Shown piece after piece: positions 1 through 64,000 of a DNA stretch of 64,000 nucleotides (the stretch's first letter is position 1; each line of letters starts with the position of its first letter). Below the pieces are notes generated by a model that saw only the letters and a program-made list of their open reading frames with translations, did not search any database and was not told the origin of the DNA. A program made the translations under genes and the position numbers. This DNA comes from Albugo candida (taxonomy: Eukaryota). The stretch covers positions 62,001 through 126,000 of the forward strand of contig JBDOQK010000064.1 of the NCBI GenBank assembly GCA_040437565.1. The letters are read 5' to 3'.

Positions 1-692
1 CCGCGTGGATCCCAATTTCCCTGCAGGTTTTATGGATATCGTTGAAATTCCCAAAAGCGGTGATCAATTTCGCTTGTTGTACGACACCAAAGGGCGATTC
101 GTCTTACATCGTGTCAACCACGAAGAGAAAAAGTACAAACTTTGTAAAGTCATCCGTCAAGAATACACAAAGAAAGCGATTCCGTATGTTGCAACCAACG
201 ATGGCCGAACGATTCGCTACCCGGATCCGCTCGTCCGAATTAATGACACTGTGAAAATTGATTTAGAAACCGGCAAAATCGTTGATTTTATTAAATTTGA
301 AACTGGAAATCTTGTCATGGTCACACGGGGACGAAATACCGGTATTGTTGGAATGCTGCATCAAATTGAGAGGTAGGAACACACCCTTTCTATCATACTA
401 GCTCTACGAGCAGGGTGTGGTGGTAACTGTCTCCATTGTGGCTATATGCACGCAAGCTGCGAATCAAGTCGTATTTGTCTCACATGCTTGTGCTTTCTTT
501 CGTAGACACGAAGGTTCCTTCAGTATCGCACGTATCAAAGATTCAACAGGTCATGAATTTGCCACTCGTTTGGGTAATGTGTTTGTGATTGGAGTTGGAT
601 CACGACCTTGGATCTCACTTCCAAAGGGAAAAGGGATCAAGCTCAGTATCTTGGAAGAGCGTAGTGTTCGAGAACAAAAGAGTCTCAATTAG
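1..692 (+). CDS. RPS4: 40S ribosomal protein S4 (eS4), 3' part; intron 373-505
   Basis: Translation [61 protein letters not shown] is eS4. A GT(373)..AG(505) intron joins ER|HEGSF in frame. The 5' end lies outside the window. Confidence 0.97.
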
Positions 693-1230
693 AAGCAGAT
701 GTACTTTGACTGAGCTAACGAGAGAATACAGGAGAGATTCGCTAGTTGAGAGTTGACGAATCGCGAGTCATGCTGTCTATCCACCCACCGCCATCCTCAT
801 TGACGCGCGCTCCGACGTCATACGTTAAAGGGCATCCATTATCATACATTAACCAACACTTTGACTACCCTTAATAGAGAGCGTACTTGTGATGGTAATA
901 GACTTTGTATCGCAATTCGTGTTGCCGGTCAATCGCTCATCATTTGATCAGCACTCTATACCGCGCATCCCGAAATCTTTAGACGTCAGTTGTGATTCAT
1001 ACGACGACAGGAAATGAAAAGAAAAAAGTCGTGTACAGCTTACAAACGAACAAAAGCGACAAAAAGCGAAAAGCATCCGAATCGTATGGTATCACTGTAA
1101 ACGACCTTCGTCCCTACTGACGCGAAAAGTATCGTTCGCGCATGGCAGTCATTCCCTTCACCCATTCGACCCTTGTAAGCTCCTAACGTATTTCGGGATA
1201 GGTCTGTAGGATACAGTCGTTTCTCTCTTT

Positions 1231-1255
1231 TTATCTTATCTTATCTTATCTTATC
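1231..1255. repeat. (TTATC)5 microsatellite
   Basis: Five perfect TTATC units about 80 nt upstream of the ATG at 1335. Confidence 0.9.
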
Positions 1256-1334
1256 TTAAGTTCGTATCGAAAGTCAAAAAGTTGGAACAGTTTAATTGCT
1301 CCAAACGTTGTGCCGTATAACTAATTCCTAAACA

Positions 1335-2985
1335 ATGGGAAACTCTGAATCTCGCGGTACCACGGACCATCCATTGACACTTACTGTACCGGAATCAGCT
1401 TTGTCTTCTTGTTGTGAGAATGACATTGCACGAATTCACCGATCTTCCACTTTACCGCCTCCTTATGCAGCTGAGAATCACACGACATCAACACTGCTTC
1501 CGAATTCTGTATCTGTAACACTCGATACCGATATCTCACGTCGTGGCGATCATTTACACTCTCAATCGCTTCATAACGAGCGCGGTGGCATCGAATTAGG
1601 ACAACAAGTCGTAGAGGACACCACCACTAAAGTCGGTTATTGGTATCTGATAAAAAACGGATACAATGAACTCGTTCATTTGATCATTCGACCGCCTAGA
1701 GCTAGGTATCAAATCAAGGATCTTGGACCACACCAATTTACATTTCTAGGATCGCACTATTACCGCTCCGACTTTCAAGTTGTAAATGCTCGGAATCAGA
1801 CCTTAGAGTGCTCGTTTTGGCGCGTGAAGGGATTGGACAATAGCCAGAAACCTCCATGTGTCATCTATCTCCATGGGAACTCGTCATGTCGCTTGGAATG
1901 TCTCTCAATCTTACGAACGTGTTTATCGTCCGGCCTCAGTGTCGTTGCCTTTGATGGAGCAGGAAGCGGGAAATCACAAGGAGAGTACATTTCGTTGGGG
2001 TATTATGAGCGAGACGACTTGCAGGCTGTGATACAGCATCTACGGGACAACGAATGGGTCTCCAGCGTCGGGTTATGGGGTCGAAGTATGGGAGCAGCAA
2101 CAGCCTTACTCCATGTGGATCGCGATCCATCGATTGCTGGGGTTATCATTGACTCGGCATTTACGAGTTTAGAGGAATTAGTGCAAGAAATCGTCGAGCA
2201 GGGACGACAGGAAGGTCTCAGTATTCCGTCGTGGGCGCTCAAATTGGTGATGCGATGTATACGCTCTTCCGTGCAGAAACGGGCACATTTTGACGTTCGG
2301 GATTTAGCGCCGAGGAATCACGCATCGGAATCGTTTGTACCGGCAATGTTTGTAGCCGCTCGAAATGATTCGTTCATTGGAGCACATCACAGTAAAGAAC
2401 TGCATGAGTTGTACGCAGGAGATAAGAATTTGGTGATTGTCGATGGAGATCACAATACGCTTCGACCTTCGTTCCTGTTGGATTCCGCGGGTATTTTCCT
2501 ACAGAACGCGTTACACATTGATCCGATCTCTGTACCACACGCAAATGTATCGATTCCCGGTCATGGGCTCATTCGTCGACGTAGTGGACGCTTACCTTGG
2601 TCAACTTCCAAATCAGCTTGGCTCGAGAAGGAGACTCCTACCTCTGCACAAGCGTCTCATTCACGTCAGCGTCCAAGCAGTAAGAATGGAGTGAAGACAA
2701 AGGTGTCGGAGAGAGAATGGAAAGCCTGGCAATCAGAGAACGTCACCCACAAATTGTCAGTGACGGAGACGGAATCCCAATTGATGATCCCGGAAAGCGC
2801 GTGGAATTGTGCTGTGTGTACTTTTCGGAATGCCCCAATGATGTCGCGGGTACGCATACCGCTGCATGAATCCTATCGTTTTGATGATCGCTTTGTAGTG
2901 TGATATTTGCCACAGTCGATATCGACCTAAAGCCCCCGAAGATCGGAAGCGTGGATCGCATCGTAGCAGAAAGTATTCGCTCTGA
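1335..2985 (+). CDS. Alpha/beta-hydrolase with C-terminal RanBP2-type zinc finger; intron 2850-2898
   Basis: YLHGNSS oxyanion motif, GRSMG nucleophile elbow, acid Asp (ARNDSFI) and His (GDHN). A 49-nt GT-AG intron completes WNCAVCTFRNAPMMSR|CDIC; stop TGA at 2983-2985. The N-terminus MGNSES fits a myristoylation pattern. Confidence 0.85.
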
Positions 2986-3070
2986 AAGCGCACGCTTCAT
3001 GTCGAATTCAGTGGCGCTAGAATCAATACAGTATGACCTATTTATTACCGTCAAACACCAATGTCTATCG

Positions 3071-4303
3071 TTAGGAATTGTGGTTCCGTCGTGCGGCAGC
3101 CGCAGTTTTCTTTACGGCCGCTTCGTGTCGTTGGAATGTGTTTCTTCTCACAATTGCTTTCGCTTTATGCGTTGTTTTCTTCGCATTGAAAGTACTGAAA
3201 ATGGGTGGAAGTTGATTCAAAGTATCGTCCGACTCGAATGGCTGCTGTGAAAGAGACGAAAGGCTTTGGGAAATGTCAAAACGGCGTGAAACGATGTCAG
3301 AGGCATTGACGTACCTCCCATGCACCGCTGGTAAAGGTACGGTATCTTCCATCGAGATTCCTGTTTCCGGGACACTCTCATTGCCGTGCATCGATGGAAT
3401 GGATTTTGTACGACTGATTTCAGGAACACGAAATGGAGCAAAGTACGCGTGCTGCAACACCTGTCGTGCACTGAGTCTTTTCTTGGGATCGTACACGAGC
3501 ATTTTCGACATCAGATCGATGGCATCCGATGACGCGTGTGGAATGAGCGATGAAAGCGACGTTCCCTTCTGATACGCGAAATCAAATTCGATATGAGCAG
3601 CTTTCTGTGTATGAAACTCTTCCAAGACATTTTGTGACGGCGACCCCAAAATCGTATGAATCCGATGAAGCTGATCGAGTTCATTAGAGCCTGGAAAAAG
3701 CGCTTGTAAGGAAGTGATTTCAAAGAACACACATCCTGCACCCCACACATCCATTGCGGGTCCATAGAATCCATCCGTGAGAAGACATTCCGGCGCTCGG
3801 TACCATCGTGTGGAAATGTACTCTGTGTACGGCTGCTTGGAATAAATCCCGCGACACGACCCGAAATCGGCCAATTTCAGCGTTTGAGAATGTTCGATTA
3901 AAATGTTTTCCGGTTTGATATCGCGATGAAAGATTCCTCTGTGGTGCATATGATCGAGCGATACAATGAGCTGATACATCAACGATTGGATGAGATTTGG
4001 ACTGAGGAATTGTCGACGTCCACGGATCAGTTCGTAGAGATTACATTCCATCAATTCAAAGACGAGCGCGAGACGACCGGAAGGCTGATCGTAGAGGACT
4101 TCTTCGAGTCGGATGATGTTTGGATGCGGCGATAATCGACGTAAAGCCTGGATCTCACGCAAGTTATTGACTTGCTCGAGACTCGTAAAGTGGTTCTTCA
4201 TACATTTGATCGCATGGAATTTCTCGTCTTTGACATTTTGAGCCTTCAAAACCTCTGAAAATGTACCTTCACCTTTTTTCGAAATCAATCGATACTTACG
4301 CAT
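3071..4303 (-). CDS. MOK: MOK/RAGE (LF4-like) CMGC Ser/Thr kinase
   Basis: MRKYRLISKKGEGTFSEVLKA start, HRDIKPEN, DFG and PYTEYISTRWYRAPE activation loop are typical of MOK/LF4. ATG at 4303. Confidence 0.9.
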   Translation of the reverse strand: MRKYRLISKKGEGTFSEVLKAQNVKDEKFHAIKCMKNHFTSLEQVNNLREIQALRRLSPHPNIIRLEEVLYDQPSGRLALVFELMECNLYELIRGRRQFLSPNLIQSLMYQLIVSLDHMHHRGIFHRDIKPENILIEHSQTLKLADFGSCRGIYSKQPYTEYISTRWYRAPECLLTDGFYGPAMDVWGAGCVFFEITSLQALFPGSNELDQLHRIHTILGSPSQNVLEEFHTQKAAHIEFDFAYQKGTSLSSLIPHASSDAIDLMSKMLVYDPKKRLSARQVLQHAYFAPFRVPEISRTKSIPSMHGNESVPETGISMEDTVPLPAVHGRYVNASDIVSRRFDISQSLSSLSQQPFESDDTLNQLPPIFSTFNAKKTTHKAKAIVRRNTFQRHEAAVKKTAAAARRNHNS

Positions 4304-4416
4304 TGGATCACTGGAAGACACGTCAATTTCGATGCATCCGCAGTCGGTGAAAGCGCTCGGCGTCGATAGAGCTCCTCGACGTGTCACTGGCGATCTTAAA
4401 ATAACGTTTGGGGTTT

Positions 4417-5038
4417 ATGAGCAAATTCGTGTCGGATGAGAGCGCAAAGGCTCAACTTCGAGCGACGTTCGATCTTTTCGACAAAGAATTAAAGGGAATT
4501 GTGGTGCAAGAGTAAGGAATTGGGATTCGTGCGACACAAACTGAGTGTTTTGGTAGAGAAGTGAGCACAATGATGCGATTCCTCGGCGTGTACCCAAGCG
4601 AGAAAGATTTGGTCAGAAAAGTACTGCCAGAGGTGTGTACATGATCTCGAGATCGTTGGGGGCTTTGCTTCAGTTCAGCGCGTTCGTAGATGCAAAGTGA
4701 GGAACAAACGACCTGTGTCGAGTATCATCGTTTCGAGAAGAAAATGCTCGAAATCATGGCTTCTGGCGAGTATCAACGCGATGATGACGAGACGTTACTT
4801 GCAGCATTTCGTGTCATTGACAAAGAGAACAAAGGCTTCATCGATGCTGACGTGTTACGTGATCTTTTGACGACGCAAGGAACAGCATTTCGAGACAAAG
4901 AAATTGACGGTACGTCACATGTCTTTGAATGAGACTTTAAACGAGAATTTCAATGCGATAGCGTTTTTGGAAATGGCCAAAGACTCAGCGACCGGAAGAG
5001 TGTATTACGAGGATTACATTGCGCTTTTTACGAATTGA
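4417..5038 (+). CDS. DRC8: EF-hand protein, dynein regulatory complex subunit 8 (EFCAB2-like); introns 4512-4556, 4633-4689, 4910-4961
   Basis: Splicing three GT-AG introns gives a calmodulin-like protein MSKFVSDESAKAQLRATFDLFDKE..EEVSTMMRFLGVYPSEKDL..LLAAFRVIDKENKGFI..AFLEMAKDSATGRVYYEDYI, matching the EFCAB2/DRC8 pattern. Confidence 0.8.
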
Positions 5039-5054
5039 ATGTGTAGCATTACGC

Positions 5055-5691
5055 TTACAAAAAGACTGTCACTTTTCGGACATTTGCTATCGGAATCGAT
5101 GACAAAATCTTTTCTCCAGCGACTGTCATATCCGTTCTCTCACACAAAGTCGATCCGTTCCCTTTGCGTCGCGATAGCGTACCCGCATGCTGGAAAGCCT
5201 CCAACGACTCACAAGTGTCCAACGAACGAGCTGCCGTATCACTCGCATCGATGTGGAGCGCTATTGTGTACGCTTGATTCGCCTTTTGGAACTCGCCCAA
5301 CGCGTTATAGCAACTCGCACTACGGACGCTCCGTTTCTCATTTGCATCGGAAATCATGTGACGAAAGAACGTACCTCGCGTACCGAGCCATTACATGTCG
5401 AGGATTCATGCGTAAAACGAGCTTCAAGTCGCGTTGTGCCTCGACAATCCGACAGAGTTTGTAGAGAACCATTCCGCGCTGAAAGCGTACGTCGACATTG
5501 TCGGGTTGTATCTCCAAAATCGCTGTGAGGTCTGAAAACGCTCGATCGAATTGATTCAAATGGAGACACGTCTGAGCGCGAATGACACGAGTATGCAAGC
5601 AGTACGGCTTCTCCTGCAGTGTGGTATCACAACTTTGTATCAGTCGATGCATATCATCGTCCGTTTTCGGGTAAAAGCCCATGGACCGCAT
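5055..5691 (-). CDS. Small tetratricopeptide-repeat protein; intron 5320-5374
   Basis: TPR-like helices RAQTCLHLNQFDRAFSDL, RGMVLYKLCRIVEAQRDL and SCYNALGEFQKANQAY. A GT-AG intron joins the two ORFs in frame. Confidence 0.7.
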
Positions 5692-5723
5692 GTCGAATGG
5701 ATTATATTTAGACAACAAAAAGC

Positions 5724-6929
5724 TTATTGGGACCGACGTGTAGCTTTTTTCAGCTTTATTTCGAGCTTTTCCAGCATATCGACAACGGTCTCATCCAAAT
5801 CAAAGTCATGTCGCCACTTCCAATCCTTCCTCGCGATAGAATCATCGAGGGATTCAGGCCATGTGGCAGCGATACTTTGTCTGAAATCCGGGGCGTAATG
5901 CATCTCAAAATTTGGAAGTACTTTTCGGATCGATGTCGCGAGCTCTGCCGGTGTGAATGACATCGCAGTCACATTATAGACGCGCTGTGTCAATGTCGAG
6001 GTATCCGCCACAAGCAGTGATTCCGTCGCTCGGAGACAATCCGGCATATACATCATGGGCAAGCGGGTATCAGGCGCCAGATAACAAGTGTATTTGCCAC
6101 GTCCAAGCGCCTCGTAAAAGATCTCGACAGCGTAGTCTGTTGTACCGCCACCCGGCCACGCTTCCGAGGAAATGATGCCTGGGTATCGAATCGATCGAAA
6201 ATCAAGGCCAAACTTCTTATGGTAATACTCCCCAAGCAGCTCTAAATGCACTTTCGTGATTCCGTAGCTATAAAAGAGCGTAAAAAAGGTTGATTTTCGT
6301 TGATACAGAGGATGCTATCGCTTACATCGTTGTCGGACGCATGATAGTCTCGTCACGAGTGTTGATGCGTGGGGTAGAAGGCCCGAAAACAGCCTGTGAT
6401 GGAGGTCATCAAACGAACAGCGTGCGAGAAAAAGACGTACAATTGTCGAAGGAGCAAATACTTTGAGACTGTTTTGCTGTGCGATTTCAAGCACATTTTC
6501 AATGCCGCGGGAATTCACTTTGAGCGCTAATTGTGGATTTTTCTCCCCGAGCGCCGACAATAAAGACGCCATATGAACGATTGTATCGACTCCATTTTCG
6601 AGGACGATCCGTGCCAGTGAATCGCGATTTTGGACGTCGCAGTAGACGAACGGACCGCATTCTTTGCGTCCGGAAGCTTTGATATCCGAATTGATGATCG
6701 AAGCATTTCCAAAAACTTTACGCAAATACGGCACAAATTCCATGCCAATTTGACCCGTTCCTCCGGTAATTAGAATGCGATTTTGACGGTCAAATACATT
6801 CAATCCGCCAGTGTACGTGCAAAAGGAGTTTTCGCTATCGGTCACGGATGCGTTTGCCGCTTTTGAAAAGGTTTGGGCACATGGAATTCTCAATCGCTGA
6901 GATGAAATGCGTCGGAATCGCACAAACAT
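5724..6929 (-). CDS. TDH: L-threonine 3-dehydrogenase (extended SDR, mitochondrial type); two short introns near 6270-6440
   Basis: [14 protein letters not shown]-binding motif, APSTI, ELLGEYY, RYPGIIS and [10 protein letters not shown] signature. Arg-rich N-terminal presequence. Confidence 0.9.
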
Positions 6930-7358
6930 GAGGCCAAGAGAACAGGTCGATGGGAGAGAGTGATAGTCGCGTTACTACGACAATTGTCACAAAAACGATA
7001 CAAAAATAAACAAATGCGTTTGGCTTTTCCCGTCGAAAATCCAATTTTCAACCCTATTTCGACGATCGTGCGATCTGCTCGATAGAACGATTGGTCGACA
7101 TTGAGAGCGGAGAGTGCTACGAGGAATACGTCGGCCATAATTTCCCATCATGTCGAATACTCCATTCCTCTGTGGCAGTCGATATCGTGGCACAATACGT
7201 ATTTCCGAGTCGTTCGACTTTTTNNNNNNNNNNNNNNNNNNNNNNNNNNNNNNNNNNNNNNNNNNNNNNNNNNNNNNNNNNNNNNNNNNNNNNNNNNNNN
7301 NNNNNNNNNNNNNNNNNNNNNNNATAGAACGATTGGTCGACATTGAGAGCGGAGAGTG

Positions 7359-8616
7359 CTACGAGGAATACGTCGGCCATAATTTCCCATCATGTCGAAT
7401 ACTCCATTCCTCTGTGGCAGTCGATATCGTGGCACAATACGTATTTCCGAGTCGTTCGACTTTTTTCGATAGTGGCGCTACTGTGTCGCCGACTGTGATT
7501 TTGGGTGCAAATCGCTTGAAATCGTCTTGTAGTTTCGAATACAGATCGATTGGATACTGCAAAGTCTTTTCTGAATCACTATTTGCCTCTTTGAACGTTT
7601 GAAGCTCTTCGAAAGACTCGGCGTACTTTGCATTTTTTGCACAGAAATCGCATTGTGCATAGTAAATGGTATCGAGAACTCTCTCTATCGCTAATTGTTG
7701 ATCCAAATACCTTTTCTGTGCATCTTTCAACTCTAAAACACCAGTTGCATGGCTCGTGTCCGATGCAAAAAACACAATTCCCCATTTCTCTGGACGGTGG
7801 ATATCGATGACTCCCGTTGGCGCCCATACGATATTATCTTCCCTGCAATTTGGCTTCTTTTCGTAACTAAGTACTCCAGCTTGATTCTTCACCGTCTCCA
7901 GTTTGTATTGCACTCGTGAGAAATTGACTCGCCAAATATCGCCCGCACGCATCGGTCGATTTCGAACAGTATCAAATCGCTCAAGCTCCTTTAAAGCGTA
8001 TCGCACTTCGATGGACCATTTTGTGGATTTTGCAGCAGGATTATTGACGTCTCCGTGCAGGTACACAGCGCTTTCCGTGGAATGTAAATTGCATGGATTC
8101 TCAAGTGCGTGTCCGTCTTTGTATGGTTTTTGTAGTACGAGTTCCCATATCGTATTCAGACAATTCATTTCCAATTCGTAGTAATTGTGACGTGTTCCGT
8201 CGGGGTTTAGAAATATTTCAAAGTCATTTTCGTCATACATTCGACTGTTTTTGACAGTGTATGTGCCCCACAATTGGGTTTCTGCCAATTCAGCGCCAAT
8301 ATAAAGGTACGTATCGTCATACATCATCTTGAAACGAGTTTGTGGGTGAGGCTTTGGAAGCATTTTGGGTCCCTCGATATCCTGAAATAAAGTGGACCAC
8401 TCCACATGCGCCCATTCGTCCTTGTCCAATCTGCGGCAATACAAATGTAAGAGTTGAGAGATTGTATGAAAGCGATACATACCTTCCATCCAAATGTAGA
8501 GGCGTGTACTTTGTATTTGTATTTGTATGCGATTTAGTATCGAGTAATTGACGCCGCACGCAGACATAAGTTGGCGGGCAGATGAAGCACATACGCTTCC
8601 ATTCCACGCTTGACAT
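7359..8616 (-). CDS. Carbohydrate-binding family 9-like domain protein; intron 8431-8482
   Basis: Spliced PLHLDGR|LDKDEWAHVEWSTLFQDIEG, TRFKMMYDDTYLYIGA, DENDFEIFLNPDG, YYELEMN, GDIWRVNFSRVQ, EDNIVWAP and IDIHRPEKWG resemble CBM9-like sugar-binding proteins. Confidence 0.8.
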
Positions 8617-8935
8617 CGTGTTCGTTTTCGATAATCTTGCAACTCTGCACGTTCTACAAGCAGATCTACGAGGATAGCATTGCCAAGTAATTGATTTTTT
8701 TTGTGGCGTTCGGTATCGAGCCTAGTATGATGNNNNNNNNNNNNNNNNNNNNNNNNNNNNNNNNNNNNNNNNNNNNNNNNNNNNNNNNNNNNNNNNNNNN
8801 NNNNNNNNNNNNNNNNNNNNNNNNNNNNNNNNCATTTCGAATGTGCATAGCGAAATAATTGTGTTCTTTGAGCGCTTTTTATCGATCAGAATTTTGCCGT
8901 GTTTAGTGGTTTCCTACTCCAAAGTAATTGCTACA

Positions 8936-10463
8936 ATGAGCCAATTTGCGCATGGAATCAGTTCGATGGATTGGTCGGCTCTTTCGGATCCGAATTACAG
9001 CCGCAATCCCTCCAAATTGCTGTTGCTGGGAGATTGTTATTCACCTCAAGATTTCGACACTCTCGATTGTCTGAAACACGCGTATCACAACGCATTCGAA
9101 TCGATTCTGTGGTATACGTATCGTCGTGATTTCGAAACGATGACGCCGTACGAGTTCACAAGTGATNNNNNNNNNNNNNNNNNNNNNNNNNNNNNNNNNN
9201 NNNNNNNNNNNNNNNNNNNNNNNNNNNNNNNNNNNNNNNNNNNNNNNNNNNNNNNNNNNNNNNNNNTTGTTATTCACCTCAAGATTTCGACACTCTCGAT
9301 TGTCTGAAACACGCGTATCACAACGCATTCGAATCGATTCTGTGGTATACGTATCGTCGTGATTTCGAAACGATGACGCCGTACGAGTTCACAAGTGATG
9401 CCGGATGGGGTTGCATGCTGCGCTCAGCACAAATGTTACTTAGCGAAGCTTTCAAAAGGAATATGCTTGGAATGAAATGGAAATTAAACGCAACATCGGA
9501 GGATTCAGAATTACCCAAAGCGTACGTGAAGCTTCTCACGTGGTTTGTGGACTCTTTCGATACTGAATGCAAGTATTCCATCCATAATATAACTCGAATC
9601 GGAATGCAATATGACAAGCTACCGGGAGAGTGGTATGGTCCTACTACAGCAGCACAAGCGATGCGTGATCTGGTGAATCTTCATGCCCAAGAATCGTCGG
9701 AATGCAATCTGGTGATGTATGTCCCGCAGGATGGTGTGGTTTACACAAAAGATGTCCATGCACTTTGCATTTCGCATTTGGATCACGAAAATACTTTTGA
9801 GGAGTTGGAGACTGAGAATCATAGTGATGGTAATTTTCCAGATCCCTTGCTTCGCCCGCCTACAGATAGTGATAATAGCGAGAAGACGTGGCAAAAATCG
9901 TTACTTATTCTCATTCCACTACGCTTGGGATTGGATTCTATCAACCCGAGGTATTTGCCAGCAATCCAACGAGTCTTTGAATTTCCACAGAGTGTAGGAA
10001 TTATCGGTGGAAAGAAAGGTCATTCTGTGTACTTTGTGGGCACATTCAATTCAAAATTACAACTATTGGATCCTCACGATATTCATCCCACCGCCGATCT
10101 GAATGCGGCTTTTCCAACAGCGGTACGCTCTATTGGGTGACAAGTATGTGATGTATCTGATCTTTCTTATCGCAGACGCACATCCGGACAGTCCATTCAC
10201 GGCTTCCTTTAGAGATGGCATTAGGCAGTATCGATCCATCACTGGCTCTAGGATTCTATTGCAGTGATCGAGAAGACTACCTGGACTTTGTCGATCGAGT
10301 GGATCGTGTGCAAAGCGAACTCTGTGGAGCGCTTCCATTCTCAATCGCAAAAGCGCGACCGAATTATGACTCGACAAACATTCTGCATACAATGAGTGAT
10401 TGTTGTCTGTCTGATGAGTGTGGTGACGAACAAGTACAAGAAGATGAGTATGTTTTACTGTAA
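8936..10463 (+). CDS. ATG4: Autophagy cysteine protease ATG4 (peptidase C54); spans a gap with duplicated flank; intron about 10123-10175
   Basis: WYTYRRDF, SDAGWGCMLRSAQM (catalytic Cys), GEWYGP, PLRLG, LDPH and SIDPSLALGFYC. Confidence 0.95.
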
Positions 10464-10691
10464 GTTGTGCGTAATCTCTGTCAAATAAAGTGTTTATTGT
10501 ATTATTACGATCAATTGAAATACTCTATTCGATACTCCATCGTCTCTTGTACCTCGACACCACACGGTAGCGCTCATTCATTGCGGTATTGCCAGATTGC
10601 AAAAGGATTTCATTACATTACGTTCTATTAATTACAATAGGAATATCGATTAAAACAGTGTATCTAATGGTACAGGTATTATATAAAAGCT

Positions 10692-11879
10692 GTGATGGTA
10701 TCAAATGCAAAGGAGCCGCCTCCTTTTCGATCTCTTCGAATATTTCCAGCCTCCAACGAGTATAAACGTTTATGCCAAAGCCTAAATAGCAATTCATTCA
10801 ATATCGATGGCAATGATTCTCTTGTCAAATCTCTTTTTAACGCGACAGAATCGAGTGTGGTTGTCGGAATGATAAGCACCGAGATACCAATTTCAAATTC
10901 CGATGCTTTGAATCGTCGAAAACGTATTTATTGGATCGCAAATCGACTTATTGGAAAGACAGCTTTCATTTCGGACGATACGGAAAATAATATTTATACA
11001 GATGCAATTATTGAATTATATTATAGCAGTGAGCAAAAGTGCATTTTTCTTCTTGGATGGATTCCATCGCCACAAGCTGCAAAAAACGATGAGAAAAGCT
11101 TACAGATGCAAGTACTTCTCTTCACGAGTTGTCAATATGTCTTTCAGATACAGGAAAGCTCCCGATTCAATCTAAAACTTGTAGAAGCGATTCAATTACT
11201 GTGGAACCGGAAGCAAGCGCTTTTGGGCTTGCTGACCGCTACCGCACCAAAACAGTCGAAACAAGGCAAATCTTGTAATTTCAAACAACAGAATATCTCT
11301 TTCAGTACCAAATATGCTTTTACTCCGGGATTTTGCACTCCTTTTCTGACAATCTTGGCTCCAGTTCATAACGAAAGTATACTATACAATTCAGAAGCCT
11401 TACGGAATTATAACTATACGATGGAGAATGTGCTATTTGTTCTCCTTCGCACACTTCCACCTGGTGTCATCAGTGTCTCAAGAACCCGCGAGAATTTCAC
11501 CGCTATGCATCTCACCAAATGCGATAAGCTCTTCCAGCTTGATGTATCTCATCCTGTGGTTTTCTTTTCCCGTTCGATCATTACACACAGAGCAGATTTA
11601 GTTGTGCGACTGAATGCGCTATTGGACTCCTTGGAGGAAAATATCGATTCTGGTGTCGACCCTTTATTAGGACAACAGATCTCACTCGAAGAAAGAGGAT
11701 TCGATCGTACTCGACATATTCTCAATAGTCATGTTCAAGGAGTCTTTGATTTTGTACAAAATGGTGTGCGATCAGGAAGGAAAGAAAACCCTCTACTCAT
11801 CGAACCTCCGAGTCCCAAACAATGGCTTCTTGAGTTCCAAAATTTGAGTACGTTGGTCTCGAAACACGATACAAAATGA
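10692..11879 (+). CDS. SMG8-like protein (N-terminal region); further small exons to about 12170 possible
   Basis: 395-aa ORF. IELYYSSEQKCIFLL, LLFTSCQYVF..SRFN and PGFCTPFL resemble SMG8 N-terminal motifs as recalled; divergent. Confidence 0.45.
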   Translation: MMVSNAKEPPPFRSLRIFPASNEYKRLCQSLNSNSFNIDGNDSLVKSLFNATESSVVVGMISTEIPISNSDALNRRKRIYWIANRLIGKTAFISDDTENNIYTDAIIELYYSSEQKCIFLLGWIPSPQAAKNDEKSLQMQVLLFTSCQYVFQIQESSRFNLKLVEAIQLLWNRKQALLGLLTATAPKQSKQGKSCNFKQQNISFSTKYAFTPGFCTPFLTILAPVHNESILYNSEALRNYNYTMENVLFVLLRTLPPGVISVSRTRENFTAMHLTKCDKLFQLDVSHPVVFFSRSIITHRADLVVRLNALLDSLEENIDSGVDPLLGQQISLEERGFDRTRHILNSHVQGVFDFVQNGVRSGRKENPLLIEPPSPKQWLLEFQNLSTLVSKHDTK

Positions 11880-12218
11880 TTCGAGGACGTCATACATCTA
11901 TCTGATCGGTTGACAGAAGCACACTCTTCCGTTAAACACACAAGCTGTTCGATGGATATCGCATGGAGCGTAAATTTGTGTTGTGTCAAGCACAATTGAC
12001 CGCTTGAATTACATTACAGAGTAATGGAGTGAGCTTCTGTGTCTCTTTCTCTATCTGACGCTCTGTCTTTAAGAACCATCGCCGGCTGTATCAATTATAA
12101 TTATCGACTTTTAGTGCAGTGCTTCCGGCTTCATGGAAGCATTTCAACGAATAGGAATTTGATGCGACCGGATACAGTGATCGGATTGGTTTAAACTGGG
12201 CAGAAATTGCTATAAATA

Positions 12219-12503
12219 ATGCTTCGTTTTCATCGATGGTCCCTGCGACTTTGTCTTGCTGCTGTATTGTGGCTTGTAACGTTGAAAGCGGTCGATCATT
12301 TCACAACAAATGCGGGAATACAACATTGCATCCGTTACCTCCCTGTGTATGCCGTTGGAATGCTTGGAATCTACTCTGTTATCACGATTGTAGCCAACGT
12401 TATGATGATTACAGATTGTCCGCAAGCTGCAAAAGAGTTGGAAAACGACATTCAGAATGCGAAACACGACTTACATAAAAGAGGCCTTAATTTCGAAACA
12501 TAA
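12219..12503 (+). CDS. DPM3: Dolichol-phosphate mannosyltransferase subunit 3
   Basis: 94 aa with two hydrophobic segments, LPVY..LGIYS, followed by the DCPQAAKELENDIQNAKHDLHKRG signature. Confidence 0.9.
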   Translation: MLRFHRWSLRLCLAAVLWLVTLKAVDHFTTNAGIQHCIRYLPVYAVGMLGIYSVITIVANVMMITDCPQAAKELENDIQNAKHDLHKRGLNFET

Positions 12504-14325
12504 TTGAGAGCGAAATACAAGTTTTTTGTTTTCTTTGATGCATTTTGGCATGTAAGAAAGAATGTTTTTTTCCATTACACGACGCTGATTTCGATGTTGA
12601 TGGATTTTCGTGCAAGAAGATGTGTTTGCATACATTCAGATCAACATGTTGCACAGAAGCTTTGGTAGTCTTTCGAGGTCAATAGTTATTGACAATATCG
12701 TGTCTATATAACACTAGCGGCCTACTGACATCTCCGCTACCTTTACTTGATACACTGCTTTGCTATCTAAAGCGCACAAAAGAGCCTGTGAGAAAGATAC
12801 CGCTAAGCGCTCGAATTCGGCTCTAAATTCGTTTCTTTTTCCCCTCAAACGCTCAATGTATACGCAAGCCAATCTTGACAATGACATTCCATATTCCTTC
12901 TTTGTGACCCCAGCGATATATGGACATTTTTCATGTAAGCTTGCCGAGTCGATATTCTTGATCAGCATATGCATACAAATGTGAGTGGGACGACTATTTA
13001 GGCAAACCTGGGTACACGAAGAATTAATTGTAGAGAACGGCAGTTAAAGTTTGAAATGGAGTGGGGCAGTCATGAACGTCCTGGTTAAAGGCGATACAGG
13101 TGTACCCATGTGATGACATTGTTCAAACGGCATAAGAATATATGTCAATTGAGAAGGCGTACAAAGCCTGTAAGAAATTGCATGGTTGCGGTTTTCTTGA
13201 TTCGAAGGAAGTAACTATTATTTCGTGCACAAAAGTTGATGACGTCACAGTACGACAGACGATTGCATCGTATTTTCAGTGTTAAGTGACCATTTAAGGC
13301 AAACGTTCGGCCTTGGATCCCCTTTTCACGAAGTAAGTTTGAATTCAGCATTACCAGTTATAGACAATGCTTCTTTAATCATGACTGAGGAGTGCAGCGT
13401 GCAGTCCGTAGTAGAAGATGTACAATTGTGTTCGAAGTCGGAAAGATATTCACAAAAAGTTTTGCTCACTCATTGTAATTAGATATCTCCATGTCAGAGC
13501 CGCGTTGGTAGAAACACAATGACACACACGATTCACGCGAAGAACACTCTTACAAAGGCGATCTTTGACTGTTATCTATTCATTGTACGTGTATAATGCA
13601 TAGCGTGGTGACCAGAGTACTCTTCACTGAGATTAAATTGTCACCCAGCGCTTGATCAATTTATTCGGTCGAATTGATTATAGCAGTAGGTAAAACTAGA
13701 TATTTGGTGGCAGTAGAAATCCAGTTGCACACATTATGACTGCATCGTCAGAGTGTCAGCGATGAGACGGCGATAGCAGCGCTTTTGTATGTTCTAAGGT
13801 GCGATAATCTGTGATCACGCAAGTTGGTAGGTACAGGGTAGACCTCCCTTACGGGAAAAGGCTGTTACGCTTTGGATCTTCTCTCAGTTCCTTGCTGCGC
13901 TGCACTCTCAGAACCAAAATCTAAGCTTTTGTGCTCTCGACGACATTGGTCAACTGTCAACCAATTGTCGACTTGTAGCAAGAAATAAGAGTCGGGCTAG
14001 TATAAAGGATGGAAAGGATTGGTTGAAATCGTCTCATGCATTTTTCATCCATGTAAATACTCTACCATTTATCTTTTGTCCATTCATCCGGGAGAATGAT
14101 GAGAACATACTCAATATCTTCTCACGACGGTCATCTGATGCTCTTAGAGTATAATGATTACAATTTTGAGATACAAATTGATTCTGATTCCCTTGTGCAC
14201 TTTTCTCTTTAAATGTGTAAATGAGGAAATCAAACAACTAATCTGTCAATCCACAGAGTCATTGACGTTGAAGAACCAAAAATTTAACTGCAATCTGATA
14301 CACAATGAGAGTGCACACCGACTGA

Positions 14326-16594
14326 CTAATGACTACTGACTTTGCTTAAACCGGCTTGATCTGCAAACTGTATCTCATGCGCACGATCCACGCCAACTTG
14401 ATTTCCAATGCTATCGAGCCACGTCATTGATCCATTTGCGTCGTATCGAATAAGTTGACCGTTTGTGAGTTTGATTTCACGCACGCCATTAGGACGTTCT
14501 ATCATTTGTGTTCCGTCAGGAAACGTCGACACCTCCATGCCATCCGTTTCGATGCACTTGAAAATTCCATCAGGAAATTTAATCTCGGTTCGGCCATTCG
14601 GATAGTTAGTCTCAATTTGATGATTGGGGAACTCGTAGACTTTAGTTTGGTCCGCAAAAGTTGTAAGCTTTGTCTGAGCTTCCGCATAGAAATACACAGA
14701 TGTGCCGGACTGCGGGTCGAGATCTTTAGTGTCTCCATTTGTGAATTGAATATGAATACTACCGTCCGCGCTGATGCGCTTCCTGTTCCCATCTGGATAC
14801 ACAATCTCTTTTGTCTGGTCTGAAAGTACATGCTGCTTCTTCTGTGCATCGTCGTGCTGACTACCATCTTGAAAAAAAAGCTGCTCCGGTGGATTATTCG
14901 TATTTTTACTTGGCTCGCTTGTAGGCGTCGAACTTGCGGACGCTGAAGCTGTAGTTGTTGACCGTGAAGACTCAAAAGTTGGTGCTTTCTCCTGTGCGGC
15001 CGATGGCGATCGGATTGGATCATAGCGATTCGGATCATAGTGCTGGTGCTGATGCCGCATCTTTTCTGCGGGAGGCGCAGGTGGCCATACATTATCGTTC
15101 AATTTTTCATGCTGATCACTGATTGTGGACTCTTCTTGCAGAGTGTGCTGATCTATAAGCTTTCCTTTTTTCATTGTAGCAGTACGAGACGAAGAAGTTC
15201 CTTTTCTTCCACACGACCAATGCTGTAATCGCTCTTTCTCCAAATATCGAACTTCTTCGACCATTTCCTGCAACTGCGTTTCCAGCTCCTTCACTCTCTG
15301 TCGAAGCACTTGATTGTTCGCTTTATACTTTTGCCGCTGTTGTCGCTCGTCGAGTTGCATTTTTACAATTTGAGCTCGTAATGCTTCCACTTGCGAACGT
15401 GTCTCTTTATTCTTTTCATGACTACACTGAGCTGCCTGTAATCGAGCCTTCCATTGCCGCTCGTGAGCAATTTGTTCCTTATCGATTCGCGCTTGTTCCT
15501 GTTGCAAGAATTGCTTCATTCTGGTCGTCTCCTTCTCACAATGCTGTTCAAAATTCTCTTTTGCGGCTTCCAGAGTTTGCCATTCTTGTCGATTAGTAGC
15601 TGCTTGCGTCTTGACTTGCGATGACAAGCGTTGATACGTTTGAATCTCATAATCCAACTCGCGCAATCTTTCTTGTAACATAATCGGAAGGTCTTGGCTC
15701 CCATCCGCGGGCACAAAAGGCTCGATGTCATCCGACTTTTTCGATCCGACGCTTTGATCAACCGAAGCGGATGTGACCTTATTTTTCCGCAGAAAAGGAG
15801 TTGAGTTTGCATTGAGTCTTCTCTTTAGCGATTTGAGTGCGTTCGCTTGAACAAAATTCGATTTTGAATGGCCATCCGTGCTCTCAGCGGTGTCTTTCAA
15901 ATGTGCGTCCTTCCATCCGTTCTCTGACATCCGATGCCATCCGATGGTCGATGATCTCGAGGGTGAATTACTCAGTATACTCTGTTGTCCTAGCGTGGTA
16001 TTGTCCTCCCACGGCTCGGAATCATCGATACTCAATGCGCTTAATTCCGAACATGATACCTTTGTCGTGAGGTTTAATTCCTTCCTCTCGTCGGTGTTTA
16101 CTGGTTGTCGTTCTACATCCCTGATTTCATTTGGATCCTGCCAATGCCAATTCGATCCTTCCTGTGAGGTTTCAGTGATAAATAAAAGTTTTTCATTCGC
16201 GAGATCGCGTTCTAAAGTCTCAAATTCCGCTAATTCATGCGCTTCTTTGGCTGCATCGGCTTCGAAAGAACGACATGAGCTACTGTTACTTTGGCTCTCT
16301 CTAAGCGACGATTGATCAAGTAACGCTTTCCGTCCATTTTCTCGATTTTCAATTTCATGTCGTTCTACAGTCAGCGTGTAAGACAGGATTAGAGGCTTTT
16401 ACATAGTAAATGAAGGTACCGATTTCGTCGCTGAATGTAGCATAGGATTCGGAATCACTTGCATTATGATGATCATATTCATGATACCTTCTTCCTTCAT
16501 CGATTTCACTCCAAACGTTGGAATTTCGGCGCAAATGTGGGTCACGATCGCTCATCAAATCGCATTCCATTGTATTCGCGATGCTTCCTTTCAT
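14326..16594 (-). CDS. CENPJ: Centriolar protein SAS-4/CPAP/CENPJ; intron near 16368-16419
   Basis: ELAEFETLE motif, long coiled coil and a C-terminal glycine-repeat TCP10/G-box domain (YPDGNRK, FTNGDTK, YFYAEAQT, FPNHQIE, FPDG). Start codon uncertain (16594 or 16570). Confidence 0.85.
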
Positions 16595-16770
16595 TATGAA
16601 TATGTACGATGTATAACATGCTACAGGATAATAACTTGAACAGGTAAACAGACGCATGGAGCGCTCTTGCGATATGAATGCACGCTTCTTTTCGCATTGT
16701 ACTATTATCAAATTTACTGAATATGGTACACAAACACCTGTGCAGAAATCCTAACATGATAAGAAACTAC

Positions 16771-18909
16771 TCATTCGTCTGTAAATCCCGTGACTTCCAT
16801 ATTAATAACCAGAGATAACACTTCTTCCATTTCGGCTTTGGCTTTGTATATCGGTAAATCGATCCGGTTGAAGCACGTGTGAGCTCGAGGGTACGCATTC
16901 TCTGGATACGGAACCGCTTTCAGCGTAAAATGACAAATTCGACCATCATAACTGGTCAATGCTTTGAATCCTTGCACGGGGACCCGAGAGGACCCAGTAG
17001 TAAATTGTAGCAACCGTGCACGTTCTTCGTCAGTGAATGACTCGACAACCTCCCAAAACCATCCAAGCAATTGTTCTGGAAGTTCTTCGGATACTTGTGT
17101 GTGTGCCTTCCAGTCTTCTACATCAATTGAGGGAACGCCACATAAAACTAGTTCGAGTTCCTGATAATCAAACACTAAAATGAGCTCTTGCGGAATCACT
17201 TCAAACACACCAGCCATCAAATGCTGCAATTGTTCGGCAAATGAATCCAGCATAATGTGACGAAGACGGAGGTAAATGTACTCGTGTTTGTTTGCATCCG
17301 TCACTTCGATTTGTCTTCCATTTTCCTTTAAATCGATAATTTCCACCTCGCCCGATAATCTTCGATTAACAACACTGAAATCCAAGCAGAGAGCTTCCAT
17401 TCCGTCGTTTTCCTTCATCCATTTCAATGACTTATGCACTTCTTGGTCGTAAAACTCTAAATCACTGAATGAGATCGGAACACCCAATAAATGTTTCAGC
17501 ATCGGTAGTGCTAAATGAGCTCGCATCAGTTGACCTTCTAACAATGCACGACCCAACAATCGTCCAGCACCTCGGAAATAGAGCAAGTGGTCCGCTGAAG
17601 CTTCTACAGAGTTCGGATTGATCACATACGCTAATGAGTCAACATGAGCGCACATAAACAATCCAATGGTTTCATCGAATAATCGTTCCGTGACGAGTGA
17701 AAACCATTCCCGTTCCAAGCCGCCCGCGTCAATTGCAACTTCTCCAATGAATTCGATGCGCAGTGGCATGTGAATATGTTCCATTTGAACACCGAGCAAT
17801 TGTTCCATACTTTCGACCAATATATTTTCACGATGGACGCGCATTTTCAAGTGTCCATCTTCCCAAGGTTTTATCAATGCAGACGTTTGCTCGAGAAACC
17901 AGGCGTATTTGTCTTTGAATGGTAGCGCGGCCACTTGTTCGAGGACCTCCAAATCCTGTTCCGAGATCTCGTACCCGCGTGAGGCCACTCGAGCATCGAC
18001 TTCTTGATACTCTTTAAAAGTCATTCGACCTTCTGGATGACGCGGAGTTTGTGCCATTTGGGATACAAAGGCAAGCGAGCGCTGATGGGCCAGCTCATTG
18101 GCTTCTGATCCTTCGTGCTCGCGGTTATTCGCATTAACGGAATCGAAATGGGAATCTGATTCGCCATTGTGGTCCACATTGATTGATATTTGCGGGATAT
18201 TTGGTTTGTCGGACGGTGGTGTGGTCACACTAGTATTGGTGGAGCTGGTCGGCGAACGACTTGTATCAGGATGGCGACTTCGAAAAGCTGCCTCACGACG
18301 AGCCCAATACCGTTTACCATCCATTCCAACCTTGCGAACCCAGTCGTTACGATTTCGAGCGCCACGTTGCCGTGCATTCAGCATGTTGAGTCGACGGATG
18401 GCAAAGGATCTCGTGCGGTTAAATGATTTCTCACGATTTAGAGTCGATAGAGATCGACTGGAAAGGTTCGGATTATGGACCGCGGTTGTGTTTCCGTTGA
18501 GTTGTTTGAGGGAACTGGAAGACGTGGATACGATTGAGCCCGCCAGGGGCGAATGTAAGCCTAATGTGAAACCACGCTCTGTGCCACACAGAATACAATT
18601 TCGCGCGCTTTGTTTGTTTTGAAAATCACATACTTCACACTTCCACTGTTTACTAATTTCTTCCGAGGTTTCCTGCACATCCTGACGAGTAAGCGGTTGC
18701 CCATCTTCATTGTACTGTCCGCCCAAAAGTGGTTGTTGTAAGGTTTCGTCAAACCGAGCGCGCCGACAGCAATAATATATGATGATTACAAGAAGTAGAC
18801 CACCAGTAACGTAAGCCAACCACGTTGGTAAAGCGCCACCACGACCTTCGGCTGATACGTTCTTACATAAAATTAAAAAGTGTACGCTGTGGAGGTATAT
18901 AGAGTGCAT
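16771..18909 (-). CDS. HECT E3 ubiquitin ligase with predicted signal peptide, transmembrane helix and RanBP2 zinc finger
   Basis: C-terminal HECT domain (DAGGLEREWF, LLQFTTGSSRVP, PRAHTCFNRIDLP), WKCEVCDFQNKQSARNCILC zinc finger, and TM segment WLAYVTGGLLLVIIIYYCC. First in-frame ATG at 18909. Confidence 0.92.
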   Translation of the reverse strand: MHSIYLHSVHFLILCKNVSAEGRGGALPTWLAYVTGGLLLVIIIYYCCRRARFDETLQQPLLGGQYNEDGQPLTRQDVQETSEEISKQWKCEVCDFQNKQSARNCILCGTERGFTLGLHSPLAGSIVSTSSSSLKQLNGNTTAVHNPNLSSRSLSTLNREKSFNRTRSFAIRRLNMLNARQRGARNRNDWVRKVGMDGKRYWARREAAFRSRHPDTSRSPTSSTNTSVTTPPSDKPNIPQISINVDHNGESDSHFDSVNANNREHEGSEANELAHQRSLAFVSQMAQTPRHPEGRMTFKEYQEVDARVASRGYEISEQDLEVLEQVAALPFKDKYAWFLEQTSALIKPWEDGHLKMRVHRENILVESMEQLLGVQMEHIHMPLRIEFIGEVAIDAGGLEREWFSLVTERLFDETIGLFMCAHVDSLAYVINPNSVEASADHLLYFRGAGRLLGRALLEGQLMRAHLALPMLKHLLGVPISFSDLEFYDQEVHKSLKWMKENDGMEALCLDFSVVNRRLSGEVEIIDLKENGRQIEVTDANKHEYIYLRLRHIMLDSFAEQLQHLMAGVFEVIPQELILVFDYQELELVLCGVPSIDVEDWKAHTQVSEELPEQLLGWFWEVVESFTDEERARLLQFTTGSSRVPVQGFKALTSYDGRICHFTLKAVPYPENAYPRAHTCFNRIDLPIYKAKAEMEEVLSLVINMEVTGFTDE

Positions 18910-19621
18910 GATGTTGACGGAACAAATCAAGATTTGCGGTGAAAGGGACACCCAAGTCGTTTACTTTGGGACGCCGTTTGAATCGGGTTGTTCAGGCACA
19001 CAATCCTCAACACGCTTTAAAAAAGAAAGAAAAAAGTGAGGGACAACTAATTTGAGAGTTAGAGTACATACACCAAACCGCTCTCGCCACTCTGCACCCC
19101 TAACCCGTTCCATTCTCTCGGAATTTGGGAATTTAGGCCATTGACATTCATCGGTTCCCCTACAAGAGCATTAGTCTGGTTAGGTTAACGTGTGCCATTA
19201 ATCAGTTCAGGAAGCAAATATCCCGAACCGCCCCTTTACAGACGATGTCCCTCCTTCTGCTTCATTGAAACCTCTGTGAGCTCGTATACCGAATAGAGCG
19301 CTCACAGTGAGCCATATGTTATGCATCGGCATGTCAGTCTACATAAGACCATCACTAATTGCATTAAACCGCCTATGCAGTTGCTTGATTCGTAGCTCAT
19401 TATGCGTTATTGCTACGACTGAAAACGGGTTTGGTAAGTAACGTTCTAAGTTTGTTAGACAGAGCGTTAAAAGCATCGACGCGTAAGAAAGCGCCCTTCA
19501 CACAAAATTGTAATCTGAATGTCGGTTTCATTTCAGCATTAATTGCCTCTTTCAATGACTACAGTTTTTCAAAATGCCGTCAGATGCAACGTCGCCCAGT
19601 AATAAGAGATCTGACACTACA

Positions 19622-20000
19622 CTAATAAGTGTGTCCCGCGCTTGATTTCTTTTCACCCAGCTCGAAATGCTTTGTGCGTTTCATAGGAAGCTGTTTCTTG
19701 GTTTTGCACTCTTTGCATTCCATTCGGAGCGTGATCTTTTTTGTGGTTTTCGCCTGCTCAGAGGAACAAGAATCACTGTCACAACGACTATTCCGGTACT
19801 AAAGAAGAGTCACTTGCCTTTTTGTGAAAAATAGGTTTGGTTTGACCTCCAAAACCCTTCTGCTTCTCTTTATAACGACGTGCACCTTGCGCATATTTGG
19901 ACGCTTTTCCAGCTTTATATTGTGTGATCTTATGCACCGTGTGTTTTTGACACTTTTTGCCTTTGCAATAGGTACGACGTTCCTTTGGCATGTTGACCAT
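19622..20000 (-). CDS. RPL36A: 60S ribosomal protein eL42 (L36a/L44); GC-AG intron 19754-19817
   Basis: [52 protein letters not shown]. Confidence 0.97.
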
Positions 20001-20286
20001 CTTGACTGACTAAATACACTACAATACAGCACACATACTCTGCATCAGCACCTTGATTGCTTGCTTAATAACGTCAAAGCTGATTCTTAGCGTCCGATTA
20101 CCTTCCGACACAAATGCGCTTTTCCACAGCCAATCGTATGGCGAGCAATGAGTGCAGATAAGACGTCCTGATTGGTTTATATTCAGACTCGGTTTTAAAC
20201 CGCTTCTTCCACTACACGTTTATATATTATCGCACTTAATATTTCCAAACCCACGGTGGGTCGACTGCGCACCTAACTAAAGTCCG

Positions 20287-21016
20287 CTACTTGGTGATGG
20301 AGCGTGCAAAAATCGCGCGTTCTTCGTGATGCAGGTCGACCGCATTCGGGTACCAAGCATCGTTTCCCTGAGCACAAGTATGAGAACTCATTACTGCTAA
20401 TGAAAAGTCACCTACCACCTCCATGTGCCCAGCAAACTCCATTCGAAACGGCAATCGTTCCACACGCAGCGATACGACATGGTCGTCCACCGCCATGCGA
20501 CCAGCAAAGACCTTTTGCTTTGGCTCGGTTGATGCAGTTTGGCATTTTACACTGAATGGATCCACCTACATGACCACTTTAAGCGTCAATTATCAAGCTG
20601 CTTTGCTCCTCTACCGTGTTTCCAGCATCGTCGAGAATGTTTGGCACGCTTCATACAGTCTTCCACCATGCAAAATTTACTGCTCTATGTAAATACGTCA
20701 TCGAATGCAGTTCAATATGGATATAGTGTACCTTTTTTGACTGCTTTGCTGTATCAGAACTAGAGTCTGTCAGTCCAGAATCTGCAGGGTTTCTGGATTG
20801 TACACTAGAAGCGTTCGATTCATAGTCTGATTCAAGTGCAAAACACTTTAGGTTTTGCCCGATATGAACGCATTCAAGGAGCTTACTTTGGTACGTTTCA
20901 AATACGTCGGAGCTGGTATCTGTAAAATTCCCGTTTTCACTGCTCAAGATAAACTGAATAGAGGTTTTTGCAAGCAGAGTCGACATGATCAAGAGTGTGT
21001 GATCACAATCATGCAC
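20287..21016 (-). CDS. Hypothetical protein, probably multi-exon
   Basis: Two protein-like ORFs on the same strand (20651-21016 and 20287-20565). No recognised domain; exon structure unresolved. Confidence 0.35.
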
Positions 21017-21590
21017 AGATAGTCAAAATATTTTGAAACATTCGTGACAGCATCCCTTTTTGATTGGCATCAGAATCCTCGGCTTTAATTGGAAATTTGT
21101 GCACCTTTAGTGTCACGTCGAAACGGGATAAAGAAAATGCTGACGAATTGGACCTGTAATTTAGAAGCAGAGGTCAAATGTCGCAATGTATACTGTAGCT
21201 GTTATGCGTCATCCAGGTTGAGGTAGGGTAGGAAACGTTGCCAGATTTTCACATGTAGGCTTCTTTACAAGTTGTCCTCTCAATTTAATTACGAGCTAAT
21301 TGACTTTAAACCAATAAGAACAGAAGCTGCAAGTAATCATGCAATTTGACTTTAGACGGTTGCCACATGTGAGCTCCGTCGGATTCTAAATTTTACTGAT
21401 TTCCCGCTGATCGACTTGAAAATTTCAAAATCGGACGTAGACAGTTCTTTTCTTTCCAGAGAAATTTGAGGGTTACCTGGTACATAAAGACGCATTTTTT
21501 TCCACTGATACGCATGTGTTCATACTTGACAGTTATCTTTACTTTCGTATGGATACCTTTATGTGAATAAAAACATTCAGACCGCTTCAA

Positions 21591-23122
21591 TCAGAAATAG
21601 GATTGGAGCTCGCCCCGTCTCCGTATGTCGACTGTGGCACAATGGAAGGATCCTCCGAACGGCATAAAATTTCGGAAAGGTACCGGAATCACCTCAAATC
21701 CCCAACTCCGAAACGCTTCCTGAGCACGTTTCTCATGAGCTTCAACAATGAGTGTACCAGGACGAAGTACCAAGACATTACATGTCGCAGTCCACGGACT
21801 CGTGAAAAACAGCGGGTGATCCTTTGAGAGCTCTGGCTCTGGTGCAATAAAAATCTCCCATCCTCGAAACATTTCTGGCAATCGGTACTCGTAGTTTCTT
21901 CCATTGAACGTGTACGTTTTCATTGGTACACCAGTGGTACAAGGTCGGAACGGATTGACTAAAATCTGACCGGGACGTAAGGGCACAAACGTCCCATCAA
22001 TATGCATCGCATTTCGATCTTGGAAATCTAGCACGTGGATTTGATACTTGTCGCCGAGATGTCGGCGAAGCCAATTGATTCCAAATTCATTAGTCACCTG
22101 GCTTCTTTGAGTGAATATGTCACGACCCATGCGCGTGAATTCGGCTGCATCAAACGTAGGCTCAAATTCTGTGATCACAGACTTCTCGTTTGATTAGAAG
22201 GGAAAGGAACGGATACTAACACTTGCCTCAAATGCTCCGTTCTCCGGCTTCCAGTTTTCATTGTATAACTCGTTACTCATTTGAGGCTTGGGTGCAGCTG
22301 TCCAATGTGCTCCTTGCTGGTGCACGTAATTAAAAGACATCCTTTCAGATAAGTCAAGTACCTTGAAATATTCTTTGATGAGATTTCTGTAAGGACGATA
22401 TTCAAAAAACCGTGATCGCCAGGCCATCGGTGCCTCCATGATCTCGTCTCCAAATACGATCAAAACATCGCGGGGCATAGCCCCATACAATTGAGAAGAA
22501 CATTTGAAATCCGGTGTTTGAATTGGGGTTGAAAAATCTTTGGGCTGTGTGGATGGTCGCCGGACAACGACTCCTTCATCTTGCAAAACTTTGGCGAGGT
22601 GGTCCAATTCAGCTTGAGCACCTNNNNNNNNNNNNNNNNNNNNNNNNNNNNNNNNNNNNNNNNNNNNNNNNNNNNNNNNNNNNNNNNNNNNNNNNNNNNN
22701 NNNNNNNNNNNNNNNNNNNNNNNTTGAGAAGAACATTTGAAATCCGGTGTTTGAATTGGGGTTGAAAAATCTTTGGGCTGTGTGGATGGCCGCCGGACAA
22801 CGACTCCTTCATCTTGCAAAACTTTGGCGAGGTGGTCCAATTCAGCTTGAGCACCTTTTATCAAATCGCTGGGAAACTGATGACCAGATTCGTTTTTGAA
22901 CATATTCCACCATTTAGGCGGCCAGACAGCTTTTCCTGCCACATGCCATTCCGGGATAGTAGCTCCTTCGACTCGACCGACAATGACCTCTTCCAATGGA
23001 TCCCACTCGTTGTGTGAATTGACACCAGTGGAAATTGTAGCGGCTTGTAATCTATAAAGTGGGATAGAAGCTCTAACATGAAGATATCGATGTGGTAACG
23101 TAGCAGTCCCAAATGCATGCAT
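21591..23122 (-). CDS. GATM: L-arginine amidinotransferase (glycine amidinotransferase family); two short introns and a gap with duplicated flank
   Basis: [56 protein letters not shown] and [15 protein letters not shown], containing the Asp-His-Cys catalytic triad. Confidence 0.93.
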
Positions 23123-23384
23123 GTCGATCAAACAGATGCAAAATCTTTTGAGTAAATATTGACCTTTCAAGATACGATTGTGCTCAGATCTGAGGAAATC
23201 TGATTCTGTTTTGAGTATGATTTGAATGAAACGTGGACCGGAAGATGTATTGTTGCTACTCTCTCAAGTACGGCAATACATGCTTTTATTAGTGATCTAT
23301 AGGTTTCTTTGTACCTTATGAAGTGTGACTTTGTAGAATAAAATAGCGAGAATTGATACCAATCAGCTTCTGTCTACTAGAAGG

Positions 23385-24058
23385 ATGGAGCAAGAGCTTC
23401 TACATATGTTTCAGAGCATCACAACATCGGATCACGACGAACTAGTAGATCAATTCGCGTTCCTATTACAAACAGATGTATCGACTGCCAATTTTTTTCT
23501 GGAATCTTCCAACTGGAATGTGGAAACAGCTGCAAACATGTATTTATCGACAGTATATACATCGGACGGTGCAAGAAATGAATCACTCGAAACAGAGCCG
23601 CCGGAAAATTCCGACTGCACGCCCATGGACATCGTGGACACCAACACTTTGCAAGGAATGATGATCACTGATCTTTCAGAATCGTCACGAAAAGTATTCG
23701 CACCGGGATCAAATGTGACGATGGTAGCATCATGTGTATTGAAGCTCTTGAGAAAGGTTTCTAAGCAGTCCGTTTGTAGAATTGGACATTTGTAAACAGC
23801 GGGGAAGTCGACTGGCCGCTGGACACAGAGTTAGTTTGCATCCAAGGCCAGCATATTTGCAATCAAGAAGCTATTCCCGTAATGGCAAGGGCAAAAGAAA
23901 CCGTTCACGTCCCAATTTCATTGTGTATGCCATCTCATAGAGAAACAATCTCCAGCTGTTGGCGACTGCGCTCCGTGCGAAATGAGGTGTACTTTATTGA
24001 ACCTATTTGGCTAGTACTCAGCGTAGGAGATCCGGCAGACTGCATGGTAGATAACTGA
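23385..24058 (+). CDS. ILRUN/C6orf106-like protein (UBA-like plus NBR1 FW domain); intron about 23724-23780
   Basis: FQSITTSDHDELVDQF..FFLESSNWNVETA UBA-like N-terminus. Exon 2 reads WTFVNSGEVDWP..CWRL..FIEPIWLVLSV (FW domain). Confidence 0.85.
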
Positions 24059-24152
24059 AATGCTAGATCATGTTATATCTGTTACCAGACTGCCAGTGTC
24101 ACAAAGTATCAAGTATACAAATACTAAGATCAATTCGGATCATTTTCCTCCT

Positions 24153-25439
24153 ATGAACCTTTTTATAGCGACACCTCGAGGAGAAGATACAATTACATGC
24201 GATCCAGCGTCGACGACAGTCTCTCAGTTACAGTACTTAATAACACAGAAATATCGCATCCCCACCAATGAGTATTTCCTCCAATTTGCGACGAAAATTC
24301 TTTCTTCAAAGGACCGCTTTTTAAGTTACTACAGAATCCAGCATGGTNNNNNNNNNNNNNNNNNNNNNNNNNNNNNNNNNNNNNNNNNNNNNNNNNNNNN
24401 NNNNNNNNNNNNNNNNNNNNNNNNNNNNNNNNNNNNNNNNNNNNNNNATTCGGATCATTTTCCTCCTATGAACCTATTCATTGCGCAACCTCGGGGAGAA
24501 GATACGATTACATGCGATCCAGCGTCGACGACAGTCTCTCAGTTACAGTACTTAATAACACAGAAATATCGCATCCCCACCAATGAGTATTTCCTTCAAT
24601 TTGCGACGAAAATTCTTTCTTCAAAGGACCGCTTTTTAAGTTACTACAGAATCCAGCATGGTGACCGTATCCACGTACAACTGCGGCTATGTGGCGGTAT
24701 CGATTACCAAAATCGAGTGGGATCAAAGCCCGGCTCTGGCGGTGTTGCTTCAGAGTCACAAGCGAACATTGATCGTCGCGAACGTTTGCGCAAATTAGCG
24801 TTGGAAACCATTGATTTATCGAAAGATCCTTATTTTATGAAAAATCATCTAGGATCGTATGAGTGTAAATTATGTCTGACACTCCACAACAATGAAGGCA
24901 ATTATTTGGCGCATACGCAAGGAAAGCGTCATCAGACGAATTTAGCACGTCGGGCTGCAAAAGAAGCATCGGAAGCAGCAAATTCCATCGCACAAGCCAA
25001 TTTTCTGGAAGCGACTGCAGCAGCAGCAGCCGCAGCGGCTCGACCAAGACCATTACGCATCGGATTGCCGGGCTATAAAGTCATGAAACAGCGGGATCCA
25101 GATACCAATGCGCGGATGCTGACCTTTCAAATTTTATATCCCGAATACGACCGGAAGCTTCAACCGCGCCATCGCTTCATGTCAGCTTATGAGCAGAAAA
25201 TCGAGCCCGCAGATAAGAATTATCAGTACCTTTTGTTTGCATGCGAGCCGTACGAAACGATCGGATTCAAAATTCCCAATTTGGAACTCGATCGACGCAA
25301 AGAAAAGTTTTTCAGTAATTGGGATAAAGAGGGGAAAACATTCACATTGCAATTATCATTTGCAGCGGAATCGGACGATCAAAACGAGTTACAGCCTCCG
25401 GCACCACCGCCCCCGCGACCTCAACTGCGATTCTTATAG
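24153..25439 (+). CDS. SF3A2: Ubiquitin-like domain fused to splicing factor 3A subunit 2 (SF3a66/Prp11); 5' part duplicated across the gap (ATG 24153 and 24468)
   Basis: DRRERLRKLALETIDLSKDPYFMKNHLGSYECKLCLTLHNNEGNYLAHTQGKRHQTNL (matrin-type zinc finger), PRHRFMSAYEQ and QYLLFACEPYETI identify SF3A2. It is preceded in frame by a 77-aa Ub-like unit ending LRLCGG (24468-24698). Confidence 0.95.
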   Translation: MNLFIATPRGEDTITCDPASTTVSQLQYLITQKYRIPTNEYFLQFATKILSSKDRFLSYYRIQHGXXXXXXXXXXXXXXXXXXXXXXXXXXXXXXXXXXSDHFPPMNLFIAQPRGEDTITCDPASTTVSQLQYLITQKYRIPTNEYFLQFATKILSSKDRFLSYYRIQHGDRIHVQLRLCGGIDYQNRVGSKPGSGGVASESQANIDRRERLRKLALETIDLSKDPYFMKNHLGSYECKLCLTLHNNEGNYLAHTQGKRHQTNLARRAAKEASEAANSIAQANFLEATAAAAAAAARPRPLRIGLPGYKVMKQRDPDTNARMLTFQILYPEYDRKLQPRHRFMSAYEQKIEPADKNYQYLLFACEPYETIGFKIPNLELDRRKEKFFSNWDKEGKTFTLQLSFAAESDDQNELQPPAPPPPRPQLRFL

Positions 25440-25525
25440 AAACTAACAAGTCAAATTGTTTTTTTCAAATGCATTCTTCATTAACAGTTAATGAAGAAGA
25501 CTGGAATCGTTTTAAGATCTGCGAG

Positions 25526-26964
25526 TTACATTGCCGGGAACTCGGACACGAAGTCCAAGCTGATCTTAGACAGATGAGATATGACTTCACGAATTCCGTT
25601 ATAGAAACTTGTTTCGTGGTACGGGACTTCGTATTCCAAGCAAAATGACTTGACCAAATGATTAAGCTTTTTCAAATTGTGTCGAGGAATCGTTGGAAAC
25701 AAATGATGATCCACCTGATAATTGAGACCGCCAGTGAACCAATCGCACCACAAAGAGCTGGTAATGTTGCGTGTTGTAGTGACTTGAAGCTCCCAGAATT
25801 TGGGTTGAGTCGACCGCTCATATACAGCCATTCCATTGTGGCCGATGCTGAAGACTAGAGCCAGTAAAATTCCACAGGTTGCCTGACTCAAAAAGAACCA
25901 AGCGATTGATTGCCATATTGTCATCCCACAATGATACATTACAGCAAAATTCCACGCGTAATGTGCGAGTAGCCCGCTTTTCTCGGCCCATGGGAACGGA
26001 GATGGGTCATAAAACCCAAATGAGAAGCCTCGGAAGACGTATAGAAGCGATTGTAACAACCAACTCACTCGAGCAAAGAGAATCAATGGAAAATAGAAAA
26101 AGGCTTGGTACTGTACAAGGAAAGCCCCCAATGAAGAAGCATGAGCTTTACGAGCCATATCAATGGACCAAGCGATAAGCGGCATCGTATCGATATCAGG
26201 ATCACCTGAGAAGCCTTCCTGATGGATGGAATGAAGATTTGGTACGGCGTGGTGGGTGTTATGTTTGGTCTTCCACCACTGCACACTGAAGCCTTGCCAC
26301 ACATTACCTACAATTGCTCCCAAGTAATATCGCACTGAAGAATGCTTCACAACTTGATGATGAAGAACGTCGTGGGATAACCACCCAGACTGCTGGTAAA
26401 ACAGCCCCATGATGGCTGCTGAGAGGGTGTAGCCGCTCATGCCAGAGCTCAGGTAGCATACTGCGACGGAGAGGAACCAAATGGCTAGGGTGCTTGTAGT
26501 TTTCCAAATATAATATTGCAAACTGAAAAGAAAGTAATTTGTAAGGGTACTTTTGCAAATATTTCATTTTGTACCAACCTTGTTTTGTAAAGTCCCAATG
26601 ATCGAACGGTTGCACGCAGTTGGCGATACGCCGCAACAAACTCTTGATGCTCTTTTTGATACCGTTTCACTCCGGAATCATACTCAGACTCAGAGGAAGA
26701 TGACTTGATGGAAATGACTTCGCCGATATAAAATTGTTTCAATAGCTGGAACGCATGGGCAGGATGGAATATTGCAAACACGTCGGTCGCATCGGTACCT
26801 GCATGTGTGTACATCACTGATCCCCCAGGATGTGCATTAAAATTAGTTATGTCATAGACTTTATTGTGGATGACAATCCAAGCATCCTTTGGGGAATTAT
26901 GCGCGCGTACTTGGTCCCACGTAAGCACCGACTGTTTTGGTGATAAACTGCTGTATTGGCACAT
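25526..26964 (-). CDS. Front-end (delta-6-type) fatty acid desaturase with cytochrome b5 domain; intron 26523-26578
   Basis: HPGG cytochrome b5 motif and His boxes HDVLHH, HNTHH and QVDHH. The GT-AG intron restores YKTS|LQYYIWK. Confidence 0.93.
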
Positions 26965-28182
26965 AATCGCGTCGCAGTTACTAGTGGCTTTGAATGGCTA
27001 CAAACGCTTTAATAACTAGAGTAAACGCTCTTCCTCAAAGTGATTGGTTATTAAAGAATTCCATGTTTTTCTCAAATGACATCAGCTCTGCAACAAGATG
27101 ATGCCACCACTACGGTACGCCAGAGACGATAGGCTATAATAATGTAGGCTGTCGACTTTGATATACTCTATACTGTAATGTATCTGCAAATGAGCGACAG
27201 AGTCGACAGGCTTTCTCTGTTGTCCAGTCACATTTTCGGACGATTGAAGTAAAAATTTATGGTCATCTACACTTTTATATTGGACAATTTACAGCCCAAC
27301 GTCTTTTCGATCACATAGAGAAAGCTACAGAGAGTACGATGTTGTGCGAATGTACAAGCTGCTTCAAGGAAATGTATATTTGATACATTATACTGCATGT
27401 TTAAGAACCAGTAAGGGGACCGTTAATCAGAAGTAGGCAACTTTGGACCCATATCCAATTTACGTTCCTGCGAATGCGTTACATTCGGTTTAGCGGTATG
27501 TTATCGTCAGGAGCAGTTGTCATAAAAAACGTCGTTCTTTAAGTACAAAACTGATTGCAAATGCTCAGACCCGTGTGCTTTTTATATTCTCCTCGGGCAC
27601 AACTACGTCTGCTGGGCAAAAATGAATACAGAATAATAGCGGTGGTAGATATGAAAATCTCCCACTTAGTACGGCCAAATTTCTGGCTAAAAGCGGCTGC
27701 ACGCATGCTCCAATTCAAATTATATGCCGATGAACAAGGCCAAAGTTGAAAAAGAAGTGTTACTTGTCATTGATATGAAAGTCACGCGAATCATAGACAA
27801 GTGAGCGGTATACCGTCACGCTGAACAGGTGTTTGTGGACATATTACGTACTTCTGATCATAGTGCAATTCAATACGGAGTGTGTGTTTGTATCGCAAAA
27901 GCTAGCCACGCTTCTGCTTACCTGTGCACGCTTATATCTTTCAGCAATTTATACACGCTGAATGTGAAATCATACAGAATGGGAATTGAATCGCTCTTTG
28001 CATCGTCAAAGCCAGAGAAGCCAAGGAGACCAGTGGAATTCGTGAAAAGCATTGGAATCGTAGAGGCACGAGTCGAAGGATTTATGCGATAATCCATCGC
28101 TGATCAAGGTTATTCTGATATTTTGATTAGCTTTGAAAAGAGTGAATGCGAAAGCTTGCTAACGGTATTATGAGAACAATTA

Positions 28183-29711
28183 CTATACTTGTTTAGCGGC
28201 GAGAAGTTGACTCTGTGTAGCGATAGCTTCCTTCAACAGTTGCGGATGGGCAGGGGGGTTTTCAGTACTGAATGGCAATCGCTCACTATCGATTTCATAT
28301 ATATATTGTCTGGGCTGTGTCGGATCGGCGCCATCGAACCAAAGAGTCATTACGCCATCGTAGTTTCTATTAGTTACTTTCTCGATCATTTTCATTTGAT
28401 GACGCTTGAGAAATGTGGCGCCTATGATCCATTCATGGAGGCTACCATCCATGACTGGTTTGAGTGCCAAGGAGCATATTGAGTTGACTGCTTCGTCAGC
28501 TCCTTCTTTGTTGGGTATCTCCACAATATATTCCTCACTTGTGAGCCGATACGTCCGACCTACTAGCATGATTTTCATGAATGGCATTGCTTCATACACG
28601 TTAGGGTTGCATTGAAAAGTTACGCGGTTATCATGCGAGACAGTGACAGAATTTTTGTCAATGAGTTTCTCAACTTTACTCACGAGATATAAGAAAACAA
28701 TTTCTGGGATCTCGCTCAAAAGTCTCCCAAAATCGAAAAGTACCTTTTCCACTCCATTCAAACCCAACTCCGTATTCAACTCTTCACGATCAAACTTGAC
28801 ATAGCCCTCAAAAGGACCGATCGTGATAGCATTATTGCTGGGTTCCTGTGGCCACTTGTGCTCCAGAGTCACCAATCCTAAAATTTGCATGTGCAGGCTC
28901 CTTGGAATACTTTCGACGTACAATCGAGGACCATTGGATGTCTCCCAATTGAAAGTGAAAACCATGTCTTTTTTCTTGTGTCTTTTCAATTCGCATTGAA
29001 ATAATGTAAATAATAATTCACTCGATATTACGAGATTCTCCAAACATTCCGAATTAGAGGGGTTAACCTCCGAACGAGTCATTGCGTCCGAATCTCTTGA
29101 GTGTGATGATTCTGACTTCAAGAAGCTAGATTGACATAAGAGATTGCCGGCTATTGTATTAGTATGCCGAATAAAAGGAGCGTCTTTAGATTTTGCTTCA
29201 TCTAAGACTTCACGACGATTTTTCAATGAAAGAGTCAACAAACTGCCCTTTCACTTCCTTCCATCCACGTAGTTGCTTATAGGAACCTTCCAAGTACTTT
29301 TCCAGGTCCACGTACTTTTTGGGGTCTTTTGTGCTGACAGCACTATCACGCTTTCCACGTAATTGGAAGGATGCTCGAGCACAATTAATGTAAAGATATC
29401 TCGAGCGTATGATATTCGAATTTGCTGGCATANNNNNNNNNNNNNNNNNNNNNNNNNNNNNNNNNNNNNNNNNNNNNNNNNNNNNNNNNNNNNNNNNNNN
29501 NNNNNNNNNNNNNNNNNNNNNNNNNNNNNNNNACTTCCTTCCATCCACGTAGTTGCTTATAGGAACCTTCCAAGTACTTTTCCAGGTCCACGTACTTTTT
29601 GGGGTCTTTTGTGCTGACAGCACTATCACGCTTTCCACGTAATTGGAAGGATGCTCGAGCACAATTAATGTAAAGATATCTCGAGCGTATGATATTCGAA
29701 TTTGCTGGCAT
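28183..29711 (-). pseudogene. Degenerate pepsin-fold (A1 aspartic protease-like) protein with an apparent frameshift at 29219-29223
   Basis: C-lobe motifs VLFDFG, FQC..MPFMKI..GRTYRLTSEEYI, CSLAL and WIIGATFLKRH. The 5' part lies in another frame and is duplicated across the gap. Could be an intact gene with a homopolymer sequencing error. Confidence 0.6.
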
Positions 29712-32630
29712 AGAAAGTGAGCGCAAATTCGAAATACGCCACTTCTCATGCTGTAAAAATTGCAAATGAATGCTCCCTCTCTTGAGCTCTGTCGCACTTA
29801 TAGATGGTGTGGGAAAGCGGAAAAGGAGATGCCAACACTTGGCAGATGGCTAGAAAGTATAGAATTTTACTGGCCTTATAAAGAATATGTTTGCGTTGCA
29901 TAGATGTGCAAAACGTGGACTTCGTGGGAATCTTGCTTCTAGAATGCTCTGCGGTGATTGTGTAAAGTGGTCTATCTAATTAACCGATATAAAGCAAGAT
30001 GTGCGTTACGCTAAGATTAGGATCCCATGTAAGAAACGATGCTAGGACAACACATGCACGATCTGGTCGCAATAAAGCAGCGCCACCAGTCAATTAAACA
30101 TCTACGCGACAGCAATCTTGATATGGAATCGCCGTACATCGTTACGACCTTCGGCAAGATTGTTGTTGCATGGATGTATAATTGACTGGCGACGCTGCTT
30201 TATTGCAACCTGATCCTGCATGTGTTGCCCTAATATCGATCCAACTGATATATATGGAAAGTACTTTTTTNNNNNNNNNNNNNNNNNNNNNNNNNNNNNN
30301 NNNNNNNNNNNNNNNNNNNNNNNNNNNNNNNNNNNNNNNNNNNNNNNNNNNNNNNNNNNNNNNNNNNNNNGATCTGGTCGCAATAAAGCAGCGCCACCAG
30401 TCAATTAAACATCTACGCGACAGCAATCTTGATATGGAATCGCCGTACATCGTTACGACCTTCGGCAAGATTGTTGTTGCATGGATGTATAATTGACTGG
30501 CGACGCTGCTTTATTGCAACCTGATCCTGCATGTGTTGCCCTAATATCGATCCAACTGATATATATGGAAAGTACTTTTTTATGTCTCTCCTTCAGAAGT
30601 GGGACACAGCCGACTTTCTAGAAATAGATGCGCATCAGCAACGGGATCAGATAAAGATATAGAATACGTAATATTTAGTGTGTACACACCACGGTCAGGC
30701 AAGTCTCAATTTCGATTCATGTAGACCACAATGAACGAGCTGACGTGTGCCTTGACACTGGCGGCTTGCTCACGATGCGATTATGTGCACAGACAATAAA
30801 ATCTTTACATGCGCTCATATTGCTTTTCTAGCATACATGATCAATGATGACCAAGTCGAGTATTACTAGATCACTGCTATAAATCTCCAAAATGAAGTTC
30901 TTTGCCAAGGAGTCAGTACTGAAGCAAAGGCTATCGGTAACCCGCCAGATACATTGCTGATCAGTATGTACACGCTTCATTAGATAACTCAATTGAAAAA
31001 CACATCTATGCACGGCTGCATGATCAATGATTGATATCGAGCACTATGCACCTCCTACTCATTTGAAGTACAGATATCTTATTCACTCCTGGAAAGGTCT
31101 TTTCAAGTACAACCGCCGGCTACTTCGGGTTGTTCGGGTCCTATGACTGCAAATGTAAAAATGCAGTAAATAAGATTCTCTCTGGACCTGTTTCATGGAA
31201 AGATATATGCACTCCCTATTTAACGATACGCGTGACCTTAGCTTGAGATGGACACAGAACCATGGAATGACGAATAATGACACAGTCAGCGACCTTAGCT
31301 CCTTCAGCGGCAATGTTTGACATTCCTATTACTGGCTGTAAGAAGGCCGCAACACTTCAATAGGAGCAGAGCTACCAACCTACCTAAACAGATCAACTCT
31401 GCGGTACACATTCCTTTTCTAAAACGAATTTTCGTTACCATATTCAACAATAGTGTGCAAGTGCTCCGAGTTGTACGCAAAAGTTTTTAAATCCGAGACC
31501 AGCATGTGGACATCGCGACAGCCACAGCTTTGTAAACGACCATGGTTGTGTTGGTTCTTTTCGTAACATATCCGACGTTTACTGCATTTATCCTTTCCCT
31601 TGGCGAGGTCAACATCACGTCCGGTGTAATCAATTGATACTGTTATGACAAAAGTAAGTAAACGGATAGAATCGGGTGCGTTCTTTAAGTTTAGTCGCAA
31701 ATGCAAGGGTTGACTGCGATCAGGAGCAACCCCAGTTTCTTCGCAGACGTCACTATGACACGTGGAGCTACAAAAAGAATTGGTGTCTCACTTCAAATTA
31801 GTAGCAGCTGTAGATGCGCGATAATGAGTTTGACTCGCAAATATTTCGTTTTGCACCGACGGATATGATACACGCTATAAATGCATTGACAGAATTTGTA
31901 CATTAGCATTCATGTTTATAATTGCAAATTCTCATATAGTATGAAAGCACATTGAACGCTACAAGCTTTTTGTTTCAGCATCAATCAATCATGTTGTAGT
32001 AATTCTTTACAGAGGTCGCTCGATTATAAACGATGGGGAGAAATTATTAAACATGTAATTACTAGACTGCACAAGATGTGTCGTTCAGACCATTAAAGAC
32101 AGCGATAAGTGGTATAATTACGATTTCCAATTATAGACCGCGTGTTACATGGGTAAAGGCATACCAGTGTGTGTATATCTCATTTTGACAGACGACCCAT
32201 AAGTCGAGAAACGTGAAAATACGTTTATGCAAGTACTTGCGAGAACGATTTAGCAGTATATGGTAATCTTCACACTTTCCACGAATCCTCTGTACGGACA
32301 GAAGAACCATTCATTTGCACCCAGATAAAGATGACATGGTAATAAACAAGGCTTGACGACTTGTCTGATTTTATCCCCGGAGAATTTGATTATTTAGAAG
32401 ACGTTGATCAGTAAGAAGAGGAAGCACAAGCGCCCATATCAACAAATTAAGAATCAAAAATTGACTATCGCATTTATCGCTTCTGAGACAATCTTTTCTG
32501 TTCGTAGACTGCCACGAAAAAAATGATCCTCACTCCAACTCAACACCTTTCGGTAAAGCTTCATCGACATGCCGATTGCTGATAAACCGACTGACCCGGG
32601 AGTGCGTATAACGCTACCTTCCACATGATG

Positions 32631-33671
32631 TCATAGTGTTGATACTCGCTTTACGACCTTGGCTTCCTTTTCTACTAATTTTCGGATCGATTTGAACAAA
32701 TCAATTGGACTCGAAAGGCCCAATTGACGTACCACAAATGCTGGGACGTGACCGCCTAGATCCATGTGCGCAATGATTGCTACTTCACATATATTTGGGT
32801 CATCTGAATCGGGTGTGATGACGTAACCCGAAATATACGACAGCGCCCGCGTGTACCCTTCCTGCTTGGAGCCAGTATGCTCAACCGAACGCGTTGCAAC
32901 TAGGCAACGGCCACTTTTTTCACATCGCACGGATGTGACGACGCAAAAATCGCGAGGAGTAGTGAACATGACACCTTTACACGAAACCAAACGAACTTCA
33001 GTGTGTTCGTCTAGTTGTTCTAATAAGCGGATTTCTTTGGTCATATCATCAAAACGTGGAACCATGTCACGATCTGCAAGTAATCTAAGTGCTTCTTCGG
33101 GATTGCACGGTAATTTACCCGTAGCTTTCATAGTGTGCCACGAATTGTCACGAACACTACCGTGAACGACTTGGACTCCATTACTATTGGGACCTTCTAT
33201 CCAGCCATCTGGGACAACGTCCGTCCCAGCGTATCGTACTAAAAGTCGCTGAAATAAATCGTCTTTTATTTCGTCCAAATTGTCACGCACAATTTCAATA
33301 GGAAGGGGTACTTTCAAATCGTGAGTTTCCTCTATCGAAACCTGTCCGGATGAGATGGAGATGGTTTTATCTGTTTTTGTTTCGCTCTTTCCATCTTTTG
33401 CTTTTGTGCTCGTTGATTGAATGAAATATTCAAAATCAGTATTTGTTGCCTTATCCTCCTTCTTAACGCGTTGTGACTTTCTGATCGTTACTTTTTCTCC
33501 AGCAGTCGCTTTATCTAAATTCGCATTACTCACTCCAATTTCATCTTCATCATTCTCTACTTTTGTGACCGATACGTTACTTTCACGCTTGACGATTTCT
33601 GATGTCAAGCCAATCGGCGCGATAATTTGCTCAATGGCACTTGCGAGGTTGAGACTACCTGAGAAAACCAT
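32631..33671 (-). CDS. START (lipid-transfer) domain protein
   Basis: Intronless 346 aa. W..NGVQV, MKATG, FTTPRDFCVV, VATRSVEH, GYTRA..SGYVI and HMDLGGHVPAFVV are START motifs. Confidence 0.88.
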   Translation of the reverse strand: MVFSGSLNLASAIEQIIAPIGLTSEIVKRESNVSVTKVENDEDEIGVSNANLDKATAGEKVTIRKSQRVKKEDKATNTDFEYFIQSTSTKAKDGKSETKTDKTISISSGQVSIEETHDLKVPLPIEIVRDNLDEIKDDLFQRLLVRYAGTDVVPDGWIEGPNSNGVQVVHGSVRDNSWHTMKATGKLPCNPEEALRLLADRDMVPRFDDMTKEIRLLEQLDEHTEVRLVSCKGVMFTTPRDFCVVTSVRCEKSGRCLVATRSVEHTGSKQEGYTRALSYISGYVITPDSDDPNICEVAIIAHMDLGGHVPAFVVRQLGLSSPIDLFKSIRKLVEKEAKVVKRVSTL

Positions 33672-34011
33672 TAACAGTGTCTAATTGAATCGTGTTGTTG
33701 AAACTAAAGTGAATTGAGAAGTGGGACCACAAGTGAATAAGTGCGTGCGGAAGTTAGTAATGCCCAATTCCACTTGTTTTAAGAGATTTCTGAAAAAAAA
33801 AGTATACACAACGAGTTTTCTAGAACTTTACATTAGTCGAGCAGATCAGTGTCTTTCGTATTACACACTCCCCATCTTTACCCTGTTGACCTTATTCCCC
33901 CTCCTCGTGTTCTACTATGTCCTATATTCATGTCCATACATAAATGCCCTATTTATGAATTGCATCATTACAGGCATTCTGCCACCCTTTCATGATGGCG
34001 CATTCCGCCAA

Positions 34012-37000
34012 TCAAGCCCCCGCTTGCCGCTTGTCTTCCTCATCATTGGTGCATCTAAGCGTCACAATAAATTCCTTGTCAGTTGCTTCTATGCGCAATG
34101 TATCGTGAAATCCAAAATGATATTTCGCGAATTTCCATCGCGCAATGCGTCCACGTTCATCATCAAGTAGGCTTTGAAACAGCGTCTTTTGTTCGCCTTC
34201 GAAATACGGCAGAAAGCATTGAAAAATCATTGTGCGGGGATTCCCATCCATCGCGAAATCGTAACGATACCAGTCGCAAACCCGAGGCAGATACACTGTT
34301 TTCCGATCATAATCGTACGAGATCATGACCGTCAACGCAGCGCGAGTAATTGCAGCCAACTGAGTATCCAATTCATCGATCGAAAACAACAAAATTCGGT
34401 TCAAAGACGAGCGGGTCATACAATTCAACGCGAAATTAAGCCGAAAATCTGGGTTTTTCAATGCGATTTCCGCGATGTCCACAACAAGCGTCTGATCCTC
34501 CAAAGAACCATACAGCTTTTTAGGGAGCACCAACTTCACTACAGGAAGACGAAGAGACGACATAGGCGCACGAATGACGCAATGCTCGATTTCAGCCAAA
34601 GAGAAGTAAATCCCATCAACGCAATACGAAATACCGTTAAAAAATCGACTCCATTGTTTAAGTTTCTTTGGAATAATCGAACGAAATAAACACGCGTTTA
34701 GTATCAAAAGATGAAAAAGATTGAGAAAATACGTCTTCTTGAAGTTTTCGCGCGGAAGCGGAGCCATAGAGCCAATATGTTGTCGAAGTGGAGTCGTTTT
34801 GAGAATTTCCAATGCGTCAAGAAACTCGAGCAGCTTGAGTATCGAGCACTCTTCATTTCGGACGGAATACAAAGCTGTCAATTGATCCAATAAACCAGCA
34901 AGAAAGTCCAATGCATCAACGACCGGAAGCTTCGAATGAGGTACAAAGTGGCTTCGATCATTGAGCACTGCGCGTCGTACTCCACACGATTTAGGAGCTA
35001 ATGGCTGAACAAATACTTCCAAATCGACGTTTTGGCACACTTGATCGATCGATTTGGTCAAACGTTTCTCCATGCACAAAAGTCCCGCGTTTCCATTATG
35101 CTCCATTTCCGATAGGATCCGCTTCATCCATGTGGATCGAGATTGTTCGCTTGGAAATCCAATGTGGTGACGCATTTGCAGACTCACAATACTCAGCCAA
35201 TATATTTCCGCCTGAGGCAACTCGCTTGAGCCAAGTTTTTCTTCGGCTTCCAATTGATAGACGTTGGTCAGGGGAATGCTCCAACTTGATGCATCGACGC
35301 CAGATTTTCGGAAAAACTCGAGAGTTCCATTATTCTGATTGATTTCCATCCATTCCATGCGCCAAAATGTTCTTTTCACAGCTCTGAGGACGAGTACCTT
35401 TGCAGGCTGTGGAATTTCGAAAGTGAGTTTGTCGGACGTATTACTTTGAAAAAAGGAGAATGTATTCTGTCCAAATTGTCTCATCAAACTCCAAAGAGCT
35501 TTCTTTGCTTTTTTCTGATCCGAGTCATTCGCTTTGCAATGTAAAATCTCTCTCAATTTCTGCTGAAGAAATACTCGTTCTTCTCCGATTCGTTTGTACT
35601 TGCGTCGATACGAACGAATAGACACAGAGTTCAGTCCCTTGAACGGTTTGAATGATGTCTCTGGGCCTTTCCCGGGTATCCGACTCCGCATTTCCATCGA
35701 CTGAAGCGGTTCGAATGCCTCCAGCGCCGTGCAAAACACATAACGAGAACAAGAAGAAGCGCCTAATTTTCCTTCAAACAGTAAAACATATCCGACCCAG
35801 CGTTCCATTATCAGACTCTCCCCCGGGATCGCAGTGATATATTCGAGCCACACTGGAACGGAGATTTCCTGAGGAATGAAAGCTTCCGTGTCCTCAGATG
35901 TTTCTGATTGAGTGAGCTCCATGGAACCCCTCGAATCATCTGAGGATCCCCTCGGATCTCCTGATGGTCGTTGAGGCTTTGAACTATGGCAAAGCTCAAA
36001 GCTGAAATGATATTCCTTGTTGCCAGCTGTATGGCGAGTTGTTTTGATTGCTTTTTCACGAGAAAGACTAGTGTCTATATCGTTGAGGCTATAAGCCACG
36101 AGTCTCAATGGCATATCGGACCAAAAAGATTCTAATGCGGTCTCCCGAACTCCTGGGACATTGACTAGCTTCCAGCGAGCAAAATTGAGAAAATAGCTGT
36201 GGAAATGGAAAGAGTACGTGTAGTTTGTCTGGAACGCATAAAAGATATCGTTCGATTTGCGTCGCGTGAGGGAGTCTTGTTTGGACTCACCGAAATCGAG
36301 GGATCCTAATGAGGGCGGAGTCTCATCATTTGAGGTGCATACAAATTGATCGACTGAAGTATATAGAGGGAAGCAGATGTGAGGAAGTTCCTCATCTTCT
36401 GGTTGAGTGACTTTCGGATGTACTTTGTAGAACGCACCAAAGCCATAATGTAATCCACTCAAGAGGGAATTGAGGATTCGGAGTAAGAGTTTAGTGAGTC
36501 CTTGAGTAAAAAACCCGAGATTCATTGAGTGAGGAACTTCTCCTCCGATAAATAGAGGACCTGAGGGTGATTTTTTGAATCGTATTTGCATTTGAATCCA
36601 AAAAAGGCGACGTTTTCCTTCGAATAAACGCTGGATCAATGGAGGCATGACTTCCTTTTCTTGTACAAGAAGAAACAAAAGCTTGCCGTATACAAATTCA
36701 TTTTCAAAAGCGTATGGTTCGGAGGGATTGATTGGGACCTCAGCCGAGTCTACTGAGGAATTTTCACTCGCTTGAATGAGTGCAGGATCCGTGAGGTTGC
36801 GGATTCTTAAAGTTCGTGAGGCAGATTCCCGTGATTGACCATTGCCGTCACTGTGTACCGAGAGAGAGCGTTTCTTCTCGGTACCATCTGAACTGATTCG
36901 AAGTGCGGCTGTCTCCATCAAAATCGCTTGCTTCTTTGCAGTCATTTGCGCATTGCGATAGTACACAGCTGCACCGAGGACACAAAGAGCGATGCTGAGT

Positions 37001-37050
37001 ACAGTTGAAAATGAGGGAAACGAGTAAAACACACTCGTTCCATGTAACAT
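34012..37050 (-). CDS. Membrane-anchored DUF1769 + PH-like + DUF547 multidomain protein
   Basis: N-terminal TM helix; FENEFVYGK..FEGKRRLFWIQMQIRFK (DUF1769-like); PH-like segment ending SRSTWMKRI; FLNLFHLL..SLAEIEHCVIR..DFRLNFALNC..LPRVCDWYRYDF (DUF547). Confidence 0.75.
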   Translation of the reverse strand: MLHGTSVFYSFPSFSTVLSIALCVLGAAVYYRNAQMTAKKQAILMETAALRISSDGTEKKRSLSVHSDGNGQSRESASRTLRIRNLTDPALIQASENSSVDSAEVPINPSEPYAFENEFVYGKLLFLLVQEKEVMPPLIQRLFEGKRRLFWIQMQIRFKKSPSGPLFIGGEVPHSMNLGFFTQGLTKLLLRILNSLLSGLHYGFGAFYKVHPKVTQPEDEELPHICFPLYTSVDQFVCTSNDETPPSLGSLDFGESKQDSLTRRKSNDIFYAFQTNYTYSFHFHSYFLNFARWKLVNVPGVRETALESFWSDMPLRLVAYSLNDIDTSLSREKAIKTTRHTAGNKEYHFSFELCHSSKPQRPSGDPRGSSDDSRGSMELTQSETSEDTEAFIPQEISVPVWLEYITAIPGESLIMERWVGYVLLFEGKLGASSCSRYVFCTALEAFEPLQSMEMRSRIPGKGPETSFKPFKGLNSVSIRSYRRKYKRIGEERVFLQQKLREILHCKANDSDQKKAKKALWSLMRQFGQNTFSFFQSNTSDKLTFEIPQPAKVLVLRAVKRTFWRMEWMEINQNNGTLEFFRKSGVDASSWSIPLTNVYQLEAEEKLGSSELPQAEIYWLSIVSLQMRHHIGFPSEQSRSTWMKRILSEMEHNGNAGLLCMEKRLTKSIDQVCQNVDLEVFVQPLAPKSCGVRRAVLNDRSHFVPHSKLPVVDALDFLAGLLDQLTALYSVRNEECSILKLLEFLDALEILKTTPLRQHIGSMAPLPRENFKKTYFLNLFHLLILNACLFRSIIPKKLKQWSRFFNGISYCVDGIYFSLAEIEHCVIRAPMSSLRLPVVKLVLPKKLYGSLEDQTLVVDIAEIALKNPDFRLNFALNCMTRSSLNRILLFSIDELDTQLAAITRAALTVMISYDYDRKTVYLPRVCDWYRYDFAMDGNPRTMIFQCFLPYFEGEQKTLFQSLLDDERGRIARWKFAKYHFGFHDTLRIEATDKEFIVTLRCTNDEEDKRQAGA

Positions 37051-37399
37051 AATAGGGCGACTCTTATAAAACGTATACCAAGTCAACGTAATCAGATTGT
37101 GCACAACAATTATACGTGCGAGACGTATAGAATCAAACNNNNNNNNNNNNNNNNNNNNNNNNNNNNNNNNNNNNNNNNNNNNNNNNNNNNNNNNNNNNNN
37201 NNNNNNNNNNNNNNNNNNNNNNNNNNNNNNNNNNNNNNACCAAGTCAGCGTAATCAGATTGTGCACAACAATTATACGGGCGAGACGTATAGAATCAAAC
37301 AAACCATCTGGCGCAAACTTCGGCTAAATAGTATACTTGTGCTATTTATAGCATGGAACGACTCCTCCAAATGCGCGGTCTGCCTCAACGGATACGGAT

Positions 37400-39356
37400 A
37401 TGGCCTCAAAGATCGCTCCGTTCAAGGGGCAGGAAGGAGCTTTGGAATCAGAATACGGCAACGAAACACGACCAACTTTTCTAAGTACGACAAGAGAGAA
37501 TGCGATTGCTTCCAAAAGGTATATTCAGAGTCATCCTGGTCGATGGCCATGCAAGCTCAAAGTCAGTCGATCTTTGACCTTTGTCGATGAGCCACGAAGA
37601 GCTTCTTTATCGGAGCGTGTTGCAAGAAATCAATACAGCAAGCGACGAATCAAGCGTTCTAGTGTGACATGCGCTAGTCAAGTAAGCAATTCGTGTGAAT
37701 CATTGCGAGAGCTAGCCAAAGCCGCACTTACAGCACGAGAAACTACTGTCGCAGAGGACGGAAAGTTGGGAAATACTGAAGAAGGCAATGTTCGCGAAAG
37801 CATTCGACGAATTCAGGTACAATCTTCAAGTTCGTACATAGTCGTTCTCAAGCGAGCTATTGTAGGCGTATGCACTGCGGGATGCTCCTATCGATTTAAG
37901 TATCCGAGAAACTATGTGTTTTAACAACAAGCGCGTTGACGTCACTCTGGATCGTGACTTTATTATTTGGTTTAGAAGGCAAGTCCAAACTGTATCCTTT
38001 CGATCTTATTATGCTCAATATTTTATTAGATCGAAAGAAGCAGGACGCATACAAACCGACGATATCATTGGAGCCGAAGTAATGAAACCGCATCAATTGC
38101 GCATTCACTACTTTATCAAAGGAAAAGGAACGGGAGATCGCACCTTACGTCGTCGATATAAAATCACCCAATTTTCATGCATGGTTGAAGTGGCGGCACG
38201 GTGGGTGTCTCTCATTCAGGAACTGGTTCGATGGCAAGCTCGAGCACCTCCTTTCCGTGAAAAAAGACGAATTCATATCATAATCAATCCGCATTCAGGG
38301 AAACGAAAAGCGCGACAGATTTGGCACAAAAGAGCGAAAGTGTATTTTGAATTGGGAAATTTTGCGTGCACCGTTTTAGAAACCGTACGCAGCGGTCACG
38401 CCATTGAAATGGGACAACAATTTAAAATTGAAAACGGGTACGAAGCGATTGTTTTTGTTGGTGGAGACGGTACAATATGTGAGTTTATGAATGGTTTGGT
38501 TCATCGTCCCGAGAAAGAATGGCGTGAAATAGTAGCCTCTACACCCATTTCATTGCTTTGTGCGGGGACGCAAAATGCATTTGGTGTTGGTGTCGGTATA
38601 CCAACACTCGAAGCAGCGATCTTCTGTATTATCAAGCGAAAAATCCGTCCATTGGATGTCATCGCGGTGGTAGCAGAACATAAACCACATATTGTTCATT
38701 TTAGTTATTGTGGAGTCGGTTGGGGCATTGCCGGGGACATTGCCGCAGAATCGGAACGTTATCGGTCACTTGGTACGTCACGGTACGCTTTTTTGAAACT
38801 GAAGCGATCTATCTGGAAACGAAAAAAACACATGGGACGAATCCGGTACGTCCCGGTCGATCCACCTCCCAAACTACAAGTGTACCATGATATAAAAAAT
38901 GAAGGGGCAGTGGATCAATTTGAAGTGGAAGAAGCGAACACTTATGACGCAACCTGTCGAAAATCTTGGCTCGGCATTTCCTCTGCAATACAAAGACCCT
39001 GTAGTCCCCAACGCTACCATGAAACATTATGGAGAGAAGAAAGTGGAAACTTTTTAGTCCTTGGTGTTATCAATACGGCGCCTGACGGGAAATTTGCTCA
39101 TCCTTCAGATGGATATCTGGATTTGTTGATTTCAAGGAAAGGAAATATTCTACGAATGCTCCAGCTTGGAATATTATATCTTTTCCATAAAGAGTTACAG
39201 AGCCCATTATTGACATATCTCAAAGTCAAAGCTGTTGTCATACACAGTGATCAAGAATCAGATTGTTTGAATAATGATGGTGAAGTGTTATCAGGACCAG
39301 GTCCATGGCGACTAGAAGTAGTGCCGAGCTTATTCAATGCTTTATCGGAAAAATAA
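37400..39356 (+). CDS. Sphingosine/ceramide/diacylglycerol kinase family lipid kinase; intron 37817-37865
   Basis: IIINPHSGKRKA, VGGDGTICEFMNG, AGTQNA, ESERYRSLGTSRY, DGYLDL and DGE motifs. A 49-nt intron joins the two ORFs. Confidence 0.88.
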
Positions 39357-39403
39357 AAATAAAATGCTATAGGATCGATTTGTAAGTCTAACGTATGATG
39401 CAG

Positions 39404-39784
39404 TCATTCTTCTTCGTCTTGATCGCCTGTGAAGCAAGTCGAAACCTGAACAATCGCACGTCCAATAGCTCCAATCCACTCATCTTTCTGCTCTTCATTT
39501 TGCGCGTACATGTAATACGTGGTATCCGGTGTGGCTACCTCAAAACAATACCGCTTATTTGTCTTGTCTTCAGCTGATTTCACAGTCAGACAATCTGCTA
39601 GATCGATAAAGCCGTGTGGAGCATCGTTTTTAGATTTACTGAAATATAATTTGTTGCCTTTGAGAATAAAATATCGCTTTCGCCATTCTTTCATCCACAT
39701 ACTTCGTTTTGTCAATTCACCTTCAAATGCTGGATTTTGAATGCGGTCGATGGACAAGTTTTCTTCATCATTTTTAATTGACAT
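39404..39784 (-). CDS. Stand-alone PH domain protein
   Basis: EGELTKRSMWMKEWRKRYFILKGNKLYF..PHGFIDL..FEV..EQKDEWIGAI. Confidence 0.92.
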   Translation of the reverse strand: MSIKNDEENLSIDRIQNPAFEGELTKRSMWMKEWRKRYFILKGNKLYFSKSKNDAPHGFIDLADCLTVKSAEDKTNKRYCFEVATPDTTYYMYAQNEEQKDEWIGAIGRAIVQVSTCFTGDQDEEE

Positions 39785-40987
39785 AATCGTTCAAATTCTT
39801 CAATTTGTGAAACAGATGGTAGTCGCGACTTGAAATGGAAAGTCTCGTCTTGAGATTGTAGAATCTGATTTCGTGATTGGCTACAATAGCANNNNNNNNN
39901 NNNNNNNNNNNNNNNNNNNNNNNNNNNNNNNNNNNNNNNNNNNNNNNNNNNNNNNNNNNNNNNNNNNNNNNNNNNNNNNNNNNNNNNNNNNCTCGTCTTG
40001 AGATTGTAGAATCTGATTTCGTGATTGGCTACAATAGCAATGCCGACAAGTGCGTCTGGTTGGAGCGCAGCGTCGGCGAGTCAGCGCGTGTCATAGAATG
40101 GATGTGCTCGATAACGATGCGTTTTGACAATCAACACCTCCTCATTTAACAGAACAGACATTTGTTTCTCACACATGCTTAATCATCCTTTATGGCTAGA
40201 AGCATGCCCTATACGATGTGGTCCACCCCAACGTGATCCCAAACAAGAAAGCCATTTCTATCAGTTTGCAACGGAGCGTACCGTACATACTCAGAAGTGG
40301 AAAAGCTCGAGCCCATTCNNNNNNNNNNNNNNNNNNNNNNNNNNNNNNNNNNNNNNNNNNNNNNNNNNNNNNNNNNNNNNNNNNNNNNNNNNNNNNNNNN
40401 NNNNNNNNNNNNNNNNNNTATCAGGCTGCAACGGAGCGTACCGTACAGACTAAAGCTCGAGCCCATTCGATTGGCTGTTATTTGATTTTCCCGCGACGGA
40501 AACTTGCGTGCTGTTATGATTCATACTCGCTGGAAAGAATGCAACGTGGGACCGAAAGTTGTAAGGTGTAGGGTCGTAAACATATAAGAATTCAAGTGAA
40601 ATTATCACCATGGCAACTCAGAAAGTCTTTTAAGAATTGTATCGCGCAAATCGTATTGCAGCGTGTCCTCATCATCCCACATTTAATTCTGGGTCAAGTT
40701 TCGCAAGCCTAATCCTGGTGATAACTGATTCGATTCTATACTTTCGACGCTCTTTTCAGCCAATAAACTTCCTTATCCAGTTCGAATTTTGCATCTTCAA
40801 TCATAAAAGCAACTTTTCCACTCGTAAAACGCTATTGAGTCCAACTGATGCACAACTTCGAAGCAATGTCAATTGCCTTACACTTGATCAAAGTATTGAA
40901 TTCTGTAGAGAATATCCATATTTGGGCACACCGTATATTTGCCAAAAGATTCTCTCTGATCCGACTTTTGTTTACAATCTAATTCAT

Positions 40988-41001
40988 TCATTTTCCAATT
41001 T
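40988..41001 (+). promoter_or_regulatory. Oomycete Inr/FPR core promoter element
   Basis: TCATTTTCCAATTT matches the (GC)TCATTYYNCAWTTT consensus, about 48 nt upstream of the elicitin-like ATG. Confidence 0.65.
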
Positions 41002-41048
41002 TCCTTTACAAGAACCAGCAGCTCCAATCGCCAATTCCACTGATCAAT

Positions 41049-41960
41049 ATGATGCGTTTCTCGTTTCTCATTGGCTCCTACCTGATTTCCGCCGGTGTTG
41101 CCCTTCCCCAATGCCTTGAAGATCCAGTACTAATGCCAAAACTTATGGAATTGGCTCCAGCTATGATGGAATGTCAGGAAAAATCTAAAATCAATTTCGC
41201 GGCACAGAAGGGTCCATCCACGCCGGAGACAACTGCCGCTCTGTGTAATAAGTGTCCAGACTTAGTGGTCAAACTGTACAGTATCCAGCCCAGACCAGCC
41301 TGTGTGTTTAACGGAGTAGATGTTGGTGCGGAAATTGCTTCCTTGAGTACATCCTGTTCTGCATCACCTGCACAACCAGGACCAGAAGCACCATCTGCAT
41401 CACCTGTATCACCTGCACAACCAACACCGGAAGCACAATCTGGACCACCACCATCACCGGTACCTTCTCCAATGCCAACCACACCGAGATCCATGGTTAC
41501 AAGTCCTAGTTCCCACCCGGTATTTGCCCCTTCTACTACCCCCACCAATTCGCCCAACAAACACCACGAGGCACAAAGCATTGACAACTCGCAAGATGGT
41601 ACCGCTGGCTCAAGTGCCGGTACCTCTAAAGTATCAGAATTTGCGCCCGCAAGTGGAAACTCTGGCAACCTGAAAGGATCGAGTGGTACCGCACCAACGG
41701 AATCGAGCCCTGTTAATTCCAAAGGAACCGATGAAGTGGACGATTCCAAAGTTACGACTTCAGACGATACATCCAAAACGGAATCATCGGACAGCGACAA
41801 ATCGGATGCTTTAACGAGCTCTCAAAATCCCAGTGAGAGTACAGCCACTGACAAACACGCCAAAGATAAGAAACCAAACAATGCGCCAACGCCCTTCTCG
41901 TTGCTACTTGCAACCACCGCTACCACTGCGGTCTCTTTCGCTTTATTCTTTTTCATGTAG
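41049..41960 (+). CDS. Elicitin-like secreted protein with Ser/Thr/Pro stalk and probable GPI anchor
   Basis: Signal peptide, a domain of about 85 aa with six Cys in elicitin-like spacing, an S/T/P-rich linker and a hydrophobic C-terminus (FSLLLATTATTAVSFALFFFM). Confidence 0.8.
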   Translation: MMRFSFLIGSYLISAGVALPQCLEDPVLMPKLMELAPAMMECQEKSKINFAAQKGPSTPETTAALCNKCPDLVVKLYSIQPRPACVFNGVDVGAEIASLSTSCSASPAQPGPEAPSASPVSPAQPTPEAQSGPPPSPVPSPMPTTPRSMVTSPSSHPVFAPSTTPTNSPNKHHEAQSIDNSQDGTAGSSAGTSKVSEFAPASGNSGNLKGSSGTAPTESSPVNSKGTDEVDDSKVTTSDDTSKTESSDSDKSDALTSSQNPSESTATDKHAKDKKPNNAPTPFSLLLATTATTAVSFALFFFM

Positions 41961-42283
41961 AGATGCCCGATTCAATTATTGACCAGAGCATAATATAATC
42001 TTGAGCCTCTTCCATTTCGATATCACAATATGAGCTTCTATACAGAAAGCAAGTCTAAATTTCAATTCGGTCNNNNNNNNNNNNNNNNNNNNNNNNNNNN
42101 NNNNNNNNNNNNNNNNNNNNNNNNNNNNNNNNNNNNNNNNNNNNNNNNNNNNNNNNNNNNNNNNNNNNNNNNTATGTATGATATAATGACATGAGTCTGG
42201 ACGCTCAAACATTGATCGATTAGAAACTTAACGGTGTCTCTTAAGTATTACCACCAATCACTTCTTTCATCATTAACAACCAA

Positions 42284-43024
42284 TCATCTTAGATGTTCTA
42301 TATCAGTATTACACAATCGTACAACATCCTGTTGCTGGAATTGAAACGTACCGAGATATATGCAGCTATTCACGATGGATACTAATTGGCTCAAATCATG
42401 ATGACAAAAAACTTTGGCTATCGCTTTCTCTTCCATCCATCGATGCAGAAACCAATTCGACACTTTGTTATAGACATTTACACGCGCCTCTGGATCATCC
42501 ACGCGACTATCCAGCATCTTCCAATCCGTGTGCACGAAACGCCGCCAGCGCTTCACATCGACTACCGTAAATTTTGTACAAGTACGAAAATTAGGATGCC
42601 ATGTGTCCTCTAAAGTACGACACCCAAGTTGTTGTGCGGAGCGCCAAAAGAATTCCGCCAGTTGAAGACACGGGGGATGCGTTTGTAGCTGTAGCTGCTC
42701 TCGCTTGTCACTTTGGAAGGGAATTCGTATCGGCATACGCGGTCTATCCACCACAAAACCTCCAATCAGACACAACAAATCTTCATACGACAAAATCGCA
42801 TCTCTTAAAAGCACCACTTCCGTTTCTTGAAATCGTACTTTACTGAATTTATATACATTCTTCGACTGATGAGATGGTTTCATTGGAGATGGATTCCTCG
42901 TAGTCAAACTCTCGTCACCAAATCCCTCACTCGAAAGCAGAGGTCCTCGACACATTCGAGACGCTGGACGGTATTTGATCGGTCGTCGACTTGTGACTGC
43001 TGGAAACGCAAGCAATGAGCTCAT
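42284..43024 (-). CDS. Hypothetical protein
   Basis: Open frame of about 246 codons from ATG 43024; no recognised domain. Confidence 0.5.
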   Translation of the reverse strand: MSSLLAFPAVTSRRPIKYRPASRMCRGPLLSSEGFGDESLTTRNPSPMKPSHQSKNVYKFSKVRFQETEVVLLRDAILSYEDLLCLIGGFVVDRPRMPIRIPFQSDKREQLQLQTHPPCLQLAEFFWRSAQQLGCRTLEDTWHPNFRTCTKFTVVDVKRWRRFVHTDWKMLDSRVDDPEARVNVYNKVSNWFLHRWMEEKAIAKVFCHHDLSQLVSIVNSCIYLGTFQFQQQDVVRLCNTDIEHLR

Positions 43025-43430
43025 TTCGTAAATGCTCAAGTACTTTCATCTATAACCTCAAGGTTACACATTGTACCCTCTCCATGCGTGTCTCATGAGA
43101 GAATGACGCGGAACGAGGAATATTTCTACCAAATCAGCGGCTTTATTTTGTTAACACTTTCGAACTCCTCTGTTTTCAATGTACAAAGAAAAGCCCAATG
43201 TAAAAACGCGTCATGAACTAGAGTTACGTCGCATGGGGACACGGTTACGATCAAACAGTAACCCAAAGTGCAAACAATTACATTTTTATGCGCTTCACTG
43301 ATAAAGATTTTTCATTGCAATGAACTCTCAATCTCGAGATTTTTTCTGTAATCTGATTCTAACGATCAAAATGTCGCCCGGTCCGCGAAAATAGCTCAAA
43401 CAACCTCGTATTGGCACACGCTCAATCGGA

Positions 43431-46400
43431 ATGGAGCCCAAAAGCCTCCAGACGCCCCATGAGACTTTAGATTCGACATTTTCCGACGCATTGGAACGTA
43501 AAGAAACCACTCCATTTGCCTTCAGAGACCTTTATAGATATGCTACCACAAAGGATCACATCCTTCTCTTTTTCGGTATCCTTCTCACATGTGTGAATGG
43601 TGCATTGTTCCCATGTATGGCGCTGATATTTGGTGAGGCAATCTCGAGCTTTCAGCCGTATCGTCAGCATAAAATCAATCAAAATTCGATCTTGTTTTTT
43701 GGTGTTGCGATTCTCTTGTTCGTGACCGATTACGCCTCTTATCTCGCTTTCCAAACCACTTCGAAGCGCCAGATCAAGAGACTTCGCGAGCACGTACTTG
43801 ATCATCTTCTACATCTCGAAATTCAATGGTATGATCAACATGACGCCTTGCAGCTTTCCAGTCGGCTTGTTGGGGATACGGTCAAAATCCAGGACGGAAT
43901 GGGTCAGAAACTCGGTGATTCCATTCGATTTAGTGCTCAATTCGTCACTGGGTACACGATTGGCTTCAGCAAAGGCTGGGACATCTCACTCGTGATGGCG
44001 TGTGTGCTTCCGTGTATCGGTTTCTCGCTTGGATCACTTATTAAATTGCTTCGGGCGAGAAGTGAGCGATCTCAAAAAGTGTACGCTGAGGCTGGAGCCA
44101 TTGCAGAAGAAACGTTGAGTTCCATGCGGACAGTTGTGTCGAATAACGGACACGATCGAGCAATGAATAATTTCTCGGAGAAGATTCGCATCGCGGAAAA
44201 AGATAATATTCAGGTTGGACGCTTCTCCTCCATCGTGTTTGGCGTCTTTTACTGCAGTATGTGGCTGATGTATGCTGCTGGTTTGTGGTATGGCGGATGG
44301 AAAGTGTCGAATGCCAAAACTTCGCCCGGAAGAGTTTTTCAAGCTTTCTATGGAATCTTGATCGGGAGCCTTTCAATGGCGCAGATTTCACCTAATATTT
44401 CAGCTGTGACACAAGCCAAAGGGGCGGCAGTTGCCATTTACGAAATCCTCGCAACCACGTCGACCATTGATGCATCCAAAGGCGACGGTTTGATACCGAG
44501 TCGCTGTGATGGTGATATCCGAGTCGAACAAGTCGACTTTAGCTATCCGAGTCGACCGCAGGTCAAAATAATGAAAGAGTACAGCGTTCATATCGAAAGT
44601 GGGCAGACTGTTGCTTTCGTTGGCGCGAGTGGTGGTGGGAAAAGTACCCTTGTATCGCTTTTGGAACGCTTTTATCGGCCGAATTCAGGGACGCTATTTC
44701 TAGATGGAAATGATATCCAGACGCTTAATTTGAAATGGCTTCGAGCACAAATCGGATTGGTTTCACAGGAACCCGTGCTATTCGCCACTACCATTTTTGA
44801 AAACATTGCGTTGGGAGGAAAAGCGTCGTCGCAAAGTTGTACTCATCAACAAATCGAAGCTGCAGCAAAACTCGCAAGCGCCCATGACTTCATCATGTCA
44901 CTTCCTCAGCAATATGAGACTCTGGTCGGTGAGAAAGGAGTATCTCTTTCCGGAGGACAAAAACAGCGCATTGCTATCGCCAGAGCAATTGTTCGTGAGC
45001 CAAAAATCCTCATATTGGATGAAGCAACGAGCGCGTTGGATAACGAAAGTGAGCGATCGGTTCAAGCGGCTTTGCTCAACTTGGTGGAACAGAGCACCAT
45101 GACGACCATTGTGATTGCTCATCGTTTGAGTACTGTTCGTCATGCGGATAAAATTGTCGTCCTTGCGGATGGTTCAGTGGTAGAAGAAGGTTCACATGAT
45201 GCCTTGATTTCGATCCCACAGGGCATTTATCGTCGGCTATACACAACGCAAGAAGAATCCTCGTCCGAGTCGTCAAAATCAGAGCAAATTCAACCGGCCA
45301 GTCCTTTATCATCGATCCATCATGACACAGAGCTTTCGGCCAGTGAGCATGAGCAAAACCATCCAATCAGCCAAGAAAATGTCGCTACATCTCGTTTTCA
45401 ATGGAAAAAGCTGGCTGGCTTATGCCGACCGGATTCAAAGTATTTCATCGTTGGTCTTGTGTCGTCGGCAATTTGTGGCTTTAGCTTTCCAGGAAGCTCT
45501 CTTCTACTCTCCGGCGTGATCACCACAATGACCGAAAAGTATGCTGCATATTTGGTATCACTGAATGCCGACAATCTTAAGCAATTGTATCATACTGTTC
45601 GAATGTATGCCGCAATTTACATCGGCGGTTCTGTGGTGCTGATGATCGCTACAGCGATACAGCAATTCTGCTTCAAATTCATGGCCGAGAAACTCACAAC
45701 ACGTCTTCGTAACATGCACTTCCGAGCTTTATGTCGCCAAAATATCGGATTCTTTGATCAGACGAAACATGCGGCTGGCGCTTTGTCCACGCAACTCGCG
45801 AGTGATGCAACAAAAGTGGCACTTCTTTTCGGTGATTCTCAAGGACGACTCGTTCAAGCGGCTTTCACATGTGTTTTAGCGCTGGTAATCTCATTTGTGC
45901 TCGGAAGCTGGTTGTTATCGTTTGTAATGCTTGCAATCTTTCCGCTTCTGATCGCCGGTCAATATTTTCGAATGCAACACATCAGCAATGGTGTCCAAGG
46001 TGACGACATGGCCGAAGCCGGTGCATATGCGGCCCAAGCGCTCAGTAATATCCGTACTGTGGTCTCACTCGGTCTAGAAATAACCACATGTCAAGAGTAT
46101 CGTCGTTTGTTGGATCTTACGGAGCCCACATCCAGCCGACAAGCTCATGTGAACGGATTGGCATTGGGATTTTCTTCATTTATCACATTCGCAGCGTATT
46201 CATTGGTCTTTTGGACTGGAGGTCAGCTAATCAAGCACGGCCACATCAACTTCGAGGAGCTTATGCGAACGCTCATGTGTATCATGATGTCTGCACAGAG
46301 CATCGGGCCAGCAATGAGTTATTTTGCCGACATGGATTCCGGTAAAGCTGCTGCCGCTTCGATCTTCCAACTGGTAGAGCGCGATGTACCTATCGATTCA

Positions 46401-47186
46401 TTCTCATCTGAAGGTCTCCAGCTGGACCAAGTTCAAGGACGACTTGAATTCAAACGTGTGTATTTTAGTTATCCTACGCGTCCAGACCGGATGATTCTCT
46501 CCAAATATACATTGAGCATTCCTGCCGGTCAAACTGTGGCATTTTGTGGTCCAAGTGGTGGTGGAAAAAGCACGATAATCGCGCTTTTAGAGCGTTTCTA
46601 TGATCCTCTTTCCGGTACGATTCTGCTGGATGGGGTCGATATAAAACACCTGCAATTGCAGTGGCTTCGATCTCAATTCGGTTTGGTTGGACAAGAACCG
46701 ACGCTGTTTGTGGGTACGATAACTGAGAATCTTTTGTACGGACTTCCAATGGATCAAAAAGTCGATCAAACCAAAGTCATTGAGGCTGCGCGTATGGCGA
46801 ACGCTCACGAATTTATAATGAATTTCCCGGACGGATATCATACGCAAGTGGGCATGAAAGGTGAGCAGTTATCCGGTGGTCAAAAGCAACGAATTGCGAT
46901 CGCTCGAGCCATTCTTAAAGACCCAAAAATACTGCTTCTCGATGAGGCGACGAGCGCGTTGGATTATGAGAGTGAAAAAATTGTGCAGGAAGCGTTGGAT
47001 ACGATTGTGACGATGCGCGCGAGGACGACGTTGATCATTGCGCATCGTTTGTCGACGATACGAAAAGCTGATAAAATTTGCGTTGTGAGTGGCGGACGCA
47101 TTGCGGAAGAAGGCACGCATGACGAATTGCTCCGCCGCAATGGGATTTATAAGCGGTTGATTTCAAGTGGTCAGGCAGACGCATGA
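43431..47186 (+). CDS. Full-size ABCB (MDR/P-glycoprotein) transporter, intronless
   Basis: TMD-NBD-TMD-NBD layout; Walker A GASGGGKS and GPSGGGKS, LSGGQKQRIAIARA twice, LDEATSALD twice. Confidence 0.97.
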   Translation: MEPKSLQTPHETLDSTFSDALERKETTPFAFRDLYRYATTKDHILLFFGILLTCVNGALFPCMALIFGEAISSFQPYRQHKINQNSILFFGVAILLFVTDYASYLAFQTTSKRQIKRLREHVLDHLLHLEIQWYDQHDALQLSSRLVGDTVKIQDGMGQKLGDSIRFSAQFVTGYTIGFSKGWDISLVMACVLPCIGFSLGSLIKLLRARSERSQKVYAEAGAIAEETLSSMRTVVSNNGHDRAMNNFSEKIRIAEKDNIQVGRFSSIVFGVFYCSMWLMYAAGLWYGGWKVSNAKTSPGRVFQAFYGILIGSLSMAQISPNISAVTQAKGAAVAIYEILATTSTIDASKGDGLIPSRCDGDIRVEQVDFSYPSRPQVKIMKEYSVHIESGQTVAFVGASGGGKSTLVSLLERFYRPNSGTLFLDGNDIQTLNLKWLRAQIGLVSQEPVLFATTIFENIALGGKASSQSCTHQQIEAAAKLASAHDFIMSLPQQYETLVGEKGVSLSGGQKQRIAIARAIVREPKILILDEATSALDNESERSVQAALLNLVEQSTMTTIVIAHRLSTVRHADKIVVLADGSVVEEGSHDALISIPQGIYRRLYTTQEESSSESSKSEQIQPASPLSSIHHDTELSASEHEQNHPISQENVATSRFQWKKLAGLCRPDSKYFIVGLVSSAICGFSFPGSSLLLSGVITTMTEKYAAYLVSLNADNLKQLYHTVRMYAAIYIGGSVVLMIATAIQQFCFKFMAEKLTTRLRNMHFRALCRQNIGFFDQTKHAAGALSTQLASDATKVALLFGDSQGRLVQAAFTCVLALVISFVLGSWLLSFVMLAIFPLLIAGQYFRMQHISNGVQGDDMAEAGAYAAQALSNIRTVVSLGLEITTCQEYRRLLDLTEPTSSRQAHVNGLALGFSSFITFAAYSLVFWTGGQLIKHGHINFEELMRTLMCIMMSAQSIGPAMSYFADMDSGKAAAASIFQLVERDVPIDSFSSEGLQLDQVQGRLEFKRVYFSYPTRPDRMILSKYTLSIPAGQTVAFCGPSGGGKSTIIALLERFYDPLSGTILLDGVDIKHLQLQWLRSQFGLVGQEPTLFVGTITENLLYGLPMDQKVDQTKVIEAARMANAHEFIMNFPDGYHTQVGMKGEQLSGGQKQRIAIARAILKDPKILLLDEATSALDYESEKIVQEALDTIVTMRARTTLIIAHRLSTIRKADKICVVSGGRIAEEGTHDELLRRNGIYKRLISSGQADA

Positions 47187-47293
47187 GGTCGATGGAGGAC
47201 GCGTTTCTTCGTCGAAATGACAGAGTGAAGTTGAAGTTGAAGTTTGCAAAATGCGCGGGAAGCAACTTCAATATCTCTGTTCATTTATATCCT

Positions 47294-48181
<888 letters not shown>

Positions 48182-48276
48182 CTTTAACGCTTTTGCGTTC
48201 TGTAAAGCGGCTTACCACGGTCCTGCCGTGAACCGCGGTTCAGTTTCATGTTACAGGCTAGTCGGTGACTGGTGCA

Positions 48277-50475
48277 ATGAAGAATGTCATAGGACAAATT
48301 GTAGAGGAAACCTTAAGCGAATTAGAAGAATGCGTGCTAGTATACATCACATCCATTATCACAGAGCAACTCGAAGAGACCCTCAATTCTACTCACTATC
48401 ATCACTTATCAGCAAGCGATCAAAGAGCTCATTTATGTCAAGTCTTTGAGCCCTTAGTGCTTCCATTCATCGTGGAATCGAATCCATTATCAGCCAATGA
48501 AGAGCAATCACTTCAACTATTTCAACGCCTCCTCCAAAAATTACTGGAGGCTGATTTTATCCAATCACATAACACCTCCACCTTGCCGCGCGAAATCCGA
48601 ACTCTTGAAAATGCGCAATCGATCGAAGAAATCGCACGTCACGAGCGTGGGATGCAAGAGACTACAGCGCTCATGGATCGAATGTGGGGCTTCGATCGTA
48701 TCCGTAAGACCACAAATGCAGAAATGGAGTCACAACTCTCAACACAGTCCGCTCGGCAAGTGCGAAAACAGCAAAAAATGGATAAAATCAGTGATGAAAA
48801 AGAGCAATTAATGGCGCAGGAAGACGCAGATTGGGAGAATACTCGCGTATTACCTGATTTGAGTAAAGACACTGGCGAAAAGGACATTCATGTGCACCAA
48901 TTGACCATCAATTTCAAAGGGAAGACATTGCTTGCGGACGCAGCTCTGAAGCTTTCTTCCGGAAGACGATACGGACTCATTGGGAAAAATGGGGCGGGAA
49001 AAACGACACTATTGCGATTCATATCGCATTACGAAATTGAGAATTTTCCCCGACATGTGAGGATCCAACACGTGGAACAGGAGTCTGCATCGAAACTCAG
49101 TTTAGAGCGTAAAAGTGTGATTGAAGTCGTGTTGGAAGCAGATTATGAGCGTCATGTGCTGCTAAAAGAAGAACAAGAGCTTCTGGCGGGTGGAAATCAA
49201 TCGAAAGATTCGAGTACTCGTTTGAAGCAGATTTATGATCGCTTAGTCGAAATCGAAGCAGACTCAGCTGAAACACGTGCAAGAAGCATTTTGAAAGGAC
49301 TTCAGTTTTCCGACTCGGTGCTTCAAGGTCCCGCTTGTGCGCTTTCTGGAGGTTGGAGAATGCGAACAGCATTAGCTGGTGCTTTGTTTATGTCGCCAGA
49401 TCTTTTATTGCTCGATGAACCGACAAATCATTTAGATTTAGAAGCGGTGATATGGCTGGAGCACTATTTGGAAAAGTACGATAAAACGATGATTGTGGTC
49501 TCACATGATCGAAAGTTTCTCAATGCGATTTGCACGGATATCATTCATCTGGCGAATCAAAAGCTCACGTACTACAAAGGTGACTACAACACTTTTGAAC
49601 GGACAATGAAAGAAAATTTAAGGCAACAACGAAAGGCCTTTGAAGCCCAACAGATGAAAATCAAGCACATGCAAGATTTCATTGATCGATTTCGTGCCAA
49701 TGCGAAGAAAGCGCCACTGGTACAATCGCGAGTCAAAGCTCTGGATAAGATTTTGCGTACGGAATTGATTGAAGAACCCGAAGATGCTCGAGCTTTCCGC
49801 ATGCACTTTCCGCCTCCCGAGCCGCTGGGTCGACCTGTGGTCGCTGTAGATGGTATCTCCTTTCGATACAACGCGGAATCACCGCTTCTATTCGATAATG
49901 TGCACATGGGAATCGATCTGTCGAGTCGAATCGGAATCTTGGGCGTAAATGGCTCTGGAAAATCAACATTAATCAACATTGTTTTGGGCAAATTACAGCC
50001 TACAAGCGGCACAGTCACACTCAATCCGCGTCTGCGCATCTCAACGTTCACCCAGCATCATATCGATTCCTTGGATCTTGCGAAATCTGCAGTCGAAAAC
50101 ATGCGGAAGTTGTATCCTGGTCACGAAAATGACGAATTTCGAAATCATCTGGGCCGTTTTAATCTCTCGGGCGATTTGGCAATGAAGCCGACACGAACAC
50201 TTTCCGGTGGACAAAAATCACGTGTGGGGTTTGCTATCATGACGTGGAGATTACCACATCTCGTTGTCTTGGATGAGCCAACAAATCACTTGGACATGGA
50301 GACAATTGACGCACTGATTGACGCGCTACGCGATTACAAAGGAGGAGTGATGATCGTATCTCATGACCAGCATTTCGTGAACAGCGTTTGCCAAGAGTTA
50401 TGGGTTGTGGAGAATCGTCAAGTTGCTCGATTCGAAGGATCTATCGTGGACTACAAAAATCGCGTCCTCAAGTAA
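48277..50475 (+). CDS. ABCF3: ABCF3/GCN20-like soluble ABC-F ATPase
   Basis: Two NBDs and no TMD: GKNGAGKT, LSGGWRMR, LDEPTNHLD; GVNGSGKS, LSGGQKSR. Confidence 0.93.
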   Translation: MKNVIGQIVEETLSELEECVLVYITSIITEQLEETLNSTHYHHLSASDQRAHLCQVFEPLVLPFIVESNPLSANEEQSLQLFQRLLQKLLEADFIQSHNTSTLPREIRTLENAQSIEEIARHERGMQETTALMDRMWGFDRIRKTTNAEMESQLSTQSARQVRKQQKMDKISDEKEQLMAQEDADWENTRVLPDLSKDTGEKDIHVHQLTINFKGKTLLADAALKLSSGRRYGLIGKNGAGKTTLLRFISHYEIENFPRHVRIQHVEQESASKLSLERKSVIEVVLEADYERHVLLKEEQELLAGGNQSKDSSTRLKQIYDRLVEIEADSAETRARSILKGLQFSDSVLQGPACALSGGWRMRTALAGALFMSPDLLLLDEPTNHLDLEAVIWLEHYLEKYDKTMIVVSHDRKFLNAICTDIIHLANQKLTYYKGDYNTFERTMKENLRQQRKAFEAQQMKIKHMQDFIDRFRANAKKAPLVQSRVKALDKILRTELIEEPEDARAFRMHFPPPEPLGRPVVAVDGISFRYNAESPLLFDNVHMGIDLSSRIGILGVNGSGKSTLINIVLGKLQPTSGTVTLNPRLRISTFTQHHIDSLDLAKSAVENMRKLYPGHENDEFRNHLGRFNLSGDLAMKPTRTLSGGQKSRVGFAIMTWRLPHLVVLDEPTNHLDMETIDALIDALRDYKGGVMIVSHDQHFVNSVCQELWVVENRQVARFEGSIVDYKNRVLK

Positions 50476-50509
50476 GCGTGAAATTCATTGTAAAGACTGC
50501 ATTGTCGAA

Positions 50510-53500
50510 TCAATTTTTGGTCCGATTTGCCAATTTCGGTATTTTCTCTCGAGTATCCACAACGCCGTTTGGGAAACCCCGCTCCTTTACGTGTGCGCCC
50601 AAACTCATTTTCTCGAGTTTGGGAAGCGCTTTTCTCATTTTTGCATCCTCCATGACAGTCTGACGTGAAGCAATGGAATAGACCTGTGAATGTGTCGGTG
50701 ACACACTTGAAAAGCGATCCAGCAGAGCTTTCTTCATATCGTTATCCTGCAAGAGCTTGTACGATCCCGTCACAATGTCAGGCTTCAAGACCCGGGGACG
50801 GATTCCCGCGCCCTCTTTACCCGAAACTATACCGCGAATATGTCCATTGTCCGAGTCTGAGGCGCTACTGGCCAGCGGTCGAAGTTTCAGATCGGTACGT
50901 CCGTCAATTTCTCGAGAATCGCCCACATTGAAGTCGATCTCGAGCATTGTCTGCAGGCTACCGGCATCTATGACGGTCACAGTCCAATCCGGAGGGTCTG
51001 TGGGCTGTAGTAGTACGCCTTCTGTGTAATGTGAGAGTTTCTGCGGCTCTTTTGTTTCGACGGCTTCTTGTAGTCGGGGAGCTACAATTTCATGTAAGGC
51101 GATTTCAATAGACCCGAGTTGTTGTATGTGCTGATGCGTGTCCCCGAGAGCCGAAATGGCTGATACGATTCCTTCCTGCAGGACGGAATACGAGTCTTCC
51201 TCGCTATTGCCCTGTATCAGTAGCCGCTGTAGTGTCAAGGAGCAAGCGTGACGCTTAAGTAGACTTAGAGGCGGAATTGTGCCTAACCGAAGCAAGTTTT
51301 TGACTCCATGCCGCCTTAGAATTTCAAGGTGACACTCGGGGATGTCACAGAGGTTGTGTAGCGCTATGACAACGTGTTCCTGGGTCTCAAGGCTCGATGA
51401 GTTTGACAGAGCTAATAAAAGCCCAATACACATCAACTGGGCTGAGAAGCGTTCGTTTCGTATTTCGACATAGTTATCGCTTTGTGTATCTCTGCTCGGT
51501 CGTGATAGATTTCGAGTCAGGATGGAGCAATAGAGCGCAAAGGCTTCCCCTTTGATGTCCAAAATATCTTCAAATGGCGACCTGGGTCCTCCTGTTGTCG
51601 CCAGGGACACGATAGTATCCAGGACGTTATCTCGAAGCATCGCACCTTGGCAGATTTCACACTCGCTCAGCTTTGCCATTGCATAAAGAATGCGTACGAG
51701 GATACTGCTTGGAAGCACCTCACCTTCATCCGAGGTCGATTCGACCTTTATAGCGCTTTTGGCGATCGAATATAGGATGCGAATGATACCGTCGTGAACG
51801 AGGCGTTCTTGTATCAATCCTTCTGTAGCGTCCATCTGAGCGAGATCACAAACCAATTCGGCTGCCACTCGCAATGTATCGACTTTGTATGCCATTGCCG
51901 GAAGCGTTAGTAAGGCTGCGAGAGTAAGCACACCTCCACATTCAATAAAACGCTGCTGATTTACTGAGGAGAATAGAAGGAGATTGCGGAGTACAAAAAC
52001 GCAAGCTCCAGCCGTACCAACGCACGAGGCCTTTGACTGCTGCAAAGTGAAGTTTAAAATCTCACACATGTTCGCCATTCCATTGTCATTGCCCTGGAAT
52101 TCACCTTTCGTCATAATTGTTAGCGCCGAGACATAGCCGCTTAAATGTGCAAGTGACTTGGCAGCGTATTCTCGGGTGAGGTCATCACCCAGCTGCAATA
52201 AGTACACGAGAGTTGGCACTACTGCATTGGCTTTCCGAAGGAGAACAGACACCAAGTCTAAAGACTGATCCGTGTGAGACATTGTGATGTTGTAATATGC
52301 GTTGGCAACGTACGAAGCGCCTACAGCGTCCTGCACGTCAGATAGACTCTGCAGCAGCAAAAGAATACCATCATGGACAATACGCGTGGAGAAGCCTGGC
52401 CAGGATGCAAAGTTTCGAAGTATCCCACAGAGCTGCCGTTTATCGGATGCCGTGAGCTGACAATTTTGCATCATAGCCGCTAAAGATTTGATCATTTCCA
52501 TCTCCACGAGTAATGTGGAGACAATATGTCTCCCTTCCGTGCGAGTGGCAAGCGTCAGATTATACAGAGCGCGAAGACTCAGTTGCCGTATCTCGGGGCT
52601 GCTTTGACTCGTGGAAAGCTTGAAAAGTGAAAAGAAGACTCCACGTCGGATCATCTCATTGTGTCTCGCCTCGTTTGCGAGTAAGTTAAATAGAGCCTTG
52701 GCTCCAACTTGCTTGATTAAAATGCCATTCACGCGTAAGAGAATCATCACGGTGAAGTCTTCAATCGTGTCCGCCAGCCAGATATCCCTGACACCGTCCG
52801 CTACGAATGCACTGGCAAGGTTACAGATGCATACAGACCCATACAGCTGAGCAGCAGGAAGTCCAGATCGAAGAATAGAGTTCAGAGTAGTCAAAATACT
52901 GGAACAGGCCATGCAGGTAGTGAGACCTTGTTGGGTGACACAAAGTCTTGCAAGAATCAGAGCACAATGCATGTTTGCAGCGTTGCGCAGATCACGCTCT
53001 TCCTTTGTGCATTGAGAAGTTTTCTTCACCACGTGACTTGCTATCAATACGACCGATGCAACTAAGCAAGCAAGCGTCGATTGATCCGACTGGGCTCGTG
53101 CTTCTTGAACTCTAGGATGTTTGAGCACTATCGGCTGTAGTTGATGCAGTAGTTTGACGGACATGTAATAAAATTCTTCAACCAAAGCGTTTTCATCTGT
53201 TCCTCGTTTACGAATATCCTTTGACGCAAGGCTAATAGCATGATGGAGTACTTCCACAAGGTCCTGCTCTAACAGCTGATGGCTGTTCTCTATGTCAATA
53301 GCAAGATTAGATAATGTCTGTAGACTCAGGAGCCACATGGAATACGTCTCAATCGCTTTTGTACTCTCCACTTGTCTCAATACGTTGACGAGAAAGAGCT
53401 CAACGTGTTCACTATACAAGACGGAATAGTTGTCAGGCTGGGCAGAAAGTTCATAAAAGAATTCGAGACAGTTGCCACACAGTGGAACGTTTCCAACATT

Positions 53501-56500
53501 CCGTAAAGCAAAACTGAGCATTGTCGGAACAGTTGCGAATGTTTGTCCAACTGTTCCACTTGATTGAGCAACTATTTCTATTCCATCATTTGTTTNNNNN
53601 NNNNNNNNNNNNNNNNNNNNNNNNNNNNNNNNNNNNNNNNNNNNNNNNNNNNNNNNNNNNNNNNNNNNNNNNNNNNNNNNNNNNNNNNNNNNNNNAATAT
53701 GTCTCCCTTCCGTGCGAGTGGCAAGCGTCAGATTATACAGAGCGCGAAGACTCAGTTGCCGTATCTCGGGGCTGCTTTGACTCGTGGAAAGCTTGAAAAG
53801 TGAAAAGAAGACTCCACGTCGGATCATCTCATTGTGTCTCGCCTCGTTTGCGAGTAAGTTAAATAGAGCCTTGGCTCCAACTTGCTTGATTAAAATGCCA
53901 TTCACGCGTAAGAGAATCATCACGGTGAAGTCTTCAATCGTGTCCGCCAGCCAGATATCCCTGACACCGTCCGCTACGAATGCACTGGCAAGGTTACAGA
54001 TGCATACAGACCCATACAGCTGAGCAGCAGGAAGTCCAGATCGAAGAATAGAGTTCAGAGTAGTCAAAATACTGGAACAGGCCATGCAGGTAGTGAGACC
54101 TTGTTGGGTGACACAAAGTCTTGCAAGAATCAGAGCACAATGCATGTTTGCAGCGTTGCGCAGATCACGCTCTTCCTTTGTGCATTGAGAAGTTTTCTTC
54201 ACCACGTGACTTGCTATCAATACGACCGATGCAACTAAGCAAGCAAGCGTCGATTGATCCGACTGGGCTCGTGCTTCTTGAACTCTAGGATGTTTGAGCA
54301 CTATCGGCTGTAGTTGATGCAGTAGTTTGACGGACATGTAATAAAATTCTTCAACCAAAGCGTTTTCATCTGTTCCTCGTTTACGAATATCCTTTGACGC
54401 AAGGCTAATAGCATGATGGAGTACTTCCACAAGGTCCTGCTCTAACAGCTGATGGCTGTTCTCTATGTCAATAGCAAGATTAGATAATGTCTGTAGACTC
54501 AGGAGCCACATGGAATACGTCTCAATCGCTTTTGTACTCTCCACTTGTCTCAATACGTTGACGAGAAAGAGCTCAACGTGTTCACTATACAAGACGGAAT
54601 AGTTGTCAGGCTGGGCAGAAAGTTCATAAAAGAATTCGAGACAGTTGCCACACAGTGGAACGTTTCCAACATTCCGTAAAGCAAAACTGAGCATTGTCGG
54701 AACAGTTGCGAATGTTTGTCCAACTGTTCCACTTGATTGAGCAACTATTTCTATTCCATCATTTGTTTGTCCCACTCTTGTAAGTTGCCCTCTAAGCGCT
54801 GCATCTTTTGCAATCAAAAGCATTGCATGAATACAGGCGCACTGGATTTCCATGTCTGTTCTTGACGATGACACCTTGCAGATCAATGAGAAGAAAGTCG
54901 GTATCACACCTTCTTGCACAACTTGATGGAAATTTTTGGTGCTGAGCATCAACTGACTGAGCGCCACAACGCAATCTAGCTTCAAAAGAAGCATTGCTTC
55001 CTGGTGTTTCAGAGTGTCATACCAATCGGCTGACTGTAGTGAGCGCAGTAGTAGAGACACACTTCCTGCATGTAATACGGGTTCTCGACAACGATCCTCC
55101 AAAGCGAGGTTCGCAAGACATATAAAGCAAAGCTTCTCGCTTTCGTGAAATTTCTCAAAATACTCTGAATCCTTCCGGTTAATCTGACTCAAGGCAGCGA
55201 TAATGTAATCAAGGACCCAATCTGTATCTGTGAGACGCGTCTTTAGTCGAGCATTGCCACAAAAATATGCTAAAGCCATCAAGCAATTCTTTTGAATTTC
55301 TTTCGCCGAACCCGGTCGTCCAGCCTTCAAGATGACATTTTCCTTGATCTCATTGCCTTCCGTATCATTTTGAAGGGACCGTAAAGGGTCTGAAAACTTT
55401 TTAAGTAGGGAGAAAGCCCCTTGTTTCACCATAACTTCCTGATTCCCTGTAAATGCTGACAGGTTGCACAACACGCAGCTCATGATGTATCGTACCTGCA
55501 AGCTTTCAGAGTCAGATAAGGAAGCAATCGATGTCATTGCCCCATCTTCAATCAACGTGGACCGTGTTGTCACGAGGATGGACAGATTCAAGAGGCCTTG
55601 TGCCAGATTAAGTTCTCGAGTCTCATCCGCTGGCAAACGATCGTCTGTACCAAGCGATTCGTCTTTTCCTCTTAGAAGCGTTGCCAAAGTGGATAACATA
55701 CTGTCACATGAAACTGCCCTAGGGATTTCGGCCAAATTGATCAAAGCATTCAGACAGGCTTGACGTACGTCACTAGAATTAGTGGACATGGTCATCATTT
55801 GCGACAAAACCAGAGCTCCTCCATCATGAACGACACGAGAATGATACAATTCGTCCGTTGTAAATCGTAAAAGCATTCTCGCACAGAAAGTTTTAATAAA
55901 AAACGGGAATTGTTGCGTGACGATATGAGACAGCTCGACGATCATCGTCACGATCCCTTCCTCTAGAAGCTTTGTGTAAATCTCTTTGTTTCTCGTGCAA
56001 GTCATATTAAACAAAGTTGCAGCCGTATACAAGCGAATGAAAGGATCCTCCATTTTGGACAGGATCGTTAGAGTTGATAATGCACCTTCGTGGAGTAATT
56101 GATTCTCTGAGCCATCAAGACACGACAAGCTATGCAATCCTTGCACACATTTCTGCTTGAGTTCCTTTGAAAGACTTCCAATCTGTTGACTTGTGAGCCC
56201 GGTTGTATTCAGCGGAGATACTGGTGCAAGAGTTGGGCAACTAGCACTTCCACGGAGCAAGTTGAATGCGCCATTTTCCTTTTCTATGTGCATCCCTTTA
56301 TCTTTCAACTCCTCCTCAACAAAGTTCTGAGCATTGTTTACAGGCTCCGTGATACTTTCGGACCTTTCATTGTGAGCTTGTAAAGTCTCCAAATTGGGCA
56401 TCCATTTAGACCTGTCAATGCGAGATAAATAGAGCATACCTTCGTCGTATGTGCCCCGCTGATAAAACAAGTCGGCCTTTCCTCCGACCCGTCTGTTCGT

Positions 56501-56977
56501 CTTCATCTCCTCTTGTTCTTTGTTGATTTCACCAAACACAATGGATAGATTCGGACAATCTTTCTTGTTCTCAATCACTTGCGGAGTATAGAGTTTCAGC
56601 GCATCAACTTCGGCTTGTGATCCTGAATTGCCGCTTCCCGTTAGCGACACCATCTTGGCTCTATACTTTGCATGAGCTTCCTGTCTCCGTTTCTTATTCA
56701 AAGTCTCATGCTTAATATGCTGCAACAAAGCTCGAACGAGATCTTCTTTCTCGGGATGATCTCGCCAGAATCCCCGTTGACGATGTAATTTCCAATGCTT
56801 TACCAGTTCCTTGAGCTCCTCAATCCGAATAGGAGAATTTTGCGGATCTCTATGACGTGGAAATAGATTGTGCTTGATCAAATGTGTTCGCAACCCATCA
56901 ATTTCTTGATCATGGCGCAACGCAGCTAACCGATTCTCCATATTGGTCGCGCATTTTGGTACATAAAGACGTTCCAT
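50510..56977 (-). CDS. Large armadillo-repeat protein (about 1770 aa after removing the duplicated segment and gap)
   Basis: Many ARM-like repeats (e.g. AATLFNMT, ALINLA, CVLCNLS, KALFNLL, RALYNLT). Segment 52523-53595 is repeated at 53696-54768 across a gap. Confidence 0.8.
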   Translation of the reverse strand: MERLYVPKCATNMENRLAALRHDQEIDGLRTHLIKHNLFPRHRDPQNSPIRIEELKELVKHWKLHRQRGFWRDHPEKEDLVRALLQHIKHETLNKKRRQEAHAKYRAKMVSLTGSGNSGSQAEVDALKLYTPQVIENKKDCPNLSIVFGEINKEQEEMKTNRRVGGKADLFYQRGTYDEGMLYLSRIDRSKWMPNLETLQAHNERSESITEPVNNAQNFVEEELKDKGMHIEKENGAFNLLRGSASCPTLAPVSPLNTTGLTSQQIGSLSKELKQKCVQGLHSLSCLDGSENQLLHEGALSTLTILSKMEDPFIRLYTAATLFNMTCTRNKEIYTKLLEEGIVTMIVELSHIVTQQFPFFIKTFCARMLLRFTTDELYHSRVVHDGGALVLSQMMTMSTNSSDVRQACLNALINLAEIPRAVSCDSMLSTLATLLRGKDESLGTDDRLPADETRELNLAQGLLNLSILVTTRSTLIEDGAMTSIASLSDSESLQVRYIMSCVLCNLSAFTGNQEVMVKQGAFSLLKKFSDPLRSLQNDTEGNEIKENVILKAGRPGSAKEIQKNCLMALAYFCGNARLKTRLTDTDWVLDYIIAALSQINRKDSEYFEKFHESEKLCFICLANLALEDRCREPVLHAGSVSLLLRSLQSADWYDTLKHQEAMLLLKLDCVVALSQLMLSTKNFHQVVQEGVIPTFFSLICKVSSSRTDMEIQCACIHAMLLIAKDAALRGQLTRVGQTNDGIEIVAQSSGTVGQTFATVPTMLSFALRNVGNVPLCGNCLEFFYELSAQPDNYSVLYSEHVELFLVNVLRQVESTKAIETYSMWLLSLQTLSNLAIDIENSHQLLEQDLVEVLHHAISLASKDIRKRGTDENALVEEFYYMSVKLLHQLQPIVLKHPRVQEARAQSDQSTLACLVASVVLIASHVVKKTSQCTKEERDLRNAANMHCALILARLCVTQQGLTTCMACSSILTTLNSILRSGLPAAQLYGSVCICNLASAFVADGVRDIWLADTIEDFTVMILLRVNGILIKQVGAKALFNLLANEARHNEMIRRGVFFSLFKLSTSQSSPEIRQLSLRALYNLTLATRTEGRHIXXXXXXXXXXXXXXXXXXXXXXXXXXXXXXXXXXTNDGIEIVAQSSGTVGQTFATVPTMLSFALRNVGNVPLCGNCLEFFYELSAQPDNYSVLYSEHVELFLVNVLRQVESTKAIETYSMWLLSLQTLSNLAIDIENSHQLLEQDLVEVLHHAISLASKDIRKRGTDENALVEEFYYMSVKLLHQLQPIVLKHPRVQEARAQSDQSTLACLVASVVLIASHVVKKTSQCTKEERDLRNAANMHCALILARLCVTQQGLTTCMACSSILTTLNSILRSGLPAAQLYGSVCICNLASAFVADGVRDIWLADTIEDFTVMILLRVNGILIKQVGAKALFNLLANEARHNEMIRRGVFFSLFKLSTSQSSPEIRQLSLRALYNLTLATRTEGRHIVSTLLVEMEMIKSLAAMMQNCQLTASDKRQLCGILRNFASWPGFSTRIVHDGILLLLQSLSDVQDAVGASYVANAYYNITMSHTDQSLDLVSVLLRKANAVVPTLVYLLQLGDDLTREYAAKSLAHLSGYVSALTIMTKGEFQGNDNGMANMCEILNFTLQQSKASCVGTAGACVFVLRNLLLFSSVNQQRFIECGGVLTLAALLTLPAMAYKVDTLRVAAELVCDLAQMDATEGLIQERLVHDGIIRILYSIAKSAIKVESTSDEGEVLPSSILVRILYAMAKLSECEICQGAMLRDNVLDTIVSLATTGGPRSPFEDILDIKGEAFALYCSILTRNLSRPSRDTQSDNYVEIRNERFSAQLMCIGLLLALSNSSSLETQEHVVIALHNLCDIPECHLEILRRHGVKNLLRLGTIPPLSLLKRHACSLTLQRLLIQGNSEEDSYSVLQEGIVSAISALGDTHQHIQQLGSIEIALHEIVAPRLQEAVETKEPQKLSHYTEGVLLQPTDPPDWTVTVIDAGSLQTMLEIDFNVGDSREIDGRTDLKLRPLASSASDSDNGHIRGIVSGKEGAGIRPRVLKPDIVTGSYKLLQDNDMKKALLDRFSSVSPTHSQVYSIASRQTVMEDAKMRKALPKLEKMSLGAHVKERGFPNGVVDTREKIPKLANRTKN
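52523..54768. repeat. About 1.07-kb direct duplication flanking a 100-N gap (likely assembly overlap)
   Basis: 52523-53595 appears identical to 53696-54768. Confidence 0.9.
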
Positions 56978-57174
56978 TGTCAAATGAGACGCTAATGGCG
57001 CCGCGGACCCGCGAACGCTTCCGTTTCAGTCTAAATTTGTCAAAAATTAATTGCAATACATACCAATTAATTTTTCAATATATTGCAATTAATTGTAAAT
57101 TACGCAGGACTTTGAAAAATACAATGTATACAAATTCCAAGTATAATTGACAGTTGTACATTTCGACCTCACCA

Positions 57175-60100
57175 TCACGGCCGCGATGCAGAAATCGATG
57201 ATGGCAGGCTCTTGTCACTCTCCACAATGTAAAATATCTTATCGGACATTCGATAATTCCGTTTGTCGCCATCGTCGTACACGACAAAATGCTCATACGT
57301 TGCGTCATCGAATCGCTCGACTCGACCTTCATACCATTTGTCTTTGGCCCATTTCACGCGAACTCGTTTACCGACAAGTCTTTCGGGATTATCATCGCTG
57401 TCGTAAAAGTACTCCATCCGCATGGCCGGGTCAAGAACTCCTTCCAAACGCGGTAAAAGCCTCGAAATAGCTCGTTCCACGCTCTTCACGAGACCTCGAT
57501 TACTCACATTCACAGTGCTCCACGGAGACGTGCTATTTGGCTTGACCAATGTTGTTTGATGCTGTTGTAAGTATCCATTCGCTCCACGATGCCCACGCAG
57601 CCATTTCGTCATCCACAAACAGCTCGATCGATTCTCCCGTAGCCATCTCATAACACGAGAATGTCGTTTTGCCAGTCGTGTCAGCATATCGATCGCGATC
57701 TCAGTCGCGCGATAATAGCGCTGTTGGGATGCCAAGACAGCGATTAGTCTCGTCATTCCGTCTTGAATCCGTTCCGTAGCGAGAGAGTCTCTCACTTTAT
57801 ACATCACATTCATTGTCCGGAAATATGGCTTGATATCCTGATCGTCCTGCGTCTCCATGCCGTCCATGATCCGCTCCATGAAGCGTGAGGTCATTTGCCG
57901 GCTTTCCCAGCACAAATGCATCACAATTTGCTCCAACGGTTTGGTCTCACGGCCGTACTGAGTTGCATGCTGAATCAAAAGCACACACCAGCGATCTGTC
58001 TGTAGTAAAATATCTTTATCGGAAGATGAAACTTGCACGTGATCCTGCATGAGATTCGGAGGAAAGACGCGGACACTCGAATCCATCGCCGGAGGCTCAC
58101 AACACCGAAGTAATAAGGACAAAAGCTTGAGCAGAATCTCATTCAACGCCAAGCTTTTCGACATGTGTCGTGCTTTACTTTGCTCAAATTCCGATGCGAG
58201 AAGCACATGTGCATGCGATCCACCCGACAGAAGCGAAATAATCGCGCCAATTCCATTATTTACGACCACAAACATGCACTCATTCCGTCCAGCTGAGATG
58301 AAATGGAGCAGTAGCGTGAGGTAGTGTCGATGATATTCCACAGGAACGGTCAGAAGCCACGGCATTAGCTTCAGTAACGCGTATACAAACTCAAAAGACA
58401 GCGGGAGCTGAGCACTTGCTTCGCTTCGTTCCAATTGTATTTGCTCGCCTCCATTCTGATACAACGCGATGCCGTACGAAACCGAGCTCTTAAGACTCGG
58501 ATCCACCGACGGGAGAATCCGTGTAGCTGTCATAATCGCTTCTCTCAAAGCCACAAACATAAGCTCACGCACTTGGACGTTTGGATGCGCAATCAATAAC
58601 TCCAAGACGAGACGTTTATGCTCTAAAAGCGCCTTTAAAAACCATTCACAGCCTTCTGTTTCCTCGTAATAAAGCGCTTCTAAAACCGGACGCCATCCCA
58701 GCATTAACGTCACGTCGCCACTTTGATGTAATGTTCCAAATACAAATTTCGTGGCGACTTGAAGTGCTACGAATCGCGCTTCCACAGGCTCAAATCGGAA
58801 CGTTTGTGTCGTACTCTGAAGCAATGCATCAGACACTGGTGCGCCGGTTGTGTCCATAAGGCAATTCCGTAGCAGACGGAATGTAAACTGAAGATACGTT
58901 GTGTCCCAAATGTATTTTTTTAGCCAAAAAAGTTCATTTTCCGCTTGAATTTGCTGAGAAATCTTTAGAGGCAGCGCTTTCAAACTCATTCGACGGAGAT
59001 ATTCGATATTGGACCATCCCTTCCGACGTAATCGAACGCAAAACAGCGCGACATACGCGATGACACCGATCCTGCGTGGAAATAAAGCCGTCTCCGAGCC
59101 CACCGATCCGGATGTTCGCGTGTAAAACAGCATAAAACTGCTTCGTTTCTTGACACTTTGACTGTCCGAATTGCCAAAACATTCGTTCGCGAGCTGAGAC
59201 GCATCAAATGGACTCACTATTGTGTCATTAAACTCATACCATTGTTCCGATTCCTCGCGCAGAATCGAGTAATAATGCCCGGAATGTGCTGTTCCCATAT
59301 GAACGACCGTGCCGCGAAACTCATATTCCAAAGCTCCATGTACGTCCAACGTCGCTCGCTGGGCATTCTGTCCGTGCTTTGTGAATGGATACATGTCGAG
59401 AATCATGGGGAATTCCAGTCGATCATGCACTTTGATACGCATTCCTCGCTCTAAATCGTATTCGAATCGCTTCAAATGGATGATGAGAATCTCAGGAAGT
59501 CTGCAGATCGAAAGACGCTTCATCGTATCCAACGTCACATGCTCCTTCCGCTTATCTTCCCACGTGTATTCGACGACATCGCCTTCGAATAAACTCGTCA
59601 ATGCTTCCGTCAGCGTCTTTCGATCTCGCACAGGAACAGAGAGAAAGTGGAAAGGCTCCAAACGCTCACTATATCGATCCCCTTGCGCTACTAATTCATT
59701 ACTATACATTCCTCCAAAGAATCGATCGAGTAAGCGAGCTTCCATGCTATTTCTTCCGGTGCTTCCATGCAGCGATCCATTCATTTCCGCTTCCATTTGC
59801 TGGAAAAATAATGTCAGAAACTCACTGGCGTCCTGTTGTTCCATTACGTCGATACTCTCGCCGTCCCACGAATGCAACGCGTCGATAAACGCTTTCGGGC
59901 TGTAATACGGCTTTGCCAGTGATTGGAGATGCGCAAATAACGACTGGAGCTCTACTACGAGTCGTTTGGATCCTTTCTCGCTGCTTTCCAGGCACAACAC
60001 TGCTTTCCTGAATCGCGGCATCATGAAGAACGCCTGCATCGTTGCGTTCAAGTAGCACGTGCATCCCAAGTTCTTGAGACCGACGTATCGCGCATGCGGA

Positions 60101-63100
60101 TGCTCGGGCTTGGATTTCACTTTCTTCCGTCTCCATCGCGTCATCGTGCCTCGCGTATCGGTGAGTGTGTGTTGTGCATTGAGAAACGATAACACGCGCT
60201 GTAAGCCGATGGAATTCTCCAAACACATTTCCAATAACAAATCAAATGCCATTCCGCGCGCATTTTGTGTGCGGCATTTCGGTTCACGTGACCTATTGCC
60301 ACCAAAAGAGAACAAACACTGATGGAAAAGATCGGATGTGACACCGTTGTCGTCCAATGTCGCTGAGACGACTTCGCGGAGGCTTCGTCCACGATACGGA
60401 ACATCCCATCGACCCGCCAACATCGCGGGAATATGACGATATACCACCAGAATTGTGTGTAATAAAGCTTCCAGCATCGTGTCATTGTCATTGTGGTCGA
60501 AGGCCTCAGAAGGGATTTCCATCGATTTCAATCGCGAGAACAAACGCTCACACGCTGGAAGGAATGCGAATTCTTTGAGATTTGGGATTTTCTCAATCAG
60601 TATCGCATACACAGTGTAGTACTCGCGATATCGAATAGGACGGTCATACTCGCTGAGAATAGTGAGCATTTTCAAAGCGTAAAGAGCGTCTCGATGCTCC
60701 AACGACACCGACAGAATGAGTCTCGCAGCGTGTGTTCGTATGAAAACGTGTTTCGAGTCGAGAAACAGCTCCAACACCGTGTCCATCGCTACCTCTTTCG
60801 TGTGTTTGAGATACGCAGCCAGCAACGATATCATTCGCAGCGTTGCAAATACGCCCATCGATTCCGCGTACACATTGTCATAATCCGTCAATTTCGGTTC
60901 TGTGGACAAAAGCGCTTCCTCTAAAGGCGAATGAATGCTACTGGTGCGTCTTGGAGACTCTTCTGTTTCGTGTGTTGGAAACGATGAGAGAAGTGATGCC
61001 ACATGATCTGCGAATCGACCTTTTTCGTCCATAAAAGCTTCCTCCGCCATCACGAAATGCCGGAGAAGTTTACAAAGCTTTGAGACGCATAATAGTGTCA
61101 ATAGACTCGCTGTCGCGACACCCTTTGCATTCAGTCGAAGAAGGAACGTCTCTAAATGGCATCTTCCACCGAGTTTAAGGAACGAGATCGTCCATGCGTT
61201 CCTCTGTCCTTGTGATATCACTTGGACGCCAGTGTGTGTCTCCAGCTGTGAGAACTTGTCCTCGAGCGTATCGGATGCGTTATCGTTGTTCTCGAGCTTT
61301 TGAAATGCAAATACTTCGACCATTTCCAACTGATAAAGCAGCAGCGGTGGCGTCTCCACATCCAAAAGCGAATTCCAATCGAATTGTGTGGGAAACAATT
61401 CGATATTCCCATCGATTCCGAGTGAGTAATTCAGCGTATGCAAACGCTTTTCCATCGTCTCACACGGAGGTAATAGACTCAATACTTTCCACGCTTGCTC
61501 GCTGATGGAATCGTTGGAGAAGGATAAGAGTTTGAGAAGTAATTGCATCCACGACGACGTATGTAGGATGGTAGATTTCGCTGCCCAGACGTCTTTTTCC
61601 CACTCGGAACGACCCAAACCAGTCGATTGACGCGTGCGTTTGCCTGCATTCGCACTCACAATGTCACGCGTAAGAGGTCGAGTCGTATGTCCAGTCGTGT
61701 CGTACTCTGTGCGTCTCAGTACGATCGCTTGAATCACAGCTTTCTTCCCGTGTTCTCCAGCAACAGGGAACACGCGTGCAGCCTCCAAACTGCATTTATC
61801 GTGTCCCATAGCCGTCAATGTCGTTCCAAGCGCATTCACAAGCCGTATACGATCGCCAGAATGCGTCATATCAGCCGCAATTCGATCTCGAAGACTGGAA
61901 ACTAGCGTGCTTTTCCGGACGTGATACCTCCATGGCGCTGCTTCTCGGCCTTCCTGCGTCTTCACATGCACGTGAATCTCTTCGGTAGACGCATTCGAAT
62001 CGGTTGTTTGATCGGTTCCGTGAGCGGTACAATGCCAAAGGAATGTCGCGAGCATTCGTAACAATCGATCGATCGGACGAATCGGACGATCTTCCGCGTT
62101 CAAAGTCTCGCAACAGCGCTCCAAACGATTCATACAATTCTGCACAAACTCTTGCCATACTTCGCGTCGAACGAGTTTACTTCCCGTGTGTGTGTGAAGA
62201 TAAATGAGATACTTACAAGCCAGGACGCAAACATCATCGTCGATAGCGTTTTGAGCGACAGCAAACAGCGATTCCAAGCCTTGAAGGTCTAACGTCTCGA
62301 CCTGGAACGCTGTTTCCGTTCCACGTAAGCGCTTTGCATGAACGAGACGAAAAAGACGCTCAAAGACCCAAAATCCACACACTGAAATATCCAAAGACGA
62401 AAACCAAACATTCTCAACGTCCAAAGTCGAATTCGATGTGAGTTGGGCGTTGAGTGTGTGGAAAAAGTGAGAAATCGTGTCCGAGGAGAGAAATAAATCG
62501 TTGAATTCGGATGAGATGGACGACGGAAGCATGTGATACAGCCACGAGAGGAAGACTTGCTTCTCACTGGAGCGTATGAGATCCCAAATGCCCGAAATGG
62601 AGCTGAATTGGATGTTCTTAACACCGAGCTTTTGGATGAAATAGCCCAAGTACCAAAGTCGTATGTGGAACGCGACGTCCACGTACNNNNNNNNNNNNNN
62701 NNNNNNNNNNNNNNNNNNNNNNNNNNNNNNNNNNNNNNNNNNNNNNNNNNNNNNNNNNNNNNNNNNNNNNNNNNNNNNNNNNNNNNGACTTGCTTCTCAC
62801 TGGAGCGTATGAGATCCCAAATGCCCGAAATGGAGCTGAATTGGATGTTCTTGACACCGAGGTTTTGGATGAAATAGCCCAAGTACCAAAGTCGTATGTG
62901 GAACGCGACGTCCACGTACTCGGCCGCCGCTATGAATCGCTCCAATTCTTTCCAAACAGCATCCATCAATCCACTTTTCTTCATCAGAAATCCTGCGACA
63001 ACATTCGATTCCGTGTCGCGAGAATGCACCGAAATCGATGAGAAAGTCTGTGGATCGTTCGGTTTTGATGTCTGTGCGATGACAATTGCGTACAGACGTT

Positions 63101-64000
63101 GCGATATCTTTGCACACGCGTCACGCTCATTCCATAATGGAGCGAATGCGTCAAAGTCTGCAGTGTTTGCTTCCAGCATTCCATGGAGAACGCTCAGTGC
63201 TGTGACGACCTCGCGGCTCTGTTGGACGCATTCAACAGCTTCCATTACGTACTCGAAGACGAGTTGTTGCTGTTCTTTTGCAGCGGTTTTCGATCGATCC
63301 GCCAGTGTTCCCGGTGTCGGAGACACCCAAATACGATGCAAATAGCATAAAATGGTAGCGAATGCAGCTCGACAATCCCTTCCAAAGCGTTCCAAGCTCG
63401 AATTCCGATACGATTCTTGTGCTTGTTGCATGACACAATTCCAAAGTAGCGAACAGCAAAGCGAAATCACTTTATTCAGTGTCTCCATTTCCTTTTGAAT
63501 CGCTTGGACGGACAATTTGAGTTTGTTGTAACGCGCTGGCATCAGTGAATACGATCGTTTCTGTCCGACTTCCATGTCGATCGTTTGTCGGGACGCATAG
63601 ACAATCACTTGCACGAGAAATTGGACTGTTATGTCGTCGTACTCGTTGACAGGAATCTGAGTGAGAAGCACAGCGACAATATCCAGTAAATCGGCATTTC
63701 CAGCGCTTTCCACGACGGAGAGAATCATTTGGAGGAGAAATTTACGATCTGTGCGAAGCTGTCCGACTGCTGTTCTCCAAAGTAGCAACAAATGCGCTTC
63801 TGTCAGCAGATCGAGACTCCCTATCGTCTCCAAAAGCGTCCTTGCTCGTTTCATTATCTCCAAATGCCCGCCATCCTGACGAAGACCGTGTTGCTTGCAG
63901 GCTCCGGGATCGCCGAGTATCACTTCCAGTACTTGAGAGTGCGTGAGCCATTCGCCAACGATACGATTTCGAACGCTGATAGCGTCCGATTGCTCGCTAT
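57175..64000 (-). CDS. USP9/24/34-type ubiquitin carboxyl-terminal hydrolase with C-terminal Tudor-like domain; 5' end outside window
   Basis: Cys box GLKNLGCTCYLNATMQ, QQDASEF, HLKRF, His box HMGTAHSGHYYS, WYEFND. The frame break coincides with the duplicated flank of gap 62687-62786. Confidence 0.92.

What the first reader, a model, noticed from the sequence alone, without database searches (positions are those of the whole stretch)
24468..25439. SF3A2 encoded as a ubiquitin-like precursor fusion (UBL-GG|SF3A2)
Seen: a 77-aa domain (MNLFIAQPRG..TVSQLQYLI..IP..LQFATKIL..LSYYRIQHGDRIHVQLRLCGG) has ubiquitin-like length and hydrophobic pattern and ends in a di-Gly. It is fused without stop or intron to IDYQNRVGSKPGSGG, which aligns with the usual SF3A2 start (MDFQHR..KTGSGG), with Ile in place of the initiator Met. 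Known: Ub/UBL-GG fusions such as Ub-eL40, Ub-eS31, FUBI-eS30 and the splicing factor Sde2 are cleaved after GG by deubiquitinase-type proteases. SF3A1 has a C-terminal UBL, but I do not know of SF3A2 carrying an N-terminal one. Inference: the U2 snRNP subunit is matured by proteolysis, exposing an N-terminal Ile (a possible N-degron) and releasing a new UBL that might itself be conjugated.
Basis: partly seen in the sequence, partly recalled or inferred. Interest (0 to 1): 0.85.

Follow-up and report, generated by a model that had tools for sequence, protein, structure and literature searches.

The report
Ubiquitin-like precursor of splicing factor SF3A2
In this oomycete, and in its relatives the diatoms and brown algae, the core splicing protein SF3A2 is encoded with a ubiquitin-like domain ending in Gly-Gly fused directly to its first residue, so it is probably made as a precursor that a ubiquitin-specific protease must trim.

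Summary
Window 24468-25439 (+) is one intron-free 323-aa ORF. Residues 1-77 are a ubiquitin-family domain ending LRLCGG: Pfam PF00240 scores above its cut-off, AlphaFold2 predicts a beta-grasp fold, and the model superposes on ubiquitin at TM about 0.9. Ile78 aligns with Met1 of human SF3A2, and a complete SF3A2 follows.

The fusion is not a local oddity. It occurs in 17 named stramenopiles (five oomycetes; xanthophyte, brown, raphidophyte, pelagophyte and synurophyte algae; a diatom) and in many unnamed sequences. Of 118 distinct sequences with an N-terminal extension of 50 aa or more, 106 have GG directly before the residue aligned to Met1. That residue is I, M, V or L. Two unnamed lineages carry canonical ubiquitin there (76/76 and 74/76 identical). 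All 116 sequences without an extension start with Met.

Cleavage after GG by a deubiquitinase is the best reading, at about 0.7, but it is inferred. Papers state that the SF3A2 N-terminus reaches into the spliceosome active site.

A new conjugatable modifier looks unlikely, because the UBL evolves fast. An N-degron role is possible but not conserved.

Ten literature searches found no description. I file it as a new member of the ubiquitin-fusion precursor class.

An assembly gap with an allelic duplicate lies just upstream.

The parts
24468..24698 (+). Ubiquitin-like domain, residues 1-77, starting at ATG 24468 and ending LRLCGG
   Evidence: Translation. Pfam PF00240 33.4 bits against cut-off 25.4. 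AF2 pLDDT 87-94 over residues 1-70 with beta-grasp secondary structure. Foldseek matches to ubiquitin chains at TMt 0.86-0.91, rmsd 1.2-2.2 A. 31/78 identical to ubiquitin.
24693..24698 (+). Gly76-Gly77 codons (ggc ggt), the proposed cleavage site lying immediately after them
   Evidence: Sequence. GG lies directly before the residue aligned to Met1 in 106 of 118 sequences with an extension of 50 aa or more, and in 88 of 88 de-duplicated GG tails by construction.
24699..24701 (+). ATC, Ile78, at the position of the initiator Met of canonical SF3A2
   Evidence: phmmer alignment: query 78 = human SF3A2 residue 1. All 116 extension-free SF3A2 sequences have M here. I, V and L occur only behind an extension.
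24699..25436 (+). SF3A2 proper, residues 78-323
   Evidence: E 2.3e-87 to human SF3A2 (5z56_v) and 1.8e-15 to yeast Prp11 (5gm6_I). 236/246 identical to Albugo laibachii F0WD56.
24858..24932 (+). Matrin-type C2H2 zinc finger, residues 131-155
   Evidence: Pfam zf-met PF12874, 30.6 bits against cut-off 21.2.
25059..25343 (+). SF3A2 beta-sandwich domain, residues 198-292
   Evidence: Pfam PF16835, 122.7 bits. AF2 pLDDT 89-94.
25437..25439 (+). TAG stop codon
24348..24447 (.).
   Evidence: It is one of 14 gaps of exactly 100 N in the window.
24133..24347 (+). Second, allelic copy of 24448-24662: 20 nt of 5' flank, ATG at 24153 and the first 65 codons, with Thr7 in place of Gln7. The gene's true 5' flank lies upstream of it.
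   Evidence: 8 mismatches in 215. Translation. Public-run contigs and P0003 carry this version without duplication.

Best explanation
The gene encodes a precursor in which a diverged ubiquitin is fused head-to-tail to the U2 snRNP subunit SF3A2. The ubiquitin keeps the beta-grasp fold and the L-R-L-x-G-G tail.

Shown:
- The fusion is real and is a single ORF.
- It is shared by oomycetes and ochrophyte algae.
- The di-glycine abuts the exact position of SF3A2 residue 1.

Inferred:
- A ubiquitin-specific protease cuts after Gly77, co- or post-translationally. This releases a 77-aa UBL and mature SF3A2 that starts at Ile78.
- Removal is needed because the first residues of SF3A2 thread into the active site of the activated spliceosome, where they help hold the 5' splice-site G1. 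A globular domain attached there with no linker would not fit.
- The UBL most likely acts in cis, as a disposable folding or expression aid, as proposed for ubiquitin on eL40 and eS31. It probably gates entry of SF3A2 into the snRNP, and it is not a new modifier.
- Once translation starts at the UBL, the old initiator Met is free to drift to Ile, Val or Leu. In those species the fused ORF is then the only way to make the conserved N-terminus.
For: **The domain**
- Ubiquitin family by Pfam, above the cut-off.
- Confident beta-grasp model.
- Foldseek TMt 0.86-0.91 to ubiquitin.
- 40% identity to ubiquitin, with L71-R72-L73-x-G75-G76 and K48 kept.

**The junction**
- Ile78 aligns to Met1 of human SF3A2.
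- Residues 78-95 are low-confidence and extended in the model, so the junction is accessible.

**Conservation**
- 106 of 118 distinct sequences with an extension of 50 aa or more have GG directly before the Met1 position.
- 6 of the other 12 still carry a GG one to three residues upstream.
- 5 of the 12 are non-UBL gene-model merges.
- Tail consensus over 88 distinct tails: P6 L in 51, P5 R in 44, P4 L/V/I in 83, P2 and P1 G.
- Diatoms keep ...RLLGG|IDRQNR even though Pfam no longer detects the domain.

**Canonical ubiquitin at the same junction**
- P0013 is 76/76 identical and P0308 is 74/76.
- Linear ubiquitin-X fusions are cleaved by general deubiquitinases unless X is Pro. This is recalled textbook knowledge.

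**Controls**
- All 116 extension-free SF3A2 sequences start with M.
- In 52 metagenome loci with the motif, 47 start at M with no long upstream ORF. 5 are continuous UBL-SF3A2 ORFs at the DNA level.

**Why removal would matter**
- Prp11 and Cwc24 cage the 5'ss G (PMC5688998, passages).
- SF3A2 and CWC24 shield the 5'SS (PMC10208982, passages).

**Precedents**
- Sde2 is a spliceosomal UBL-GG|K precursor cut by Ubp5/Ubp15 (PMC9508853, passages).
- Ubiquitin may act as a cis chaperone for eL40 and eS31, and ubiquitin-actin and ubiquitin-P1 fusions exist in Bigelowiella (PMC6721733, passages).
Against: - No direct evidence of cleavage exists: no proteomics, and no RNA run for this organism.
- The window's UBL has lost all three residues of the ubiquitin L8/I44/V70 patch (P8, Q44, Q71). 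Many ubiquitin-binding enzymes use that patch (recalled), so a general deubiquitinase may not recognise it and a dedicated one may be needed.
- 12 of 118 extended sequences lack GG at the exact junction. One has YAG. GGA and GGSRG variants would leave extra residues on SF3A2.
- The counts include related sequences and cluster members, so they are not independent events.
- Gene models of Phytophthora, Plasmopara, two Pythium species and Aphanomyces have no UBL. The UBL is therefore dispensable, or those models are truncated.
- The steric argument comes from human and yeast structures and was not modelled here.
- The diatom extension gave no confident fold (pLDDT 25-44).
Confidence: 0.72

Rival explanations
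1. The UBL is never removed. It is an integral N-terminal domain of stramenopile SF3A2, used as an interaction or RNA-binding module, as the C-terminal UBL of SF3A1 is.
For: SF3A1 in the same complex carries a permanent UBL, as stated in abstracts listed (PMC8833184, PMC6795144; listing only). The window's UBL lacks the L8/I44/V70 patch. Nothing here shows cleavage.
Against: Permanent UBL domains have no reason to keep a di-glycine at the exact boundary, yet 106 of 118 do, even where the rest of the domain has diverged beyond Pfam detection. Two lineages use canonical ubiquitin. There is no linker between GG and the residues that enter the spliceosome active site. The domain evolves fast and tolerates insertions of hundreds of residues in diatoms.
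Confidence: 0.17
2. Cleavage occurs, and its main purpose is to expose a destabilising N-terminal Ile (an Arg/N-degron type-2 residue). Unassembled or surplus SF3A2 would then be short-lived, as with Lys-Sde2-C. This does not exclude the best explanation.
For: Ile is the commonest residue after GG: 74 of 106, or 63 of 88 distinct tails. [quoted passage not shown] That I and L are destabilising is recalled knowledge.
Against: 28 of 106 keep Met and 3 have Val. Met to Ile is a single-base change (ATG to ATH) that becomes neutral once the codon no longer initiates, so drift explains the pattern equally well. The N-terminus is buried in the spliceosome, but this says nothing about the free protein.
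Confidence: 0.2
3. Cleavage occurs and the released 77-aa UBL is a new conjugatable modifier with its own targets.
For: A free C-terminal GG would be produced. K48 is kept. Where the moiety is canonical ubiquitin (P0013, P0308) it would join the ubiquitin pool.
Against: UBL identity is 51/77, against 236/246 for the cargo, between two Albugo-type sequences. The L8/I44/V70 patch is lost. Diatoms carry huge insertions. No short free-standing protein shares three 5-residue words with it, although that search has limited sensitivity. Known modifiers are among the most conserved proteins (recalled).
Confidence: 0.08
4. The fusion is an artefact of assembly or annotation: a UBL gene joined to SF3A2 across the nearby scaffold gap.
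For: A 100-N gap and a duplicated segment lie immediately upstream.
Against: The junction at 24693-24701 lies 245 nt inside uninterrupted sequence. Single contigs of three public runs span 24448-25600. The same fusion is present in 17 named species, in transcriptome-derived proteins and in 5 metagenome loci.
Confidence: 0.02

Closest known systems
Ubiquitin-ribosomal protein fusions Ub-eL40 and Ub-eS31 (yeast Ubi1-3, human UBA52/RPS27A)
   Same: An N-terminal ubiquitin ending in GG is fused with no linker to the first residue of a small, basic, zinc-binding subunit of a large RNP. Ubiquitin is proposed to act as a cis chaperone and must be removed for function (PMC6721733, passages).
   Different: The cargo is a U2 snRNP protein, not a ribosomal protein. 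In most lineages the ubiquitin moiety has diverged; the window's is 40% identical. The fusion is restricted to stramenopiles, with some unnamed lineages, and is not pan-eukaryotic.
Sde2 (UBL-GG|K-Sde2-C)
   Same: A spliceosomal protein is made as an inactive precursor with a diverged N-terminal UBL. Deubiquitinases cut it after GG, and the new N-terminus matters for function and turnover (PMC9508853, passages). Pfam gives a weak sub-threshold match of the window's UBL to Sde2_N_Ubi_yeast (E 0.1).
   Different: The cargo is unrelated. Sde2 has an invariant Lys after GG, whereas here the residue is I, M, V or L. Sde2 is widespread in eukaryotes, whereas SF3A2 is unfused outside this lineage.
FUBI-eS30 (FAU)
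   Same: A diverged ubiquitin-like moiety with GG is fused to an RNP subunit and removed by specific deubiquitinases, USP36 and USP16 (PMC10611586, abstract in the listing only).
   Different: The cargo and the lineage differ. No dedicated protease is known here.
Lineage-specific ubiquitin fusions to actin and ribosomal P1/P2 in chlorarachniophytes (Bigelowiella)
   Same: They are precedents for ubiquitin fused to unusual cargo in a protist lineage (mentioned in PMC6721733).
   Different: The cargo and the lineage differ. Those fusions use canonical ubiquitin.
C-terminal UBL of SF3A1
   Same: It is a ubiquitin fold in the same SF3a complex.
   Different: It is C-terminal and permanent, and per the abstracts listed it binds RNA. 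It is not a GG-terminated precursor.

Membership tests
SF3A2 / Prp11 (U2 snRNP SF3a subunit 2) | Conserved N-terminal motif (M)DFQNRxGxKxGxGG, aligned from residue 1 | tested here: met
   IDYQNRVGSKPGSGG at residues 78-92 aligns to human residues 1-15.
SF3A2 / Prp11 (U2 snRNP SF3a subunit 2) | Matrin-type C2H2 zinc finger | tested here: met
   PF12874, 30.6 bits against cut-off 21.2, residues 131-155.
SF3A2 / Prp11 (U2 snRNP SF3a subunit 2) | SF3A2 beta-sandwich domain (PF16835) | tested here: met
   122.7 bits against cut-off 27, profile positions 1-96 of 96. Top Foldseek hits are SF3A2 chains of human spliceosomes.
Ubiquitin family (PF00240, beta-grasp) | Profile match above the curated cut-off | tested here: met
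   29.6 bits (whole protein) and 33.4 bits (77 aa alone) against 25.4.
Ubiquitin family (PF00240, beta-grasp) | Beta-grasp fold | tested here: met
   AF2 gives E2-7, E10-15, H23-34, E41-45, H57-60, E67-72 at pLDDT 87-94. TMt is 0.86-0.91 to ubiquitin chains. This is a prediction, not a solved structure.
Ubiquitin family (PF00240, beta-grasp) | Hydrophobic L8/I44/V70 recognition patch of ubiquitin proper | tested here: not met
   The alignment gives P8, Q44 and Q71 at these positions. The domain is therefore ubiquitin-like, not ubiquitin.
Ub/UBL-fusion precursors processed by deubiquitinases | The UBL sits at the extreme N-terminus and ends in GG directly abutting the cargo's first residue | tested here: met
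   G76-G77 is followed by I78, which equals Met1 of SF3A2.
Ub/UBL-fusion precursors processed by deubiquitinases | GG conserved among orthologues | tested here: met
   106 of 118 extended sequences. G76 and G77 are invariant in the 32-sequence alignment A2, but A2 was picked from GG-bearing forms, so that adds nothing.
Ub/UBL-fusion precursors processed by deubiquitinases | The residue after GG is not Pro | tested here: met
   I 74, M 28, V 3, L 1. That Pro blocks cleavage is recalled.
Ub/UBL-fusion precursors processed by deubiquitinases | The precursor is actually cleaved in cells | not testable with these tools
   No proteomic data were available. No run on record as RNA holds the stretch.
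Conjugatable ubiquitin-like modifiers | High sequence conservation and a dedicated E1/E2 cascade | tested here: not met
   Conservation is low: 51/77 identical against 236/246 for the cargo. Diatom forms carry large insertions. The enzymes were not searched for, because no genome is held.

The most novel reading that the evidence does not exclude
In a whole eukaryotic supergroup branch (oomycetes, diatoms, brown and other ochrophyte algae), spliceosome function depends on a proteolytic licensing step. The SF3A2 N-terminus, which plugs the active site and holds the 5' splice-site guanosine in the activated spliceosome, can only be generated by a deubiquitinase cutting a UBL-GG precursor. This yields a non-Met (Ile) N-terminus that also marks unassembled subunits for N-degron turnover. 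It would be a second, independent Sde2-like 'ubiquitin-fold activation' of splicing, and a natural experiment on why RNP subunits are made as ubiquitin fusions.
Probability: 0.3. Interest if true: 0.8.

Novelty: new member of a known kind. Interest (0 to 1): 0.62.

Why it matters
Natural N-terminal ubiquitin or UBL fusions that are processed to release a functional cargo are very few: eL40, eS31, eS30, Sde2 and a handful of protist oddities. Why evolution keeps them is still debated, with cis-chaperone, stoichiometry and N-terminus generation as the candidate reasons.

A second spliceosomal example would give an independent test case. This one is conserved across lineages as far apart as oomycetes and diatoms, and the very N-terminus of its cargo enters the spliceosome active site.

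The test case comes with built-in natural variation:
- the moiety ranges from canonical ubiquitin, through a diverged UBL, to an insertion-bloated UBL;
- the new N-terminus is Ile, Met or Val;
- the UBL is apparently lost in Phytophthora-type gene models.

The fusion is also a candidate rare genomic change for stramenopile phylogeny. For genome annotators, it is a warning that homology-guided gene models may truncate the UBL.

Tried and rejected
- **RNA evidence.** The look-up of sequencing runs listed no holder on record as RNA. Read laying gave only contigs, probably DNA, which span the gene but say nothing about transcription. Expression in this organism is therefore untested.
- **Own genome.** It is not held. 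I could not look for a second, unfused SF3A2 paralogue or for candidate deubiquitinases.
- **Diatom fold.** The AF2 model of a diatom-type protein (P0154, with a 15-sequence alignment) gave pLDDT 25-44 over the extension. This is no evidence either way. That the extension is a UBL with insertions rests only on reading the sequences.
- **Unfused oomycete models.** I tried to test whether Phytophthora-type models are truncated. The metagenome scan with the P. ramorum protein returned nothing closer than 70% identity, so the question stays open. A 27-member Phytophthora-like cluster (P0049) also starts at MDFQNR. That leans towards real loss but does not exclude an intron.
- **Tree of the SF3A2 part** (56 rows chosen by me out of 384 held). 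All 22 ochrophyte rows are fused and group together at 83/89 support. Oomycetes group at 100/97, with four unfused models scattered among seven fused rows. The backbone is unresolved. The unnamed clade with canonical ubiquitin (P0013) could not be placed, so a single origin is neither shown nor excluded. The tree needs 8 label changes, and starred branches force at least 5.
- **Naming the unnamed fused clusters.** Three cluster look-ups added only Fragilariopsis and Heterosigma.
- **Free-standing copy of the UBL.** No short protein shares three 5-residue words with it. The search has low sensitivity.
- **Upstream in-frame ATG at 24060** (31 extra residues, as in P0003). Rejected as the start, because the Albugo laibachii model and most orthologues begin at the M of the first ubiquitin strand.
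- **P0128.** This metatranscriptome protein has two ubiquitin repeats before SF3A2. It may be a chimeric assembly and I did not use it as evidence.
- **Literature.** Ten full-text searches and a term search in PMC2705460 found no mention of a ubiquitin or UBL fusion to SF3A2, SF3a66 or Prp11. The library holds open PMC papers and bioRxiv only, and supplements were closed. A mention in a subscription paper, a supplement or a database note cannot be excluded.
Full report
**1. The observation**

Window 24468-25439 on the + strand is a single open frame of 323 codons that ends at TAG 25437-25439. Residues 1-77 end ...HVQLRLCGG, with the GG codons at 24693-24698. ATC (Ile78) at 24699 follows, and then DYQNRVGSKPGSGG.

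Pfam places three domains on it:

| Domain | Residues | Score | Cut-off |
|---|---|---|---|
| Ubiquitin family PF00240 | 19-74 | 29.6 bits (33.4 bits for the 77 aa alone) | 25.4 |
| Matrin-type zinc finger PF12874 | 131-155 | 30.6 bits | 21.2 |
| SF3A2 domain PF16835 | 198-292 | 122.7 bits | 27 |

Against the sequences of solved structures, human SF3A2 residues 1-228 align to query 78-314 with E 2.3e-87. Ile78 therefore occupies the place of the initiator Met. Yeast Prp11 matches query 79-274 with E 1.8e-15, and many ubiquitin chains match residues 2-79.

The 77 residues are 31/78 identical to canonical ubiquitin, E 1e-11. That alignment keeps K48 and the tail L-R-L-x-G-G. It replaces the L8/I44/V70 patch with P8, Q44 and Q71.

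An AlphaFold2 model built on a 52-sequence alignment gives pLDDT 87-94 over residues 1-70. Its strand-strand-helix-strand-short helix-strand order is that of a beta-grasp, and a low-confidence extended stretch follows at 78-95. Foldseek superposes this part on dozens of ubiquitin structures at TM 0.86-0.91, rmsd 1.2-2.2 A, over 75-78 columns. The top hits overall are SF3A2 chains of human spliceosomes.

**2.

A scaffold gap of exactly 100 N (24348-24447) lies 20 nt upstream of the ATG. It is one of 14 such gaps in the window. The 215 nt before the gap (24133-24347) repeat the 215 nt after it (24448-24662) with 8 mismatches. They include a second ATG at 24153 and the first 65 codons, with Thr7 in place of Gln7. 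Because Ns translate as X, the ORF listing reports a spurious 459-aa ORF from 24060.

Single contigs from three public runs span 24448-25600. At 7 sites they carry the letters of the upstream copy. A protein called on a Logan contig (P0003, 354 aa) runs from the upstream flank through the Thr7 version straight into the rest of the gene, with no duplication.

The two copies are therefore most likely two alleles of one segment left side by side at a scaffold join. The gene's real 5' flank is the sequence upstream of 24153. The UBL-SF3A2 junction lies 245 nt inside uninterrupted sequence and is unaffected.

**3. The fusion is conserved**

A search with residues 1-125 found the same architecture in these oomycetes:
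- Albugo laibachii (F0WD56, 323 aa);
- Pythium insidiosum;
- Lagenidium giganteum;
- Saprolegnia diclina;
- Thraustotheca clavata.

It also found it in these ochrophyte algae:
- Tribonema minus;
- Heterococcus;
- Phaeothamnion confervicola;
- Chrysoparadoxa australica;
- Chrysophaeum taylorii;
- Mallomonas;
- Fibrocapsa.

Further searches and cluster look-ups added Ectocarpus, Choristocarpus, Discosporangium, Heterosigma akashiwo and the diatom Fragilariopsis cylindrus. I checked the lineages of three of these names; the rest I place from general knowledge. Several of the fused proteins come from MMETSP or EukProt records marked as complete transcripts. In relatives, then, the fused ORF is on mRNA.

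The closest named relative of the window's protein is Albugo laibachii. The window therefore probably comes from another Albugo species.

**4. Counts**

I held 384 distinct proteins by the end. Of these, 257 carry the SF3A2 N-terminal motif with at least one residue before it.

| Extension before the Met1 position | Sequences | What is at the junction |
|---|---|---|
| None | 116 | All start with Met |
| 1-49 residues | 23 | Mostly fragments |
| 50 residues or more | 118 | 106 have GG directly before the Met1 position |

The 12 exceptions among the 118 are:
- GGA, in 2 sequences;
- GGSRG, in 2 sequences of one cluster;
- GG-M plus one inserted residue, in 2 sequences;
- YAG, in 1 sequence;
- 5 extensions with no ubiquitin likeness, which look like merged gene models, one of them a flap-endonuclease fusion.

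After GG the residue is I in 74, M in 28, V in 3 and L in 1. De-duplicating on the last 30 residues leaves 88 distinct GG tails. Their consensus is [L/V/I]-x-L-R-[L/V/I]-x-G-G.

These counts include related sequences and members of the same 90% clusters, so they are not independent events.

As a DNA-level control, 52 of 80 metagenome loci fetched with a Phytophthora SF3A2 contain the motif. Of these, 47 start at Met with at most 55 in-frame codons upstream and no long ORF. The other 5 are continuous UBL-SF3A2 ORFs: four have GG at the junction and one has GGSRG.

**5. How far the ubiquitin moiety has drifted**

Two unnamed lineages carry essentially canonical ubiquitin at the junction. P0013 is 76/76 identical and was seen on several contigs in three sources. 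P0308 is 74/76. Most others share 17-41 of 76 residues with ubiquitin.

In diatoms Pfam no longer detects the domain. By eye, the extensions of 53-340 aa keep these pieces:
- a ubiquitin-like first hairpin (...QILLKTPRGNTAVIPVD...);
- a middle ...YHQGRKLSLD... segment;
- the last strand and tail ...LYLTLSTSVRLLGG|IDRQNR.

Long acidic or low-complexity insertions separate these pieces. A structure prediction for one diatom-type protein was too poor to confirm this.

Between the window and Albugo laibachii the UBL is 51/77 identical and the SF3A2 part is 236/246. The invariant features are therefore the position, the last strand and the di-glycine, not the surface of the domain.

**6. Mechanism**

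The best explanation is that this is a processed precursor. A ubiquitin-specific protease would cut after Gly77 and release mature SF3A2 that begins at Ile78. The steps that are shown are the fusion, its conservation, the GG at the exact boundary and the canonical-ubiquitin variants. Cleavage itself is inferred.

Three arguments support cleavage:
- **The di-glycine.** Permanent UBL domains have no reason to keep a di-glycine exactly at their boundary, yet it outlasts recognisable homology.
- **Canonical ubiquitin.** Linear ubiquitin-X fusions are cleaved by general deubiquitinases in eukaryotic cells unless X is Pro (recalled). The canonical-ubiquitin forms are therefore almost certainly processed, and their relatives probably inherited the habit.
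[quoted passage not shown] Other papers say Prp11 and Cwc24 cage the 5' splice-site G, and that SF3A2 and CWC24 shield the 5'SS (PMC5688998 and PMC10208982, passages). A globular domain joined with no linker to those residues is hard to reconcile with that role. I did not model the clash.

Once translation starts at the UBL, the old start codon is free to change. ATG to ATH gives Ile in one step, which explains why non-Met residues occur only in fused forms. In those species the fused ORF is the only route to the conserved N-terminus. In the window, the next Met is residue 124.

For the purpose of the UBL, I favour a cis-acting folding or expression aid and assembly gate. This is the role proposed for ubiquitin on eL40 and eS31 (PMC6721733, passages).

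**7. Rivals**

- **A permanent N-terminal UBL (about 0.17).** It cannot be excluded without protein data. The loss of the I44 patch in the window's UBL means a general deubiquitinase might not act on it.
- **A selected N-degron (about 0.2, not exclusive of the best reading).** It fits the predominance of Ile and the Sde2 precedent (PMC9508853, passages). It does not fit the 28 Met and 3 Val forms.
- **A new conjugated modifier (about 0.08).** It fits poorly with the fast evolution and the insertions. No short free-standing protein sharing words with this UBL was found, although that search has limited sensitivity.
- **An assembly or annotation artefact (about 0.02).** It is excluded as far as sequence data allow.

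**8. Distribution and open points**

Gene models of Phytophthora ramorum and P. cactorum, Plasmopara halstedii, Pythium oligandrum, [Pythium] brassicae and Aphanomyces euteiches start at MDFQNR with no UBL.

In a tree of the SF3A2 part, these unfused models are scattered among fused oomycetes. For example, P. oligandrum is sister to the fused P. insidiosum, and Aphanomyces is sister to Saprolegnia plus Thraustotheca. This means either several losses or truncated models. All of them, and their fused sisters, have Met after GG, which makes both readings easy. A 27-member Phytophthora-like cluster also starts at Met. I could not fetch those genomes.

All 22 ochrophyte rows in the tree are fused. 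The tree's backbone is unresolved, and the unnamed clade with canonical ubiquitin could not be placed. The age of the fusion, whether it had a single origin, and whether it reaches beyond ochrophytes and oomycetes all remain open.

**9. Comparison with what is known, and novelty**

The system works like the ubiquitin-ribosomal protein fusions, like FUBI-eS30 and especially like Sde2, a spliceosomal UBL-GG precursor activated by deubiquitinases. The window's protein is a member of both the SF3A2 and the ubiquitin families by every feature I could test, except the I44 patch. It meets every sequence-level feature of processed UBL-fusion precursors. The defining biochemical feature, cleavage, is untestable here.

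Known unusual ubiquitin cargoes named in the papers I read are ribosomal P1/P2 and actin in Bigelowiella. Ten full-text searches and one in-paper search found no mention of a ubiquitin or UBL fusion to SF3A2. The library holds only open PMC papers and bioRxiv, and supplements were closed. Databases already show the domain combination for these proteins (the precomputed Pfam columns), so the data are public even if the point is not made in print.

I rate it a new member of a known kind, with interest 0.62. It is real, ancient, lineage-wide and apparently undescribed, and it bears on why RNP subunits are made as ubiquitin fusions. The key step is still inferred.

Noticed in passing
window 7224-7323, 8733-8832, 9167-9266, 22624-22723, 24348-24447, 29433-29532, 30271-30370, 37139-37238, 39892-39991, 40319-40418, 42073-42172, 48048-48147, 53596-53695, 62687-62786: The window holds fourteen scaffold gaps of exactly 100 N. 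At the one I examined, the flanks repeat each other as alleles, with 8 mismatches in 215. Other gaps may hide similar uncollapsed heterozygous overlaps that create false duplications or false ORFs.
   Followed up: partly
window 23385-23795 (+): The ORF directly upstream (136 aa) carries a UBA-like domain: PF14555, 41.8 bits. A ubiquitin-associated domain gene next to a ubiquitin-like fusion gene may be coincidence.
   Followed up: no
window 25526-26440 (-) and 26485-26964 (-): Two adjacent minus-strand ORFs in different frames encode a cytochrome b5 domain and a fatty-acid desaturase domain. Together they look like one front-end desaturase gene, interrupted by a short intron or a frameshift.
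   Followed up: no
proteins P0118, P0303, P0311, P0370 (Fibrocapsa, Heterosigma and relatives) and P0287: Raphidophyte-type fusions end in a doubled di-glycine...GG-L-[K/S]-GG|IDFQ. P0287 ends LRLRGG-LQGG|MDFQ. There are thus two possible cleavage sites four residues apart.
   Followed up: no
protein P0128 (449 aa, metatranscriptome): This protein has two tandem canonical ubiquitin repeats followed by SF3A2. It is either a polyubiquitin-SF3A2 gene or a chimeric assembly through the ubiquitin repeats.
   Followed up: no
proteins P0145, P0151, P0152, P0156, P0283 (diatom-type, JGI): The N-terminal extensions run to 220-340 aa. Long acidic, Ser/Thr-rich or poly-Q insertions sit between segments that resemble ubiquitin strands. 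Pfam finds no domain there.
   Followed up: partly
protein P0001 residues 211-300: There is a sub-threshold Pfam match of the SF3A2 beta-sandwich to the Cactin C-terminal domain: PF09732, E 4.4e-4, 20.7 bits against cut-off 30. Cactin works together with Sde2, the other UBL-activated splicing factor (PMC9508853).
   Followed up: no
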